Assembly (NCBI GenBank): GCA_044351865.1
Contig: JBILEY010000002.1
Location: 1-51,328 of the forward strand
Direction of reading: 5' to 3'
Length of the DNA: 51,328 nt
Source of the DNA: Planctomycetota bacterium
GTDB lineage: Bacteria > Planctomycetota > UBA1135 > UBA2386
Shown here: piece by piece, positions 1 through 51,328 of the stretch
Position numbering within the stretch: the first letter of the stretch is position 1
Layout of the letters: each line of letters opens with the position of its first letter
The notes under the pieces: generated by a model
What the model was told of the DNA's origin: nothing
Databases searched by the model: none
The model's input: only the letters and a program-made list of their open reading frames with translations
Position numbers and translations under genes: made by a program

Positions 1-1851
1 GCCGGCCAGCTGCGCCGAGAGATCGCGGTTGCCCGGATCCGAGAAGTTGCCGCCGGTCGTCCAGCCGGTCAGCGCGGCGAACGTCGACGAGGCGACGTTC
101 TGCCACAGCACCTGCACCGTGCCGTCCGGGTAGAACTGCATCTGGAAGCTGTTCGGCGACGTGCTGGAGAGCAGGTTGACGTTGTTCCAGCTCAGCACGG
201 CCCGCGTCGCATTGGCTTCGAACCACACGTTGTTGGCGCTCGCCGCTTGCGGATTGAACAGCGACCAGAGACCCGCCCAGCGCGGCTGCCCTTGCAGGAA
301 GCTGCTGACGCTGGGCGAGATCTGCGAGGCGTTCGGAGTGCCGGGCGACACGTAGCCGCTCGAGTGGACTCGCAGCTGGGTCGTCGAGCCGCCGGGGTAG
401 GGCAGCGAGAACGGCAGCGTGACCGTGGTCTGCGTGTTCAGCGCCAGCGCCAGGTTGGTGCCCGCGACGGGCGCGTAGGTGGCGGTCGGCTCACCGATGG
501 TGTAGCCGCCGCTGCCGAGCGTCATCGTCATCGAGCGACCGGCGAGGTCGAACCCGCTGAGGGCCGGGAACAGCTGGTAGAACGTCGCCGTGCACGTGCC
601 GCAGGGCGTGCCCACCGAGCTCTTGGTCGCGAACGTCAGGCCGCTGGGGACCTGGCTCTGGATCTGGACCGACAGGGCGCCGGGGCCCGGTCGTGCTTCG
701 TCGATCGTCATCGCGCCAGCACCTGGTGCGATCGAGCAGTCGAACGAGCAGTTGTAGATGGTGTTCCAGTTCAGCGCGTTGGTGCCGACCGCGGTGAAGG
801 CCAGCTCGCTGCCGTTGTTGCTGAACGTCCAGTCGTTCAGCGGATCCGTGTCGATGTCGCGGAACGTCGGGTTGACGACCGTCGCCCCGGGGGCGAGCGG
901 GACGCGGAACGACGCGCCGCCGCGGTTGTTGTCGCAGTTGTGGATCGCGTAGGCGTAGCGATACATGCCGCCGCCGAGCGCCGTGACCTTGCTGGCGACG
1001 AAGAAGCGGCCGTCGTCGTTGCCGTTCAGGCCGCTGTTGACCTGCGCGCCCGGCCACCGCGTCAGGATCGAGCCGTAGGCCTGGCCGACGCCGTTGTTGG
1101 CGAACGTCCAGCTGCCAGCGGAGCCGGCCGGCGTGAAGCCGCGCGAGGCCAGGTTGTCACCGCGGTTCGCCACGGCCTCGCCCTGGTGGATCAGGTGGAT
1201 GCCGTAGAAGTACTGCGCCCCGGCGGTGAGCAGGTCCTGTTCCTTCACGGTGACGCGGTTCTTCACCGAGTCGAAGCTCGCCGGGTTGAGGCTGCGCACG
1301 CCATCGGCGGGCAGCGGGTAGCCGGCCTGGACCGGATCGCCGATGTCGAAGTAGCTGCCGAGCGGGTTCCACGTGCCGAGCCACGGATCGATCTCGGGTG
1401 CCGGGCCGAGCCACACGCGGTCGGCGTTGTTGCCGGATCCGTAGGTGTCGGCACAGTTGATCCCCATCAGCGAGCCGGTGCCGGGGTTCTGGCAGGGACC
1501 GCACGTGGCCGTGTAGTTGGTCGAGGTGAACGCGTGCTTGCAGAACGAGCGGTCGCTGATCTGCTCGATGCGGTCGCCGACGACGCGCACGATCAGGAAG
1601 CCGAACTTCGGGTGGTTCGGCTGCATCGCCGCCTGCCACGGGATCACCACCGTGCCCGGGTTGCACATCTCGTTGAGCATCGCCATGCCGACTTCACCGT
1701 TCGGGAAGGCGGCTCCGCGGCGACCATAGAACGTCAGGTCGTCGATGATGGTGAGTCGACCGTCGAGACCTGGAACGGTGTTCGCCTGGGCGACGAGGGA
1801 GGTGGTGAGTGCTGACGCGAGCGCCAGCAACGACGAGGGTCGTAGGGTCAT
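1..1851 (-). CDS. Secreted protein of unknown function; 5' end in window, 3' end runs off the left edge
   Basis: Absent from the ORF track because no stop lies in the window. My translation of the reverse strand from the ATG at 1851..1849 stays open to position 1; I checked every tca/cta/tta triplet for frame and none is in frame. Signal peptide MTLRPSSLLALASALTTSLVAQA. Composition is normal (N/Y/W/F/C-rich, e.g. FYGRRGAAFPNGEVGMAMLNEMCNPG, YRYAYAIHNCDNNRGG), unlike the Arg-rich antisense ORF 247..1815. Confidence 0.7.
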   Translation of the reverse strand, partial: MTLRPSSLLALASALTTSLVAQANTVPGLDGRLTIIDDLTFYGRRGAAFPNGEVGMAMLNEMCNPGTVVIPWQAAMQPNHPKFGFLIVRVVGDRIEQISDRSFCKHAFTSTNYTATCGPCQNPGTGSLMGINCADTYGSGNNADRVWLGPAPEIDPWLGTWNPLGSYFDIGDPVQAGYPLPADGVRSLNPASFDSVKNRVTVKEQDLLTAGAQYFYGIHLIHQGEAVANRGDNLASRGFTPAGSAGSWTFANNGVGQAYGSILTRWPGAQVNSGLNGNDDGRFFVASKVTALGGGMYRYAYAIHNCDNNRGGASFRVPLAPGATVVNPTFRDIDTDPLNDWTFSNNGSELAFTAVGTNALNWNTIYNCSFDCSIAPGAGAMTIDEARPGPGALSVQIQSQVPSGLTFATKSSVGTPCGTCTATFYQLFPALSGFDLAGRSMTMTLGSGGYTIGEPTATYAPVAGTNLALALNTQTTVTLPFSLPYPGGSTTQLRVHSSGYVSPGTPNASQISPSVSSFLQGQPRWAGLWSLFNPQAASANNVWFEANATRAVLSWNNVNLLSSTSPNSFQMQFYPDGTVQVLWQNVASSTFAALTGWTTGGNFSDPGNRDLSAQLAG

Positions 1852-1951
1852 TTCGGCGATGGGAAGGGCGGCAGGGTGCAGCCCCTCGGGGTCGGGAGGC
1901 TACCCGCAGGCGACGATCCGCGGCAGGGGCCCCGCCCGCGGCGGGTGCGAG

Positions 1952-3523
1952 TCACAGCGAAACCGACTGCTCCGCCCACAGCTGGAACTCGCGGTGCTTC
2001 TGCTCCTCGGCGCGCGCCAGCACGTCGCCGCTGGCGCAGCGCAGCACGTGCTCGAACACGCGCTGGCCGACCTGCTCGATGCTCTCGAGGCCGTCGATGA
2101 TGGTGCCGGCGTCGAGGTCGAGGTCGCGGCTCATGCGGCGGAAGATCGGCGTGTTCGACGTCAGCTTCAGCACCGGTGCCACGGCGTTGCCGATCGTGGT
2201 GCCGCGGCCGGTGGTGAACACGACGACCTGCGCGCCAGCGCCGATCAGGCCGGGCGTGGACTCCTGGTCGTAGCCGGGGCCCTGCATCAGCGTCAGGCCG
2301 CGGTGCGCCGGCGGTTGCGCGTACGGCGTGCAGCCTTCGACGCGCGTGGTGCCGGCCTTCGCCATCGCGCCGAGCGACTTGATGGTGATGTTCAGCAGGC
2401 CGCCCTTGATGTTGCCCGGGCTCGGATTGTCGTCGAGCTTGGTGCCGAACTTGCCCGCGTACTCCTTGTACCAGTCGACGTAGGCGAACACTTCGCGCGC
2501 GGTGGCGAGGTCCTTCGCGCGCGCGGCGAACAGGTGCTCGCCGCCGCAGAACTCGGGGATCTCGGTGATCAGCACGGTGCCGCCGTTCCGGACCAGCAGG
2601 TCGGCGGCGTGGCCGAGGGCCGGATTGGCGGACAGGCCGGAGAAGCCGTCGCTGCCGCCGCATTTGACGCCGAGCGACAGGTGCTCGGCCGACTGCACGC
2701 TGCGCTCGGCGCGGTTCACGATCGGCAGCATCTGCTGCACGAGTTCGAGGCCCTTCTCGATCGCGCCCTGCGTGCCGCCGCACTCCTGCACGCCGATCCA
2801 GTGCACGGGCTTCTGCGTCGACAGGCCGCCGCGCTGCTTCAGGTACTTCTCGACCAGCGTCAGGTTCGTCTTCTCGCAGCCGAGGTCCATGAACAGCACG
2901 CCACCGATGTTCGGGTGGTCGGCGTAGTTCGCCAGCGTGCGCAGCATGACGTCGAGGTTGCTGCCGTCGCTGCATCCGCAACCCTTGTTGTGCGGCAGTG
3001 CGACGACGCCGTCGACGTTGGGGAAGCGCGCGCGGCTCCAGTGCGCGTACTCGGCGATGGTCGCGATCTGCAGCGCTTCGTGGCTGCTGCACATGCTGGT
3101 CGGCACGATCAGCACGAAGTTGCGGGTGCCGACGCGGCCGTCGTCGCGCAGGAACCCGCGGAAGGTCGCGCGCTGTGCCGGCGGCACGTAGTCGGGCGCC
3201 GGGTTGTGCAGCGTGGCCGGCAGGTCGCGCACGACCGGCACTTCGTTGCTCATGTTGGCGTGGCTGATCGGATCGCCGGCCTGGATGCCGCGGCTGGTGC
3301 CGATCGGCTGCCCGTACTGCAGCACGAACGTGCCCGCCGGGATGTCGCGCGTGGCGAAGCGGTGGCCGGGCGTCACTTCACCGGGAATCGGCAGCGCGCG
3401 GCCGTCTGGGAAGGCGACGACGTCGCCGGCGGCGAGGGCGGACTTGACGATGGCGACGTTGTCCTTCGCCGAGACGACGACGGCACACTGGGCGAGGGGA
3501 CGCGCGGAGGTGGGAGACGCCAT
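1952..3523 (-). CDS. UxaA-family sugar-acid dehydratase (altronate/galactarate dehydratase-like)
   Basis: Track ORF 1952..3733, trimmed to Met71 (cat at 3521..3523). N-terminal SAF-like segment (VVSAKDNVAIVKSALAAGD), then typical UxaA core blocks (HNKGCGC, GVKCGGSDGFSG, VVVFTTGRGTTIGN). About 523 aa. Confidence 0.85.
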   Translation of the reverse strand: MASPTSARPLAQCAVVVSAKDNVAIVKSALAAGDVVAFPDGRALPIPGEVTPGHRFATRDIPAGTFVLQYGQPIGTSRGIQAGDPISHANMSNEVPVVRDLPATLHNPAPDYVPPAQRATFRGFLRDDGRVGTRNFVLIVPTSMCSSHEALQIATIAEYAHWSRARFPNVDGVVALPHNKGCGCSDGSNLDVMLRTLANYADHPNIGGVLFMDLGCEKTNLTLVEKYLKQRGGLSTQKPVHWIGVQECGGTQGAIEKGLELVQQMLPIVNRAERSVQSAEHLSLGVKCGGSDGFSGLSANPALGHAADLLVRNGGTVLITEIPEFCGGEHLFAARAKDLATAREVFAYVDWYKEYAGKFGTKLDDNPSPGNIKGGLLNITIKSLGAMAKAGTTRVEGCTPYAQPPAHRGLTLMQGPGYDQESTPGLIGAGAQVVVFTTGRGTTIGNAVAPVLKLTSNTPIFRRMSRDLDLDAGTIIDGLESIEQVGQRVFEHVLRCASGDVLARAEEQKHREFQLWAEQSVSL

Positions 3524-3649
3524 GCGGGCGCGGATGCTAGCGCCATCGCCGGGGTGGGCCATGTTGGCTGCGCGGTGCTTCGGATCCTCTCCCTTCCTCA
3601 GGCGTTCCAACCCCATGCTTCGCAACGACCTCTGATGTCCTCCCGAGAA

Positions 3650-3685
3650 TGGGTAGTGGCCGTTACCCAAGTTTGGGTAGTGGCC
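3650..3685. promoter_or_regulatory. Candidate operator upstream of the dehydratase gene: 12-bp direct repeat TGGGTAGTGGCC x2 with an embedded TGGGTA/TACCCA inverted repeat
   Basis: TGGGTAGTGGCC occurs at 3650..3661 and again at 3674..3685 (24 bp start to start). TACCCA at 3664..3669 is the reverse complement of TGGGTA. The site is in the 222-bp intergenic region, 127 to 162 bp upstream of the start at 3523. Confidence 0.3.
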
Positions 3686-3745
3686 AATGCTGCCGTTCTG
3701 TCGGGGAGCGCTCGTTGGGGGGCGCGCATCCAAGACGCGCCGCTG

Positions 3746-4987
3746 TCAGAACGTGACCTCGACCGAGCGCAGCGCCGGCCGAAGGCGGTCGCCGGTGCGC
3801 CGCGCTTCGTCGAGCAGGGTGCGCGGCTCGACCTGCAGCACCCCGGCGAACACTTCCTTGCTGCCGACCACCACGCGCACCTGCTCGCCGACCGCGAACC
3901 ACGGCGCGCGGAACGCGAAGCGCCCGCGTTTCACTCCCTTGCCCTGCAGGGTGACGGTCTTCACCTCGCCCTTCTTGGTGATCTGCCAGCGCACCGACAC
4001 GACCTGCTTCAGCATCGCGCGCACGGTGGTGCGCCGCTGCTCGTCGAGCGACAGGTTGGCCGGCACCGGCACCTGTTCGGGCACGACCACCGCGCGTTCG
4101 TCGACCTCGAGCACGAGGAACAGCGGGTGCTCGACGTTCGGACCGTCGGCGAGCAGCGTGAACTGCATCGGCCGCGCGTCCCCGTACGGCGTCGCCAGCA
4201 GCGCTGCGCCGGCGTCGCGTTCGCCGGTGAGCGGCTGCACGTGGCCCTGGTCGGCGGCCTCCCAGGCGGTGAAGCGCAGGCCCAGCGTCTGGTGCGTTCG
4301 CTTCACTTCGCGCAGGTTCCACAGCAGCTCCGGGTCCTCCTTCGTGCCGCAGACGCTCAGCATCTCGGTGCCGACGAGGTTCGGCAGCAGGCGGAACGAC
4401 GTGCGCCGCGGTCCACCGCCGCGCCCGACGAAGCCGCGCGCCCAGCCCGGCCGGTGCATCGTGTCGTCCCAGCAGGCGTGGCCGCCCCACGAGAAGCCCG
4501 TCCACCACAGCGCGTTCGCATCGCCGCCGGTCCGCCACGCGATCGCGTTCAGGGTCTTCAGGTGCGCGCCGCGTTCGAGGTCCGAGAACTGGTCGGCCAT
4601 GTAGCCCGACATGCCGGCAACGATGACGGGCTGGTTCTCGGCGCCTGCCAACAGGTCGCCAGTGCCGTTGAACGCGTAGAGCACGGGCAAGAGCTGGCCC
4701 TGTGCTCGCTCCGCTGGTGCACGCGCCTTCACCGTCAGCTGCATGTCCCCGTACGGAACGATGAAGCTCGTCTCGCCACGCAGTGGTTCGGGCCGCGTCG
4801 TCATCGCGGCCAGCAGTGAGTCGCCGGTCGCGTCGCTGCGCGCCAGCAGTTCGCCTCGAAGGCGCTCGTAGCCAGCGTCGTCGATGGCGTCGAGGCAGGC
4901 GGTGACTGCGTCGGTGAGCGGCGACTGGGCGGTCAGCGACGTCGTCAGCAGTAGCGCCGCAGCGAGCGGCAGGAGGCGCATCGTCAT
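3746..4987 (-). CDS. Secreted alpha/beta-hydrolase-like protein (esterase/depolymerase-like), function uncertain
   Basis: Track ORF, 413 aa. Signal peptide MTMRLLPLAAALLLTTSLTAQS. GFSWGG matches the G-x-S-x-G nucleophile elbow. Composition is normal. Confidence 0.65.
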   Translation of the reverse strand: MTMRLLPLAAALLLTTSLTAQSPLTDAVTACLDAIDDAGYERLRGELLARSDATGDSLLAAMTTRPEPLRGETSFIVPYGDMQLTVKARAPAERAQGQLLPVLYAFNGTGDLLAGAENQPVIVAGMSGYMADQFSDLERGAHLKTLNAIAWRTGGDANALWWTGFSWGGHACWDDTMHRPGWARGFVGRGGGPRRTSFRLLPNLVGTEMLSVCGTKEDPELLWNLREVKRTHQTLGLRFTAWEAADQGHVQPLTGERDAGAALLATPYGDARPMQFTLLADGPNVEHPLFLVLEVDERAVVVPEQVPVPANLSLDEQRRTTVRAMLKQVVSVRWQITKKGEVKTVTLQGKGVKRGRFAFRAPWFAVGEQVRVVVGSKEVFAGVLQVEPRTLLDEARRTGDRLRPALRSVEVTF

Positions 4988-5086
4988 GTCGGTCCCCGGT
5001 TGCGGGCGGCGTTCGGGCTTCGCCGTGGGGCGAAGTCTAAGCCGCCGCTCGCGCTCGCGGTGGCTGGCTCCCGTCGTGCACCGCGG

Positions 5087-6064
5087 TCACTTCGCCGGCA
5101 GATCGCGCACGTCGAGTCCACCCTGCGCATACAGCTTGCGGAAGCGCGCGATCGTGTCGCGAATGCCCGCCGCCAGCCCCGTGTGCGGCACCTGCGGGTA
5201 GTCGCGTGCGAACGCGCGGCCGTCGAGCAGCGGCGGGATCGGGATGCGCGGGCCGCCGATGGTGAGGCGACCGAGCGCGGTCGGGCACTCGGCTTCGATC
5301 GTGCGCACGACGTCGGCGACGTCGACGGTGTCGCCGTGCAGGTTGTAGAGCAGCGCCCCTTGCGGCCCGCCGTCGGCGGCGGCGACGAACGCGGCGGCGG
5401 TGTCGGCGACGTAGTGGAAGTCGGTCGGGCCGCTGAAGCCGATGTGGAACGGGCGGCCGAGCACCGCCGCCTTCATCGCCGTCGTCGGTCCCGAGGTCAG
5501 GCCCTGGTCGCGGCCGACGCCGTAGACGGTCAGCGGGCGCAAGCCGACGCTGACGAGCTTCTTCTCGAGCCAGTAGATGCGCGCCGTGCCTTCGTTCGCC
5601 TGCTTGTAGACGCCGTAGTGCGTGACTGGCGCCAGCTGCGCGCTCTCGGTGACCGCGGTGCCGTCGTCTTCGCTCGGGCCGAACACCGCCGCACTGCTCG
5701 CATAGGCGATGCGTTGCACTCCGGCGGCCAGCGCTGCCTCGAACACGTGGATCGTGCCGAGCACGTTGACGCGCGCACCGAGGGCGGGGTCCTGACGGCA
5801 GAACGGCACCTGCAGGCCGGCGAGGTGCACGATCGCGCGCGGCTTGCACGCGGCGACGGCGCGCTTCGTGGCGTCGAGATCGGTGATGTCGCCGGCGACG
5901 AACTGCACCTTGGCGAGGCCGTCCTCGCCGAGCACATCGCGGATGCGGCGGGGATCGCCGCCGAGATCGAACACGACCGGGCGGTCGCCGCGTTCGACGA
6001 GGTGCTTCACGACCCAGGCGCCGATGCAGCCGAGCGCGCCGGTGACGAAGTAGGTGTCGTTCAT
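5087..6064 (-). CDS. NAD(P)-dependent epimerase/dehydratase (extended SDR family)
   Basis: Track ORF, 325 aa. N-terminal Rossmann motif YFVTGALGCIGAWVV (GxxGxxG). YxxxK-like YGVYK. Its start overlaps the stop of the upstream amidohydrolase gene (ATGA at 6061..6064). Confidence 0.85.
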   Translation of the reverse strand: MNDTYFVTGALGCIGAWVVKHLVERGDRPVVFDLGGDPRRIRDVLGEDGLAKVQFVAGDITDLDATKRAVAACKPRAIVHLAGLQVPFCRQDPALGARVNVLGTIHVFEAALAAGVQRIAYASSAAVFGPSEDDGTAVTESAQLAPVTHYGVYKQANEGTARIYWLEKKLVSVGLRPLTVYGVGRDQGLTSGPTTAMKAAVLGRPFHIGFSGPTDFHYVADTAAAFVAAADGGPQGALLYNLHGDTVDVADVVRTIEAECPTALGRLTIGGPRIPIPPLLDGRAFARDYPQVPHTGLAAGIRDTIARFRKLYAQGGLDVRDLPAK

Positions 6065-6921
6065 GAGGTGGTGGCGTTCGCCAGTCGGTAGATGCGGGCG
6101 GCGTTGCCGCCGAACAGCAGTTCGCGCGTGCCCGCGGGCAGTAGCTCAGCCCAGTCGGCGACGAGCGTGTGTACCGCCGCGTGGTCGCGCGCGGCGAGCA
6201 AGCAGACCGGCCAATCGGAGCCGAACATCACGCGGTGTTCGCCGAACGCGTCGAGTGCGCGGTCGAGGTACCAGCGCAGGTCGTCGGCGCTCCAGCCGTG
6301 CCAGTCGGCTTCGGTGACGAGGCCGCTGAGCTTGCAGGCGACGTGCGGCGACGCGGCGACGCGGCAGAACGCGCGTTCCCACTCCTCGCGCTCGCCGCGC
6401 GCGATGTCGGGCTTGCCGAGATGGTCGAGCACGAACGGCTGGTCCGGCAGCGCCTCGACGAAGTCCGCCGCGGCGTCGAGCTGGCGCGCGTAGACGAGCA
6501 CGTCGTAGACCAGTTCGTGGCGCGCCAGCGTGCGCACGCCGGCGCGGAAGTCGCGGCGGTAGAGGAAGTCGTCGGCTTCGGCCTGCACGACGTGGCGCAG
6601 GCCGACGAGCTTCGGCTCGCGCGCGAGGGCCGCGACCCGATCGCGCGCATCGGGTGTGCACAGGTCGGCCCAGCCGACGACGCCGCGCACGAACGGGTGC
6701 TCGCGGGCGAGTTCGAGCAGGAAGCGGTTCTCCTCGTCGCTGCAGCGCGCCTGCACGGCGATGCAGCCGTCGAAGCCGTTCTTCGTCAGCTCGGGCTGCA
6801 GGTCCGCGGGCAGGAAGTCGCGCGCGAGGCGCTGCATGCGGGCGTCGATCCAGCCGTACTCCTGCGGGCTGTAGTGCCAGAAGTGCTGGTGGGCGTCGAT
6901 CCGCACGAGGGGCGGGATCAT
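6061..6921 (-). CDS. Amidohydrolase-2 family protein (metal-dependent hydrolase, sugar-lactonase-like)
   Basis: Track ORF, 286 aa. N-terminal IDAHQHFW metal-binding HxH block and C-terminal FGSDWP block, both typical of the PF04909-type TIM-barrel hydrolases. Confidence 0.85.
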   Translation of the reverse strand: MIPPLVRIDAHQHFWHYSPQEYGWIDARMQRLARDFLPADLQPELTKNGFDGCIAVQARCSDEENRFLLELAREHPFVRGVVGWADLCTPDARDRVAALAREPKLVGLRHVVQAEADDFLYRRDFRAGVRTLARHELVYDVLVYARQLDAAADFVEALPDQPFVLDHLGKPDIARGEREEWERAFCRVAASPHVACKLSGLVTEADWHGWSADDLRWYLDRALDAFGEHRVMFGSDWPVCLLAARDHAAVHTLVADWAELLPAGTRELLFGGNAARIYRLANATTS

Positions 6922-6975
6922 GAAGGCGCTGTGCTGTCGCGCAAGTGCGCGGTCGGGCTATGCTCGCCGCCGCCC

Positions 6976-8688
6976 ATGACTGCGACCAACTTCCGGACCG
7001 AGAACAACACGCTGCGCAAGCTGCTCGGCAATGGGCTCACCTATCGCGTCCCGCAGTTCCAGCGCGACTACAGCTGGTCGGAGCAGGAGTGGGAAGACCT
7101 GTGGCAGGACCTGCTCGGCACTCTGCGCGACGACGGCGAGCCGGCCCACTACATGGGCTACCTCGTCCTGCAGTCCTCGGACGATCGCGTTTTCGACGTC
7201 ATCGACGGACAGCAACGATTGACGACCGTCAGCGTGCTGGTTCTGGCGGTGTTGAAGGGGCTGCAGCGTTTGGTCGACGCAGGCATCGACGCCGCGAGCA
7301 ATCGCCAGCGCATGGACCAGATCCGTGGTACCTACCTCGGCTACCTGGACCCTGTGACCCTGGTCGCGCGGCCGAAGCTGACGCTGAATCGCAACAACAA
7401 CAGCTATTGGCAGAGTCATGTCGTTCCGCTCGGAGCGATGCCGCAGCGTGGATTCCGGGCGTCGGAACAGCTGCTGCGTGCGGCGTTCACCTGGTTCGAC
7501 GACAAGGTGAACGGCCTCGTCGCGTCGGAGGTCGACAAAGGCAAGGCTCTGGCGAGCTTCCTGGAGAGGATCAGCGATCGCCTGTTCTTCACGGTCATCA
7601 CCGTCACGGACGAGCTGAACGCCTACAAGGTGTTCGAGACGCTGAACGCGCGTGGCGTGCGGCTGTCCGCCACGGACCTGCTGAAGAACTGGCTGTTCTC
7701 GCTGCTCGCGCGCGACGGGGCCTCCAAGGAAGACGTTGCCGCGCTCGAGGATCGGTGGGAGGCGATGGTCGGCAGGCTCGGCGCCGAGGACTTCCCGGAC
7801 TTCTTGCGTGTGCACTGGAACAGCCGTCGCGAGTTCACGCGGCAGGCGGGCCTGTTCAAGACGATCCGGGCCCAGGTCGCCGATCGCGGCTCGGTGTTCG
7901 CCCTCTTGCGTGAGATGGAGGAGGACCTCGACCACTACCTCGCACTGGTGGAGCCCGAAGGGTCCAGTTGGTCGGAGACGGCGAAGGAGAGCGCGCGCAT
8001 CCTGAAGCTCTTCCGGGTGGAGCGGCCGCACTCCATGCTGATCGCGGCCCGCCGGCGCTTCACACCGAACGTGTTCGAGGACGTGCTCCGCGACTGCTTG
8101 GTCATCTCTTTCCGGGCGAGCGTGATCTGTGGCTTCAGTGCCGGTGAACAGGAGCGCGTCTTCAGCGACGCGGCGCTGGCGATCGCTGCTGGCAAGCTCG
8201 AATCACGGAAGGCGGTGCTCGACCGATTGCGTGCGATCTACCCCGCGGACAAGACCTTTCGAGCAGCGTTCGCGGAGAAGGTGGTCCGGACCACGCAAGC
8301 CCGGAACGCGCGGGTTGTGCGCTACCTGCTATGCAGGATCGAACGGCACGTCGGTGGACGCGCCGAGATCTCGTTCGACAGCGACAGCTTCAACATCGAG
8401 CACGTGCTGCCGCAGAACCCCGGGACCGAGTGGGGGCAGTTCACCGAGGCCGAAGCGGAAGGCCTCGTCTACCGCCTCGGCAACATGACGCTGACGAAGA
8501 GTGGCGACAACGCGGCGATGGGCAATGCCGGTTGGTCGAGCAAGCGCGCGGTCCTCGAGCGCAGTGAGTTCGAGGTCACTCGCCGCATCGCTCGCGAGAA
8601 CGAGTCCTGGGACGCCGGGCGCATCGCGGCCCACCAGGCGTGGCTGGCGACGCAGGCGTTGGCGATCTGGCGCATCGACGGTCTCTGA
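6976..8688 (+). CDS. DUF262/DUF1524 two-domain protein, GmrSD-like type IV (modification-dependent) restriction endonuclease candidate
   Basis: Real part of track ORF 6169..8688, starting at ATG 6976 (MTATNFRTENN); the upstream extension overlaps the amidohydrolase gene. N-terminal domain has the DGQQR motif (VIDGQQRLTT). C-terminal domain has His-Me-finger-like FNIEHVLPQN and LGNMTLT. Visibly lower GC than its neighbours. Confidence 0.8.
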   Translation: MTATNFRTENNTLRKLLGNGLTYRVPQFQRDYSWSEQEWEDLWQDLLGTLRDDGEPAHYMGYLVLQSSDDRVFDVIDGQQRLTTVSVLVLAVLKGLQRLVDAGIDAASNRQRMDQIRGTYLGYLDPVTLVARPKLTLNRNNNSYWQSHVVPLGAMPQRGFRASEQLLRAAFTWFDDKVNGLVASEVDKGKALASFLERISDRLFFTVITVTDELNAYKVFETLNARGVRLSATDLLKNWLFSLLARDGASKEDVAALEDRWEAMVGRLGAEDFPDFLRVHWNSRREFTRQAGLFKTIRAQVADRGSVFALLREMEEDLDHYLALVEPEGSSWSETAKESARILKLFRVERPHSMLIAARRRFTPNVFEDVLRDCLVISFRASVICGFSAGEQERVFSDAALAIAAGKLESRKAVLDRLRAIYPADKTFRAAFAEKVVRTTQARNARVVRYLLCRIERHVGGRAEISFDSDSFNIEHVLPQNPGTEWGQFTEAEAEGLVYRLGNMTLTKSGDNAAMGNAGWSSKRAVLERSEFEVTRRIARENESWDAGRIAAHQAWLATQALAIWRIDGL

Positions 8689-8715
8689 CGCTCCGGTCGC
8701 CTGCGCAGAGCAGCA

Positions 8716-9684
8716 ATGCACGAAGCCGCGACGTTCCCGGTGACCGACGCCTACCGCGGCATGCGGCTCGATCGCTTCCTGCAGCAGATGCTGCCGCGCA
8801 TGTCGCGCGCGTCGGTGCAGACGGCCATCGCGACGCGCGTGACGCTGGCTTCGGGGGCGTCGGCGAAGGCGAACCGGCGGCTGGTCGTCGGCGAGAGCGT
8901 GACGATCGCACCGCACGGGGCAGAGGGAGCGGACGACGGCGATGGTGCGCATGGTGCAGCTGGGGAACACGCGCCGATCCCGGTGCTCGCGCGTGGCGAC
9001 GGCTGGATCGTCGTCGACAAGCCGGCCGGTCTCGCCACCACGCCGATGGTGCGGCGGCCCGGCGCCGACGTCGCCACGCGGTTGCGGATGAGTCCAGCGC
9101 ACCGCCTCGATCGCTACACCAGCGGCTGCCTCTTGCTGACCAGCGACCCGCAGCTGGCGCGCGGCTTCGACCGCGCGTTCCGCGAGCATCGCATCGGCAA
9201 GGAATACGTCGCCGTCGTCGAAGGCGCGCCGCCGGCGGCCCGGTTCGAGGTCGATGCGCCGCTCGGCGTCGACGGGCACAGCCGCGTCACCGGCAAGATC
9301 GCCGTGCTGCCCGATGGCGCGCCGGCGCGCACGGTGTTCACGGTGCTGGCGCGCGATGGCGAACGCACGCTGCTGCGCGCCGAGCCGCGGACCGGGCGGC
9401 GGCACCAGATCCGCGTGCACCTGGCGCACGTCGGCTTGCCGATCGTCGGCGACGTGCTCTACGGGCCCGACGAGCGCAACTTCATCCGCTTGCAGCGCGG
9501 CCAGCCGTTCGTGGTGCCGCCGGGTCTGCTGCCCGGGCGGCATCTGTTGCATGCACACAGTCTGCGGTTCGCGGATCCGGGGCACGGCGGAGCGATCGAA
9601 GTGCAGGCGCCGTGGCCGGCCGATTTCGGCTTCGCCGATGCGATGCGCGGCGACGGGCTCGCCCCGGGTGCGGCGAGTTCCTAG
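8716..9684 (+). CDS. RluA-family pseudouridine synthase with N-terminal S4-like domain
   Basis: Track ORF, 322 aa. Catalytic block HRLDRYTSGCLLL (HRLD-x-x-TSG), and RRHQIRVHLAHVGLPIVGD. Confidence 0.9.
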   Translation: MHEAATFPVTDAYRGMRLDRFLQQMLPRMSRASVQTAIATRVTLASGASAKANRRLVVGESVTIAPHGAEGADDGDGAHGAAGEHAPIPVLARGDGWIVVDKPAGLATTPMVRRPGADVATRLRMSPAHRLDRYTSGCLLLTSDPQLARGFDRAFREHRIGKEYVAVVEGAPPAARFEVDAPLGVDGHSRVTGKIAVLPDGAPARTVFTVLARDGERTLLRAEPRTGRRHQIRVHLAHVGLPIVGDVLYGPDERNFIRLQRGQPFVVPPGLLPGRHLLHAHSLRFADPGHGGAIEVQAPWPADFGFADAMRGDGLAPGAASS

Positions 9685-9711
9685 CATCCGCGCGCCCCAC
9701 TCGCTCCCGCC

Positions 9712-10668
9712 ATGCTGCGAACGCTGCTGCTCGTGTCGTCGTTCGTCGTCGCCGCTGCTTGCGGCGGCTCCTCCGCTGCGGCGCCGGCCTCCGGCAAGCC
9801 GCGGCTCGTCGTGATCCCGAAGGGCACGACGCACGTGTTCTGGCAGGCGGTTGCCGCGGGCGCGCGCGCCGGTGGCGAAGCGGCCGGCGTCGAGGTGGTG
9901 TGGAAGGGCCCGCTGCAGGAGGACAGCCGCGAGCAGCAGATCCAGCTGGTGCAGCAGTTCGTCGGCGAAGGCGTCGCCGGCATCGCGCTGGCGCCGCTCG
10001 ACCACGCTGCGCTGGTGCCGTCGGTGCGGGCGGCGCGCGCGCGCGGCATCGAGGTCGTGGTGTTCGACAGCGATCTCGACGGCCAGGCCGGCAAGGACTA
10101 CGCGAGCTTCGTCGCCACCGACAACCGCGCCGCCGGCGAACTCGCCGGGCGACATCTGGCGCAGTTGCTGGCGGGCAAGGGCAAGGTGGCGATGCTGCGC
10201 TACCAGGTCGGTTCGGCGTCGACCGAAGCGCGCGAAGAAGGGTTCCTCGCGGCGGCGCGCGCCGGGGGCCTCGAGGTCGTCGTCGACAACCGCTACGCCG
10301 GCGCGTCGGTCGGCGAAGCCAAGACCACGGCGCTGAACCTCGCCGACACGCTGCGAGGCGTGCAAGGCGTGTTCTGCAGCAACGAGCCGACTACGGTCGG
10401 CATGGTGCAGGCGCTGTCGCAGCTCGAACTGGTGGGCAAGGTGCAGGTCGTCGGGTTCGACTGCTCGCCGCCGATCGTGCAAGCGTTGAGCAGTGGCCAG
10501 CTGGCGGCGATCGTCGTGCAGGATCCGCGGCGCATGGGCGAGCTCGCCGTGCGCCATCTCGCCGACGCCGTCGCGAAGAAGCCGGTGCCACCGCGCGTCG
10601 ACACCGGCGCCGTGCTGGCGACGAAAGCGAACATGCAGGAGCCCGCGATCCGGAAGCTGCTCGAATGA
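9712..10668 (+). CDS. Sugar ABC transporter substrate-binding lipoprotein (ribose/monosaccharide-binding type)
   Basis: Track ORF, 318 aa. Lipobox VVAAAC. Periplasmic-binding-protein type I pattern (VVIPKGTTHVFWQAV, VATDNRAAGELAG, GFDCSP). Confidence 0.85.
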   Translation: MLRTLLLVSSFVVAAACGGSSAAAPASGKPRLVVIPKGTTHVFWQAVAAGARAGGEAAGVEVVWKGPLQEDSREQQIQLVQQFVGEGVAGIALAPLDHAALVPSVRAARARGIEVVVFDSDLDGQAGKDYASFVATDNRAAGELAGRHLAQLLAGKGKVAMLRYQVGSASTEAREEGFLAAARAGGLEVVVDNRYAGASVGEAKTTALNLADTLRGVQGVFCSNEPTTVGMVQALSQLELVGKVQVVGFDCSPPIVQALSSGQLAAIVVQDPRRMGELAVRHLADAVAKKPVPPRVDTGAVLATKANMQEPAIRKLLE

Positions 10669-12152
10669 GCTCGCCGCGGCTGCTGGTCCGCGGACTGCAG
10701 AAGCGCTTCGGGCCGACGCAGGCACTCGCCGGCGTCGACTTCGCCGTGCAGCCGGGCGAGATCCACGCGCTGGTCGGCGAGAACGGTGCTGGCAAATCGA
10801 CGCTGCTGAAGGTGCTCGGTGGCGTGCACGCGCCCGACGACGGCGAAGTGCGGCTCGATGGCCAGCCGTTCGCGCCGCGCGATCCGGCGGCAGCCCGCGC
10901 GGCCGGCGTGGCGGTGATCCACCAGGAGCTGGCGCTGGCGCCGCACCTCACCGTCGCCGAGAACCTGTTCCTCGGCCGCGAGCCGCGCCGCGGGCCGTTC
11001 GTCGATCGCGCGGCGATGCGCACGCTGGCGCGCGAAGCGCTCGCGCGCGTCGGCCGCGCCGAACTGCCGCCCGATCGACTGGTCGGTGCGCTGCCGCCGG
11101 CGGATCGCCAGCTGGTCGAGATCGCGCGCGCGTTGGCGCAGCATGCGAAGCTGCTGATCCTCGACGAGCCGACGTCGAGCCTCGGCGATGCCGACGTGCC
11201 GCCGCTGCTCGCGCGCCTGCGCGAAGTCGCCGCCGCCGGCACCGCGGTCGTCTACGTGTCGCACGTGTTCGCCGAGCTGTTCGCGGTGGCGAGCCGCTAC
11301 ACGGTGCTGCGCGACGGCCGTTCGGTCGGCGGCGGGGCGATGGCCGACGTCACCACGGCGCAGCTGGTCGCGGCGATGGTCGGGCGCGAGGTCGCACCGC
11401 CGACCGCGCGCGTGCGGCGCCCCGGCGACGTCGTGCTGTCGTTGGACGCGGTGGCGGGCGCGAACCTGCCGCGCGCGGCGACGCTGCAGCTGCACGCCGG
11501 CGAAGTGCTCGGCCTCGCTGGTCTCGTCGGGGCGGGGCGCACCGAACTGCTGCGCGCGGTGTTCGGCCTCGATCCGGTGGTGCGCGGCAGCGTGCGCGTC
11601 GCCGGCTCTCTCGGGCTCGCGACGCCGGCGCGGCGTTGGGCGCAACGCGTCGGCATGGTCAGCGAGGACCGCAAGGGCGAAGGCGTGATGCTCGCGCGTT
11701 CGCTGGCGGAGAACGTGCTGTTGCCGGTGCTGTCGCGACACGCGATCGCCGGGGTGCTGCCGCCGTCGCGTGTCGTCACCGCGGCCGAACCCTTCCTGCG
11801 GCGGCTCGCGGTGCGCTGCGCGTCACCGCGCCAGGCCGCCGGCGAACTGTCCGGCGGCAACCAGCAGAAGCTGACGCTGGCGCGCCTGTTCGCCGCCGAT
11901 TGCGACGTGCTGTTGCTCGACGAGCCGACGCGCGGCATCGACGTCGGTGCGCGCGCCGACATCTACGCGGCCATCGCCGAGCGGGCGCAGCAGGGTGCCG
12001 CCGTGCTGGTGGCGTCGAGCCAGCTGCCCGAGTTGCTGCAGCTGTGCGATCGCATCGCCGTGGTGCGCTGTGGCGTCGTGCTGCCGCCGCGGCCGGTGCA
12101 CGAACTCGACGAGACCCGCCTGCTGGCCGCGATGACCGGAGCCTTCGCATGA
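10665..12152 (+). CDS. Sugar ABC transporter ATP-binding protein (two fused ABC cassettes)
   Basis: In-frame ATG at 10665 inside track ORF 8640..12152; ATGA overlap with the binding-protein stop. Walker A GENGAGKST. Signature-like LSGGNQQK. Walker B LLILDEPT and LLLDEPT. Confidence 0.9.
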   Translation: MSSPRLLVRGLQKRFGPTQALAGVDFAVQPGEIHALVGENGAGKSTLLKVLGGVHAPDDGEVRLDGQPFAPRDPAAARAAGVAVIHQELALAPHLTVAENLFLGREPRRGPFVDRAAMRTLAREALARVGRAELPPDRLVGALPPADRQLVEIARALAQHAKLLILDEPTSSLGDADVPPLLARLREVAAAGTAVVYVSHVFAELFAVASRYTVLRDGRSVGGGAMADVTTAQLVAAMVGREVAPPTARVRRPGDVVLSLDAVAGANLPRAATLQLHAGEVLGLAGLVGAGRTELLRAVFGLDPVVRGSVRVAGSLGLATPARRWAQRVGMVSEDRKGEGVMLARSLAENVLLPVLSRHAIAGVLPPSRVVTAAEPFLRRLAVRCASPRQAAGELSGGNQQKLTLARLFAADCDVLLLDEPTRGIDVGARADIYAAIAERAQQGAAVLVASSQLPELLQLCDRIAVVRCGVVLPPRPVHELDETRLLAAMTGAFA

Positions 12153-13234
12153 ACCCGACGGTCGTTCGTCTGTTGCGCACCGGTGGCCCGCTGGTCGGGC
12201 TGCTGGCGACGTGGTGCCTGTTCGCCGCGATGGCGGGCGCGCCGTTCGTCGCCTGGCACAACCAGGAACTGATGCTGCTGCAGACCGCCGTCGTCGGCAC
12301 CGCGGCGGTCGGCGCGACGTGGATCGTCGTCAGCGGTGGTGTCGACCTTTCGGTCGGCGCCAGCGTGGCCCTCGGCACGATGGTCGGCGCGATGGTGCTG
12401 CGCGGCGGCGGCAGCTGGCCGCTGGCCGCGCTCGCGACCGTCGCCAGCGTCGCTGCGATCGGCGGGGTGCTCGGTGCGCTCGTCGTCGGCATGCTGGTGC
12501 GCGTCGTGCTCGGCGGCGCCGCCGCAGCGGCGGTCGCGATGCCGCTCGCCGGGTCGCCTGGGCTCGCGAGCGCCGTCGCCGCGGCGGTGTTCGTCGCCAT
12601 CGTGCTGGCGACGCGACGGCTCGGCCGCGGCCAGCCGCTGTCGCCGTTCATCGTCACGCTCGGCTTGTGGGGTGCGTTGCGCGGCCTCGCCAAGGGCCTG
12701 GGCGGCAACCAACCGGTCTACTTCCCGGCGAACGATCCGCTGTCGTCGCTGATGCAGCCGGGCTCGCTGCTGCTGCCGATCGGCGTCTGGGTCATGCTCG
12801 GCGTCGCGGCCCTCGGGGCCATCGGCCTGCGTGCGACCGTGTTCGGCCGCCGCGTCGTCGCCCTCGGCAGCAACCGCGAGACGGCGCGCTTGTGCGGCGT
12901 CGACGTCGTGCGCACCGAATTGCTCGTCTACGTGCTCGGCGGCGCCTGCGCCGGCATCGCCGCCGTGCTGCAGCTGTCGTTCCTGTCGATGGGCGATCCG
13001 ACCACCGCGCAAGGACTCGAACTGAAGGTCATCGCCGCGGCGGTGATCGGCGGTGCGTCGCTGCGCGGCGGCGAAGGCAGCATCGTCGGCACGTTGCTCG
13101 GCGCGCTGATCATGACCGTCGTCGACAACGGCTGCACCAAGCTCGGCCTCGCCAACTGGACGCAGGAGGTCGCGACCGGTGCCATCATCGTCGGCGCGGT
13201 CGCACTGGATCGTTGGCGCCAGCAGCGAGGCTGA
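12149..13234 (+). CDS. Sugar ABC transporter permease
   Basis: In-frame ATG at 12149 inside track ORF 10493..13234; ATGA overlap with the ATPase stop. Multi-pass hydrophobic protein with typical GGVDLSVG and GGASLRGGEGSIVGT blocks. Confidence 0.85.
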   Translation: MNPTVVRLLRTGGPLVGLLATWCLFAAMAGAPFVAWHNQELMLLQTAVVGTAAVGATWIVVSGGVDLSVGASVALGTMVGAMVLRGGGSWPLAALATVASVAAIGGVLGALVVGMLVRVVLGGAAAAAVAMPLAGSPGLASAVAAAVFVAIVLATRRLGRGQPLSPFIVTLGLWGALRGLAKGLGGNQPVYFPANDPLSSLMQPGSLLLPIGVWVMLGVAALGAIGLRATVFGRRVVALGSNRETARLCGVDVVRTELLVYVLGGACAGIAAVLQLSFLSMGDPTTAQGLELKVIAAAVIGGASLRGGEGSIVGTLLGALIMTVVDNGCTKLGLANWTQEVATGAIIVGAVALDRWRQQRG

Positions 13235-13379
13235 AGCGCGCGTTCGCTTCTGGATGCACGCGCGGGCCCGGGCGTCTCGCCGTGGGGCAAACGGCGCAGT
13301 GCGAGCTCACCTGCGCCCACGCGATCGCCGAAACCGGGCCGGGGATCGGAGGCGGCGTGCTCACGAGGGAGAAGAGAAC

Positions 13380-14609
13380 GTGTCGCTTTCCATCCAGAAT
13401 CTGCTCCGAGAAATGGTCCGCAAGGGCGCGTCCGACCTGCACGTCAAGGCTGGTTCGGCCCCTGGTTTCCGCATCGACGGTGAAGTGCAGCAGCAAGAGG
13501 AGTTCGGGCTGCTGTCGCCGGAGCAGACCGCGGACCTCGCGCGGCAGCTGATGGCGCCCGAGCAGTGGGAGCGCTTCCAGAAGGAGAAGGACATCGACTT
13601 CTCGTACGCGGTGAAGGACCTCGCGCGCTTCCGCGTCAACGCGCTGCACCAGCGCACCGCCGTCGGCGTCGTCGTGCGCCAGATCCCCGACCAGATCCCC
13701 GACGCGAAGAAGCTCGGCCTGCCGCAGATCTGCCTCGACCTCGCCGCCAAGCCGCGCGGCCTCGTGCTCGTCACCGGCCCGACCGGTTCGGGCAAGTCGA
13801 CCACGCTCGCGGCGATGATCGACTACATCAACCAGACCGAGCACGGCCACATCCTGACGATGGAGGACCCGCTGGAGTTCGTGCACCCCGACAAGAAGTG
13901 CTTCGTCACGCAGCGCCAGATCGGCCAGGACTGCGCGTCGTTCCGCGAGGGCCTGCGCCGCGCGCTGCGCCAGGATCCGGACGTGATCCTGATCGGCGAG
14001 ATGCGCGACCTCGAGACCATCTCGATGGCGATCAGCGCCGCCGAAACCGGACACCTGGTGTTCGGCACGCTGCACACCACGTCGGCGATCTCGACCGTCG
14101 ATCGCATCATCGACGTGTTCCCGACCGACGCGCAGCAGCAGGTGCGCGTGCAGATGTCGAGCACGCTGCAGGGCGTCATCTCGCAGACGCTGGTGCCCAA
14201 GGTCGGCGGCGGCCGCGTCGCCGCGCGCGAGATCCTGGTCGCCACCGACGCGGTGAAGTCGCTGATCCGCGAGGGCAAGTCGGCGCAGATCCTGAACCTG
14301 ATGCAGACCGGCCGGCAATACGGCATGACCACGCTCGAGGACGAGCTGCTGAAGGCCTACGGCGAGGGCCTGATCACCGGCGACGACGCCATTTCGAAGG
14401 CGAACCGGCCGGACGACGTGCGCAAGCGCCTGACCGACGCCCCGGTCAACAAGGCCCCGGGCCTGGCGACGATGGGCATGTCGGCGAAGCCAGCCGCACC
14501 GGCCGCCGCCCCCGCGGGCGCCCCGGCCGCGCCCGCCGCGCCGCGTCCGGCGGCCCCGGCGGGCGCCTTCCAGGTGCAGGGCGTGAAGGCCCGCATGCCG
14601 GGTCGCTGA
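13380..14609 (+). CDS. pilT: Type IV pilus retraction ATPase PilT with an Ala/Pro-rich C-terminal tail
   Basis: GTG start at 13380 preceded by GGGAGA. Walker A GPTGSGKST. Asp box, Walker B ILIGEMRD and His box GHLVFGTLHT. The last ~55 aa are low-complexity (AKPAAPAAAPAGAPAAPAAPRPAAPAG). Confidence 0.85.
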   Translation: MSLSIQNLLREMVRKGASDLHVKAGSAPGFRIDGEVQQQEEFGLLSPEQTADLARQLMAPEQWERFQKEKDIDFSYAVKDLARFRVNALHQRTAVGVVVRQIPDQIPDAKKLGLPQICLDLAAKPRGLVLVTGPTGSGKSTTLAAMIDYINQTEHGHILTMEDPLEFVHPDKKCFVTQRQIGQDCASFREGLRRALRQDPDVILIGEMRDLETISMAISAAETGHLVFGTLHTTSAISTVDRIIDVFPTDAQQQVRVQMSSTLQGVISQTLVPKVGGGRVAAREILVATDAVKSLIREGKSAQILNLMQTGRQYGMTTLEDELLKAYGEGLITGDDAISKANRPDDVRKRLTDAPVNKAPGLATMGMSAKPAAPAAAPAGAPAAPAAPRPAAPAGAFQVQGVKARMPGR

Positions 14610-14616
14610 ACGGGGC

Positions 14617-14639
14617 GCCGGCGCGCGCGCTGCGCCGGC
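14617..14639 (+). terminator. GC-rich hairpin just after pilT (weak terminator candidate, no T tract)
   Basis: GCCGGCGC (14617..14624) pairs with GCGCCGGC (14632..14639) around a 7-nt loop. It begins 8 nt after the pilT stop. Confidence 0.3.
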
Positions 14640-14865
14640 ATGGCGGCCCGACTGCCGCTGCGGTGGCGTCGGGCCGTTCGCATGGGCGCCACGGGCACCG
14701 ATCGGGCCGCCCAGGGTCGGCGGTTGCCTGCGCACCGATCGCGGCTATTGGCTGGCGTGCGTTCGCACGGGTCTGGCGCTCCGCCGGGCCCTCCTGCTTG
14801 CGCTAGACTGCATCGTCCGCCACGCCAGTTCTCGGCTCTCCCGCCCTGGCCGAACGCGTCCGCCC

Positions 14866-15951
14866 ATGAAGTACGCCCTCCTGCTGCTGTTCTCGTCGTT
14901 GCTCGCGTTCCCGGCCGAACTGGCGGCGCAGCCGCTGCCGCCCACGCTGGTGACCGCGACCGTGCCGGTCGGCCCGACCGTCAACGTCGACCGCCCGTTC
15001 CCCGGTGGCATCGGCCGCTACCAGCAGTGGTTCTCGGCGAACAGCCTCGCCACCAACGGCATCGAGATGCCGCGCCGCTTGACCCAGGTCGAGTTCTTCG
15101 CCGGCACGTCGCTGACCAGCACGCCGGCGGTGATCGACTGCGAGTTCCTGATGGGCTACGGCAACGCGACCGGCCTGTTCGGCAACTTCGACAGCAACTA
15201 CGTCGCCGGCACCCAGGTCGTCGTCAAGACGCGCGCGAACGTGCAGCTCAGCGCCGGCGGGCCCGGCGCGGTGGTGATGACGGTGCCGTTCAACGTGCCG
15301 TTCACGTGGGACCGCGTGCGGCCGGTCGTGCTCGAGATCCGCATCTACGGCAACAGCCTCAGCAGCCAGCCCTTCAACTACAACTTCCAGGGCACTTCGA
15401 CGGCGTTCGGCGTGTCCCGCATGTACACGGCTGGCAGTGCGCTGGCACCGTCCGGCTCGCCGCAGACCGGCTTCGGCATGCGCACGCGCTTCACCGGCCG
15501 ACTCGGCGTCAACATCCCCTACGGCGTCGGTTGCGCGGGCGAAGGCGGCATCGTGCCGACCGCCAGCGTCAGCGGCCTCGCGTGGCCGGCGAGCACCTGG
15601 ACGCACACGCTGTCGAACGCCGCGTCGCAGCGCCTGTGCCTGTGGAGCATCGGCGACAGCAAGACCGACATCGGCGGCGTGCCGCTGCCGGTCGACATCG
15701 CGCCGATCTTCGGCGGCAGCGCCTCGAACTGCTTCCTGCGCCACAACGCCGTGTTCTTCGACGCCTTCCTGACCGTCGGCGGCGGCGCGGGTGGCGGCAC
15801 CGCCACCGTCGGTGTGCCGCTGCCGGCGACCACCGGCTACGTCGGCCTGTCGCTGTTCACGCAGTGGGTCGTGCTCGACCCGCTGTCGTCGAACGGGGCG
15901 GTGTCGACGACGTCCGCGCTCGAGAGCATCGTCAGCGTGGTCGGCGGCTGA
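14866..15951 (+). CDS. Secreted protein of unknown function
   Basis: Track ORF, 361 aa. Signal peptide MKYALLLLFSSLLAFPAELAAQ. Normal N/T/S/G/Y/F-rich composition. Followed by a strong hairpin. Confidence 0.7.
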   Translation: MKYALLLLFSSLLAFPAELAAQPLPPTLVTATVPVGPTVNVDRPFPGGIGRYQQWFSANSLATNGIEMPRRLTQVEFFAGTSLTSTPAVIDCEFLMGYGNATGLFGNFDSNYVAGTQVVVKTRANVQLSAGGPGAVVMTVPFNVPFTWDRVRPVVLEIRIYGNSLSSQPFNYNFQGTSTAFGVSRMYTAGSALAPSGSPQTGFGMRTRFTGRLGVNIPYGVGCAGEGGIVPTASVSGLAWPASTWTHTLSNAASQRLCLWSIGDSKTDIGGVPLPVDIAPIFGGSASNCFLRHNAVFFDAFLTVGGGAGGGTATVGVPLPATTGYVGLSLFTQWVVLDPLSSNGAVSTTSALESIVSVVGG

Positions 15952-15980
15952 CCGCCGTCCGCGCCGGTCGCGGCCCATCA

Positions 15981-16014
15981 CGGCGCCGCTGCGGTCCTCG
16001 CCGCAGCGGCGCCG
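15981..16014 (+). terminator. Rho-independent terminator candidate
   Basis: 14-bp perfect stem: CGGCGCCGCTGCGG (15981..15994) pairs with CCGCAGCGGCGCCG (16001..16014) around the 6-nt loop TCCTCG. Followed by GCGTCGTTTCC. It starts 30 nt after the stop at 15951. Confidence 0.6.
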
Positions 16015-16084
16015 CGTCGTTTCCGGCCGCCGACGTCCCTCGGGCGATTTGCCGCGATCTGCAGGATTCCGGAAAGCTCTCTCT

Positions 16085-16120
16085 ACTACCGGAGTAGTTG
16101 GCGTCGACTACTGTGGTAGT
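16085..16120. promoter_or_regulatory. Two tandem ACTAC-N4-GTAGT inverted repeats; candidate BlaI-family operators overlapping the promoter/leader of the repressor gene
   Basis: First site: ACTAC 16085..16089 and GTAGT 16094..16098. Second site: ACTAC 16107..16111 and GTAGT 16116..16120. Centres are 22 bp apart. The second site ends 11 nt before the ATG at 16132. Confidence 0.6.
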
Positions 16121-16131
16121 AGTCTGCCGCC

Positions 16132-16524
16132 ATGAAGGGACCACGCAATCTCGGTGACCTGCAGCTCGCCATCCTGCGCACGCTGTGGGATCTCGGCGAA
16201 GCGCCGGTGTCGGCCGTCCACGAAGCGCTCGCCGATCGCCAGCTCGCGCTGACGACGATCGCGACGATGCTGCGCAAGATGGAGGAGAAGGGCCTCGTCT
16301 CGCACACCGAGCTCGGCCGCCAGTTCGTCTATCGCGCCAAGGTCGCACCCGAGCAGGTGCAGAAGAACCTGGTCGGCGACCTGGTGACGAAGCTGTTCGA
16401 CGGCGACCCGCTGGCGCTGGTCAACCACCTGCTGCGCGCCGGCGAGATCGAACTCGGCGAGCTCGACGACCTGCGCCGGCAGGTCGCGGACGCGGAGAAG
16501 AAGCAACGCAAGGAGCGGCCATGA
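16132..16524 (+). CDS. BlaI/MecI/CopY-family winged-helix transcriptional repressor
   Basis: Track ORF, 130 aa. LGDLQLAILRTLWDLGEAPVSAVHEAL...TIATMLRKMEEKGLV is the typical penicillinase-repressor N-terminal domain. No C-terminal Cys cluster. Confidence 0.9.
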   Translation: MKGPRNLGDLQLAILRTLWDLGEAPVSAVHEALADRQLALTTIATMLRKMEEKGLVSHTELGRQFVYRAKVAPEQVQKNLVGDLVTKLFDGDPLALVNHLLRAGEIELGELDDLRRQVADAEKKQRKERP

Positions 16525-17891
16525 ACTCGTTCCTCGACGGCTTCGTCGCCTGGCTGCTGACGTTCGCGCTGCATTCGACGTGCGCGCTCGGGGGTGCGCT
16601 GCTGCTGACGCTGCTGCTGCGCCGTCGTGCGCTGGGCGCGCAGGAAGCGGCGCTGCGCTGGTCGCTGTGGGCCGCACTGCTGAGTGCGACGCTGCAGGTC
16701 GCGGTGCTCGGTTCGCCGTGGTCGGTCGGCGACCTCGGTCGTGACGTTCCCGCTCCCGTGCCAGCGGCGACGCCGTCCCCGGCCCCGGAGCCGCTGCAGG
16801 TCATGGTCGCGACCGCGCCGCCGGCATCGGCCCCGATCGTCGTCGACGCGGTCGAGGAAGGACTCGACTGGCGCAGCCTGCTCGGTGCGTGTGCGCTGCT
16901 CGCCGCCGGTGGTGGCCTGGTCTGGTTGTGGTGCGTGCAGTCGCGCTTGCGCACGCTGCTGGCGGCGCGACGGCCGGAGACCGATCCGCGCGTGCTGACG
17001 CTGGCGGCGCGCGCCGCCCGCGGGCTCGGCCTGCAGCAGTCCCCGCACCTGAGCCGCTGCCCACGCATCGCCACACCGATCGCGTTCGGCTGGCTGCGGC
17101 CCGAGGTCTGCCTGCCCGAGCGCGTCGACGATCTCGACGATGCGTCGCTGCGCGCGATGCTGGCGCACGAACTGGCGCACCTGCGTCGCTGCGATCCGGC
17201 GTGGATGTGGGGTGGTGCGGTGCTGCAGGCGCTGTTCCCCTGGCAGCCGCTGCTGCTGGTCGTGCGCCGCCGTTGGGCCCAGCTGGTCGAACTGCAGTGC
17301 GACGCGGTCGCCGCGCACCACGCCGGTCCGACCGCCGTCGCGCGTTGCCTGCTCGACGTCGCCGAATGGCTGCGTCCGGACACGCAGCAGCCGCTCGGCG
17401 CGCTCGGCATGGCGGCGCGGCCGTCGGCGTTGCGCGTGCGCGTCGAGACGGCGCTGCGCGGCGATGCGTGCGCCGAGCCGGATGCGCGCCGAGTGCACCT
17501 CGCCGGTGGCCTCGCCGTCGGTTTGCTGGTGTTCGCGGCCCCAGGGCTCGCGACCGTGCCGGCCGGCGACGAGCCGCTGCCCGTCGTCGATCGCTTCGAC
17601 GCGCCGGCGACCGAGAGCGTCGAAGACCGCTTCGCGGCGCCGCCCCCGGCTACAGGCGCGGACGTGTCGCCGGTGGTGCAGCTGCTGGCGGAACTGACCG
17701 CCGAACAGCGCGAGCTGCAGCAGGAGGCCGCCGACCTGCAGGCCTCGCTCGCGCTCGCCCCCGAACCCGAACTGCGCGACCTGCAGACGCTCCTGGTGGA
17801 GCGTCTGCGCCGTCTGGAGACGCAGCGGCAGCGCCTGAGCGCGCTGCTGGCCGCGCGTGCGAAGGAATCCCGAGCCAACGAAACCAGGTAG
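16521..17891 (+). CDS. M56-family (BlaR1-like) membrane zinc metalloprotease lacking a penicillin-binding sensor domain; coiled-coil C-terminus
   Basis: In-frame ATG 16521 inside track ORF 16185..17891; ATGA overlap with the repressor stop. N-terminal TM helices. HEXXH motif HELAHLRRCD. C-terminal heptad-like QLLAELTAEQRELQQEAADLQ...LRRLETQRQRLSALL. Confidence 0.85.
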   Translation: MNSFLDGFVAWLLTFALHSTCALGGALLLTLLLRRRALGAQEAALRWSLWAALLSATLQVAVLGSPWSVGDLGRDVPAPVPAATPSPAPEPLQVMVATAPPASAPIVVDAVEEGLDWRSLLGACALLAAGGGLVWLWCVQSRLRTLLAARRPETDPRVLTLAARAARGLGLQQSPHLSRCPRIATPIAFGWLRPEVCLPERVDDLDDASLRAMLAHELAHLRRCDPAWMWGGAVLQALFPWQPLLLVVRRRWAQLVELQCDAVAAHHAGPTAVARCLLDVAEWLRPDTQQPLGALGMAARPSALRVRVETALRGDACAEPDARRVHLAGGLAVGLLVFAAPGLATVPAGDEPLPVVDRFDAPATESVEDRFAAPPPATGADVSPVVQLLAELTAEQRELQQEAADLQASLALAPEPELRDLQTLLVERLRRLETQRQRLSALLAARAKESRANETR

Positions 17892-17905
17892 TCCCGAGGA
17901 GAACC

Positions 17906-19843
17906 ATGACCCCATCGATCCTGATCCGTGTCGCCACCGCCCTGATGGTCGGTGCGACGTTCCTGCCGGCGCAGTCGAAGCCGTCTGCCCAAGGTGGCGG
18001 CCCCGCCAAGGCGCGGGCCGAAGCCCAGAGCGCCGAGGACAAGGCTCAGGTCCGCCTGGCCGAGGTCATGGCGATGCTGCAGGACGAGGCGCTGACGCCA
18101 GCGCAGCGCGCCGAGGCGACGAAGAAGCTCGAAGAGGTCATGGCCGCGCTCGCCAGCGAGAAGATGGCGACGGCCAAGGCCGGTCAGGAGCCGAAGGTCG
18201 TGCGCAAGGTCGAGCGCAAGCTCGGCAAGAACGGCGAGGTCGTCGAGGAGACGGTGACCTCGAGCAGCAGCAGCTCGAACGCCACTCGCGACTCGCAGTC
18301 GTCGAGCTCCAGTTCGAGTGACAAGCAGTCGTCCAGCGACAAGAAGTCGGCGAGCGACGAGAAGTCGGCCAAGTCCGCAGACGGCAAGTCGTGGAAGGCC
18401 GGCAGCAAGGCCGAAGCCGACGACGGTGGGGGCAAGGCCGAAGGCGGCGAAGACAAGCCGCGGCGGCTGCGGATGCGCTGGTCGGGCGCTGCGCCCGCGA
18501 GCGAACCGCAGGAACCGGCGCCGGCGACGGCGCCAGAGGCCAAGAAGCCGCCGAAGGCGCCGCGTGCGCCGAAGGCTCCGAAGGCGGCTGTCGCGCCCGC
18601 GGAACCCGCCGAGCCGGTCGAGGTTCGCGTGGTCGAGTTGGCGCCTGGGCAGTTCCACGTAGTGCACGGGGAAGGCGGCGAGCCGCTGCTGCTGAGCACC
18701 GAACCCGGCGAGGTCGTCGAGCTGCCGCAGCTGGTGGAGCTGCGGGCCGAGTTCGAGAAGCTGACACCGCGGATCCTGGAGCAGGTGCGCGTGGCGCTGC
18801 CCGAGGGTCTCGGTGAGGGCTCGGAAGCGCTCCGCATCGCTCGCCTCGAGCTGGAGAAGGTGCGCGGCCAGCTGGGCACCGAGATGCACGAAGCGATGGA
18901 GGGGGCGCGCGAAGAGCTGGAGCTCGCGCGCGTCGAGCAGGGCGAAGCGAGGAAGCAGGCTCGGGTCGAGATGCTGCGCTACCGCGACAGCTTGCAGCGG
19001 CACGAAGACGGCAAGCGCGCCCACGCCGGAGCGCTGCGTTCGCACGAACAAGCGAAGCGCGCGCACGACGAAGCGCTGCGAGTGCACGACGAAGCGAAGC
19101 GCGCCCACGACGAGGCGCTGCGAGTGCACGACGAAGCGAAGCGCGCGCACGACGAAGCGCTGCGCAGCCACGAAGAGGCGGCGCGTGCGCACGCCGAGGC
19201 GATGGCTGCGGAGCGCGCGGTGCAGGACGAAGCGCGTGGTCCGCGCGGCCGGCGGGTGGTCGTCGATCGCGCCAGGGGCCAGCGCGGCGTCGCGGATCGC
19301 CAGTCCGACGATCGCCAGTCGGTCGAGCGCGTCTACGAAGTGCGCACGCGCAGCGTCGAAGGCCAGGACGACGAGATCCGCCGCCTGATCGACGAGATGC
19401 GCGGCGAGATGCAGGAGATCCGTTCGCTGATGCAGGAACTGCGCGAACGCGCCGACCAAGCACACGAGCGTCGCACCGGCCGCGCTGGGCGTTCGGGCAA
19501 CAGCCTGCTCGGTGGCCAGCGGCCGTCCGGCTCGTTCCCGGCGTCGGCGGAAGGTCGCGCCGTCGGCACCAGTCCGTTCGGTGCGACGTCGCAGCCCACC
19601 TGGCTGGCGCCGGCCGCGCCGGGCAGCACCTTCGGCTCGCAGCCGGTTCCGGGCCTGCCGCCGGCCCCGCCCGCTCCGCCGGTGCCGGGCGACGCCGGCG
19701 TCGGCGCGCTGTCGCCGCTCGAGACGCGCGGCGTGCCGGTGCTGCAGGGCCTGCCGGTGCTCGGCAACCTGTTCACGACGCGCACGGCTCCCGCTCCGGC
19801 CTCGACGCTGCCGCCCGTCCAGACGCAGCCGCTCGGTCGCTGA
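17906..19843 (+). CDS. Secreted low-complexity/coiled-coil protein with a His-heptad array and a secretin-like C-terminal motif
   Basis: In-frame ATG 17906 inside track ORF 16889..19843, preceded by GAGGAG. Signal-like MTPSILIRVATALMVGATFLPAQS. Ser-rich tract, KAPRAPKAPK tract, long charged helices, then a Pro/Gly-rich tail. Confidence 0.7.
   Translation: MTPSILIRVATALMVGATFLPAQSKPSAQGGGPAKARAEAQSAEDKAQVRLAEVMAMLQDEALTPAQRAEATKKLEEVMAALASEKMATAKAGQEPKVVRKVERKLGKNGEVVEETVTSSSSSSNATRDSQSSSSSSSDKQSSSDKKSASDEKSAKSADGKSWKAGSKAEADDGGGKAEGGEDKPRRLRMRWSGAAPASEPQEPAPATAPEAKKPPKAPRAPKAPKAAVAPAEPAEPVEVRVVELAPGQFHVVHGEGGEPLLLSTEPGEVVELPQLVELRAEFEKLTPRILEQVRVALPEGLGEGSEALRIARLELEKVRGQLGTEMHEAMEGAREELELARVEQGEARKQARVEMLRYRDSLQRHEDGKRAHAGALRSHEQAKRAHDEALRVHDEAKRAHDEALRVHDEAKRAHDEALRSHEEAARAHAEAMAAERAVQDEARGPRGRRVVVDRARGQRGVADRQSDDRQSVERVYEVRTRSVEGQDDEIRRLIDEMRGEMQEIRSLMQELRERADQAHERRTGRAGRSGNSLLGGQRPSGSFPASAEGRAVGTSPFGATSQPTWLAPAAPGSTFGSQPVPGLPPAPPAPPVPGDAGVGALSPLETRGVPVLQGLPVLGNLFTTRTAPAPASTLPPVQTQPLGR
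19001..19210 (+). repeat. Ten consecutive 21-bp (7-aa) units, each beginning with a His codon, inside the CDS
   Basis: Units: HEDGKRA, HAGALRS, HEQAKRA, HDEALRV, HDEAKRA, HDEALRV, HDEAKRA, HDEALRS, HEEAARA, HAEAMAA. The central units form near-identical 42-bp DNA repeats (19064..19147). Confidence 0.85.
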
Positions 19844-19864
19844 TCCACGCCGCCGCGGCGGGCG

Positions 19865-20737
19865 CTACTTGCCGTCGCCGAGCGCCGCGACCTCGACGTC
19901 GGTGAGGTCGCGCCCGAACGGGTCGTGCTCGTCGGCTCGCAGTCGCCGCAGCACGACGCGCGCGAACACGTTCGCCGGATTGGTTGCGACCGCGCGTTCG
20001 AGCCACTCGATCGCCTGCGCGCGCTTCTTCTGCAGGGAGCACGCCATCGCCGCGAACACCGACGGCCGCTCGTCGTCGTGCAGCACCTTGGCGGCGAACT
20101 CGAAGTGCGCGAGCGCCTTCTCGGCATCGTGGCCGAACCACTTCGGCGCCAGCAGCTGGCGCAAGCCGATGGCGACGTGCACCCGCGCATCGTCCTGGCC
20201 GCGTTCGCCGGCGCGTTGCAGCGCCGCGTGGATGCGGCCGTTCCACTGCAGCGCGCTGGCGATGCCGGTGATGCGCTGGCTCAACAGGGCCGCTTCGATG
20301 CGCAGCAGGTCGGCGCTGTCGTCACCGCGCTGCTGCGCCTTCGCCACCGCATCGAGGCCGAGTCGCACGTCGTCGGCGATCGCGGCCGGCAGTTCGCTCC
20401 AGGTCGGTTCGCCGACGCGCAGGCCGCGGCGGTGCGAACGCGCCAGCGCGCGCTCGAGGTGGGCATCGGCGAGCAGGTGCCACGCGGCTGCGTCGTCGGC
20501 CTTGGCGGCAGCGGCGGCGCGCGTCAGCTCGGCGACCACGGCGTCGAGGGCTTCGGTCGTGCAGGTGCGGCGGGCGGCGACCACCGCGGCGCGCGGGCCG
20601 GCGCCCGTGGCGGCGCTCGGCGTCGGCACCGTCGGCACCGCCAGTTCTTCGTGGGCCCGGGCCCCGAGCAGGATCCACGTCGTGCCGGCGAGAGCGAACG
20701 TGGCGGCGACGCACAGCGCGGGGACGAGTCGGGTCAT
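19865..20737 (-). CDS. Membrane-anchored helical-repeat (TPR/Sel1-like) protein of unknown function
   Basis: Real part of track ORF 19865..21919, starting at Met (cat 20735..20737, MTRLVPALCVAATFALAGTTWILLG). ATGA overlap with the glcF stop at 20734. Confidence 0.65.
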   Translation of the reverse strand: MTRLVPALCVAATFALAGTTWILLGARAHEELAVPTVPTPSAATGAGPRAAVVAARRTCTTEALDAVVAELTRAAAAAKADDAAAWHLLADAHLERALARSHRRGLRVGEPTWSELPAAIADDVRLGLDAVAKAQQRGDDSADLLRIEAALLSQRITGIASALQWNGRIHAALQRAGERGQDDARVHVAIGLRQLLAPKWFGHDAEKALAHFEFAAKVLHDDERPSVFAAMACSLQKKRAQAIEWLERAVATNPANVFARVVLRRLRADEHDPFGRDLTDVEVAALGDGK

Positions 20738-22020
20738 GAGGGCGGCAGCAGCAGCTCGATCGGGTGGCGGACCTGCGCCTTGTGGCCGGCCCGGCGCAGG
20801 TGGCTGTCGATCTGCAGCATGCAGCCGGGATTGCCGGTCACGACGAGATCGACGTCCGCGCGCGCGAGGCTTTCGACCTTGCGCCGACCTATTTCGTCGG
20901 CGAGCTCCGGTTGCAGCAGGTTGTAGATGCCGGCCGAGCCGCAGCAGTCCTCGGGCCGCTCGTGCGCGACCAGTTCGAGCCCCGGCACCTGCGCCAGCAG
21001 CTGTCGCGGCTGCGAACGCACGCCCTGGCCGTGGCACAGGTGGCAAGGGTCGTCGTAGGCGGCCTTGGCCCGCAGTGCGCGCGGCTTCGCCGTCAGCCCG
21101 TGCTCGGCGAGGAACTCGCTGACGTCGCGGCACTTCTTGCCGAACGTCGCCCCGCCCTCGTCGCCGAGCAGGTGGCCGTACTCCTTCATCGCGCAGCCAC
21201 AGCCGGCCGAGTTGTTGACGACGACGTCGGCTTGGGCGAACGCGGCGACGTTGGCGCGCGCCAGTTCGCGGGCCTGGTCCGGCATGCCCGCGTGCACCAG
21301 CAGGGCACCGCAGCAGCGCTGCGCCGCCGGCACGTCGACGTCGAAGCCGTTCTGCAGCAGCACCTGCAAGGTCGCGCGGTTGACGCGGCCGAACACCGGC
21401 TCCATCACGCAGCCGGTGAACAGTGCCACGCGCACGCCGCGGCGCGCGACACCCGGCGGCGGTGTGTGCAGGCCGGTCGGCAGCGGCCGCCGTTCGGCCG
21501 CCGGCGGCACCGGCGGCGCGATCGACGCCATCGCCTTCGGCACGAGCCGCAAGCGCGTCCCGAGCCAGCGCAGGCCGAGCACTTCGGCGGTGCGCAGCAA
21601 CGCGAACGCGAAGCGCAGGCGACCTTGCCGCGCCACCACGTGCCACAGCAGGAAGCGCACCAGCCAGCCCGCGACGCCCTTCTTCGGCTGCTGGCGTTCG
21701 AGTTCGGCGCGTGTCGTCTCGAGCACTTCGCCGTAACGCACGCCCGACGGGCACGCCGTCTCGCAGGCGCGGCAGTCGAGGCAGCGGTCGAGGAACGGCC
21801 GGATCGCCTGCGGATCCTGCACGCGCCCTTCGGCCAGCGCGCGCATCAGGTAGATGCGGCCGCGCGGCGAATCGGCTTCGACGCCGAGCACCTGGTAGGT
21901 GGGGCAGGTCGGCAGGCACAAGCCGCAGTGCACGCAGTCGAGCGTGCGCGTGTAGGCCGAGACGCCGCCGTGGGCGGCGACGGTGCCGGGGCCTGGGCAG
22001 GAATCAGACGAGGCGGCCAT
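20734..22020 (-). CDS. glcF: Glycolate oxidase iron-sulfur subunit
   Basis: Track ORF, 428 aa. Two ferredoxin-type clusters (CVHCGLCLPTCP and CLDCRACETACP), then two CCG-type Cys-rich domains (NSAGCGC, GNPGCMLQ). Confidence 0.85.
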   Translation of the reverse strand: MAASSDSCPGPGTVAAHGGVSAYTRTLDCVHCGLCLPTCPTYQVLGVEADSPRGRIYLMRALAEGRVQDPQAIRPFLDRCLDCRACETACPSGVRYGEVLETTRAELERQQPKKGVAGWLVRFLLWHVVARQGRLRFAFALLRTAEVLGLRWLGTRLRLVPKAMASIAPPVPPAAERRPLPTGLHTPPPGVARRGVRVALFTGCVMEPVFGRVNRATLQVLLQNGFDVDVPAAQRCCGALLVHAGMPDQARELARANVAAFAQADVVVNNSAGCGCAMKEYGHLLGDEGGATFGKKCRDVSEFLAEHGLTAKPRALRAKAAYDDPCHLCHGQGVRSQPRQLLAQVPGLELVAHERPEDCCGSAGIYNLLQPELADEIGRRKVESLARADVDLVVTGNPGCMLQIDSHLRRAGHKAQVRHPIELLLPPS

Positions 22021-23059
22021 GCGGATCGAGGGCGAGCTTCAGTTCGCGGGTGAGACGGGACACACCGGGATCGCCGGCGGTGGCGAGTCCGCGGCGCGGT
22101 GCGGCGGCGACGACGACGCGCACCGCGAGCGGGATCTTCGGCAGCGCAGCGAGGGCACGGTCGCTGTCGGCGGCGTTCGCGAACGCCACTTCGCAGCGGT
22201 TGCCGCCGTGCCACAGCAGCGCTTGCGCCGATGGCGCAGCAGCGAGCAGTGCTGGCAACTGCGCCGGCAGAACCAGCGTCGCCAGCACTTCGGCGTCGCT
22301 GGCGGCGGCGACGTGGTCGCGCCAGTTCGACGCGCTCGCGACGAGGCCGTTCGCTTGCAGCGTCGTGCGCACGAACGCCGCGCGCCCGACGATCCGTCCG
22401 CGCACTTCACAGCCGCCGTCGCGCGTCCACGCCAGCTGCAGCACGGCGAGGCCGGTCGGCAGCTGGCGCAGGCGCTGCACCAGCGCGATCGCGTCGGCGA
22501 GCGAGAGGCCGCCGTTGGCGAACCACTGCTCGGCGCGCGGCCTCGGCTTCAACCGCAGGTGCAAACGCGTCAACGCGAACAGCCGCCCTTCGCTGCCGAC
22601 CGCGAGCTTGTGCACGTCGAAGCCGGCGACGCTCTTCACCACGCGCGCGCCCGAACGGAAGAACGTGCCGTCGGCGAGCACGGCCTCGGCGCCGAGCAGC
22701 AGCGTGCGCGGGCTCTGTCCGCCGGGTGCTGCAGCGCCGAGCGGATCCGCGGCGAACAGGCCACCGAGCGTGCCTTCGCCCGGGCACGGCAGTTCGAGCC
22801 CGAGCGGCTGCAGGGCCGCGTCGAGGTCCGTGCGCAGCACGCCGCAGTCGACGGAGCACGTCTGGTCCGGGCCGTCCAGGCGCTCGATGGTCGCGAGGCC
22901 CGTCAGTCGTACGTGCAGGCTGTCGGCCGGTGCGGCCGGCAGGTGATGCTGCCGCGTGCCGCTGCCGACGAGGCGCACGGAGCCGCGGCTCGCGCGCAGC
23001 AGGTCCTGCAGTTCGGCGCACGAACGCGGCGTGGCGATCGACGAGGACGCAGCGCTCAT
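22004..23059 (-). CDS. glcE: Glycolate oxidase FAD-binding subunit
   Basis: Track ORF 22004..23158, trimmed to Met34 (cat 23057..23059), which gives an ATGA overlap with the glcD stop. FAD-binding PCMH-like pattern (VRLVGSGTRQ, KSVAGFDVHKL). Sits between glcD and glcF. Confidence 0.7.
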   Translation of the reverse strand: MSAASSSIATPRSCAELQDLLRASRGSVRLVGSGTRQHHLPAAPADSLHVRLTGLATIERLDGPDQTCSVDCGVLRTDLDAALQPLGLELPCPGEGTLGGLFAADPLGAAAPGGQSPRTLLLGAEAVLADGTFFRSGARVVKSVAGFDVHKLAVGSEGRLFALTRLHLRLKPRPRAEQWFANGGLSLADAIALVQRLRQLPTGLAVLQLAWTRDGGCEVRGRIVGRAAFVRTTLQANGLVASASNWRDHVAAASDAEVLATLVLPAQLPALLAAAPSAQALLWHGGNRCEVAFANAADSDRALAALPKIPLAVRVVVAAAPRRGLATAGDPGVSRLTRELKLALDPHGRLV

Positions 23060-24510
23060 CGCCGTTCCTCGTGGTCGAGCACCTTGGCGACCATATGCGG
23101 CCACTTCGCCACTTCGGCGCACGCACCGCGCGACGGCAGCACCTTGCCGGGATTGCACAGGCCGCTCGGGTTGAACACCGCGCGCACGCGCTGCATCACC
23201 GCGAGGTCAGAGTCGCCGTACATCATGCGCACGTGGTCGAGCTTCTCGGTGCCGATGCCGTGCTCGCCCGAGATGCTGCCGCCGAGGTCGACGCACAGCT
23301 GCAGGATCTCGCGGCCGGCGGCGACCGTGCGGCGCGTCTGCTCGGGGTCGCGCCCGTCGAAGCTGATGTTCGGGTGCAGGTTGCCGTCGCCGGCGTGGAA
23401 CACGTTCGTCATCACCACGCCGTGCTTCGCCCCGATCGCGGTGATGCCGGCGAGCGCTTCCTCGAGGCGAGTGCGCGGCACCACTCCGTCGAGCACGTAG
23501 AGGTCGGTGTTCAATCGCCCCATCGCGCCGAACGCACCCTTGCGGCCCTTCCACAGCCGTTTGCGCTCGGCGTAGTCGGTGGCCTCCTCGACGCGCAAGG
23601 CACCCTGCTGCGCGAAGAACGCACGCACCTCGGCCGCCTCTTCGGCGAGCACGTCGAGCGGGCCGTCGAGTTCGACCAGCAGCACGGCGGCGGCGTCTTC
23701 GGGATACCCGGCGCGATAGACCGACGCTTCGACGGCGCGGATCGTCGCCTGGTCGAGGATCTCGAGCGCTGCGGGCACGAGGCCGGCGGCGACGATGTCG
23801 CTGACCGTGCGGCACGCGGCGGTCATCGACGCGAACGCGCCGAGCAGCGTGCGCACACCCTGCTGGTCGCGGCACAGGCGCACGGTGATCTCGGTGGCGA
23901 TGCCGAACGTGCCCTCGCTGCCGCAGAAGACGGCCAGCAGGTCGGGTTCGCCCGGCCCGCGCGGGCCCGCCGGGCCGCCGAGGTGCAGCAGTTCGCCGTC
24001 GGGCAGAACGACCACGGCGCCGAGCACGTGGTCCTGGGTCATGCCGTACTTGAAGCAGTGCGGGCCACCGCTGTTCTCGGCCAGGTTGCCGCCGATCGTG
24101 CACACGGACTGGCTGCTCGGATCGGGCGCGTAGTGCAGGCCGTGGTGGTGCACCGCCGTCGTCAGGTCGAGGTTGACGACGCCCGGCTGCACGACCGCGT
24201 AGAGATCGTCGGTCGACACGTGCAGCACCTTGCGCATGCGCGCGAGGTCGATCACCACCGCGTCGCCGCCGGCGGTCGGGCCGCCGCTGAGGCAGGTGCC
24301 CGCACCACGCGGCACGAACGGCACCTTCGCCGCGTGCAGCAGGCGCACGATCGCCTGCACTTCCTGCGTCGACTCCGGCAGCACCACGGCGCGCGGCCGC
24401 GAACGGTGCACGGTGAAGCCGTCGCACTCCCAGGCCAGCAGCGCGTCGGGCGAGGTCAGCACGCGTTGCGGGCCGAGCAGGGCGGTGAGCTGCAGGTCGA
24501 GCGAGGCCAT
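23056..24510 (-). CDS. glcD: Glycolate oxidase subunit GlcD (FAD-linked oxidase)
   Basis: Real part of track ORF 23056..25407. Start chosen at MASLDLQLTALLG (24510); an alternative Met lies 6 codons upstream (24528). Motifs: PRGAGTCLSGG, TIGGNLAENSGGPHCFKYG, GSEGTFGI, HAGDGNLHP, SGEHGIG. Confidence 0.9.
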   Translation of the reverse strand: MASLDLQLTALLGPQRVLTSPDALLAWECDGFTVHRSRPRAVVLPESTQEVQAIVRLLHAAKVPFVPRGAGTCLSGGPTAGGDAVVIDLARMRKVLHVSTDDLYAVVQPGVVNLDLTTAVHHHGLHYAPDPSSQSVCTIGGNLAENSGGPHCFKYGMTQDHVLGAVVVLPDGELLHLGGPAGPRGPGEPDLLAVFCGSEGTFGIATEITVRLCRDQQGVRTLLGAFASMTAACRTVSDIVAAGLVPAALEILDQATIRAVEASVYRAGYPEDAAAVLLVELDGPLDVLAEEAAEVRAFFAQQGALRVEEATDYAERKRLWKGRKGAFGAMGRLNTDLYVLDGVVPRTRLEEALAGITAIGAKHGVVMTNVFHAGDGNLHPNISFDGRDPEQTRRTVAAGREILQLCVDLGGSISGEHGIGTEKLDHVRMMYGDSDLAVMQRVRAVFNPSGLCNPGKVLPSRGACAEVAKWPHMVAKVLDHEERR

Positions 24511-24618
24511 CGGCGGGTGCGGCAGCATAGCGAGGCGCGCTGCGGGCTCGGCACGCTGCCTCGGCGTGCATTTGGGGTCGTTGGCGTGTTCGCCGAGCAC
24601 CTCTAGCATGCGACCCGC

Positions 24619-25287
24619 ATGCGCCTTCCCACGCTGCTGGTGTTGCCGTTGCTCGCTGCCTGCCAGGCTTCGCCCGCACCCGCACCCGCTCCCGCGCCTG
24701 CACCCACTCCCGCGCCAGCGGCGTCGGCGGCGCCTGCCGCCCAGAATCCGGTGCGCCTGACCGTCGTGCAGCGCGGGCGTGAGAAGGTGCCCGGCACGGA
24801 AGGTCGCCTCTGGATCGAGGTCGACGACGTGACCGCGGGCCAGGTGCTGGTCAAGATCGTCGATCGCATGACGCGCGAGGACGCGCTGCCGCAGCGCTCG
24901 ATGCGATTTGGCGACGAGGCCTGGTTCCCGCTCGGTGGCGGCACGCGCGCGGTGGTCGTGCTGCGGCTGGCGAACCTGCTGATCGGTGAGGACTTCGTCG
25001 AGTTCGCCTTCGGCGAGCCGGGGGCGATGGCGAACGAGCAGATCGAGTCGGTGCTGCGGCGGGTCGCGAACTCGAAGATGACGTTCGTGCGCGAAGGTAC
25101 GGAGCACGACGCTGTTGCGACCGCACTGTGGCTGCGGCAGCAGTGGTTGACGGCAGGCGACGTCAGGACACTGGCGGCGTTCCTGGCGCGCTTCGTCGGC
25201 TCCGAAGGTGGCCCCGTGCCGGTGTGGTCGGTGCGGCTGCCGGGCGGCCGTCTGCTGCCGCTGGTCGAGTGGCTGAGCGGGTCGTGA
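24619..25287 (+). CDS. Lipoprotein of unknown function (C-terminal part resembles DUF5329-type proteins; low certainty)
   Basis: Track ORF, 222 aa. Lipobox LLAAC, then an (Ala-Pro)n linker. Normal composition afterwards. Confidence 0.7.
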   Translation: MRLPTLLVLPLLAACQASPAPAPAPAPAPTPAPAASAAPAAQNPVRLTVVQRGREKVPGTEGRLWIEVDDVTAGQVLVKIVDRMTREDALPQRSMRFGDEAWFPLGGGTRAVVVLRLANLLIGEDFVEFAFGEPGAMANEQIESVLRRVANSKMTFVREGTEHDAVATALWLRQQWLTAGDVRTLAAFLARFVGSEGGPVPVWSVRLPGGRLLPLVEWLSGS

Positions 25288-25418
25288 CCGAGCGCGTGGC
25301 GGGGGCCGTGGCGCCTCGGCCCGAGTCACCGATGCCAGCGGTCGTTCCGATGCGGCAAGAGCGCTGCCCTCGACCGTCAAGCAATCGGGCTGCGGATGCC
25401 GATGCACGTGCCGGTCGC

Positions 25419-26636
25419 ATGCCCCAAGTCCAGGTCAAGAAGGTCGTCGCCGTCTGCTTCCTCGAAGCAGTGAAGATGGCCCTGGACCACCTCGGCGCCT
25501 ATCGCCTCGAGCTGTCGCAGCAAGGCGTGCCCGGTTCGCCCGACCTGCCGCGCACCTACGGCGAGGTGCGTCGCCTGCGCGACTACCTGCAGCGCTGCGT
25601 CAGTGCCTTCCCGGAGCTCGTCGATCTGGACCTGCCGTCGCCCGACGCCGGACTGCTGGTCGCGTGCTGTCGGCGCTCCGTCGAGGCGATGGACCTGCGA
25701 CTGACCGAGCAGGCGGTGACCCCCGACGAACGCACGTGGCTGCAGCGCAAGCGTCAGGTCGTCTCCGACTGGGCAGTCGAACTGGCGGAGAAGCCGCTGC
25801 TCGAGCTGCCGCTGAAGAAGTTGTCGCCGGTGGCGACCGATGCCGCCCGTGCCCTGACGACGCGGCTGCAGAACAAGGTCTTCGGCGACGTGCGCGAACG
25901 GGCGAAGATCGTCGCGCCGCAGACTGCTGGCCCGAGCATGACCGCCGGCCTGCAGAGCTTCGGCGACCAGCTGCGCGCGATCGATCCGGCCGACTCCGAT
26001 CCCGGCAGCGATGCGCTGGCCGGCGCTGCCCGCGGAACGTCGGTGCCGGGCGTCCGCCAAGGCAGCGGGGCGTTCGGGCTCGGTCGAGACACGCTGGCGA
26101 TGACGCCGGAGGTTGAGGAACAGGGTGCTGCTCGTAGCCGGCCGGCGGGGGCGCCCATGCCCGAGACGGGCGCGCAGGTCGGTGCTTCGATGCTGTTCGA
26201 GCCGAGCAAGCTGCGCGATCCGCGGCTGCGCTCCCTCGCCGGGATGGATGCTCGCACCTTCGAGCGCCTGGTCGAGGTCGGCGACCACCGGCTCGCCACC
26301 GTGCTGCTGGCGTCGCTGCTGGAGTCCGCTGTGCTCGACTACGCGACGGCGCGCCGCGCCGAGTTCGGCCTCGCCGGCTCGCCGGAGACCTGGAACCTGC
26401 AGGACCTGCTGCTGAAGGCGCTCGGCGAACGGGCGGCGCCGCAGGACCGGGCGATGGCCTTCCACCTGTTCGCGTCGCGCAACCTGCTGCGGCCGGCGCT
26501 GCAGATGGTGACCCCGGCGGTGGTGACCTCGGCGACGTTCGAGCGCCTGCGCGAGTTCGTGCAGCGTGCGTTGCACGACCTCGGCTACGGCCTCGGCACC
26601 TTGCCGCCGGGCGCGCTGAAGGCCGGCGATCTCTGA
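25419..26636 (+). CDS. Hypothetical protein (structured N- and C-terminal helical regions, disordered centre)
   Basis: Real-looking part of track ORF 25128..26636 from ATG 25419 (MPQVQVKKVVAVCFLEAVKMALDHLG). Normal composition with K/F/Y/W. No recognisable family motif and no obvious RBS, so the start is uncertain. Confidence 0.55.
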   Translation: MPQVQVKKVVAVCFLEAVKMALDHLGAYRLELSQQGVPGSPDLPRTYGEVRRLRDYLQRCVSAFPELVDLDLPSPDAGLLVACCRRSVEAMDLRLTEQAVTPDERTWLQRKRQVVSDWAVELAEKPLLELPLKKLSPVATDAARALTTRLQNKVFGDVRERAKIVAPQTAGPSMTAGLQSFGDQLRAIDPADSDPGSDALAGAARGTSVPGVRQGSGAFGLGRDTLAMTPEVEEQGAARSRPAGAPMPETGAQVGASMLFEPSKLRDPRLRSLAGMDARTFERLVEVGDHRLATVLLASLLESAVLDYATARRAEFGLAGSPETWNLQDLLLKALGERAAPQDRAMAFHLFASRNLLRPALQMVTPAVVTSATFERLREFVQRALHDLGYGLGTLPPGALKAGDL

Positions 26637-26642
26637 CCCGCG

Positions 26643-28025
26643 TCAGCGCGGCAGCGGCTCGCCGTCGCTGCCGTCGTTCTGCTGCGGCGCCGTGCCGCGC
26701 AGCGCCAGGGCGCGCGCCTCGACCGCGCGGAACACGCGCAGCAGGTTCTCGCCGAGCACCTTCTTCACCACAGCCTCGCTCTGGCCGGCGGCGAGCAGTT
26801 CGTAGGTCAGTCGCGGCAGGAACGTCGCGTCGTCGATGCCGTTCGGCACGCACGGCACACCGTCGAAGTCGCTGCCGAGGCCGACGTGGTCGGGGCCGGC
26901 GATCTCGAGCGCGCGCAGCACGTGGGCGACGAGGATCGCGAGCGGCGGCCGTTCGACCGGCGGGAAGCGCGCGTCGAGCCCGGCGAGCGCGTCCTTCAGT
27001 TCCTGGCTGTCGGCGGCGAACTTGTCGCGTGCGGCCTTCTCCTGGATGCGCCGCGTCTGCTCGCGGGCCGAACGGTTCTTCGCGTAGTCGGCGTCGAGGA
27101 AGCCGCAGTTGTAGTTGATCATCACCGAACCGCCGTTGGCTGCGATCGCGCGCAGCATGTCGTCGGTGACGTTGCGCGGGTGCGGGCACAAGGCGCGCAG
27201 CGAACTGTGCGAGCAGATCACCGGCGCGGTCGTCGTGCGCAGCACGTCGGCGAACGTCGCGTCGCTGACGTGGCTGACGTCGACGATCACGCCGAGGCGG
27301 TTCATCTCGGCCACGACCTTGGCGCCGAGGCGATTGAGCCCGCCCCAGCGTTTCGCCGCCGGCGCGCACGAGTCGGCGAACTCGTTGTGGTTGGTGTGCG
27401 TCAGCGTCATGTAGCGCACGCCGAGGCGGTGGAAGAGGCGCAGCAGCGCGAGATCGCCTTCGATCGCGTGGCCGCCTTCGATGCCCATCAGCGCTGCGTG
27501 CTTGCCGGCGCGCACCGCGGCCACCAGTTCGTCCGCCGACGTGCACAGCGCCATGCGGTCCTGGTTGCGATCGACGGTGCGCACGAGGCCGTCGATCATC
27601 GCCAGGGCTCGGCGCGCGCTGCCGTTCGGCGTGCCCGGCGCCGCCGGCCGCGCCCAGTCGTCGTTGATGCTCTGTGGCGGGTTGGCGAACAGCGGCTGCT
27701 CGTCGCCGTAGAAGCGGCTGTCGACGTAGATCGAGTAGAAGACCGCGTCGAGGCCGCCGTCCTTGGCGCGCGGCAGGTCGACGTGGCCGTCGTTCGCGCG
27801 CTGGCCCATGTCGAAGCCCTGGTCGAGCACGCGCGTGGTGGTGTCGATGTGGGTGTCGACGACGGTCGCTTCGTGGTGCAGGCGCCAGGCGCGTTGCCAA
27901 AGCTCGGCGCCGTAGCCGGCGGGCGGTGGCGGGCACGGCGGGATCGGCGCCTGCGCGAGGGCGTTGGCGGCGGCGAGGAGGGCGACGGCGAACGCAACGG
28001 CGAGCTTCGGCAGCGAGGGCGTCAT
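26643..28025 (-). CDS. Secreted/membrane dipeptidase, peptidase family M19
   Basis: Track ORF, 460 aa. Signal peptide. VVDTHIDT, GIEGGHAIEGDLALLRLFHRLGVRYMTLTHTNHN, VDVSHVSD and GLGSDFDG are classic renal-dipeptidase-family blocks. Confidence 0.9.
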   Translation of the reverse strand: MTPSLPKLAVAFAVALLAAANALAQAPIPPCPPPPAGYGAELWQRAWRLHHEATVVDTHIDTTTRVLDQGFDMGQRANDGHVDLPRAKDGGLDAVFYSIYVDSRFYGDEQPLFANPPQSINDDWARPAAPGTPNGSARRALAMIDGLVRTVDRNQDRMALCTSADELVAAVRAGKHAALMGIEGGHAIEGDLALLRLFHRLGVRYMTLTHTNHNEFADSCAPAAKRWGGLNRLGAKVVAEMNRLGVIVDVSHVSDATFADVLRTTTAPVICSHSSLRALCPHPRNVTDDMLRAIAANGGSVMINYNCGFLDADYAKNRSAREQTRRIQEKAARDKFAADSQELKDALAGLDARFPPVERPPLAILVAHVLRALEIAGPDHVGLGSDFDGVPCVPNGIDDATFLPRLTYELLAAGQSEAVVKKVLGENLLRVFRAVEARALALRGTAPQQNDGSDGEPLPR

Positions 28026-28131
28026 GCGGCCGGCAGCTTACGCGCAGGCGCGACATCGGGATGCCGACCATTGCGCGCCGCTCCCGGTCCCGTATGCAGG
28101 GCGCCCCGCCACGCCACCGAGGAACCCTTCT

Positions 28132-28845
28132 TTGCGTCTGTTCGCGATCAGTGACCTGCACCTGAGCTTCGGCGTCGACAAGCCGATGGACATCTTCGGG
28201 CCGCAGTGGGTCGGCCACGCCGAACGCATGCAGAAGGCGTGGGACGCCATGGTCGGTCCGGACGACTGGGTGCTGGTCGGCGGCGACACGTCGTGGGGCC
28301 TCGACCTCGCCGAGGCGAAACCCGACCTCGACTGGCTCGGCGCGCGCCCCGGCCAGAAGGTGCTGATCAAGGGCAACCACTGCACGTGGTGGCAGTCGCG
28401 CAGCAAGGTCGAGAAGGTGTTGCACCCGTCGATCCGCCTGCTGCAGAACGACGCCGTGCTGCTGCCCGACGACACCGTCGTCGTCGGCACGCGGCTGTGG
28501 GATCCGCCGGAGGCGCCGTGGGCCGACGCGCAGTCGGCGACGGTGTTCGCGCGCGAGCTCGAACGCTTCAAGCTGTCGATCCTCGCCGGCCGCAAGCTCG
28601 GCGGCTGCGTGCCCGGCGGCAAGCGCACGCTGGCGCTGGTGCACTATCCGCCGCGCTATAGCGACGGCCGCGAGACCGGTGCGGTGCCGCTGCTGAAGGA
28701 GGCGTGTGCGCAGGTCTGCGTCTACGGCCACCTGCACGGCAAGGACCACAAGTACGGCTTCCAGGGCGTCGCCGACGGCATCCGCTACTACCTCGCCGCG
28801 GTCGACGCGATCGACTTTCAGCCGATCCCGGTCGAGTTCCCGTGA
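28132..28845 (+). CDS. Metallophosphoesterase (calcineurin-like phosphoesterase)
   Basis: Real part of track ORF 27964..28845, with a TTG start at 28132 (MRLFAISDLHLSF). Motifs: DLH, GGD, GNH (IKGNHCTWW), GHLHG. Confidence 0.75.
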   Translation: MRLFAISDLHLSFGVDKPMDIFGPQWVGHAERMQKAWDAMVGPDDWVLVGGDTSWGLDLAEAKPDLDWLGARPGQKVLIKGNHCTWWQSRSKVEKVLHPSIRLLQNDAVLLPDDTVVVGTRLWDPPEAPWADAQSATVFARELERFKLSILAGRKLGGCVPGGKRTLALVHYPPRYSDGRETGAVPLLKEACAQVCVYGHLHGKDHKYGFQGVADGIRYYLAAVDAIDFQPIPVEFP

Positions 28846-28903
28846 CCGGCGAAGGCGCAGCGCGCTGCGTTACGGCGGGGCTCGTGGGCGCTACTCGAAC
28901 GCG

Positions 28904-30043
28904 ATGAACGCCATGTTCGCCCGCGCAATGCGAACGTTGCCCGTGCTCGTGCTCGCCGCGTGTGCTGCCGCTCCGGTCGGGCGGACGGACGTGCCGGCGC
29001 CGCCGACGGGCCCGGTCGCCGCGAGCGACGCGCCGCCGCGTGATCCTCGCCTCGAGTCCTTGGTCGCCGCCGGTCGCGACGCTTGCCTCGCCAAGGAGTG
29101 GGCCGCGGCGTTGCCGCTGCTCGACCAGGCCGTCGCCATGGCTGCCGACGACGTCGAAGCGCGGCGCTGGCGCGGCCATGCCTACACCGGGGCAGAGCGG
29201 CCCGCGGAGGCGTTCGCCGATCTCGAACACGCGCTGCGCTGCGGCGCCGACGACGCGTGGACGCACTACGCGCGGGCGATGGCGCTGCACAACCTGGGTC
29301 GCTTCGAGGAGGCGGTGCGCGGCTACTCCGACGCCTTGGCGATCGACCCGGCGTTCTACAAGGCGTGCGAGTGGCGCGGCTTCACGTTGGCGCGGCTCGG
29401 GCGGCCGGTCGCCGCCCTGCCCGACCTCGACCTCGCGTTGTCGCTCGATCGCGGCAATCCACGGCTGTCGGCGATCCGCGGCAAGGTGCGCGCGAGCCTG
29501 CTCGACTTCGCCGGTGCCGAAGAGGACCTGTGGCGCGCCGTCGATGCCGATGGCGCCGACGCCGACGCCGTGGCCCAGCTCGGCTACCTGCTGGCCACGG
29601 GCGCGAACTCCGACCGGGGCATCGCGCTGCTCGAACGCGCGGTGCGACTCGCGCCGGCGAAGCAGGCGGAGGCGCGCGCGTGGTTGGTGCAGCTGCTGCG
29701 CCAGCACGGTCGTGACGACGAGGCCAGCGCGCACGTGGCGGCGTTGCGCGCCGATGGCTCGCTATGGTTGCGGGCCTTGGCCGGCGGACTCGACGGGAGC
29801 CTCGACGGCGAGGCCTTGCTCGCCGCGGCGGCGTCGCCGGAGCCGGGGGCGGCGCTCGACGAACGGCCGGCGCGCCGCGTCGCGGCGTGGACGCATCGGG
29901 CCTTGCTCGCCGAGCGCGCTGGCGACGTGGCGACGGCGGTCGACGCCCACGCCCGTGCGGTCGCCGCGGTGCGCACGGAACAGTGGGAGTGGGTCTGGTC
30001 GCTGCGGCGGCTCGGCGCGCTGACCGGCGAAGGCGTGCGCTGA
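28904..30043 (+). CDS. TPR-repeat lipoprotein
   Basis: Real part of track ORF 28706..30043 from ATG 28904. Lipobox-like VLVLAAC. Repeated TPR-like helices (WRGHAYTGAERPAEAFADLEHAL, YARAMALHNLGRFEEAVRGYSDALAIDP). Confidence 0.7.
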   Translation: MNAMFARAMRTLPVLVLAACAAAPVGRTDVPAPPTGPVAASDAPPRDPRLESLVAAGRDACLAKEWAAALPLLDQAVAMAADDVEARRWRGHAYTGAERPAEAFADLEHALRCGADDAWTHYARAMALHNLGRFEEAVRGYSDALAIDPAFYKACEWRGFTLARLGRPVAALPDLDLALSLDRGNPRLSAIRGKVRASLLDFAGAEEDLWRAVDADGADADAVAQLGYLLATGANSDRGIALLERAVRLAPAKQAEARAWLVQLLRQHGRDDEASAHVAALRADGSLWLRALAGGLDGSLDGEALLAAAASPEPGAALDERPARRVAAWTHRALLAERAGDVATAVDAHARAVAAVRTEQWEWVWSLRRLGALTGEGVR

Positions 30044-30065
30044 ACTGGCGCCGCCGCGCAGCGCC

Positions 30066-30764
30066 GTGCATCCTGCCGGCATGCTGCGTGTCTGCGCCGT
30101 CGCGTCGTTGGTCCTGTTCGCTGCCTGCCAGTCGTCGAAGCCGGTGATGCCCGAAGGCGAAGGTCGCGGCGTGCTCGCCGCCGATGCGAACCCGCCCGCC
30201 GGTGCGCCGACGTGGGCGCAACCGGAATGGCGCGTCGGCGATCGCTTCGAGCTGCAGCGCGGCGACCTCGCGCGCGCCACGTTCGTCGTGGCCGGGCGTC
30301 TGCCCGATTGCTACGTGATCGACGGTGGATCCGGGCCCGGCGGCATCTCGCTGCGCCGCGGGCTCGACCTGTCGAACCTCGGCGACTTCGCCGGCAACGG
30401 CGAGCCGTTCCACCTGCTGACGCCGGCCGACGTGCGCTACCACTGGCCGCTGTGGGTCGGCAAGCGCTGGAACTGCGAGTTCGTCGACCGCGTGGTCGGC
30501 GGCGTGGCGATGCGCATGGAGGCGAGCTACGTGGTCGAGGCGCTCGACTCGGTGACGGTGCCGGCGGGCACGTTCGAAGCGCTGCGCATCGTGCGGCGCG
30601 TGCGCTTCGTCGAGGCGGGCGATCAGTACCTGACGCGCGCGCAGATCGTCTGGTATGCGCCGAGCGTCGGCAGCGAGGTGCGGCAGTTGATCGACGACAC
30701 GCTGGTCGAGATGGTGTCGTTCGAGAAGGCTCCAACGCAGGAGAGCGCGCCCGCAGCGCGCTGA
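30066..30764 (+). CDS. Lipoprotein of unknown function
   Basis: Track ORF, 232 aa. Lipobox LVLFAAC. Normal composition (W/Y/F/D-rich beta-like segments). Confidence 0.7.
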   Translation: MHPAGMLRVCAVASLVLFAACQSSKPVMPEGEGRGVLAADANPPAGAPTWAQPEWRVGDRFELQRGDLARATFVVAGRLPDCYVIDGGSGPGGISLRRGLDLSNLGDFAGNGEPFHLLTPADVRYHWPLWVGKRWNCEFVDRVVGGVAMRMEASYVVEALDSVTVPAGTFEALRIVRRVRFVEAGDQYLTRAQIVWYAPSVGSEVRQLIDDTLVEMVSFEKAPTQESAPAAR

Positions 30765-30774
30765 GGTCGCGCGG

Positions 30775-31119
30775 TCAGCGGTTGTGGCGCGTCCAGCCGG
30801 AGCGGTCCATCCAAAGGCTCTCGGCGCGACCGTCCGGCCACTCGACCGGCAGGTGTTCGAAGCCGGTGCCGGCGTTGTCCCACACGTCGCCGAACCAGAA
30901 CGCCCACGGATCGGTGATCAGCGTGTCGAGCGCCAGCGCGCCGATCGTCGCCACCGGGATCACCGGCACGATCCACAGCACGCCGTTCCAGCGCGGGCTG
31001 TTGACGTACATAGCATGGTCCCAGTCGTCGACCGAACGGCGCAGCTGGTGGGGGCCGGCGACGCAGCCGGCGAGCAAGGTGGCCAGCAGCGAGAACGAAG
31101 CGAGCGGACGCAAGCGCAT
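30775..31119 (-). CDS. Small lipoprotein/membrane protein of unknown function
   Basis: Track ORF, 114 aa. Lipobox LLAGC. Trp-rich, with one internal hydrophobic helix (VLWIVPVIPVATIGALAL). Confidence 0.65.
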   Translation of the reverse strand: MRLRPLASFSLLATLLAGCVAGPHQLRRSVDDWDHAMYVNSPRWNGVLWIVPVIPVATIGALALDTLITDPWAFWFGDVWDNAGTGFEHLPVEWPDGRAESLWMDRSGWTRHNR

Positions 31120-31162
31120 TGGTGCAGCTTAGGCGCGAGCGCGGCGGCCTCCCAGCGCGTGG

Positions 31163-31429
31163 TCAGAACGCCAGCCGCACCAACCAGGCGGCGGCCAGCA
31201 CGAGCCCCGCCGCGAGCGCGCCGTGCCACGCTTCGTCGCGGCCGAACCACAAGCCGAGGGCGATGGCGACGATCAGCACTCCGGCCTGCAGGAGCCGCCA
31301 CAGCGGATCGTTCAGCCCCGGCACGTCGACGACGCGGCCGCACGTCGGACAGGCGATCAGCCCACCGAGCTGGTCGGCTCGCGGCTCGAACGCGTGGCGG
31401 CAGTGCGGGCAGGTGACCGGATCGCGCAC
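31163..31429 (-). CDS. Zinc-ribbon membrane protein
   Basis: Track ORF, 88 aa. CPHC...CPTC (two CxxC pairs), followed by two hydrophobic helices. Confidence 0.65.
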   Translation of the reverse strand: MRDPVTCPHCRHAFEPRADQLGGLIACPTCGRVVDVPGLNDPLWRLLQAGVLIVAIALGLWFGRDEAWHGALAAGLVLAAAWLVRLAF

Positions 31430-31433
31430 GGAC

Positions 31434-32009
31434 TCAGTTGCCCTGGCGCCCTTCGATCGCGGCGAGCAGCACCGCGGCCCCGAAGACCAGGCGCGGGTCG
31501 ACCGCGGCGCCGCGCGGCATCGACACCTCGAGGCTGTAGACGAACGGGTTCCAGCGCTGCTGGAACATCGCCTGCGTGCCGTTGCCGGTCTGCAGCTGGA
31601 AGCGTTGCGGCACCAGGTTGCTGAGCAGGCGACGCAGCATCGCCATCGCCATGCTGTCCTCCTCGACCTTGCCGATCGGCGTGTCCTTGGCGTCGAGCAT
31701 CTCCCAGCTGTCGCGCAGGATCGACTTCAGGCCGCGCCGGCGCATGGCGCCCACCTTCTGCTGCGTCTCGCTGTCGACGATGTCGTAACAGGCGCTGAAG
31801 TCGACGATCTGCCGGGCGCGGATCAGCATCAGCTCCTGGGTCTGTTCCTCGTCGCGGTAGAGGCGGATGTCCTCGCGCAGCTTGAACGCCTTCTGCTTGC
31901 AGACGGCGACGATCGTGTCGCCGTCGTAGACGTGGAAGCTCGCGCCGAACAGCTTCAGGACCTTGCGGCGGAGACGGTACGAACTCAGTTCCCAGGGCTT
32001 GGCGGTCAT
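31434..32009 (-). CDS. Scramblase/LURP1/Tubby-C-like family protein
   Basis: Real part of track ORF 31434..32678 from Met (cat 32007..32009, MTAKPWELSSYRLRRKV). The repeated beta-hairpin pattern (FHVYDGDTIVAVCKQKAFKLREDIRLY, YDIVDSETQQKVGAMRRRG) is typical of the scramblase-like barrel. Family call is from memory. Confidence 0.6.
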   Translation of the reverse strand: MTAKPWELSSYRLRRKVLKLFGASFHVYDGDTIVAVCKQKAFKLREDIRLYRDEEQTQELMLIRARQIVDFSACYDIVDSETQQKVGAMRRRGLKSILRDSWEMLDAKDTPIGKVEEDSMAMAMLRRLLSNLVPQRFQLQTGNGTQAMFQQRWNPFVYSLEVSMPRGAAVDPRLVFGAAVLLAAIEGRQGN

Positions 32010-32052
32010 GACTCGGGGCAGAGGGTAGCAGTGGGCGCGGGTCTTTGCGCGG

Positions 32053-32643
32053 CTACGAGTCGACGCGCGCGGCGACGCGGCGGCCGAGGCGCAGCTGCTT
32101 GCCGTCGAGGCCGACCTGCAGCACGTGCGCGGTGCCGAAGCGGTCGCGCATGACCAGGGTCCAATGCTCTTCACGAGCCGGGCCCGACACGATCCACGCT
32201 TCGTCGACGCGGCTGCCGTGCTTGGCGCCGGTGGCGAGCACGTCCGGCGGCACCTCGGCGACCGGCAGCGTGTGCGCGCGTTCGAGCACGGTGCCGTCCG
32301 GGGCCAGCAGCACCGAGCGGCGGTGCATGGGTTGGGCGTAGGCCTTCTCGATGCGGAAGCCGGCGCCGCGCGGGCCCCATTCGCGGCCGACGAACGCCAA
32401 TTCGCCGTCGGGGGCCGTCGCTTGCAGCGCCGTGCGCACCGCCGGCGGCAGCAGTTCGATGCCGATCGGAGCGGCGGCGGCGACGATGTGGTCGCCGTCG
32501 AGCCACAGCCGCGTCTCGCTGTGCGGTGGCGCTTCCGCCAGCGCGTCCGCCAGCTGCTGGCCCCGATCGGGGCCACCGGCGCAGGCCACCAGGAACACGG
32601 GGACGAGCCGGGCGAGCAGGCCGGGCAGGGAAGGCGCGCGCAT
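32053..32643 (-). CDS. Lipoprotein of unknown function
   Basis: Real part of track ORF 32053..32880 from Met (cat 32641..32643, MRAPSLPGLLARLVPVFLVACAGG; lipobox). Confidence 0.6.
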   Translation of the reverse strand: MRAPSLPGLLARLVPVFLVACAGGPDRGQQLADALAEAPPHSETRLWLDGDHIVAAAAPIGIELLPPAVRTALQATAPDGELAFVGREWGPRGAGFRIEKAYAQPMHRRSVLLAPDGTVLERAHTLPVAEVPPDVLATGAKHGSRVDEAWIVSGPAREEHWTLVMRDRFGTAHVLQVGLDGKQLRLGRRVAARVDS

Positions 32644-32731
32644 GGCAGGAGCTTTCCCGTCGACCGGGGGCGGCGCAAGGGCGGCGGAGCCTTGATCCGC
32701 GGGGGCCGCCGCCGAGACTGGGCGGCTCGCC

Positions 32732-33355
32732 ATGATCCACCAAACGTTCGCGCAGATCGTCGACTCGCTCGCCGCCAAGACCCCGACGCCGGGTGGTGGT
32801 GCGGCCGCCGCGATGTCCGGCTGCATGGGCACCGCCCTGTTCCTGATGGTCGTCCGCTTCTCGCGCGGCAAGAAGGCCAACGTCGATCGCGAGGGCGATC
32901 TGCAGCAGGCGGAGACGCTGCTCGACGGCCACCTGAAGCGGCTCCTGCCGATGGCCGAGCGCGACTGCCGTTCGTTCGATCTGGTGTCGGCGGCCTATGG
33001 CATGCCGAAGGACGGCGACGAGCAGAAGGCGCTGCGCGAGAAGGCCATCCAGGAAGCGATGGTCGGCGCGATGGTGGTGCCGGAGGAGACGCTGTGCATG
33101 GTGCGCGACGTGTTCGTGTGCATGCAGCAGGTCGCCGGCTGCGTCGGCAAGGCGATCGTCAGCGATCTCGCCGCCGGTGCCTCGCTGCTGCTGGCTGCGG
33201 CCGAAGGCGCCTTCCTGAACGTGCGCATCAACGCCGCCTTCCTGACCAACCGCGAGCTCGCCGACAAGACGCTCGAGCGCGCCAATGCCGTGCTGGCCGA
33301 GGCCCGCCGCCACCAGCAATCGATCGCCATGTCCGTCGACAAGATGCTCGCATGA
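32732..33355 (+). CDS. Cyclodeaminase/cyclohydrolase family protein (FtcD C-terminal-domain-like)
   Basis: Track ORF, 207 aa. The N-terminal KTPTPGGGAAAAMSGCMGTALFLMV block is the hallmark of this family. Confidence 0.85.
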   Translation: MIHQTFAQIVDSLAAKTPTPGGGAAAAMSGCMGTALFLMVVRFSRGKKANVDREGDLQQAETLLDGHLKRLLPMAERDCRSFDLVSAAYGMPKDGDEQKALREKAIQEAMVGAMVVPEETLCMVRDVFVCMQQVAGCVGKAIVSDLAAGASLLLAAAEGAFLNVRINAAFLTNRELADKTLERANAVLAEARRHQQSIAMSVDKMLA

Positions 33356-34896
33356 GTTCCTCCCGCCCGCCGCTCCTCCTGTGCGTGCTCGACGGCTTCG
33401 GCGAAGCCGCGCCCGGGCCCGGCAACGCCATCCACCTCGCGTCGCCGCGCACCTGGCTCGACCTGCGCCAGAAGTGGCCGACGACGCTGCTGCAGGCCAG
33501 CGGTGAGGACGTCGGCCTGCCGTGCGGCCTGATGGGCAACAGCGAGGTCGGCCACCTGAACATCGGGGCCGGCCGCGTCGTCTACCAGGAGATCACCCGC
33601 ATCGACCGCGAGATCCGCGAGGGCCGCTTCCAGCAGAACGCGGCGCTGCGTTCGGCGATCGACCACGCGGTGCGCGGCAAGGGCGCGCTGCACCTGTTCG
33701 GCCTCGTCAGCGACGGCGGTGTGCACAGCAGCGACCAGCACCTGCTGGCCCTGTTGCGCATGGCCAAGGCCGCGGGCCTCGCCGGCGATCGCGTGGTGCT
33801 GCACGCGTTCCTCGACGGGCGCGACACGCCGCCGCGTTCGGCCCAGACCTACGTGCAGCGCGTGCTGCAGTGGATGGGCGAGACCGGCGTCGGCCGCATC
33901 GCCACGGTGATCGGCCGTTACTACGCGATGGACCGCGACAAGCGCTGGGAGCGCGTGCAGAAGGCCTACGACGCGCTGACGCTGGGCCGCGGCCACACCG
34001 CGGCGACGGCGACGGCGGCGATCGAAGCGGCCTACGCGCGCAACGAGAGCGACGAGTTCGTGCTGCCGACGATCATCGGCTCGCCGGACCACGGCCGCGT
34101 GCGCAGCGGCGACGCGGTGATCTTCTTCAACTACCGCACGGACCGCGCGCGTCAGCTGACCGACGCGTTCGTCGGCGCCGACTTCCAGGGCTTCGCGCGC
34201 ACGACGGTGCCGACGCTGCACTACGTGACGATGACGCGCTACCGCGAGGGCCTGCCGTGTCCGGTGGCGTTCCCGCCGCAGAGCCTCGACGGCATCTTTC
34301 CGCAGGTGATCAGCAAGGCCGGCATGCGGCAGCTGCGCATCGCCGAGACCGAGAAGTACGCGCACGTGACGTTCTTCTTCTCCGGCGGCGACGAGAAGGA
34401 GTATCCCGGCGAACGGCGTGTGCTGATCCCGAGCCCGAAGGTCGCGACCTACGACCTGCAGCCGGAGATGTCGGCGGTGCCGGTCACCGACGCGCTGCTG
34501 CAGGAACTGGCGTCCGGGCAGCGACCCGACGTCACCATCCTGAACTTCGCCAACGCCGACATGGTCGGCCACAGCGGCCTGGTGCCGGCGGCGGTGAAAG
34601 CGGTGCAGACGATCGACCAGTGCCTGTCGCGCATCGTGCCCGCCTACCTCGCCCTCGGCGGCACGGTCGCGATCACCGCCGACCACGGCAACGTCGAGAC
34701 GATGATCGATCCGGTGACCGGCGAGCCGCACACCGCGCACACCACCAACCCGGTGCCGCTGATGATCGCCGGCGAGGCGGTGAAGGGTCGCACGCTGAAG
34801 GGCGGTGGGCGCCTGTGCGACATCGCGACGACGCTGCTGCCGCTGCTCGGGCTGCCGAAGACCTCCGGCATGGACGGCGTGGACCTCTTCGCATGA
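33352..34896 (+). CDS. gpmI: 2,3-bisphosphoglycerate-independent phosphoglycerate mutase
   Basis: In-frame ATG 33352 inside track ORF 32125..34896; ATGA overlap with the upstream stop. Motifs: LDGFG, MGNSEVGHLNIGAGR, SDGGVHS, FLDGRDTPP, ANADMVGH, TADHGN. Confidence 0.95.
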   Translation: MSSSRPPLLLCVLDGFGEAAPGPGNAIHLASPRTWLDLRQKWPTTLLQASGEDVGLPCGLMGNSEVGHLNIGAGRVVYQEITRIDREIREGRFQQNAALRSAIDHAVRGKGALHLFGLVSDGGVHSSDQHLLALLRMAKAAGLAGDRVVLHAFLDGRDTPPRSAQTYVQRVLQWMGETGVGRIATVIGRYYAMDRDKRWERVQKAYDALTLGRGHTAATATAAIEAAYARNESDEFVLPTIIGSPDHGRVRSGDAVIFFNYRTDRARQLTDAFVGADFQGFARTTVPTLHYVTMTRYREGLPCPVAFPPQSLDGIFPQVISKAGMRQLRIAETEKYAHVTFFFSGGDEKEYPGERRVLIPSPKVATYDLQPEMSAVPVTDALLQELASGQRPDVTILNFANADMVGHSGLVPAAVKAVQTIDQCLSRIVPAYLALGGTVAITADHGNVETMIDPVTGEPHTAHTTNPVPLMIAGEAVKGRTLKGGGRLCDIATTLLPLLGLPKTSGMDGVDLFA

Positions 34897-36326
34897 ACAC
34901 CCGCTCCTTCGTCGTCGTTGCGGCGCTGTCGGCCGCGCTCCTCGCGCAGGAACCGCCGGCGGCCCCCGCACCGGTGGTCGACGTGCGCGCGCGCATCGCC
35001 CCGCTGGTCGCCGCGGTCGATCCGGCGCGCATCGAGGCCTCGGTGAAGGCGCTCGTCGGCTTCGGCACGCGCCACACGCTGTCGCGCACCGACAGCGACA
35101 CCGAAGGCGTCGGCGCCGCGCGCCGCTGGCTGCAGGCCCAGTTCGAGGCGATCGCCGCCACCAGCAACGGCCGCATGGTCGTCACCCGCCAGGAGGCGAC
35201 GGTGCCGTGCGCGCGGCCGGGCATGCCGACGCAGGTGCCGATCGTCAACGTGATCGCCACGCTGCGCGGCAGCAGCGATGCCGAACGTGTCTACGTCGTC
35301 GGTGGCCACTACGACTCGCGCAACGCGCGCGGCGAAGACAAGGAAGGGCCTGCGCCCGGCGCCGTCGACGATGCGTCCGGTACGGCGGTGGCGCTCGAGG
35401 CGTGCCGTGTGCTGGCCGCCACCACGTTCCCGGCGACGATCGTGTTCGTCGCCTACGACGCCGAGGAGCACGGCCTGCTCGGTTCGTCGGCGCACGCCGC
35501 GGCGCTTTTGGCCAGCGGCGCGCGCGTCGACGGCATGCTCGGCTGCGACATCGTCGGCAACACGCTCGGCATGGACGGCGTGCGCCGCGACGGCCACGTG
35601 CGCTGCTTCAGCTACGCCCCGAGCGGCAACGACAGCTTCGGCCGCAGCCTCGCGCGCGCGGTGACGCTGGCGGCGCGCACGCACATGCCGGACTTCGGCG
35701 TGCAACTGGTGCTGCGCGGCGATCGCTTCGGCCGCGGCGGCGACCACCGTTCGTTCTTCGAGCAGGGCTTCCCGGCGGTGCGCCTCAGCGAGCCGCGCGA
35801 GGACTTCTCGCGACAGCACCAGAACGTGTCGCAACTCGATGGCGCGCCCTACGGCGACGTCGCTGCGTTCTGCGACTTCGCCTACACCGCGAACGTGACC
35901 CGCGTCGTCGTCGCCACGTTGGCCGAGCTGGCGGTGGCGCCGCCGCCGCCGCGCGTGATCGGCGCGCAGCTGCGCCGCGATCGCTACGACACCGAGATCG
36001 TCTACGAGCTGCCGCCGAGTGCCACCGGCTGCGAGTTCGTCTGGCGACTGACCACCGACGCCGACTGGACGCACGTGGTCACCGCTGCCGAGGCGAAGCC
36101 GCGGCCGACGCGCACCAACCGCAACCTGGCGACGCTGCCGGGCGTCTGCCTCGACGACGTCGTCGTCGGCGTGCGTTCGCTCGGCCCCGACGGCAGCCGC
36201 AGCCGCGTGGTCACGCCGCCCGAGCCCGATCGCTTCGAGCAGCGGCCGAAGGCGGCCGCCAACCCCGATTCGGCCGGCCAACCCGGGCCGGCTGGCCAAC
36301 CCGAGCAAAGGCAGGAACCCCGATGA
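34893..36326 (+). CDS. Secreted M28-family aminopeptidase
   Basis: In-frame ATG 34893 inside track ORF 33522..36326; ATGA overlap. Signal peptide. Motifs: GGHYDS, VDDASGTAVALE, DAEEHGLLGS, GGDHRSF. Confidence 0.85.
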   Translation: MNTRSFVVVAALSAALLAQEPPAAPAPVVDVRARIAPLVAAVDPARIEASVKALVGFGTRHTLSRTDSDTEGVGAARRWLQAQFEAIAATSNGRMVVTRQEATVPCARPGMPTQVPIVNVIATLRGSSDAERVYVVGGHYDSRNARGEDKEGPAPGAVDDASGTAVALEACRVLAATTFPATIVFVAYDAEEHGLLGSSAHAAALLASGARVDGMLGCDIVGNTLGMDGVRRDGHVRCFSYAPSGNDSFGRSLARAVTLAARTHMPDFGVQLVLRGDRFGRGGDHRSFFEQGFPAVRLSEPREDFSRQHQNVSQLDGAPYGDVAAFCDFAYTANVTRVVVATLAELAVAPPPPRVIGAQLRRDRYDTEIVYELPPSATGCEFVWRLTTDADWTHVVTAAEAKPRPTRTNRNLATLPGVCLDDVVVGVRSLGPDGSRSRVVTPPEPDRFEQRPKAAANPDSAGQPGPAGQPEQRQEPR

Positions 36327-38998
36327 ACGCCATGCCGTGCCGCCGCCCGTTCGCAGCCGCCGTCGCCCTGCCGTTGCTGCTGGCGCTCGCCGCGTGCGAC
36401 GCCGGCGCCGGCAGTGACATCGGACCGCGGTTCACCGCGCTGCCGAACACCAGCAGCCGTGCCGTCGTGCTCGACGACCAGGGCCGCGGCGTCACTGGCG
36501 CGCGCATCACGCTCGCCGACTCGGATGCGTCGACGTTGACCGGCCGCAACGGGCGCGGCGACCTGCTGGTGCCGCTGCGCGCGCGCGAACGGGTGCGGGT
36601 GCAGGTCGACGACGCGGCGGCGACCGCCGGCGACGTGCTCGGTGGCTACGTGGTGTCGTTGGCGTGTCCGGGGCAAGACCTGCCGCAGGTGCTGTTCGTG
36701 CCCGATCTGCCCGATGCGGCGTCGGCGACGATCCCGACCGGCACGCAGACGGCGACGACCACGATCGCGGCCGTCGGTGGCGCCAGCCTCCAGGTGGCGA
36801 ACGGCAGCAGCGTCGGCACCGCCGACGCCGCGACGACGGTGACGCTTCGCCTCGGCGAACTGCAGCGCGCGCACCTGCCCGGCGAACTGCCGACCGTGGA
36901 CGGCCAGGCACTGCTGTTCTCGCGCGGCGTGCTGGTGGCGCCGGCGACGACGACGTTCGCGCCGGGCGCCACGCTGGAAGTGCCCGACGACCTGCTGCCG
37001 ACCGGCAGCGTGTCGTTGTTCCGCCTCGATCCCGACAGCGGGCTGTGGGGCGACACCGGCATCGCCGCGGTCGCCGCCGGCGGTCGTCTCGTCGCCAGCG
37101 GCATCGTCGCCGGCGGCCTCTACACGTTCGCGATCCCCGTCGATGCCGCGAACATGCGCGGACGCGTGATCGCGCCCGATGCGTCGCCGGTGCCCGACGT
37201 GCTGGTGCGCGTCGACCAGATCCAGACCACGACCGACGCCGACGGGCGCTTCGCTGTCGACTTCGTGGCCGCGGTGCTCGGCGACGGCTCGGGGCGGTCG
37301 GCGACGATCGAACTGTTCGCCGGCGGTTCCTGGCTGCCGGTGCGGCGCGCGACGACGGTCGCGGTGGCGCCCGGCGACGTCGACGCGGGGGAACTGACGC
37401 TCGACACGCTGCGCGCCGCCAACGTGCGCGTGCAGCAGATCGTGCGCGGCCGCGGCGACGGCCTGCAGCCGCTGCGCCTGTCGTCGCAGAGCGGCGACGT
37501 CGCCGTGTGCCTGACCAGTGACGAGATCGGCCAGGGCATCGTCGAAGACCTGCCGAACGGGTTCTTCGGCTTCCAATCCGGGCGCCCGCTGAATCGTGCC
37601 GAACTGCTCTACGGGCAGGTCGTGTCGTTGTTCCAGGACGACCGTCGCTGGCTCGACGCCTCGCAGTTCCTGCAGCGTCGCGGCTGGATCGCGCCGGGCC
37701 GACGTGCGCGCGCCTACGTCTGCGACGCGCTCGGCGGCGGGCCGATCCGCGATGCCTCGGTCGTCGTCGGCCGTGTCCCGGGCCAGGGCCTGGTGTCCAA
37801 GACCGGCGACGGCGGCTCGGTGTTCGTCGATCGCGACGCCGACGGGCGTGCGACCGCGAGCCATCGCCACGTGCGCGACGGCCGCACGATCGTGCACGCG
37901 TTCTCGATCGAGGACCCGTTCGGCGACCACCTCGAGATGACCTTGCAGCGCACGCTGCGCACGCCGGTCGCGGCGTTCGACCGCCACGGCCTCGTCCAGG
38001 GCTCGCTGACCGGCGTCGACGTCACGCGCGAACACTCGCTGCGCGCCACGCGCCGCATCGACCTGCAGGAATGGTGGTCGGAGCTGGTCGACGGCGAACG
38101 AGCGGCCGCGCGGCTGCCGATCGACGTCGATCCCGCGGCCACGCACGGGGCGTTCGTCGTCGGTGTGCCGAGTGCTGGTGGTCACCTGGCGGCGATCGAG
38201 TTCACCTCGTCGGGCGGCGTGCGCACGCTGCAGAAGGTCGGCCTGCTGCAGGACGTCGTGCCGGTCGAAGGCGAACGCATCGCGCGCGACCTCCCGCTCG
38301 CCCTGCCAGCGGCCACCGTGTTCGACGTCGTCGGCGCCCTGTCGGGCCTGGCGCCCGAGATCGTGGTCGCCGACCTGCGCGCCGACCTTGCCTTGCTGCA
38401 GCCGTCGGGCCGGGTCGTCGACGTGGCCCGCGACCTGGCGCTGACCAGCGCTCTCGGCGACGACCTGCGCGTCACGCTGCCGGCACTCGCCGGCGAGCTG
38501 GCGACTTCGCGATGGCTCGCGTTGTTGCGCAGCTCGAGCAGCAGCGGCGGCGTGACGTCGTCGCACGCGACGCTGCTGACGCTGCCCGACACCAGCGGCA
38601 CCACGCGGTTGCCGTCGTTCCCGACGCTGTCGTCGCCGGCTCCGGGCGCCACCGTGGCGGCGAGTGGCTTCACGGTGACCTACGCGGTGCCGGCGAGTGC
38701 GCGCTACGCCACGATCGAGCTGCGCAGCGAGAACGGGGCAGAGACCCTGCTCTGGCAGGTGCTGCTGCCGCCGACGACGTCGACGTTCGCGTTCGTGACG
38801 CTGCCAGTCGACGTGCCGACGCCCCTGCTCGCCGGCCGTACCTACACGCTGACCCTGTCGGCGTTCTTCGGCGACGGGTTGCTGGCGACCTCGGTGAGTC
38901 CGTACGACGATCTGTCGACCTACCCGCAGTCGGTCGGCTCGGCGGCGCTCGGCATCCGCCAGGTGGCGCGGCGGGCGATCACGATCACGGCCAACTGA
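36323..38998 (+). CDS. Large (891 aa) lipoprotein with several carboxypeptidase-regulatory-like beta-sandwich segments; function unknown
   Basis: In-frame ATG 36323 inside track ORF 34805..38998; ATGA overlap. Lipobox LLLALAAC. Segments such as VVLDDQGRGVTGARITLADSDASTLTGRNGRGDL and MRGRVIAPDASPVPDVLVRVDQIQTTTDADGRFAV fit the CarboxypepD_reg pattern. Confidence 0.75.
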   Translation: MNAMPCRRPFAAAVALPLLLALAACDAGAGSDIGPRFTALPNTSSRAVVLDDQGRGVTGARITLADSDASTLTGRNGRGDLLVPLRARERVRVQVDDAAATAGDVLGGYVVSLACPGQDLPQVLFVPDLPDAASATIPTGTQTATTTIAAVGGASLQVANGSSVGTADAATTVTLRLGELQRAHLPGELPTVDGQALLFSRGVLVAPATTTFAPGATLEVPDDLLPTGSVSLFRLDPDSGLWGDTGIAAVAAGGRLVASGIVAGGLYTFAIPVDAANMRGRVIAPDASPVPDVLVRVDQIQTTTDADGRFAVDFVAAVLGDGSGRSATIELFAGGSWLPVRRATTVAVAPGDVDAGELTLDTLRAANVRVQQIVRGRGDGLQPLRLSSQSGDVAVCLTSDEIGQGIVEDLPNGFFGFQSGRPLNRAELLYGQVVSLFQDDRRWLDASQFLQRRGWIAPGRRARAYVCDALGGGPIRDASVVVGRVPGQGLVSKTGDGGSVFVDRDADGRATASHRHVRDGRTIVHAFSIEDPFGDHLEMTLQRTLRTPVAAFDRHGLVQGSLTGVDVTREHSLRATRRIDLQEWWSELVDGERAAARLPIDVDPAATHGAFVVGVPSAGGHLAAIEFTSSGGVRTLQKVGLLQDVVPVEGERIARDLPLALPAATVFDVVGALSGLAPEIVVADLRADLALLQPSGRVVDVARDLALTSALGDDLRVTLPALAGELATSRWLALLRSSSSSGGVTSSHATLLTLPDTSGTTRLPSFPTLSSPAPGATVAASGFTVTYAVPASARYATIELRSENGAETLLWQVLLPPTTSTFAFVTLPVDVPTPLLAGRTYTLTLSAFFGDGLLATSVSPYDDLSTYPQSVGSAALGIRQVARRAITITAN

Positions 38999-40285
38999 AT
39001 GCGCTGCCAAGGCACGCTGCCGTCGCTGCTGCTGCTCGCGTGCGCAATGTCGTCCGTCGCCTCCTGCCGCACGCGAACCCGCGCGGTGCCGCTCGAGCAG
39101 CAGCTGCAGGCGGTGGCGCTGGCGCTGCGTGACGGTCGGCTCGAAGGGGCCACCGAACTGCTCGCGGCGGCGCGTGCGCGGCACGGCAACCAGGCGGCGG
39201 TGGCGACGTGGAGTTCGGTGCTCGCCGAGCTCCTGTGGCGCGACGACGACGCGGTGCGCGAGATGCATGCGGCCGTGCGAGCCGCGGTTGCCGCCGGTGC
39301 TTCGGCGGCGGAGGTGGCGGAACTGCGCGGCCGCCTCGGCGACCTGTTGTTCCAGGCCGGGCGCTGGGGCGAAGCGTGGACCGCACTGACAGCCGACCCC
39401 GGGGTGTCGCCGCAGCGCGCCGCGTTCGCGACCGTCGCCGCCGAGCTGCCGAGCGTGCGCCAGCCGCGCGGCCCGCTGCTGACCGAGCAGCCGCTGCTGC
39501 CGGGCGACACCCCGGAGTTCGTCTGCGGTGCCGGCGGCCGTCAACGCCCGTTCGCGATCGACACCGGTACGTCGATGACGACGCTGGGCCGTTCGTTCGC
39601 CGAGGAACTGGCGGTCGCGCATCGCGTCGCCGCCGGCGAAGCGCTCGACAGCGGCGGGCGCAAGCTGCCGATCGAGGTCGGCGTGCTGCCGCAGTTCCAG
39701 ATCGGCGACGTCGACATGGGGGCGACGCCGGTGCTCGTCGTCGACGATGCGGCGTTGCGCCTGCGCGACCTGTTCGGCGGCGCCGAGCGCGTGCCGCGCG
39801 GTGTGCTCGGGCTCGACCTGCTGGCGGCGATGCGGCTGTCGATCGACCCGGAGCGCAGAAGCGTCACGCTCGAGCTGCCGCGCGGTCTGCCGGCGGACCA
39901 GTCGGTGCAGTGTGTGCGCGTCGACGGCCGCTGTCTGGCGCCGGTGACGATCGAAGGCGTGCGCTTCTGGTTCGTGCTCGACACCGGCGCCAGCCACTCG
40001 AGCCTCAGCGACACCGGCCTCGCGCGCCTGCCGGACGGCGACGCGCGCGCCGTGCCGACCTACCGCCGCGTGCGGACCGTCGGCGGCGGCACGGTGGCCG
40101 TGCGCGAAGTGCGCGGCCTGGTGCTGCGCTGCAGCGAGGCGCGCTTCGCCGGCGTGACGCTGCCGGTGGTGCCGCGCGGCCAGGGTGGCATGTTCCCGGT
40201 GCACGGTGTGCTCGGCATCGACCTGCTCGGCCGCTGTCGCCTGACGCTCGATCGTGGCCGGGCGCGCCTGATCGCGCCGTCGTGA
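38999..40285 (+). CDS. Retropepsin-like (clan AA) aspartyl protease with two DTG lobes and an N-terminal helical region; lipoprotein
   Basis: Track ORF, 428 aa. The ATG directly abuts the upstream TGA (38996..39001). Lipobox-like LLLLACA. Two catalytic-type motifs: FAIDTGTS and FVLDTGAS. Confidence 0.75.
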   Translation: MRCQGTLPSLLLLACAMSSVASCRTRTRAVPLEQQLQAVALALRDGRLEGATELLAAARARHGNQAAVATWSSVLAELLWRDDDAVREMHAAVRAAVAAGASAAEVAELRGRLGDLLFQAGRWGEAWTALTADPGVSPQRAAFATVAAELPSVRQPRGPLLTEQPLLPGDTPEFVCGAGGRQRPFAIDTGTSMTTLGRSFAEELAVAHRVAAGEALDSGGRKLPIEVGVLPQFQIGDVDMGATPVLVVDDAALRLRDLFGGAERVPRGVLGLDLLAAMRLSIDPERRSVTLELPRGLPADQSVQCVRVDGRCLAPVTIEGVRFWFVLDTGASHSSLSDTGLARLPDGDARAVPTYRRVRTVGGGTVAVREVRGLVLRCSEARFAGVTLPVVPRGQGGMFPVHGVLGIDLLGRCRLTLDRGRARLIAPS

Positions 40286-40309
40286 ACGAACGCCTCCGCC
40301 GCCTTCGCG

Positions 40310-41380
40310 GTGGCCGGGCTCGGCGCTACAACCAGGCGGATGGAGGACCTCGCCTCGCTGCTCGATTCGCTCGACGTGGGCGTCGCCGACGTCGTGGCCG
40401 ACGGTGTCCTCGGCGATCGTGTGCGGCCGCGCAATGGCCCGATGCGCGCCGTGCTGCGTGCGCTGGCGGCCCCGGTCGGTGGCGAGGTGCATGTGGGTGA
40501 CGAGGTGCCGTTCGCGAGCCTCGGCCTCGATGCCGACGAACGCGCGCAGCTCGAACGCGGCGACGCGATCGCCGTCGCGAGCGGTACGAACGTCTGGTCG
40601 CTGCGGCGCCGCGGCCGCTGGTTGCTCGCGAGCGACGTCACCGCGCTGCGTCACACCGAGAGCCTGGTGCTCGCCAGCGCGCGCGCGGGGGCGCTGGCCC
40701 GCGTCGCCGGCACGTTCGTGCACGACCTCAACAACCACCTGAACCTCGGCCTCGCGCTGTTCGGCCAGTTGCGCACGCTGACGCCGGACGAGTCGGAGCG
40801 GCAGCTGTGCGATGCGCTGGCCGGCGGGGCGCAGCTCGCCGCGCAGCTGGCGCGAACGCTTGCGCGGCTGCTGCAGCGCGACGCCGGCGCCTGCGAGGTG
40901 GTCGCCGCCGGGCCGGCGATGGGCGAGGCGCTCGCGTCGATCGCGAAGCTGTGTGCGCAGCGCGAGATCGCCGTGGCGAGCCGCATCGACGTCGCCGTGT
41001 GCGTGCGCGCGAGCCAGGCCGAGCTCGCGGGCCTCTACGTGCAGCTGCTGCTGGCGCTGGCCGAGCTGCGGCCGCGCCGCTTGCAGGTGATGCTCGCTCG
41101 CGAAGTGCTGCCGATCGCCGGCGGGCGGCCGCGGCCGTGTGCACGCACCGTGGTGACGATGCACGGACTCGCAGCCGAAGCGCGTCGCACGCTGGCGGCG
41201 GCCGCGCTGTCGCCAGCGGGCTCCTTGCGCGATCTGGTGGTCGCCGGACACCACGGCCAGACACTGCCGCAGGTGGTGCTGCTCGCGTTCCGGCTCGGTG
41301 GCGAGTTCCTGGTCGCCGACGTCGGCGACGCGGTCGAGGTCACGTGCTCGCTGCCGGCGGTGGCGACTTCTCGAGCGTAG
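40310..41380 (+). CDS. Soluble histidine-kinase-like protein with an intact H-box and a degenerate ATP-binding domain
   Basis: Track ORF (GTG 40310; alternative ATG 40340, MEDLASLL). H-box GTFVHDLNNHLN. The region where N, G1 and G2 boxes are expected (LLLALAELRP, TMHGLAAEA, HHGQTLPQV) lacks the conserved Asn/Asp/Gly residues. Confidence 0.6.
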   Translation: MAGLGATTRRMEDLASLLDSLDVGVADVVADGVLGDRVRPRNGPMRAVLRALAAPVGGEVHVGDEVPFASLGLDADERAQLERGDAIAVASGTNVWSLRRRGRWLLASDVTALRHTESLVLASARAGALARVAGTFVHDLNNHLNLGLALFGQLRTLTPDESERQLCDALAGGAQLAAQLARTLARLLQRDAGACEVVAAGPAMGEALASIAKLCAQREIAVASRIDVAVCVRASQAELAGLYVQLLLALAELRPRRLQVMLAREVLPIAGGRPRPCARTVVTMHGLAAEARRTLAAAALSPAGSLRDLVVAGHHGQTLPQVVLLAFRLGGEFLVADVGDAVEVTCSLPAVATSRA

Positions 41381-43367
41381 CCAGATCGGTCGCCGCGGCG
41401 ACGCCGTGTTGCAGCGCGCGCTGGCGCGCGGCGTCGAACTCGTGGCCGCCGAAGCGAACGTCCTGGTAGGCGGTGAACGCCGCGGCGATCGCGGGTTCGA
41501 GCACCTGCTCGCGGCGCAGCGTGCGCGCGAACGCTTCGAGCGTCTGGCCACGATGGCGCGGATGCCCGGCCGCGGCGAGCTGCTTCAGCAGTTGGGCGAG
41601 CAGGCGGCGCGCGCGGCGGATCGGCGTGGCGAGGGCCTGGGACGGTGCGTCGGTGCCTCTGCGGCGCAGCGGTCGAAGTGCCAGCAACAGGGTCAGCACC
41701 AGGACGATCGCCGGCAGGTACGGACGCGACAGCTGTTCGCGCAGGCCGTCGAGCCAGATCTGGATCGACGAGCGTTCCGGCGGCGCCGCTGCGGGTTCGC
41801 TGTCGTCGCGCGCCGGCATCGGGTTGCCGCGTTCGCTCGGCGGCGTCGGATCGAAGACGACGTAGCCGAGTCCGTCGAACGGCACCTCGACCCACGCGTG
41901 CGCGTGTTGCGAACCGTAGGTGCGCACGCCGGGCTCGGTGCTCGACGGCTGGCCGCCGTGCAGGCCGACACCGAGGCGGCACGGAACGCCGCGCAGGCGC
42001 AGCAGCAACGCCGCCGCGGAGGCGAAGTGCATGCAGTAGCCGCGGTGCTCGCCGTCGGCGAACAAGAAGTTCTCGACCTCGTAGGCGAACGGCCCGGACG
42101 GTTCGGTCAGGCGGTCGTAGCGGCAGTGGCGCGAGAGTCCGGCGGCGATCGCCTCCATCGCCGCGAACGGGTCCTCGGGCACGTTCCACTCGGCGAGCAG
42201 CCGATCCCAGCGTTCGCGCTCGAGCGCGCGCGGCAACGACAGCAGGCCGAGTTCGCGCGCGTCGTAGGCCAGCGGCGCGCCACGGCCGAGCACCGGCAGT
42301 GGTTGGCAGCGCAGCTCGTACGGCTCGGGACTGGTCGCGTCGGTCGGCCGCAGCCAAAGTCGATTCGGGTCGATCGCCAGCCCGTCGAGGCCGTGCACCG
42401 ACAGCGTGTGCGGCGTCACGAACACGAAGTTGTGGCCGCCGGCGAAGCGTTCGACCAGCAAGCGCGTCGTCGGCAGGCCTGGCTGTGGCTCGCGCAGCTC
42501 GACGTCGCCGCTGGCCAGCTGCGGCAGCAGCTCGACGTTGCCGTGCTGCCACTTGTCCATGCCTGGACGCGCGAAGAAGCCGGAGCGCAGGTAGAGGTCG
42601 GGCGGAACGTTGGCGCCATCGAGGTCGCGCACGCGCGCGAGCAGCTCGCCGCCGAGGCCGGCGAGTGCGCCGCCGCCGTCGAGCACGAAGCTGTCGTCGA
42701 GCCCCGGCGAACGGCGAGCTGCGGTGTCGTCGGGCTTCGCCTTGCTCGTCGCGAAGCTGGCCGGCGATGGCAGCCAGCCGAGCGTGCGATCGACGGCGAG
42801 GGCGGCACACAAGCCGCCGAGCAGCATCGAGCCGAGCGCCGCCAAGGCGCCGTGGCGCAGCGGCACGCGCGCACGCGCGGTCACGACGGCCCCCACGGTC
42901 CGCAGGCTCAGGTGGCTCTGCGCGCGCAACGCGCAGCACGCGGCGATCGCCCAGGCGGCGATCCACGGCATCTGCTGGCCGGCCAGGATCGCGCCGACCA
43001 GCAGCATGCAGAACGACAGGAACAGCGCGAGCGAACGGTCGGCGTCGTTGCCGCGCGCGGTGGCGAAACCGAGCGGCGGCAGGATCGTGCACGCCAGCGC
43101 CGCCGGTTGGGTCACCGGCCCTTCCAGCTGCAGCGCCAGCGCACAGGTCGACACCTGCAGCGCGATCGCCAGCAGCGTGCGCCACCACGGCGAGCGCGCG
43201 AGGCCCGGAAGCAGCCCGAGCACGACGCCGGGCAGCAGGAACGCGAAACGCCAGGTCGGTGGCACCATCGTCGCTGGCAGCGCGGCGATGGCGATCGCCG
43301 CACAGGCGGCGGTGGTCAGCCACGCGAGGCGCACGGCCAGCGGCGGCGTGGGGTGCTTGCCGTTCAT
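41340..43367 (-). CDS. Membrane transglutaminase-domain protein (TgpA-like)
   Basis: Track ORF, 675 aa. N-terminal multi-TM region. Transglutaminase core triad context: GYCMHFASA (Cys), HAWVEV (His), VVFDPT (Asp). One more TM helix and a helical tail. Confidence 0.85.
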   Translation of the reverse strand: MNGKHPTPPLAVRLAWLTTAACAAIAIAALPATMVPPTWRFAFLLPGVVLGLLPGLARSPWWRTLLAIALQVSTCALALQLEGPVTQPAALACTILPPLGFATARGNDADRSLALFLSFCMLLVGAILAGQQMPWIAAWAIAACCALRAQSHLSLRTVGAVVTARARVPLRHGALAALGSMLLGGLCAALAVDRTLGWLPSPASFATSKAKPDDTAARRSPGLDDSFVLDGGGALAGLGGELLARVRDLDGANVPPDLYLRSGFFARPGMDKWQHGNVELLPQLASGDVELREPQPGLPTTRLLVERFAGGHNFVFVTPHTLSVHGLDGLAIDPNRLWLRPTDATSPEPYELRCQPLPVLGRGAPLAYDARELGLLSLPRALERERWDRLLAEWNVPEDPFAAMEAIAAGLSRHCRYDRLTEPSGPFAYEVENFLFADGEHRGYCMHFASAAALLLRLRGVPCRLGVGLHGGQPSSTEPGVRTYGSQHAHAWVEVPFDGLGYVVFDPTPPSERGNPMPARDDSEPAAAPPERSSIQIWLDGLREQLSRPYLPAIVLVLTLLLALRPLRRRGTDAPSQALATPIRRARRLLAQLLKQLAAAGHPRHRGQTLEAFARTLRREQVLEPAIAAAFTAYQDVRFGGHEFDAARQRALQHGVAAATDLATLEKSPPPAAST

Positions 43368-44443
43368 TCGAAGTCGCCCCCGACCAGCGTGACTTCGCCC
43401 GGCATCGCCGCGAACTCGGGGGCCGCCAGGTACGAGCCGGCGGGGATCCAGTAGCAGTGCTCGAGGTGGCGCAGCGCGTCGAACTGCGCCGCCGGCACCG
43501 GCCGGTGCGCCGTCGGCCCCGCTTCGGCCAGCAGCGTCAGCAGTTCGAGTTCTTGCGCGGGCCCGCGCACCAGCAGGTCAGCGTGCTCTTCGGCGAGCAC
43601 CAGGACGCGGGCGGCGGCGCCGTGCTGGCGCAGCGTGTGCAGCAGCGACGCGCAGGCGCCGAGGCTCCATTCGAAGCGGCGCAGCCCCTGGTTCAGCGGC
43701 CGGCGCGGCGGGCGGCGCAGGTCGAGCACGATGCCGACCAGCTGCGGCACGCGGCCCTGCGTGACGCGACGCACCAGCGTGCCCAGCGCCGCGCTGCGCA
43801 GCGCGTGCACGAGCCGCGCGTCCTCCTCGGGCAGGTGTTCGCGCAGCGAGTGGAACTCCGGGCCCGGCAGCTGCGAACGGTCCTGCGGCGCCTGTTCGTG
43901 GGTTGCGATCGCGCGCACGAGGTCGGCACGCAGCGGCACGCGCGCGGGCTCGGTCACCAGGTCGGCGGCGATGCGCACCGCCGCGCGCGTGCGCAACAGG
44001 CCGAGTGGCCACTGCGACACCAGTTCGAACGCGCGCTCCAGCTGGTGGCTGCGCTGGTGGCTGCGCTGCCGCACCTCGACGCGCACGGGCTCGCCCGGCG
44101 GCAGGCTCGGCAGCAGCGCCGGCGCTTCCAGGCGCATCGTGCGCGGTTCGCGCAGCAGCACCTCGCGCAGCGGGCGGTTGCCGTGGTGCACCAGCGTCAG
44201 CGTCTCGGTGAACGGCGCGCCGGCGACGCAGCGGCGCGCTTGCACGCGCACCTCGGTCGCGTGCAGCCGGCGTTGGCGCAGCACGAGGTCGACCAGCAGC
44301 GGGGCGGTGAGCAGGGCCGCGGCGAGGCGTGCGTTCGGATCGTCGCCGAGCCACGCGGCGCCGGCGGCCAACGCGGCGAGCCACGCCACGACGCGGCCGC
44401 GCATGGTCAGTTCGAGCGTCGTGGTCTGCGGCTCCGTCGGCAT
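43364..44443 (-). CDS. DUF58-family protein (MoxR-associated, vWA-like)
   Basis: Real part of track ORF 43364..44518 from Met (cat 44441..44443); alternative Met at 44404. The block EFHSLREHLPEEDARLVHALRSAALG resembles the DUF58 signature (ReY-pGDd-r-IhW). Its stop overlaps the transglutaminase start (ATGA at 43364..43367). Confidence 0.7.
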   Translation of the reverse strand: MPTEPQTTTLELTMRGRVVAWLAALAAGAAWLGDDPNARLAAALLTAPLLVDLVLRQRRLHATEVRVQARRCVAGAPFTETLTLVHHGNRPLREVLLREPRTMRLEAPALLPSLPPGEPVRVEVRQRSHQRSHQLERAFELVSQWPLGLLRTRAAVRIAADLVTEPARVPLRADLVRAIATHEQAPQDRSQLPGPEFHSLREHLPEEDARLVHALRSAALGTLVRRVTQGRVPQLVGIVLDLRRPPRRPLNQGLRRFEWSLGACASLLHTLRQHGAAARVLVLAEEHADLLVRGPAQELELLTLLAEAGPTAHRPVPAAQFDALRHLEHCYWIPAGSYLAAPEFAAMPGEVTLVGGDFE

Positions 44444-44456
44444 CGCGGCGCTTCGC

Positions 44457-45368
44457 TCAATCGGGCATCGGGGTCGCGGCCAGCACTTCGTGCAGCAACG
44501 CGTCGGCGTGCGCACCACTGCGCGTGGCGATGCGGTGCGCCCAGGTCGGCAACAGCAGCGAACGCACGTCGTCGGGCACCACGTAGTCGCGGCCGTGCAC
44601 GAACGCGCGTGCGCGGCAGGCGCGATGCAGCGCCTGCGCCCCGCGCGTGCTGACGCCCTGCACGGCGTCGGTCGCCGAACGCGTGGCGCCGGCGAGGGCC
44701 ACCATGAACGCGACCAGTTCGCGGTCGCAGCGCACGGCGTCGACCGCGGCGCGCGCTGCCAGCAGGTGCTCGCGGCTCGCCACGGGCTTCAGGTCTTCGG
44801 CGAGCCGATGGCCGTCTTCGCGGGCGACGACGTCGATCTCGTGCTCGGCGTCGAGGTAGCCGATGCGCAGGCACAGCAGGAAGCGGTCGAGCTGGTTCTC
44901 CGGCAGCGGATACGTTCCCGCCGACGTCGACGGGTTCTGCGTCGCGATCACGAAGAACGGATCCGGCAGCGGGTGCGACGTGCGATCGACGGTGACGCGC
45001 CGTTCGGCCATGCACTCGAGCAGCGCCGACTGCGTGCGCGGCGGCGTGCGGTTCAGTTCGTCGGCCAGCAGCACCGACGTGAACACCGGGCCTTGCCGGA
45101 ACGTCAGCTCGCCGGTCTTCGGCTGGTAGACCTGGGCGCCGACGATGTCGGTCGGCAGCAGGTCGGCCGTGCACTGGATGCGCTGGAAGGGCAGGTCGAG
45201 CGCCTTTGCCAGGCTCTTCGCCAGCAGCGTCTTGCCGACGCCGGGCTGGTCCTCGATCAGCACGTGGCCACCGGCGAACAAGGCGATCAAGGCGAGCTCG
45301 ATCGCTTCCTCCTTGCCGCGCAGGCTCTGGCCGATGGCGTCGAGAAGCAGGCTGGCGAGTGGGGTCAT
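44457..45368 (-). CDS. MoxR-family AAA+ ATPase
   Basis: Real part of track ORF 44457..45551 from Met62 (cat 45366..45368); alternative Met at 45395. Walker A EDQPGVGKT. Walker B VLLADELNR. ATQNP sensor block. Confidence 0.9.
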   Translation of the reverse strand: MTPLASLLLDAIGQSLRGKEEAIELALIALFAGGHVLIEDQPGVGKTLLAKSLAKALDLPFQRIQCTADLLPTDIVGAQVYQPKTGELTFRQGPVFTSVLLADELNRTPPRTQSALLECMAERRVTVDRTSHPLPDPFFVIATQNPSTSAGTYPLPENQLDRFLLCLRIGYLDAEHEIDVVAREDGHRLAEDLKPVASREHLLAARAAVDAVRCDRELVAFMVALAGATRSATDAVQGVSTRGAQALHRACRARAFVHGRDYVVPDDVRSLLLPTWAHRIATRSGAHADALLHEVLAATPMPD

Positions 45369-45516
45369 CCGTTCGGCGCGTGGGACGGCGCGCATGCTAC
45401 CTCGGGGGTGCTCGGGATGGACTGTGGGGTGGCGGCTGCAACGTGACTCGACCAGGGGCGGTTCACCGCCGCTCCAGCCTTCCCTCGCGCCCCGGGGCCC
45501 GGCTACCCTCGGCCGG

Positions 45517-46749
45517 GTGAGCAAGCAAGTCGTCGCATCGTTCCAAGCCAAGGGGCACTTGATCGACTCGGGTCTGCTGTCGGACGCGCTCGAGGCGGTC
45601 CAGGCCGCCGGCGCCGCCTACCGCGTCGTGCGCCTCGACATCGGCAAGCAGCGCCACGACGAGAGCCAACTCGAGCTCGAGGTGCAGGCGCCGAACAAGA
45701 AGGTGTTCGACCGCGTGCGCGCCGACCTGATGTCGCTCGGCCTCAGCGAGACCGAGACGCAGGACGCGACGTTCGCCGAGGTCGACATCGAAGGCACGGC
45801 ACCGGAGGGCTTCTACTCGACGACCAACCTCGCCACCGAAGTCCGGGTCGGCGGGCAGTGGCTGCCGGTCCAGAACCAGCGCATGGACGCGACCGTCGTC
45901 GACGACAACGGCACGCTGCGCTGCGTCAAGCTGCGCGACCTGAAGAAGGGGCAGAAGCTCGTCGTCGGCTTCTCCGGCGTGCGCGTCACGCCGTTCACGA
46001 CGCGCAAGCTGCAGGAGGGCAAGTTCGGCTTCATGCAGGGCGGCGTCAGCAGCGAGCGTCGCCTGGAAGCGCAGGTCGAGGACGTCGTGCGCGAATGGAA
46101 GCGCGTGCGCGCCGAGGGCCGCAAGGTCATCGTCGTCGCCGGCCCGGTCGTCGTGCACGTTGGCGCTGCCCCCACCCTCGCAGCGATCCTGAAGGCCGGC
46201 CTGATCGACGGCCTGCTGAGCGGCAACGCGCTCGCCGTGCACGACATCGAGGTCGCGCTCTACGGCACCAGCCTCGGCGTCGAGCTGCAGCACGGCCGCC
46301 CGGCGGTGCACGGCCACATGCACCACATGCGTGCGATCAACACGATCCGCCGCTGCGGCAGCATCCAGAACGCGGTGCAGAAGAAGGTGCTGAAGAACGG
46401 CGTCATGCACGCGGCGGTGCAGGCGAAGGTGCCGTTCTGCCTCGCCGGCTCGATCCGCGACGACGGCCCGCTGCCGGACACCGTCATGGACCTGATCGAG
46501 GCGCAGGCCGGCTACGCGAAGATCCTCGAAGGTGCCGGTCTCGTGGTGATCCTGAGCTCGATGCTGCACGGCATCGGCACCGGCAACATGATCGCCGCCG
46601 ACGTGCTGACCGTCTGCGTCGACATCCACCCGGCGGTCGTCAGCAAGCTCGCCGACCGCGGCTCGGCGCAGAGCCAGGGCATCGTCACCGACGTCGGCGC
46701 GTTCCTCAGCGTGTTGGCGCAGCAGCTCGGGGTGACGGTCAAGGGCTGA
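45517..46749 (+). CDS. LOR/SDH conserved-region (TIGR00300-type) protein; possible ornithine cyclodeaminase-like enzyme
   Basis: Real part of track ORF 45145..46749 with a GTG start at 45517 (MSKQVVASFQAKGHLIDSGLL). The opening GHLIDSG block and overall length (~410 aa) match my memory of this family. Confidence 0.7.
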   Translation: MSKQVVASFQAKGHLIDSGLLSDALEAVQAAGAAYRVVRLDIGKQRHDESQLELEVQAPNKKVFDRVRADLMSLGLSETETQDATFAEVDIEGTAPEGFYSTTNLATEVRVGGQWLPVQNQRMDATVVDDNGTLRCVKLRDLKKGQKLVVGFSGVRVTPFTTRKLQEGKFGFMQGGVSSERRLEAQVEDVVREWKRVRAEGRKVIVVAGPVVVHVGAAPTLAAILKAGLIDGLLSGNALAVHDIEVALYGTSLGVELQHGRPAVHGHMHHMRAINTIRRCGSIQNAVQKKVLKNGVMHAAVQAKVPFCLAGSIRDDGPLPDTVMDLIEAQAGYAKILEGAGLVVILSSMLHGIGTGNMIAADVLTVCVDIHPAVVSKLADRGSAQSQGIVTDVGAFLSVLAQQLGVTVKG

Positions 46750-46835
46750 ACGGCCGAGGCGATTGCGAGGCGGGTTGCCGAGCGCGTTCGTAGCCGCTCT
46801 TCCGCCGAAGCGAGCAACACCGTGCTCTGCCGCCG

Positions 46836-49178
46836 ATGCGTGCGATGAACCCGAACACCCAACAACACGCCGGTCAGAACCACCCCTCCAGCTTGGCGGT
46901 GGCGGTCGGTGTCTTCTTCCTGTCCGGCTTCGCCGCATTGACCTACCAAGTGGTCTGGCAGCGGCTGCTGATCGTGTTCGCGGGTGGCGACGTGCATGCC
47001 GTCACCTTGATCGTCACCGCCTACATGGGCGGTCTCGGACTGGGGAGCCTGCTGGGTGGCCGCCTCGCCGATCGCCTCGGCGTCCGCCGAAGCCTGTCGG
47101 CGTTCGCGCTGGTCGAGTTGTTCATCGGCGCGTTCGCGATGGTCAGCAAAGGCCTCTACTACGACGTTCTCTACGACGTCATTCCACCGACCGCCAGCCT
47201 GACGACGCGCACGGTCGTGCTGTTCGCGAGCCTGCTCTGGCCGACCCTGCTGATGGGCATGTCGCTGCCGCTGCTGGCGCGAGCGCTGACGCCCACGCTC
47301 TCCTCGATCGGCCGCGTGGTCGGTGCGCTCTACGGGTGGAACACGCTCGGCGCGGCCAGCGGCGCCCTGATCTCGACCTGGCTGCTGCTGCCGCGCCTTG
47401 GACTGCACGGGTCGCTGTGGTTCGGAGCCGCCTGCAACGTCCTCTGCGCAGCCGCCGGTTGGTGGCTCGCGAGGCAACCGGCCTCGGCGCCGACGGCCAG
47501 CCCGGCAACAACGGAGCCGAAAGAACGCGAATCGGCCGGAGCGGACGCAGCCGCTGATCGCAATCTGCGGTTCGCCAGTTGGGCGGTTCTCTACGGCGTG
47601 ACCGGGTTCCTCGCCCTGGCACTCGAGATCGTCTGGTTCCGCGTGCTGGGCGTGATGCTGAAGTCCACGGCCTTCACCTTCGGCACGCTCTTGTTCGTGT
47701 ACCTGACGGGCTTCGGCCTCGGCGCGGCGCTCGGCGGTCGCCTCGTGCGGGTCGTGAAGGACCACGGCATCTCGTTCCTGATGCTGCAGGCCGGTGCCAT
47801 TGTCTACGCTGGCGCTGCCCTGATCGTGGTGTTGCTGCTTTCCGAATTCGGTGTGCCGGCCCGCCTCGTGCAGTACTTCGGCGAATACGAGCCGCTCCAG
47901 GTCCACGAAATGGCGTCGTGCGCGAGGCACCTGCTCGACCTCGACCTCGCGGCATCCCGGCCGTTCTTCCGGCTGATCGGACTCTATGTCCTGTTGCCGG
48001 CGGCGCTGATCGGGCCGTCGACGTTGCTGATGGGCCTGAGCATGCCGTGCCTGCAGCGCGCCAGTCACGAGTCGATCGACACGCTCGGCCGGCGACTGGG
48101 GATCCTCCTCGCCGTCAACATCCTGGGCAGCATGCTCGGAGCTGCACTCACCGGGTGGCTGTTGCTGCCGGCTCTGGGCACCGCATCGACGTTGCGCTGG
48201 CTGGTGGCGGCCGCAGCGCTGGTCGCGGCACTGGCCGTACTGCAGCACCGTCGTCGCCACGGCACCATCTCGCCGACGGCAACAGGATTGGCGGCAATGG
48301 CGATCGCCGTCGCGGCAGCTCTGCCCGGTGGTGCGGAACTGTGGGCCCGCCTGCACGGCACCAACCCCCAATCGGTGATCCAGCGCGAGGACGGCTCGGG
48401 AATCTCGGTGCTGAAGCAGGAGCCGGGCGGCCGGACAGGCGTCTTCGTCAATGGGCTCGGGCAGAGCTGGATCCCATTCGGTGGCATCCATACAGCGCTC
48501 GGGGCCCTGCCGGTCCTGATGCACCCGGCGCCGCGCAAGGTGCTCGTGATCGGACTGGGTTCCGGTGACACCGTGTTCGCGGCCGGAGCGCGCGGCGAAG
48601 TGGAGCGCCTCGTGTGCGTCGAGATCATCGGCGCGCAATTGGAGACGCTGCGCGAACTCGCCCGCACGACCGGGGACCCGGGCGTCACGACGCTGTTGAC
48701 GCACCCTCGCTTCGAACATCACGAGGGCGACGGTCGTTCCTTCCTTCGCCGTTCCGGCCAGTTGTTCGACGTGATCGAGGCGGATGCGATGCGCCCGACC
48801 AGCGCATTCGCCGGCAATCTCTACTCGATCGAGTACTTCCAGCTCTTGGCGGCCCACCTTGCGCCGGGTGGCATCGCCGTCACCTGGGCACCGACCGAAC
48901 GGGTGCGGCGAACCTTCCTGGCCGTTTTCCCGCACGTGCTGGCCTTCGGCGACGTCTTGCTGGGCAGCAACACGGCGATCGAGTTCGACGCGGCCACGAT
49001 CGAACAGCGCGCCGAGGCCGTGGCGGACTACTTCACGCGCGCGTCGGTGTCGATCCGGGACGTGATGCGCCCACTGCTGCAGTCCCCGCCGCGGGTCCAT
49101 GGCCCGGAACATCCCCGTCCGATGATCGATCTGAACACCGACGTGTACCCGCGCGACGAGTTCGCGCTGCCTCAGTAG
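46836..49178 (+). CDS. Fused multi-TM / spermidine-synthase-like (class I methyltransferase fold) membrane protein
   Basis: Track ORF, 780 aa. About 12 hydrophobic helices (FFLSGFAALTYQVVWQRLL is typical of the fused spermidine synthase family). C-terminal domain has VLVIGLGSGDT and a VIEADA aminopropyl/methyltransferase-like fold. Confidence 0.8.
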   Translation: MRAMNPNTQQHAGQNHPSSLAVAVGVFFLSGFAALTYQVVWQRLLIVFAGGDVHAVTLIVTAYMGGLGLGSLLGGRLADRLGVRRSLSAFALVELFIGAFAMVSKGLYYDVLYDVIPPTASLTTRTVVLFASLLWPTLLMGMSLPLLARALTPTLSSIGRVVGALYGWNTLGAASGALISTWLLLPRLGLHGSLWFGAACNVLCAAAGWWLARQPASAPTASPATTEPKERESAGADAAADRNLRFASWAVLYGVTGFLALALEIVWFRVLGVMLKSTAFTFGTLLFVYLTGFGLGAALGGRLVRVVKDHGISFLMLQAGAIVYAGAALIVVLLLSEFGVPARLVQYFGEYEPLQVHEMASCARHLLDLDLAASRPFFRLIGLYVLLPAALIGPSTLLMGLSMPCLQRASHESIDTLGRRLGILLAVNILGSMLGAALTGWLLLPALGTASTLRWLVAAAALVAALAVLQHRRRHGTISPTATGLAAMAIAVAAALPGGAELWARLHGTNPQSVIQREDGSGISVLKQEPGGRTGVFVNGLGQSWIPFGGIHTALGALPVLMHPAPRKVLVIGLGSGDTVFAAGARGEVERLVCVEIIGAQLETLRELARTTGDPGVTTLLTHPRFEHHEGDGRSFLRRSGQLFDVIEADAMRPTSAFAGNLYSIEYFQLLAAHLAPGGIAVTWAPTERVRRTFLAVFPHVLAFGDVLLGSNTAIEFDAATIEQRAEAVADYFTRASVSIRDVMRPLLQSPPRVHGPEHPRPMIDLNTDVYPRDEFALPQ

Positions 49179-49329
49179 TTCTCCATCCGGGAAGAACGGA
49201 CCCCGAGGGATGGAACGCAGCCACCGTGGCCTGCCCATCTACCGCGGTCGTTTCGGATCGTCCCGAACGCTGCTCGTCCCTCGATCCCGCTCCGGCTGCG
49301 TCCCGCCGTGTGCCGATAGGAGCGATGCC

Positions 49330-50466
49330 ATGGGATCCCTGCTGTCGGTCGCCCTCTCGTCCCTGCTCGTCGCCGCAGTCGTCGCGCAGGCCCCAGCGCC
49401 GACGGTTGCGCCGAGCCCGGCGAATCCCAACCCGATCCCGGCGCGCAAGCAGCCGAAGCTGCCGCCGCGCGAGGTCGTGCTGTGCGGTGCCCGCGACGGC
49501 GCCCCGCCCGGCGAGTTCGGCCTCGGCGACGGCGGTGTCGCGCTCGAGCGCGGCGAACTCGTCTTCACCGAACACGGCGTTCGCACGCCGGGCGGTGTCG
49601 ACGTCGATGTGCGCTCGGTCGGCGTCAAACTGACGTTCCCTTCGGGGCGCGAACTGCTGGTCGCACCCGACGGCCACGTGCACCTGCGCACCGGCGAGAT
49701 CGGCGGCCCGTTCGCCGGCGGCGTCGAACTGCGCCTCGCCGACGGCGCGCTGGTGCGCATCGTGCTCGTGCCCGGCGCCGACCTGCGCCTGCGCGACGTG
49801 TTCGTCGTGCACGGCGAACGCGCGCTGCAGCCGTGGCGCCGCGGCGCGCCGGCGACCAACACGCAGCGGCCTGGCGGCTGGCCGGGCTTGCACGTGTCGT
49901 GCTGTGGCGACGGTGGCGAACTCTACCGAACGGTCGCGCTCGGTCCGCTGCTCGTGCTCGATCGTGTGCTGGTGCCGCAGGCGCGCGAGGACGCGGCGCC
50001 GAAGGAGCGCCTCGTCGTGCTGACGCAACCGCTGCTCGAGTCGCTGACGCGCATGCCGCGCCAGCATCGCGAACCCGACGCGCCGGTCCGCCAGGCGGTC
50101 GCCGCGGTGACGGCGGTCGCCGACAAGGGCGAGCTGATCTTCCCGGCCGGAGCGGCGCTGCGCCGCGTCGAGCGCGAGCAGTTGCGCTGGCGGCTCGAAG
50201 GCGGCTTCGAGCTCCAGCTCGACCTCGACGGCCCGATGGCGCCGCGCCTGCAGTTGTTCACCGGCCGCGCGCCGGTGGCGATGGTCGAATGGACGCTGCG
50301 CGGCGATGGGGCGGCGTTCCTCGCCAATCCGCGCGACGAGCAGGTCGGCAAGCGCTGGCATGGCAACGGCACGCGCCTTGGCCGTGTCGTCACCGACCTG
50401 CAGGCCAACGAGGAGTTGTTCGAACGGCCCTACGCGCTGCAGGTGATCGAGCGCTTCGCGCACTGA
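49330..50466 (+). CDS. Secreted protein of unknown function
   Basis: Real part of track ORF 49210..50466 from ATG 49330, preceded by TAGGAG at 49317..49322. Signal peptide MGSLLSVALSSLLVAAVVAQA. Confidence 0.65.
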   Translation: MGSLLSVALSSLLVAAVVAQAPAPTVAPSPANPNPIPARKQPKLPPREVVLCGARDGAPPGEFGLGDGGVALERGELVFTEHGVRTPGGVDVDVRSVGVKLTFPSGRELLVAPDGHVHLRTGEIGGPFAGGVELRLADGALVRIVLVPGADLRLRDVFVVHGERALQPWRRGAPATNTQRPGGWPGLHVSCCGDGGELYRTVALGPLLVLDRVLVPQAREDAAPKERLVVLTQPLLESLTRMPRQHREPDAPVRQAVAAVTAVADKGELIFPAGAALRRVEREQLRWRLEGGFELQLDLDGPMAPRLQLFTGRAPVAMVEWTLRGDGAAFLANPRDEQVGKRWHGNGTRLGRVVTDLQANEELFERPYALQVIERFAH

Positions 50467-50521
50467 GCTGCGACGGCGATCGACTGGGTTCGCGATACGT
50501 CGCCTGCCGATAGCGCGGGCG

Positions 50522-50974
50522 ATGCGCCTGCTCGTCGCTCTCGCCGCGTTCGTGATCCTGCTCGTCGCCGGTGTCGTCGGCTTCGTGATCCACAAGGAAT
50601 CGCAGCGATCGCACACCGGTGGCCGCGCGTCGAACGGTGCGCCGGCGGTGTCGGTCACCATGGAACCGGTGGCGACGCTGACCGTCGGCGACGCGATCGA
50701 CGTCGACGCCAGCGTGCCGCAGCAGGGCTACGTGATCGTGGCGTTCGGCGCGGTCTTTTGAGGCGCGTGCGCCCAACTCGAGCCTCAGTTGGAGGCTCTG
50801 ACCAGGAAGCGTCCGGACGTGCGCCTGCGCCGCATCGACATCGAGTCGTGGGATTCGCCGGTGGCGAAGCTCTACGGCGTGCGCAGCCTGCCGCTGCTGT
50901 GGCTGTATCGCGACGGTGAGGTGGTCGCACGCGGTACGCGCGACGTCGTCGACGAACTGAACGCGCTGCGCTGA
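50522..50974 (+). CDS. Membrane-anchored thioredoxin-fold protein with an in-frame TGA at the first position of the redox motif (U-G-A-C): candidate selenoprotein, alternatively a pseudogene
   Basis: Track ORFs 50522..50761 and 50789..50974 share one frame and are separated only by TGA 50759..50761. Joined translation: ...GYVIVAFGAVF[TGA]GACAQLEPQLEAL...RIDIESWDSPVAKLYGVRSLPLLWLYRDGEVV. This matches the thioredoxin pattern (strand, F-x-A-x-W-C-G-P-C, helix, ..., cis-Pro strand). N-terminal TM helix MRLLVALAAFVILLVAGVVGFVI. Confidence 0.55.
50773..50792 (+). promoter_or_regulatory. Candidate bacterial SECIS hairpin
   Basis: CCAACT (50773..50778) pairs with AGTTGG (50787..50792) around the 8-nt loop CGAGCCTC. 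The stem starts 12 nt after the TGA, and the loop has a G at its second position. Confidence 0.35.
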
Positions 50975-51001
50975 TCGCCGGCGGCGCGTGCCGCGCGGTC
51001 G

Positions 51002-51328
51002 CTACTTGCCCTTCGTGCCGACCGCTTCCTTGGCGCGCGACGAACGGTGTTCCTTCAGCGCCGCTTCCACTGCGGCGTCCTTCTTGTCCATGCGCTGCAG
51101 GGCGTCGTAGGCCGTCTGCGTGTTGGTGGCGCCGAGCGCCAGCAGCAGCGCGGCGCGGTCCTCGGTCTTGGCGGCGCCGCGCAGGCGTTCGCCGAGCTTC
51201 GTCGCCGCCTGCTCGCCGTGCAGCGCGCGACCGATGCGGCCGACGGTGCGTGCGTACTCCGGGTCGGTGACCTGGCCGAGCGACACGATCAGCGCGTCGA
51301 ACACGCCGTCGAGCTTCTGCTCGGCGCA
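51002..51328 (-). CDS. C-terminal part of a helical-repeat (HEAT-like) protein; the gene continues beyond the right edge
   Basis: Track ORF 51002..51304. The frame stays open through 51328 (CAEQKLDGV precedes the track start). Alpha-helical Ala/Leu-rich composition with K/E/D. Confidence 0.55.
   Translation of the reverse strand, partial: CAEQKLDGVFDALIVSLGQVTDPEYARTVGRIGRALHGEQAATKLGERLRGAAKTEDRAALLLALGATNTQTAYDALQRMDKKDAAVEAALKEHRSSRAKEAVGTKGK

What the first reader, a model, noticed from the sequence alone, without database searches (positions are those of the whole stretch)
16132..19843. BlaI-type repressor, sensor-less M56 protease and a secreted coiled-coil protein form a compact three-gene module
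Seen in sequence:
- The repressor and the M56 protease (HELAH motif) are coupled by an ATGA overlap (16521..16524).
- A third gene starts 15 nt after the protease stop, behind a GAGGAG RBS.
- The M56 protein has the TM and HEXXH part of BlaR1/MecR1. Where the extracellular penicillin-binding sensor should be, it has only a charged coiled coil.
- The third protein (645 aa) has a signal peptide, Ser-rich and KAP-rich low-complexity tracts, long charged helices, a His-heptad array and a Pro/Gly-rich tail.

Inference: the signal sensed is not a beta-lactam. The secreted coiled-coil protein may be the sensor partner, or the regulated cargo, of the protease/repressor pair. I know of no characterised system with this architecture.
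Basis: partly seen in the sequence, partly recalled or inferred. Interest (0 to 1): 0.65.

Follow-up and report, generated by a model that had tools for sequence, protein, structure and literature searches.

The report
Self-repressed BlaI/M56 operon with exported partner
This is a three-gene operon from an uncultured freshwater Planctomycetota lineage: a BlaI-type repressor, a BlaR1-like membrane protease without a penicillin sensor, and a fast-evolving exported helical protein that always follows it. It is a new variant of a signalling family now known to be mostly unrelated to beta-lactams.

Summary
Three co-oriented genes are packed tightly:
- blaI-like, 16132..16524
- M56 protease, 16521..17891, with HELAH and an ATGA overlap onto blaI
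- a 645-aa exported protein ("g3"), 17906..19843, 14 nt after the M56 stop and behind GAGGAG

The M56 protein has the BlaR1 membrane and zinc-protease fold. Outside the membrane it carries only a two-helix hairpin.

New here: two conserved palindromes (ACTAC-N4-GTAGT) lie 12-47 nt upstream of blaI. They are the only two in 51 kb. This points to one self-repressed operon.

g3 belongs to a small orphan family: about 60 clusters among 1.84 billion representative proteins, all from one Planctomycetota lineage. It follows this M56 subtype in all 24 loci where the contig covers both positions. Only its signal peptide, an N-terminal helical hairpin and one C-terminal helix are conserved.

The His-heptad array is a recent 42-bp tandem repeat. 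The secretin-like motif is sporadic. Neither defines the family.

Sensor-less M56 proteins are the commonest M56 architecture (PMC13492132). C. difficile CenIR, with its adjacent exported orphan protein, is a characterised analogue.

Whether g3 is a periplasmic co-sensor or feedback partner (my preference) or simply the regulated output is unresolved.

Verdict: new variant of a known kind, moderate interest.

The parts
15981..16014 (+). GC-rich hairpin after the upstream gene p361. It is terminator-like and marks the 5' boundary of the operon.
   Evidence: Arms of 14 nt, 100% complementary. Fold energy -58.9 kcal/mol, z = -4.9 against shuffles.
16085..16098 (+). Operator-like palindrome 1, ACTACCGGAGTAGT (TAC-N4-GTA core)
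   Evidence: One of only 2 matches in 51 kb, against 0.05 expected. Identical or near-identical in every orthologous locus that includes the blaI upstream region. The same palindrome class lies upstream of distant blaI/M56 pairs.
16107..16120 (+). Operator-like palindrome 2, ACTACTGTGGTAGT, 22 nt after box 1 and ending 11 nt before the blaI ATG
16132..16524 (+). BlaI/MecI/CopY-family winged-helix repressor, 130 aa, with no cysteine
   Evidence: PF03965 E = 8.6e-25. Best solved relative is M. tuberculosis BlaI 2g9w, aligned over residues 6-123. Orthologues are 75-85% identical.
16521..17891 (+). M56 (BlaR1-like) membrane zinc protease, 456 aa, with ATGA overlap onto blaI
   Evidence: PF05569 E = 1.7e-20. 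AF2 pLDDT 83 with four TM helices. Foldseek top hits are S. aureus BlaR1 8exs, 8exp, 8exq and 8exr.
17166..17180 (+). HELAH zinc-binding motif (residues 216-220). A conserved downstream Glu257, Cys260 and Asp261 lie at 17289..17303.
   Evidence: H216, E217, H220, E257, C260 and D261 are invariant in 63 orthologues.
17670..17885 (+). Extracytoplasmic two-helix hairpin tail of M56 (residues 384-455), following a disordered linker (353-381)
   Evidence: AF2 helices 384-412 and 416-455, pLDDT about 86-90. E395, L399, E402, R428, L429, R438 and L439 are at least 90% conserved. Only generic coiled-coil matches in the PDB.
17896..17901 (+). GAGGAG ribosome-binding site of g3
   Evidence: Read directly.
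17906..19843 (+). g3: exported helical and disordered protein, 645 aa, member of a lineage-restricted orphan family
17906..17977 (+). g3 signal peptide (residues 1-24, ending LPAQS)
   Evidence: Conserved in the family; A22 and Q23 are nearly invariant. Predicted as helix 3-18.
18032..18181 (+). g3 conserved N-terminal helical hairpin (residues 43-92; RLAEVMAML..LTPAQR..KKLEEV)
   Evidence: Alignment A2 of 34 members has 51% mean column identity. AF2 helices 43-59 and 65-92.
18824..19234 (+). g3 long central helix (residues 307-443). Its sequence is variable between orthologues.
   Evidence: AF2 pLDDT above 90. Poorly conserved in A1 and A4.
19000..19201 (+). 42-bp tandem repeat, 4.8 copies, encoding the His-heptad array (KRAHDEALRVHDEA)n
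   Evidence: TRF score 241, 83% matches. Present only in the window, its partial copy P0002, and in shorter form in the 76%-identical P0001.
19352..19480 (+). g3 conserved C-terminal helix (residues 483-525; core EIRRLIDEMRGEMQEIRSLM at 19373..19432), preceded by an acidic patch
   Evidence: R492, E497, M498, R499, E501, M502, E504, I505, R506 and L508 are invariant in A1. The A6 HMM hits every orthologous locus and no distant M56 locus. AF2 pLDDT about 90.
19724..19789 (+). Secretin-like short motif (GVPVLQGLPVLGNLF) in the disordered tail. It is sporadic, not family-defining.
   Evidence: PF00263 at 13.7 bits against a cut-off of 27.5. A similar motif occurs in only about 5 of about 70 members.

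Best explanation
This is a self-repressed, three-gene envelope-signalling operon of the BlaI/BlaR (BlaIR) family that has nothing to do with beta-lactams.

Shown:
- The gene content, topology and fold.
- Two conserved TAC-N4-GTA palindromes directly upstream of blaI.
- Strict linkage of g3 to this M56 subtype.

Inferred mechanism:
- A BlaI dimer sits on the two palindromes, which are two helical turns apart and lie between the promoter region and the ATG. This holds transcription of blaI, M56 and g3 low.
- A cue in the periplasm alters the state of the M56 dimer through its small coiled-coil hairpin. The cytoplasmic HELAH zinc protease then cleaves BlaI, and the operon is derepressed, together with any unlinked targets.
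- g3 is exported by its signal peptide. Its two conserved helical modules (N-terminal hairpin and C-terminal helix) are joined by a freely evolving helical and disordered spacer. I propose that these modules dock onto the M56 hairpin, so that g3 acts as detachable co-sensor and negative-feedback element. This resembles CpxP acting on CpxA or RseB acting on RseA. Titration, unfolding, degradation or metal loading of g3 would release M56.
- Because g3 is made from the operon it controls, induction would restore it and reset the switch.
For: - Family, fold and topology are established.
- The operator pair is unique in the window and conserved in all orthologous loci. The same palindrome class, often the classical TACAnnTGTA, lies upstream of 11 of 76 distant blaI/M56 loci, against roughly 0.4-0.8 chance matches expected by my own estimate from sequence length (PMC7253601 for the box).
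- No + strand terminator and no sigma-70-like promoter is found inside the operon.
- The gaps are 4-nt overlap and 14 nt here. The M56-to-g3 gap is 5-47 nt in orthologues.
- Contigs from RNA-labelled freshwater libraries bridge both gene junctions.
- HMMs of the g3 C-helix and of the M56 tail hit exactly the same 24 loci and none of 76 distant M56 loci.
- The linkage survives where flanks change (L012, L017, L020, L022-L024).
- g3's conservation is confined to two short helices, while length (about 300-670 aa) and composition drift. That pattern fits docking modules rather than an enzyme or a structural domain.
- A two-helix tail is too small to be a ligand-binding sensor on its own.
Against: - No interaction was tested or modelled.
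- The co-occurrence of tail and g3 is confounded by shared ancestry, because nearly all loci come from one lineage whose wider neighbourhood is also syntenic.
- hhalign finds no relationship between the tail and the g3 modules, so there is no homotypic-pairing argument.
- In other sensor-less BlaIR systems the downstream gene looks like an output. Examples are CDR_0474 in C. difficile (PMC13492132), HtrA-like proteases in 19 of 76 distant loci, and MacB/FtsX-like permeases.
- The BlaI cleavage-site residues (N-F in S. aureus) are not clearly conserved.
- The RNA evidence comes from libraries of ambiguous type and from related populations at 90-95% identity.
Confidence: 0.42

Rival explanations
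1. g3 is simply the regulated output (cargo). The BlaI/M56 pair senses an envelope cue through M56 alone, and derepression delivers an exported structural or protective protein to the periplasm or cell surface. g3 has no role in signalling.
For: - The closest characterised analogue works this way: CenI represses the adjacent exported orphan gene cdr_0474 about 500-fold (PMC13492132).
- Distant sensor-less M56 loci are followed by obvious effectors: HtrA-like Trypsin_2+PDZ proteases in 19 of 76, and MacB/FtsX-like permeases.
- The only operator sites in 51 kb control this operon itself.
Against: - g3 sits 14 nt behind M56 inside the operon. In contrast, cdr_0474 is 215 bp away and the HtrA genes are 50-130 nt away.
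- Nothing in g3 except two short helices is conserved, which is odd for an effector.
- A system whose only local output is itself needs either unlinked targets or an internal role for g3.
Confidence: 0.33
2. The module is a periplasmic metal-ion (or pH) sensor or buffer. Low-complexity His, Cys/Glu or Met/His tracts in g3 bind metal, and the loaded or unloaded state is relayed to M56, or g3 is an inducible metal sponge.
For: - His clusters (at least 4 His in 15 residues) occur in 9 of 75 family members, against about 1.7 expected from shuffled sequences.
- Cys/Glu tracts occur in L017 and P0003-P0008. His tracts lie next to the C-helix in L022-L024, P0060 and P0066.
- The architecturally analogous L030 protein carries CGDENCEGCEEC and MGHSMAPMPMM tracts.
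- The best NCBIfam hit of the repressor is CopY/TcrY, although below its cut-off.
Against: - Most members have ordinary or low His content (0-2%), and some have none.
- The window's array is a recent tandem repeat.
- The conserved Met residues of the C-helix exchange with Leu or Val in distant members, so they behave as core residues and not as ligands.
- The repressor has no Cys and lacks the CopY CxCx4CxC hook.
Confidence: 0.12
3. g3 is functionally unrelated to BlaI/M56 and is adjacent only through inherited gene order in one lineage.
For: The whole neighbourhood (PilT, p361, blaI, M56, g3, a conserved ~290-aa protein, GlcFED) is syntenic in most loci. p361 is equally co-distributed.
Against: - The 14-nt spacing has no internal terminator or promoter.
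- The link persists where flanks differ.
- L030 has quite different flanks (PckA-like upstream, no p361) yet keeps BlaI, an M56 with a coiled-coil tail, an overlapping exported helical protein and the same operator.
Confidence: 0.06

Closest known systems
CenIR plus CDR_0474 of Clostridioides difficile (PMC13492132, 2026)
   Same: A BlaI-like repressor sits upstream of an M56 protease that lacks the transpeptidase sensor and has a short C-terminal region with no known domain. An exported, lineage-restricted protein of unknown function is encoded immediately downstream in the same orientation. There is no link to beta-lactams.
   Different: - cdr_0474 is 215 bp downstream with its own promoter and encodes 136 aa. 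Here the third gene is 14 nt downstream in the operon and encodes 645 aa of helix and disorder.
- There is no sequence similarity between the two exported proteins.
- One system is in a Gram-positive firmicute, the other in a diderm Planctomycetota.
- Regulation by the repressor was shown experimentally for CenIR and is only inferred here.
Canonical BlaR1/BlaI and MecR1/MecI of Staphylococcus and Bacillus (8EXP-8EXT; PMC9834060)
   Same: Both have the same repressor family and the same four-TM zinc-protease fold, with HEXXH and a downstream Glu. The repressor gene lies next to the protease gene, and operators have TAC-N4-GTA symmetry.
   Different: - There is no penicillin-binding sensor domain. 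NCBIfam blaR1_generic scores 36 bits against a cut-off of 400.
- Gene order is repressor first.
- The operon carries an exported helical protein instead of regulating a beta-lactamase or PBP2a gene.
Mycobacterium tuberculosis BlaI/BlaR (Rv1846c/Rv1845c; 2G9W)
   Same: This is the closest solved repressor. Its M56 partner is also described as lacking the beta-lactam-binding domain (PMC13492132).
   Different: No exported third gene is described for it. Its regulon includes blaC and ATP-synthase-linked genes.
Periplasmic feedback modulators of envelope sensors (CpxP with CpxA, RseB with RseA, ZraP with ZraS)
   Same: The proposed logic is the same: an exported helical protein, encoded in the regulon it controls, damps a membrane sensor. 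This comparison rests on my own knowledge of those systems.
   Different: There is no homology. A profile of the g3 hairpin finds no CpxP, Spy or ZraP relative in PDB or Pfam. The transducer here is an M56 protease, not a kinase or an anti-sigma factor.

Membership tests
BlaI/MecI/CopY repressor family (PF03965) | Full-length Penicillinase_R domain above the curated threshold | tested here: met
   87.8 bits against 22.6, covering residues 7-118 and profile positions 1-113 of 115. Aligns end to end with 2g9w and 1sd4.
BlaI/MecI/CopY repressor family (PF03965) | Inverted-repeat operator with a TAC-N4-GTA core upstream of its own operon | tested here: met
   Two palindromes at 16085-16098 and 16107-16120, unique in the window and conserved in orthologues. 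The same class occurs upstream of distant pairs. The box is defined in PMC7253601. Binding itself was not tested.
BlaI/MecI/CopY repressor family (PF03965) | Signal-dependent cleavage site (N-F in S. aureus BlaI, from my own knowledge) in the dimerisation region | tested here: inconclusive
   The aligned segment LALVNHLL has Asn but no Asn-Phe pair in register.
CopY/TcrY copper repressors (TIGR02698) | C-terminal CxCx4CxC metal-binding hook and a score above the equivalog cut-off | tested here: not met
   48.8 bits against 121.95. The 130-aa protein contains no cysteine.
Peptidase M56 (BlaR1/MecR1-like) | M56 domain above threshold with HEXXH and a downstream Glu | tested here: met
   73.8 bits against 31. 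H216, E217, H220 and E257 are invariant in 63 orthologues.
Peptidase M56 (BlaR1/MecR1-like) | Four-TM topology with a cytoplasmic protease domain and a BlaR1-like fold | tested here: met
   AF2 helices 2-33, 38-63, 117-147 and 322-339. Foldseek top five hits are S. aureus BlaR1 entries, probability 1.0, with TM-score 0.56 normalised to the TM-plus-protease chain 8exr_A.
Bona fide BlaR1/MecR1 beta-lactam sensor-transducers | C-terminal extracellular penicillin-binding (transpeptidase, PF00905) sensor domain | tested here: not met
   No PF00905 hit. blaR1_generic scores 36.1 bits against 400, matching residues 143-262 only. The tail is a 72-residue helical hairpin.
Non-canonical (CenIR-type) BlaIR systems | blaI-like gene adjacent to an M56 gene lacking a TP domain | tested here: met
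   The class is defined in PMC13492132.
Non-canonical (CenIR-type) BlaIR systems | Repressor controls the adjacent exported-protein gene | not testable with these tools
   Inferred only from the operator position and from the absence of an internal promoter or terminator.
Secretin (PF00263), for g3 | Secretin domain above threshold | tested here: not met
   13.7 bits against 27.5, over 22 residues only. The motif is absent from most orthologues.
CpxP/Spy/ZraP LTXXQ periplasmic proteins, for g3 | Detectable sequence-profile similarity to the family | tested here: not met
   The profile of the N-hairpin (34 sequences) finds no CpxP, Spy or ZraP chain in the PDB at E up to 10. No LTXXQ or Metal_resist family appears among the Pfam families listed for its members.

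The most novel reading that the evidence does not exclude
g3 is the real sensor of a split BlaIR receptor. It would be an exported, long helical tether whose two conserved end-modules clamp the M56 hairpin, and whose variable spacer, often carrying metal-binding-like tracts, reads out a property of the planctomycetal periplasm such as envelope spacing, protein-folding stress or metal load.

More generally, sensor-less M56 proteases would acquire their specificity from separately encoded exported partners of the same structural class as their tails. Here that is coiled coil with coiled coil. In L029 and L031 it is a HEAT-repeat tail with an overlapping exported HEAT-repeat protein.
Probability: 0.25. 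Interest if true: 0.65.

Novelty: new variant of a known kind. Interest (0 to 1): 0.4.

Why it matters
BlaI/BlaR systems are usually taught as beta-lactam resistance switches. A 2026 study reports that about 94% of M56 proteins lack the antibiotic sensor (PMC13492132). How these proteases are triggered is unknown, and no inducing condition could be found even for CenIR.

This operon is a clean, conserved case. The extracytoplasmic part of the protease is reduced to two helices, and an exported protein with only two conserved helices is obligately co-encoded. That makes a direct test possible of whether such systems use a detachable periplasmic partner.

The work also supplies a defined operator (ACTAC-N4-GTAGT) for regulon prediction in an uncultured freshwater Planctomycetota lineage. 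It defines two orphan protein families, g3 and p361.

If g3 is only cargo, the finding is a routine extra member of a large family.

Tried and rejected
1. CpxP/Spy/ZraP homology of g3, prompted by the LTPAQ (LTXXQ-like) turn. Profile searches against PDB and Pfam found nothing. The LTAEQ in the M56 tail is not conserved.
2. g3 as a secretin or secretin partner. The motif is sub-threshold and occurs in about 5 of about 70 members.
3. The His-heptad array as a conserved functional site. It is a 42-bp tandem repeat limited to the closest relatives, and family His content ranges from 0 to about 4% in full-length members.
4. Conserved Met residues of the C-helix as Cu ligands. They exchange with Leu or Val in distant members.
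5. Homology between the M56 tail and the g3 modules. hhalign probabilities were 1.5% and 18%.
6. Homology of the L030 third protein or tail to g3 or the tail. Not significant, so L030 is only an architectural analogue.
7. A Rosetta-stone argument from L035 (M56 fused to WD40) and L072 (M56 followed by an overlapping WD40 ORF). In L072 the M56 ORF stops before TM4, and the next ORF begins with a hydrophobic segment 10 nt upstream of the stop. It is more likely a frameshifted fusion than a split gene, so I did not use it.
8. Search for further operator sites. There are none elsewhere in the 51-kb window or in the flanks of the orthologous loci.
9. Transcript evidence. Contigs bridge both junctions, but the libraries are labelled 'METAGENOMIC RNA-Seq' and match at 90-95% identity. 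One true metatranscriptome covers only the blaI/M56 junction and part of g3. This is suggestive only.
10. No sigma-70-like promoter was found. Promoters of this phylum are not covered by the scan.
11. A linker-fused M56-tail plus g3 model was not attempted.

Full report
**1. Observation**

The window has about 72% GC, and real genes show GC3 near 0.9. Three + strand ORFs fit this pattern.

- The first is 16132..16524 (130 aa).
- The second is 16521..17891 (456 aa). Its ATG is the first three bases of the ATGA at 16521..16524.
- The third is 17906..19843 (645 aa). It lies behind GAGGAG at 17896..17901, with 14 intergenic bases.

Pfam identifies the first protein as Penicillinase_R (87.8 bits). 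It identifies the second as Peptidase_M56 (73.8 bits, nearly the full profile) and finds no other domain. NCBIfam's BlaR1 sensor-transducer model scores 36 bits against a cut-off of 400, and only over the protease core. The third protein has no family. Its only signal is a 22-residue sub-threshold match to a secretin motif.

**2. The protease**

I aligned 63 orthologues and built an AF2 model from them (pLDDT 83). The model shows the following elements.

- TM helices at 2-33, 38-63 and 117-147.
- A disordered, variable loop at 64-116.
- A globular domain at 156-313 carrying HELAH (216-220).
- A fourth TM helix at 322-339.
- A disordered linker at 353-381.
- A two-helix hairpin at 384-412 and 416-455 (pLDDT about 88).

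H216, E217, H220, E257, C260 and D261 are invariant. Foldseek ranks the five S. aureus BlaR1 cryo-EM entries first.

The hairpin has conserved heptad positions: E395, L399, E402, R428, L429, R438 and L439 are at least 90% conserved. It matches only generic coiled coils in the PDB. So this is an M56 protease of BlaR1 fold whose extracytoplasmic part is about 70 helical residues.

**3. The repressor and its operator**

The repressor aligns end to end with M. tuberculosis BlaI (2g9w), with S. aureus BlaI and with the CopR DNA-binding domain. It has no cysteine, so it is not a CopY-type metal-binding repressor.

Between the upstream gene and blaI lie two palindromes. ACTACCGGAGTAGT is at 16085-16098 and ACTACTGTGGTAGT is at 16107-16120, 22 nt apart. 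The second ends 11 nt before the ATG. These are the only two matches to ACTAC-N4-GTAGT in 51 kb, even allowing one mismatch, against 0.05 expected.

Both boxes are kept, nearly base for base, in every orthologous locus that includes this region. The surrounding DNA diverges. Their core, TAC-N4-GTA, has the geometry of the TACAnnTGTA box of the CopR/CopY and BlaI/MecI family (PMC7253601).

In 423 kb of distant blaI/M56 loci the same palindrome occurs 12 times in 11 loci. It always lies upstream of the pair and is often ACTACAnnTGTAGT. By my own estimate from sequence length, fewer than one match is expected by chance.

A strong hairpin follows the upstream gene (15981-16014, z = -4.9). No + strand terminator or sigma-70-like promoter lies inside the three genes, and the next gene downstream is convergent. 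The simplest reading is one autoregulated transcription unit of exactly three genes.

Contigs from RNA-labelled freshwater libraries bridge both gene junctions. However, the library types are ambiguous and the matches are at 90-95% identity.

**4. The third protein**

A word-indexed search of 5.8 billion proteins gave nine relatives. An exhaustive profile search of 1.84 billion representatives gave 60 clusters. All named sources are Planctomycetota MAGs, and the window's own population is found in lake-water metagenomes.

Alignments show which parts are conserved.

- A signal peptide ending ..PAQS.
- A roughly 45-residue helical hairpin, RLAEVIAMLEEDDL(T/S)PEQR..KKLxEI.
- A C-terminal amphipathic helix preceded by an acidic patch, DDxEIRAMIDEMRAEMREIRxLMQxxR.

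Everything between and after these drifts, including Ser-rich tracts, PKAPKAPK spacers, long charged helices and Gly/Pro tails. Lengths range from about 300 to 670 aa. AF2 agrees: a hairpin at 43-92, disorder at 93-270, one 137-residue helix at 307-443, the C-helix at 483-525 and a disordered tail.

The His-heptad array is encoded by a 42-bp tandem repeat of 4.8 copies. It is found only in the closest relatives. The secretin-like motif recurs in about five members.

His clusters are nevertheless enriched across the family (9 of 75 against about 1.7 expected). Cys/Glu tracts recur in several branches. Metal binding by the variable regions therefore stays possible, but it is not a family trait. 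The conserved Met residues of the C-helix exchange with Leu or Val, so they behave as core residues.

**5. Linkage**

Every locus with enough context has blaI, M56 and g3 in this order.

- Logan, NCBI and JGI contigs show it.
- Nine GTDB species representatives show it.
- Distant g3 members P0066 and P0060 show it.
- Three loci chosen through M56 alone show it, and their downstream proteins carry the g3 hallmarks.

HMMs of the g3 C-helix and of the M56 tail hit exactly the same 24 loci. Neither hits any of 76 more distant M56 loci.

Identity to the window is 75-85% for BlaI and 45-65% for M56. For g3, similarity is detectable only in the two modules.

The wider neighbourhood (PilT, p361, the operon, a conserved ~290-aa protein, GlcFED) is also syntenic, so ancestry confounds the argument. 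However, the flanks do change in L012, L017, L020 and L022-L024 while the unit stays intact.

L030 is a 56%-GC contig with unrelated flanks. It still has a BlaI (50% identity), an M56 with a coiled-coil hairpin tail, an ATGA-overlapped exported helical and low-complexity protein, and one ACTACCACGGTAGT box. Its tail and third protein are not demonstrably homologous to those of the window.

**6. Context from other M56 systems**

PMC13492132 reports several relevant points.

- M56 followed by a C-terminal region with no identifiable domain is the commonest of 254 architectures.
- Transpeptidase-bearing BlaR proteins make up about 6%.
- 96% of M56 genes lie within five genes of a blaI-like gene.
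- In C. difficile CenIR the main target is an exported orphan protein encoded 215 bp downstream.

My scan of distant M56 loci shows varied downstream envelope genes.

- HtrA-like Trypsin_2+PDZ proteases follow at 50-130 nt in 19 of 76 loci.
- MacB/FtsX-like permeases follow in others.
- A PSCyt2/PSD1 protein follows an M56-WD40 fusion.
- In L029 and L031 an exported HEAT-repeat protein overlaps the end of an M56 whose own tail is made of HEAT repeats.

A sensor-less M56 with an exported neighbour is therefore a common theme. The specific partner family and the in-operon coupling are what is particular here.

**7. Mechanism**

The following is shown.

- The families, fold and topology.
- The operator-like sites.
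- Operon-like packing.
- Obligate linkage.
- The two-module conservation of g3.

The following is inferred.

- BlaI represses its own operon.
- M56 cleaves BlaI on a periplasmic cue.
- g3 is exported.

For g3 I favour a co-sensor or feedback role, for four reasons.

- It is co-encoded 14 nt behind the sensor.
- Its only constrained parts are two short helices, as expected for docking modules.
- The M56 tail is too small to sense on its own.
- The tail and g3 co-occur.

The cargo model is nearly as likely, given CenIR and the HtrA-type loci. Under autoregulation the two models are not exclusive. A metal-related role is a minority reading. None of these could be discriminated with the tools available. 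Complex prediction and BlaI-cleavage assays would decide between them.

**8. Verdict**

This is a member of the non-canonical BlaIR class with a new, lineage-restricted exported partner family and a defined operator. I rate it a new variant of a known kind, of moderate interest.

Noticed in passing
window 14866..15951 (+): p361 is a 361-aa signal-peptide protein with no Pfam family. It lies directly upstream of blaI in every orthologous locus that has upstream context. It forms its own orphan family with the same Planctomycetota-only distribution (143 hits, 45-99% identity). A strong hairpin separates it from the operon, and it has no operator box of its own. It may be a fourth functional member.
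   Followed up: partly
L046, L054, L056, L057, L061, L063, L070, L071, L074, L077, L084, L086, L088-L093, L103: In 19 of 76 distant M56 loci, from soil, peat and sediment metagenomes, the M56 gene is followed at 50-130 nt by a roughly 505-530-aa HtrA/DegP-like protease (Trypsin_2 plus two PDZ domains; GNSGGP motif). This recurrent blaI-M56-htrA arrangement suggests an envelope protein-quality-control output.
   Followed up: partly
L029:3830-7923 and L031:3272-7557: An M56 protease with a roughly 470-500-residue HEAT-repeat tail is overlapped at its stop codon by a gene for a signal-peptide HEAT-repeat protein. The tail and the exported neighbour are of the same repeat class.
   Followed up: partly
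L030:2850-5994: A 56%-GC contig with unrelated flanks carries one ACTACCACGGTAGT box, a BlaI (50% identity), an M56 with a coiled-coil hairpin tail, and an ATGA-overlapped 395-aa exported protein. That protein has Cys/Glu (CGDENCEGCEEC) and Met/His/Gly (MGHSMAPMPMMGG) tracts reminiscent of metal-binding motifs.
   Followed up: partly
L072:3875-6444 compared with L035:3644-5866: L035 encodes an M56 fused to a WD40 beta-propeller. In L072 the M56 ORF ends before TM4, and an overlapping ORF continues with a hydrophobic segment and a WD40 propeller. This is probably a frameshift or assembly error in a fused gene, not a split sensor.
   Followed up: partly
window 6145..8688 (+): An 847-aa GmrSD-family type IV restriction endonuclease (GmrSD_N plus GmrSD_C). 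It has a roughly 290-residue N-terminal extension without a Pfam match and a slightly lower GC3 (0.84) than its neighbours.
   Followed up: no
window 19865..25407 (-): A conserved ~290-aa protein and glycolate-oxidase-like GlcF, GlcE and GlcD genes lie convergent to the operon. The GlcD-like ORF (23056..25407) is 783 aa, with about 330 N-terminal residues that have no domain match.
   Followed up: no
window 16040..16084 and orthologous loci: A conserved TTTTCC(C)..N..GGAA(G/A)G element lies about 15-60 nt upstream of operator box 1 in all orthologues. It may be the promoter of a non-sigma-70-consensus type.
   Followed up: no

What the first reader, a model, noticed from the sequence alone, without database searches (positions are those of the whole stretch)
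50522..50974. Candidate selenoprotein: thioredoxin-fold gene with TGA at the first Cys of CxxC, plus a downstream hairpin
Seen in sequence:
- Two adjacent track ORFs are in the same frame and are split by a single TGA (50759..50761). There are no other stops over the next 27 nt.
- Read through, the product is a 150-residue N-terminally anchored protein. Its residues around the TGA, VIVAFGAVF-[TGA]-GAC-AQLEPQLEAL, align position for position with the thioredoxin active-site region (vlVdFwAxW-C-GPC-kxlxPxleel).
- The C-terminal half has the expected V(R)SLP cis-Pro strand and the G-E-V strand.
- The TGA therefore sits exactly at the nucleophilic Cys, giving U-x-x-C.
- A 6-bp hairpin (50773..50792, 8-nt loop with G at loop position 2) begins 12 nt after the TGA.
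- The downstream ORF alone would need a TTG start with no RBS.

Established knowledge: many bacterial selenoproteins are thioredoxin-fold proteins with UxxC, and the bacterial SECIS lies immediately 3' of the UGA.

Inference: this is Sec recoding rather than a nonsense mutation (TGC/TGT to TGA is a single step).
Basis: partly seen in the sequence, partly recalled or inferred. Interest (0 to 1): 0.8.

Follow-up and report, generated by a model that had tools for sequence, protein, structure and literature searches.

The report
Membrane-anchored thioredoxin-like selenoprotein gene
This is one intact gene for a membrane-anchored thioredoxin-like enzyme whose internal "stop" codon almost certainly encodes selenocysteine, directed by a conserved RNA hairpin just after it; it belongs to a widespread family that gene callers routinely cut in two.

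Summary
Window 50522-50974 (+) is one 150-codon frame with a single TGA (50759-61). It aligns with the first Cys of the thioredoxin CxxC, giving U-G-A-C.

- The same TGA occurs in five independent assemblies of the same clade. Downstream dN/dS is about 0.21 (p=3e-4 against neutral).
- An exhaustive search found a broad family. Of the 150 best representatives, 102 are full-length forms with W-C-x-x-C. Another 38 are ~60-aa fragments starting just after the active site.
- All 8 fragments examined at DNA level sit behind an in-frame TGA (never TAA or TAG) at that column.
- All Sec forms share one hairpin in the same register, at window 50780-50798. It has a 7-bp stem and a loop AGUUG or AGGUC starting 25 nt after the UGA. 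It meets all four published bacterial SECIS criteria and has two compensatory pairs.
- In the window the hairpin is built from three rare codons. It is absent from two Cys-form controls.

Not testable here: selA/B/C/D in this genome, and selenium incorporation. No curated selenoprotein model matches. I file it as a new member, perhaps a new subfamily, of the known UxxC thioredoxin-fold selenoproteins.

The parts
50522..50974 (+). Complete selenoprotein gene: 150 codons (79 + Sec + 70) plus the terminating TGA
   Evidence: Single frame with one internal TGA. GC3 is 0.85-0.86 on both sides of the TGA. Pfam Thioredoxin scores 44.3 bits when read through.
50528..50590 (+). N-terminal hydrophobic segment (about residues 3-23, LLVALAAFVILLVAGVVGFVI): signal-anchor or export signal
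   Evidence: The most hydrophobic 15-residue window of the first 45 residues has mean Kyte-Doolittle 3.1. 24 of 35 single-domain Cys-form homologues also have an N-terminal hydrophobic stretch. P0023 has a lipobox-like LTVGC. Topology is inferred, not shown.
50711..50929 (+). Thioredoxin-fold domain (residues 64-136)
   Evidence: PF00085 match to residues 64-136. Alignments to PDB thioredoxins and PDIs.
50759..50761 (+). In-frame TGA = predicted selenocysteine codon (U80), at the nucleophilic first position of U-G-A-C
   Evidence: Aligns with the first Cys of CGHC/CGPC and with Cys in the family's full-length forms, for example the W-C-x-x-C of P0004, P0013, P0016, P0017 and P0020. TGA is at the same column in 5 close and 8 divergent homologues.
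50768..50770 (+). TGC = resolving Cys (C83) of the UxxC motif
   Evidence: Sequence reads tga ggc gcg tgc. TG at alignment columns 10-11 is invariant in all 10 sequences, as TGC or TGT.
50780..50798 (+). Bacterial SECIS hairpin: 7-bp stem GAGCCUC/GAGGCUC and 5-nt apical loop AGUUG (50787-50791). The loop begins 25 nt after the UGA.
   Evidence: -11.4 kcal/mol. Invariant in 5 close relatives. Same register in all 9 lineages. It is the only RNAalifold consensus helix. 92.9% of cells paired with 2 compensatory pairs, against 31-64% and 0 in slid controls. Absent in Cys-form controls.
50891..50893 (+). Codon of the conserved cis-Pro (P124, in V-R-S-L-P)
   Evidence: Aligned with the Pro of GVRGYPTL / GVSGYPTL in PDI and thioredoxin structures. 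Conserved as S-[IL]-P or L-P across the family.
50972..50974 (+). True terminator, also TGA
   Evidence: Most confident genes in the window also end in TGA. TGA is therefore a stop in this genome, and the internal one needs local recoding.

Best explanation
Window 50522-50974 encodes a single 150-residue, N-terminally anchored thioredoxin-fold thiol:disulfide oxidoreductase with active site U-G-A-C. During translation the UGA at 50759-61 is read as selenocysteine. The hairpin 50780-50798, 18 nt downstream, acts as a bacterial SECIS. [quoted passage not shown] The identical codon at 50972-74, which has no such element, terminates. The selenolate then acts as the attacking nucleophile, and C83 resolves the selenenylsulfide.

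Shown here: the in-frame TGA, the Sec/Cys pairing across a large family, purifying selection downstream, and a conserved, covarying hairpin specific to the TGA forms.

Inferred: SelB binding, selenium incorporation, the extracytoplasmic location of the domain, and the redox substrate.
For: 1. Thioredoxin domain spans the TGA. PF00085 scores 44.3 bits against a 23.5 cut-off, and the TGA aligns with the first Cys of CxxC.
2. TGA is a genuine stop here. The gene itself and most confident genes in the window end in TGA.
3. Five independent assemblies carry the same TGA with the frame intact: window, L001, L005/6, L007 and L008. Codons 81-150 show 14 synonymous and 8 nonsynonymous changes, dN/dS about 0.21, p=2.9e-4 against neutrality.
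4. Searching 1.84 billion representatives with the C-terminal 70 aa gave 343 hits. Of the top 150, 102 are Cys forms and 38 start just after the U column. Many of the Cys forms share the anchor-linker-domain build (24 of 35 single-domain ones).
5. 8 of 8 such fragments examined at DNA level are preceded by in-frame TGA, never TAA or TAG, at F/W-U-x-x-C.
6. SECIS. In every Sec form the hairpin loop starts 25 nt after the UGA and reads AGUUG or AGGUC. The window hairpin meets all four published bSECIS criteria from PMC13188914 Fig. 2: loop 3-9 nt on a 4-16 bp stem, G in the first two loop positions, 16-37 nt spacing, and energy at or below -7.5 kcal/mol. RNAalifold finds only this helix. 92.9% of cells are paired, with compensatory GC<->AU and GC<->UA changes. 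Slid registers give 31-64% paired and no compensatory changes.
7. The window hairpin uses three rare codons: CCT (5% of Pro), TTG (6.8% of Leu) and GCT (5.7% of Ala).
8. Negative controls. Cys forms L019 and L020 pair only 2/7 and 3/7 positions in that register and use CCC for Pro. The peptide x-P-Q-[LV]-E that encodes the hairpin occurs in 8/15 truncated forms against 10/102 Cys forms, p=2e-4.
9. Several Planctomycetes are reported to have full Sec machinery (PMC4807772). L001 is a Planctomycetota MAG.
Against: - No selA, selB, selD or tRNA-Sec lies in the 51-kb window. The rest of the genome could not be searched, so Sec competence of this organism is unverified.
- No experimental evidence exists (75Se labelling, mass spectrometry).
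- In isolation the hairpin is not statistically unusual: z = -1.0 for the 60-nt fold, and 7.6% of TGAs in the window have an equal or better one.
- Within the close clade, the depletion of synonymous changes after the TGA is only suggestive: 1 observed against 3.7 expected, P=0.12.
- Covariation rests on 3 cells in 2 pairs. Part of the hairpin's conservation is confounded with conservation of the peptide GPQ[LV]EA.
- Several members have a mismatch or bulge in the outer stem: L011, L013, L014 and L017.
Confidence: 0.9

Rival explanations
1. Pseudogene. A TGC/TGT-to-TGA nonsense mutation inactivated a thioredoxin-like gene in the ancestor of this clade, and what remains is a decaying relic.
For: TGY to TGA is a single step. 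Gene callers split the gene into an 83-aa and a 51-aa ORF. Some family members have lost the CxxC altogether: P0043, P0143, P0091 and P0094.
Against: - Downstream codons are under purifying selection: dN/dS about 0.21, p=2.9e-4.
- There are no frameshifts or further stops in 5 assemblies.
- The same column is TGA in 8 of 8 divergent lineages, and never TAA or TAG. Independent nonsense decay would not produce that.
- A hairpin specific to the TGA forms is conserved.
Confidence: 0.03
2. The UGA is recoded, but not as selenocysteine. Possibilities are hairpin-stimulated near-cognate read-through inserting Trp, Cys or Arg, or SelB delivering Cys-tRNA(Sec).
For: Sec machinery and selenium incorporation were not shown for this organism. 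A downstream structure can also stimulate generic read-through.
Against: - The codon sits exactly at the redox-active Cys column. Only Cys or Sec would give a functional active site there, and Cys forms use ordinary TGY.
- The hairpin matches the SelB-type bSECIS model in loop sequence, size and spacing.
- Sec/Cys pairing at CxxC in thioredoxin folds is the commonest class of bacterial selenoprotein (PMC13188914).
Confidence: 0.05
3. Two real, separate genes: a small membrane protein (50522-50761) and a small soluble protein starting at TTG 50789 or a later GTG. Any thioredoxin resemblance would span them by descent only.
For: This is how automatic annotation calls it in relatives.
Against: - Neither half is a complete fold. 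The break falls inside the active-site motif.
- The codons between the TGA and any possible restart (G-A-C-A-Q-L-E-P-Q) are conserved as protein, including the resolving Cys.
- Fragment start points differ between lineages, 4 to 22 residues after the U column. They are caller artefacts, not a conserved start.
Confidence: 0.02

Closest known systems
Sec-containing thioredoxin (Trx, PF00085, UxxC), experimentally characterised in Treponema denticola and listed among verified prokaryotic selenoproteins (PMC13188914 table, ref. 84; also 'Thioredoxin (Trx)' in the Sargasso Sea selenoproteome, PMC1088965)
   Same: Same Pfam domain. Sec is at the first position of UxxC, with the resolving Cys three residues on. 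The bacterial SECIS lies directly after the UGA, inside the coding sequence.
   Different: - This protein has an N-terminal hydrophobic anchor and a ~40-residue linker.
- Its dipeptide is G-A (P-A, P-G, N-A or P-S in relatives) rather than G-P.
- F replaces the usual W before the active site.
- It scores far below NCBI's thioredoxin equivalog cut-off: TIGR01068 42.3 bits against 96.8.
- It has its own family signature, LR(K/R)IDI..W.SPVA.Q. It is not an orthologue of TrxA.
Predicted UxxC thioredoxin-fold selenoproteins: Prx-like thiol:disulfide oxidoreductase (PF00578), thiol:disulfide interchange protein (PF13098), Redoxin family (PF08534), DsbA-like, SaoT (NF040730), HUIPC-motif Trx-like (NF047660) (PMC13188914)
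   Same: Same logic: thioredoxin fold, Sec replacing the nucleophilic Cys, Cys-form homologues, prediction by bioinformatics. Several are exported or membrane-associated.
   Different: The best Pfam match is PF00085, not those domains. Thioredoxin_2 scores 20 bits against 27, and Redoxin 12.2 against 26.6. None of the NCBIfam selenoprotein-specific models hits even at E<=1.
E. coli fdhF/fdnG-type bacterial SECIS and the general bSECIS consensus model (bSECISearch)
   Same: A stem-loop inside the ORF just 3' of the UGA. The apical loop carries G then U/G at positions 2-3. Loop spacing is 25 nt, within the 16-37 nt range. Energy is below -7.5 kcal/mol.
   Different: The sequence is unrelated to fdhF. 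The stem is a short perfect 7 bp in the window, with no conserved bulged U (only L014 has one). The element is tied to the peptide G/E-P-Q-[L/V]-E-A. No Rfam family matches.
Membrane-anchored periplasmic thioredoxin-like reductases (TlpA / ResA / CcmG-DsbE)
   Same: The architecture is an N-terminal anchor followed by an extracytoplasmic CxxC thioredoxin-fold domain. This is a resemblance from general knowledge only.
   Different: Those proteins belong to the AhpC-TSA/Redoxin branch, with an extra insertion. Here Redoxin scores only 12.2 bits. No cytochrome-maturation or copper-chaperone neighbours were seen.

Membership tests
Bacterial selenoprotein gene (Sec-decoding UGA) | In-frame TGA aligned with Cys in homologues (Sec/Cys pair) | tested here: met
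   Of the top 150 representatives, 102 carry C-x-x-C at or next to the projected TGA column. The sequences inspected read W-C-x-x-C there. PDB thioredoxins align Cys there too.
Bacterial selenoprotein gene (Sec-decoding UGA) | TGA-containing homologues in other organisms, with conserved sequence on both flanks | tested here: met
   4 further assemblies of the close clade and 8 divergent lineages have TGA at the identical column, with conserved flanks. The stop is always TGA.
Bacterial selenoprotein gene (Sec-decoding UGA) | Downstream region is translated (purifying selection in frame) | tested here: met
   Codons 81-150 have dN/dS about 0.21, p=2.9e-4. GC3 is 0.86.
Bacterial selenoprotein gene (Sec-decoding UGA) | bSECIS immediately 3' of the UGA meeting the consensus: loop 3-9 nt, stem 4-16 bp, G in loop positions 1-2, 16-37 nt spacing, energy <= -7.5 kcal/mol | tested here: met
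   Window 50780-50798 has a 5-nt loop AGUUG, a 7-bp stem, 25-nt spacing and -11.4 kcal/mol. It is conserved with 2 compensatory pairs and absent in Cys forms.
Bacterial selenoprotein gene (Sec-decoding UGA) | Genome encodes selA, selB, selD and tRNA-Sec (selC) | not testable with these tools
   None lies in the 51-kb window. The genome contigs and metagenome scans and the contig look-ups were exhausted. Some Planctomycetes are reported to have full sets (PMC4807772).
Bacterial selenoprotein gene (Sec-decoding UGA) | Selenium shown in the protein (75Se labelling or mass spectrometry) | not testable with these tools
   Uncultured metagenomic lineage; needs an experiment.
Thioredoxin domain family (Pfam PF00085) | Score above Pfam's gathering threshold | tested here: met
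   44.3 bits against 23.5, with Cys substituted for the TGA.
Thioredoxin domain family (Pfam PF00085) | CxxC (here UxxC) after strand beta2, and a conserved cis-Pro before beta4 | tested here: met
   Residue-by-residue alignments to TXNDC5 and PDIA3: F-[U]-GAC on W-C-GHC, and R-S-L-P on R-G-Y-P.
Canonical thioredoxin TrxA/TrxC (NCBIfam equivalogs TIGR01068, NF006898, NF008229) | Score above the equivalog cut-off | tested here: not met
   42.3 against 96.8, 30.6 against 138, and 30.9 against 125 bits. It is thioredoxin-like but not a TrxA orthologue.
Curated Trx-like selenoprotein families in NCBIfam (e.g. SaoT NF040730, HUIPC NF047660, VPGUxxT NF041383, Trx7/PDZ NF041199) | Any match to the family model | tested here: not met
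   No such model appears among hits at E<=1.
TlpA/ResA/DsbE-type Redoxin / AhpC-TSA | Match to Redoxin or AhpC-TSA models above threshold | tested here: not met
   Redoxin PF08534 scores 12.2 bits against 26.6. AhpC-TSA is not listed.

The most novel reading that the evidence does not exclude
This gene may represent a so-far uncurated, widespread family of anchored or exported thioredoxin-like proteins. Roughly a quarter of sequence clusters (38 of the 150 best representatives) would be selenoproteins. They carry a family-specific SECIS in fixed register, hard-wired into the peptide G-P-Q-[L/V]-E-A. Public protein databases systematically split them into two 'hypothetical' ORFs. Tandem two-domain versions (P0002, P0009) may combine a Sec domain and a Cys domain.
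Probability: 0.4. Interest if true: 0.45.

Novelty: new member of a known kind. Interest (0 to 1): 0.4.

Why it matters
- **Annotation.** In every assembly examined the gene is either called as two unrelated small ORFs (an 83-aa and a 51-aa 'hypothetical protein' in L005 and L006, and likewise in the divergent loci) or has not been annotated at all. At least 38 cluster representatives in a 1.84-billion-protein library are C-terminal stubs of the same family. Recognising the family would repair many annotations.
- **Biology.** It implies that this high-GC freshwater Planctomycetota clade uses selenocysteine. It also adds an anchored, probably extracytoplasmic, UxxC oxidoreductase to the selenoproteome.
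- **Methods.** The SECIS has a fixed register and an obvious Cys-form negative control. That makes it a clean model for how an RNA signal constrains codon choice and peptide sequence.

It does not change what is understood about Sec decoding. UxxC thioredoxin-fold selenoproteins are the commonest known class.

Tried and rejected
- Rfam at gathering threshold over the whole window gave no hit. A permissive scan of 50700-50900 gave only a chance S15-leader match, E=2. I found no bacterial SECIS family match.
- A tRNA scan of the window found nothing, so no tRNA-Sec.
- Pfam annotation of about 30 window ORFs found no SelA, SelB or SelD.
- The word-indexed protein search with the full read-through found only the N-terminal stub P0001. 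It was too insensitive to detect the family.
I therefore used the exact C-terminal 70 aa.
- An NCBIfam scan with 'U' in the sequence was rejected as not a protein.
- Single-sequence fold statistics for the hairpin were not significant: z=-1.0. Depletion of synonymous changes in the close clade gave P=0.12. Neither is used as primary evidence.
- Other in-frame TGA/TAG junctions between coding-looking ORFs (40283, 5087, 3746, 9682) are ordinary gene ends.
- The upstream neighbour (49330-50463) has no Pfam or PDB match.
- L002-L004, L009 and L010 are ordinary CGPC thioredoxins and are not informative.
- Two look-ups (one of two places for P0003, and P0012) returned no DNA because the sample files were too large.
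- Structure prediction was not attempted.

Full report
**1. The observation.**
Window 50522-50974 (+) is one reading frame from ATG to TGA, interrupted by a single TGA at 50759-61. Read through, it gives 150 residues:
- an N-terminal hydrophobic segment (residues about 3-23);
- a ~40-residue linker;
- a domain with the active-site context VIVAFGAVF-[TGA]-GAC-AQLEPQLEAL.

With Cys at the TGA the protein passes Pfam's Thioredoxin threshold (PF00085, 44.3 bits against 23.5, residues 64-136). Solved thioredoxins and PDIs align F-[TGA]-G-A-C onto W-C-G-H-C, and V-R-S-L-P-L-L-W-L-Y-R-D-G-E onto the cis-Pro strand and the following strand.

The window is about 72% G+C. GC3 is 0.85-0.86 on both sides of the TGA. 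The gene's own terminator and those of most confident genes in the window are also TGA. So TGA is a real stop codon in this organism, and the internal one would need local recoding.

The exception is the identity of the relevant hairpin (section 4).

**2. Not an error, not decay.**
A genome-collection scan, a metagenome scan and an exact-protein look-up recovered four further independent assemblies of the same clade, at 89-94% amino-acid identity:
- L001, a Planctomycetota MAG;
- L005/L006, from two Logan runs;
- L007, on a 139.6-kb ENA contig;
- L008, from a JGI metagenome.

All carry TGA at the same column with an intact frame to the same terminator.

Across the five sequences, codons 81-150 downstream of the TGA show 14 synonymous and 8 nonsynonymous changes. 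That gives dN/dS of about 0.21. A binomial test against the neutral expectation gives p=2.9e-4. The C-terminal half is therefore translated in this frame and is under selection. This excludes sequencing error and a decaying pseudogene.

**3. A large family with Sec/Cys pairs.**
The word-indexed protein search found only the N-terminal stub P0001. An exhaustive HMMER search of 1.84 billion representatives with the exact C-terminal 70 residues gave 343 hits at E<=1e-3. The top 150 fall into three groups:
- **102 Cys forms.** The full-length examples inspected are 128-196 aa and carry F-x-A-x-W-C-x-x-C. Many share the same build of N-terminal hydrophobic segment, linker and domain (24 of 35 single-domain forms).
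- **38 short proteins** of about 50-68 aa whose first residue lies 1-22 residues after the active-site column.
- **10 others.** Some of these have lost the CxxC.

I fetched DNA for eight of the short ones (L011-L018). In all eight the ORF is preceded in frame by TGA, never TAA or TAG, at exactly the F/W-[U]-x-x-C column. Conserved family sequence lies upstream.

These are the field's standard criteria for a predicted selenoprotein, as stated in PMC1088965 and PMC12013277: an in-frame TGA, Cys-containing homologues, TGA-containing homologues elsewhere, and conserved flanks.

**4. The SECIS.**
The proteins align without gaps for at least 20 codons after the TGA, so the RNAs can be compared column by column (alignment A4).
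- Every Sec form has a hairpin in the same register. The core stem is CCUC/GAGG, extended outward by GG(G)/(C)CC. The 5-nt loop reads AGUUG or AGGUC and begins exactly 25 nt after the UGA.
- In the window this is GAGCCUC-AGUUG-GAGGCUC at 50780-50798, -11.4 kcal/mol.
- It satisfies all four constraints of the published bacterial SECIS model (PMC13188914 Fig. 2). These are a 3-9 nt loop on a 4-16 bp stem, G within the first two loop positions (here the typical N-G-[G/U]-N-N), 16-37 nt spacing, and energy at or below -7.5 kcal/mol.
- RNAalifold returns this helix as the only consensus structure.
- 92.9% of pair cells are standard pairs. Two pairs show compensatory double changes: G-C to A-U in the window clade, and G-C to U-A in L015. 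With the 3' arm slid by 1-3 columns, only 31-64% of cells pair and none is compensatory. The covariation score is 0.162 against 0.082 for shuffles, reached by 3 of 500.

Three controls support selection at the RNA level.
- **Rare codons.** The window hairpin is built from CCT (5% of Pro codons in the window's genes), TTG (6.8% of Leu) and GCT (5.7% of Ala).
- **Cys forms lack it.** L019 and L020, at 69-72% G+C, pair only 2/7 and 3/7 positions in that register. They use CCC for the Pro and have no hairpin meeting the criteria.
- **The encoding peptide is Sec-specific.** x-P-Q-[LV]-E, which encodes the hairpin, occurs in 8/15 truncated forms but only 10/102 Cys forms (Fisher p=2e-4).

It is only -5.2 kcal/mol. 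Across the family it pairs 65% of cells, which is indistinguishable from shuffles, 226/500.

A caveat applies to the window sequence taken alone. The 60-nt fold has z=-1.0. 7.6% of all TGAs in the window are followed by an equal or better hairpin. The case rests on the comparative data.

**5. How it most likely works.**
SelB carrying Sec-tRNA(Sec) binds the apical loop of the 50780-50798 hairpin as the ribosome reaches UGA-80. It inserts selenocysteine in competition with RF2. The terminal UGA lacks such an element and terminates translation.

The product is a thioredoxin-fold oxidoreductase with U80 as the nucleophile and C83 as the resolving residue.

Three things suggest the catalytic domain faces the periplasm, although the topology is inferred, not shown:
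- the N-terminal Arg or Lys followed by a hydrophobic segment;
- similar segments in 24 of 35 single-domain homologues;
- a lipobox-like LTVGC in P0023.

No conserved operon partner was found. Neighbours differ between lineages.

**6. Comparison with what is known.**
UxxC thioredoxin-fold proteins are the commonest class of bacterial selenoprotein. A Sec-thioredoxin (PF00085) has been characterised experimentally (PMC13188914).

This protein is in PF00085. It is far below NCBI's equivalog cut-offs for TrxA and TrxC. It matches none of the curated selenoprotein-specific NCBIfam models, even at E<=1.

Public sources call the Cys forms 'thiol-disulfide isomerase/thioredoxin' and call a Sec-form stub 'hypothetical protein'.

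Some Planctomycetes are documented to have full Sec machinery (PMC4807772). I did not find this family described in the papers I read, but the search was not exhaustive. Pfam-based surveys may already lump it under 'Trx' or 'Trx-like'.

**7. What remains open.**
Whether this genome encodes selA, selB, selC and selD could not be tested. No experimental evidence exists.

**8. Verdict.**
It is a selenoprotein gene (confidence about 0.9) with a well-defined SECIS at 50780-50798. It is a new member, possibly the founding description of a subfamily, of a well-known kind. It has moderate interest: it is valuable for annotation and as a clean SECIS example, but it would not surprise a specialist.

Noticed in passing
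L008:1559-1981 (Ga0169931_10045546): This close relative has a 30-nt in-frame deletion that removes 10 residues of the N-terminal hydrophobic anchor. It also has F79S right next to the TGA. The TGA, the SECIS and the downstream frame are kept.
   Followed up: partly
window 50758-50776: A second small hairpin encloses the UGA itself (UUG-A-GGCG / CGUG / CGCC-CAA) in the MFE fold. The corresponding columns vary across the family, so it is probably fortuitous.
   Followed up: partly
P0002 (196 aa) and P0009 (206 aa): These are tandem two-domain family members. Their first domain begins right after the active-site column, and their second domain has W-C-H-A-C (P0002) or a degenerate W-C-S-E-S (P0009). 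They may be Sec-plus-Cys double-domain proteins cut by the gene caller. Their DNA was not fetched.
   Followed up: no
P0043, P0143, P0091, P0094: These full-length family members have lost the CxxC/UxxC motif altogether (for example FLSTAMPSP and WSEKG). They suggest redox-inactive derivatives of the family.
   Followed up: no
L018:277-1176 and window 38999-40282: An Asp_protease_2 (PF13650) gene lies directly upstream of the Sec-thioredoxin gene in L018. A gene with the same domain lies about 10 kb upstream in the window. This may be coincidence or remnant synteny.
   Followed up: no
window 49330-50463 (+): The upstream neighbour is 378 aa with a signal-peptide-like N-terminus. It ends 55 nt before the selenoprotein start. 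It has no Pfam and no PDB match and is conserved next to the gene in L005. It could be co-transcribed. Its function is unknown.
   Followed up: partly
window 40283, 5087, 3746 (TGA) and 9682 (TAG): These are other places where two coding-looking (high-GC3) ORFs abut in the same frame across one stop. The translated contexts look like ordinary gene ends followed by intergenic sequence, with no Cys motif.
   Followed up: yes
window 41340-45614 (-): A gene cluster of MoxR-type AAA_3 ATPase (44457-45614), an ORF with no Pfam hit (43364-44785), and a transglutaminase-core/DUF4129 protein (41340-43574). PMC4807772 mentions a transglut_core gene beside a planctomycete Sec-insertion operon. No link was established here.
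   Followed up: no
window 1-1899 (-), 16889-19840 (+), 10293-11819 (-): Large high-GC3 ORFs of 508 to 984 aa have no Pfam match at E<=1e-5. These are uncharacterised proteins of this lineage.
   Followed up: no
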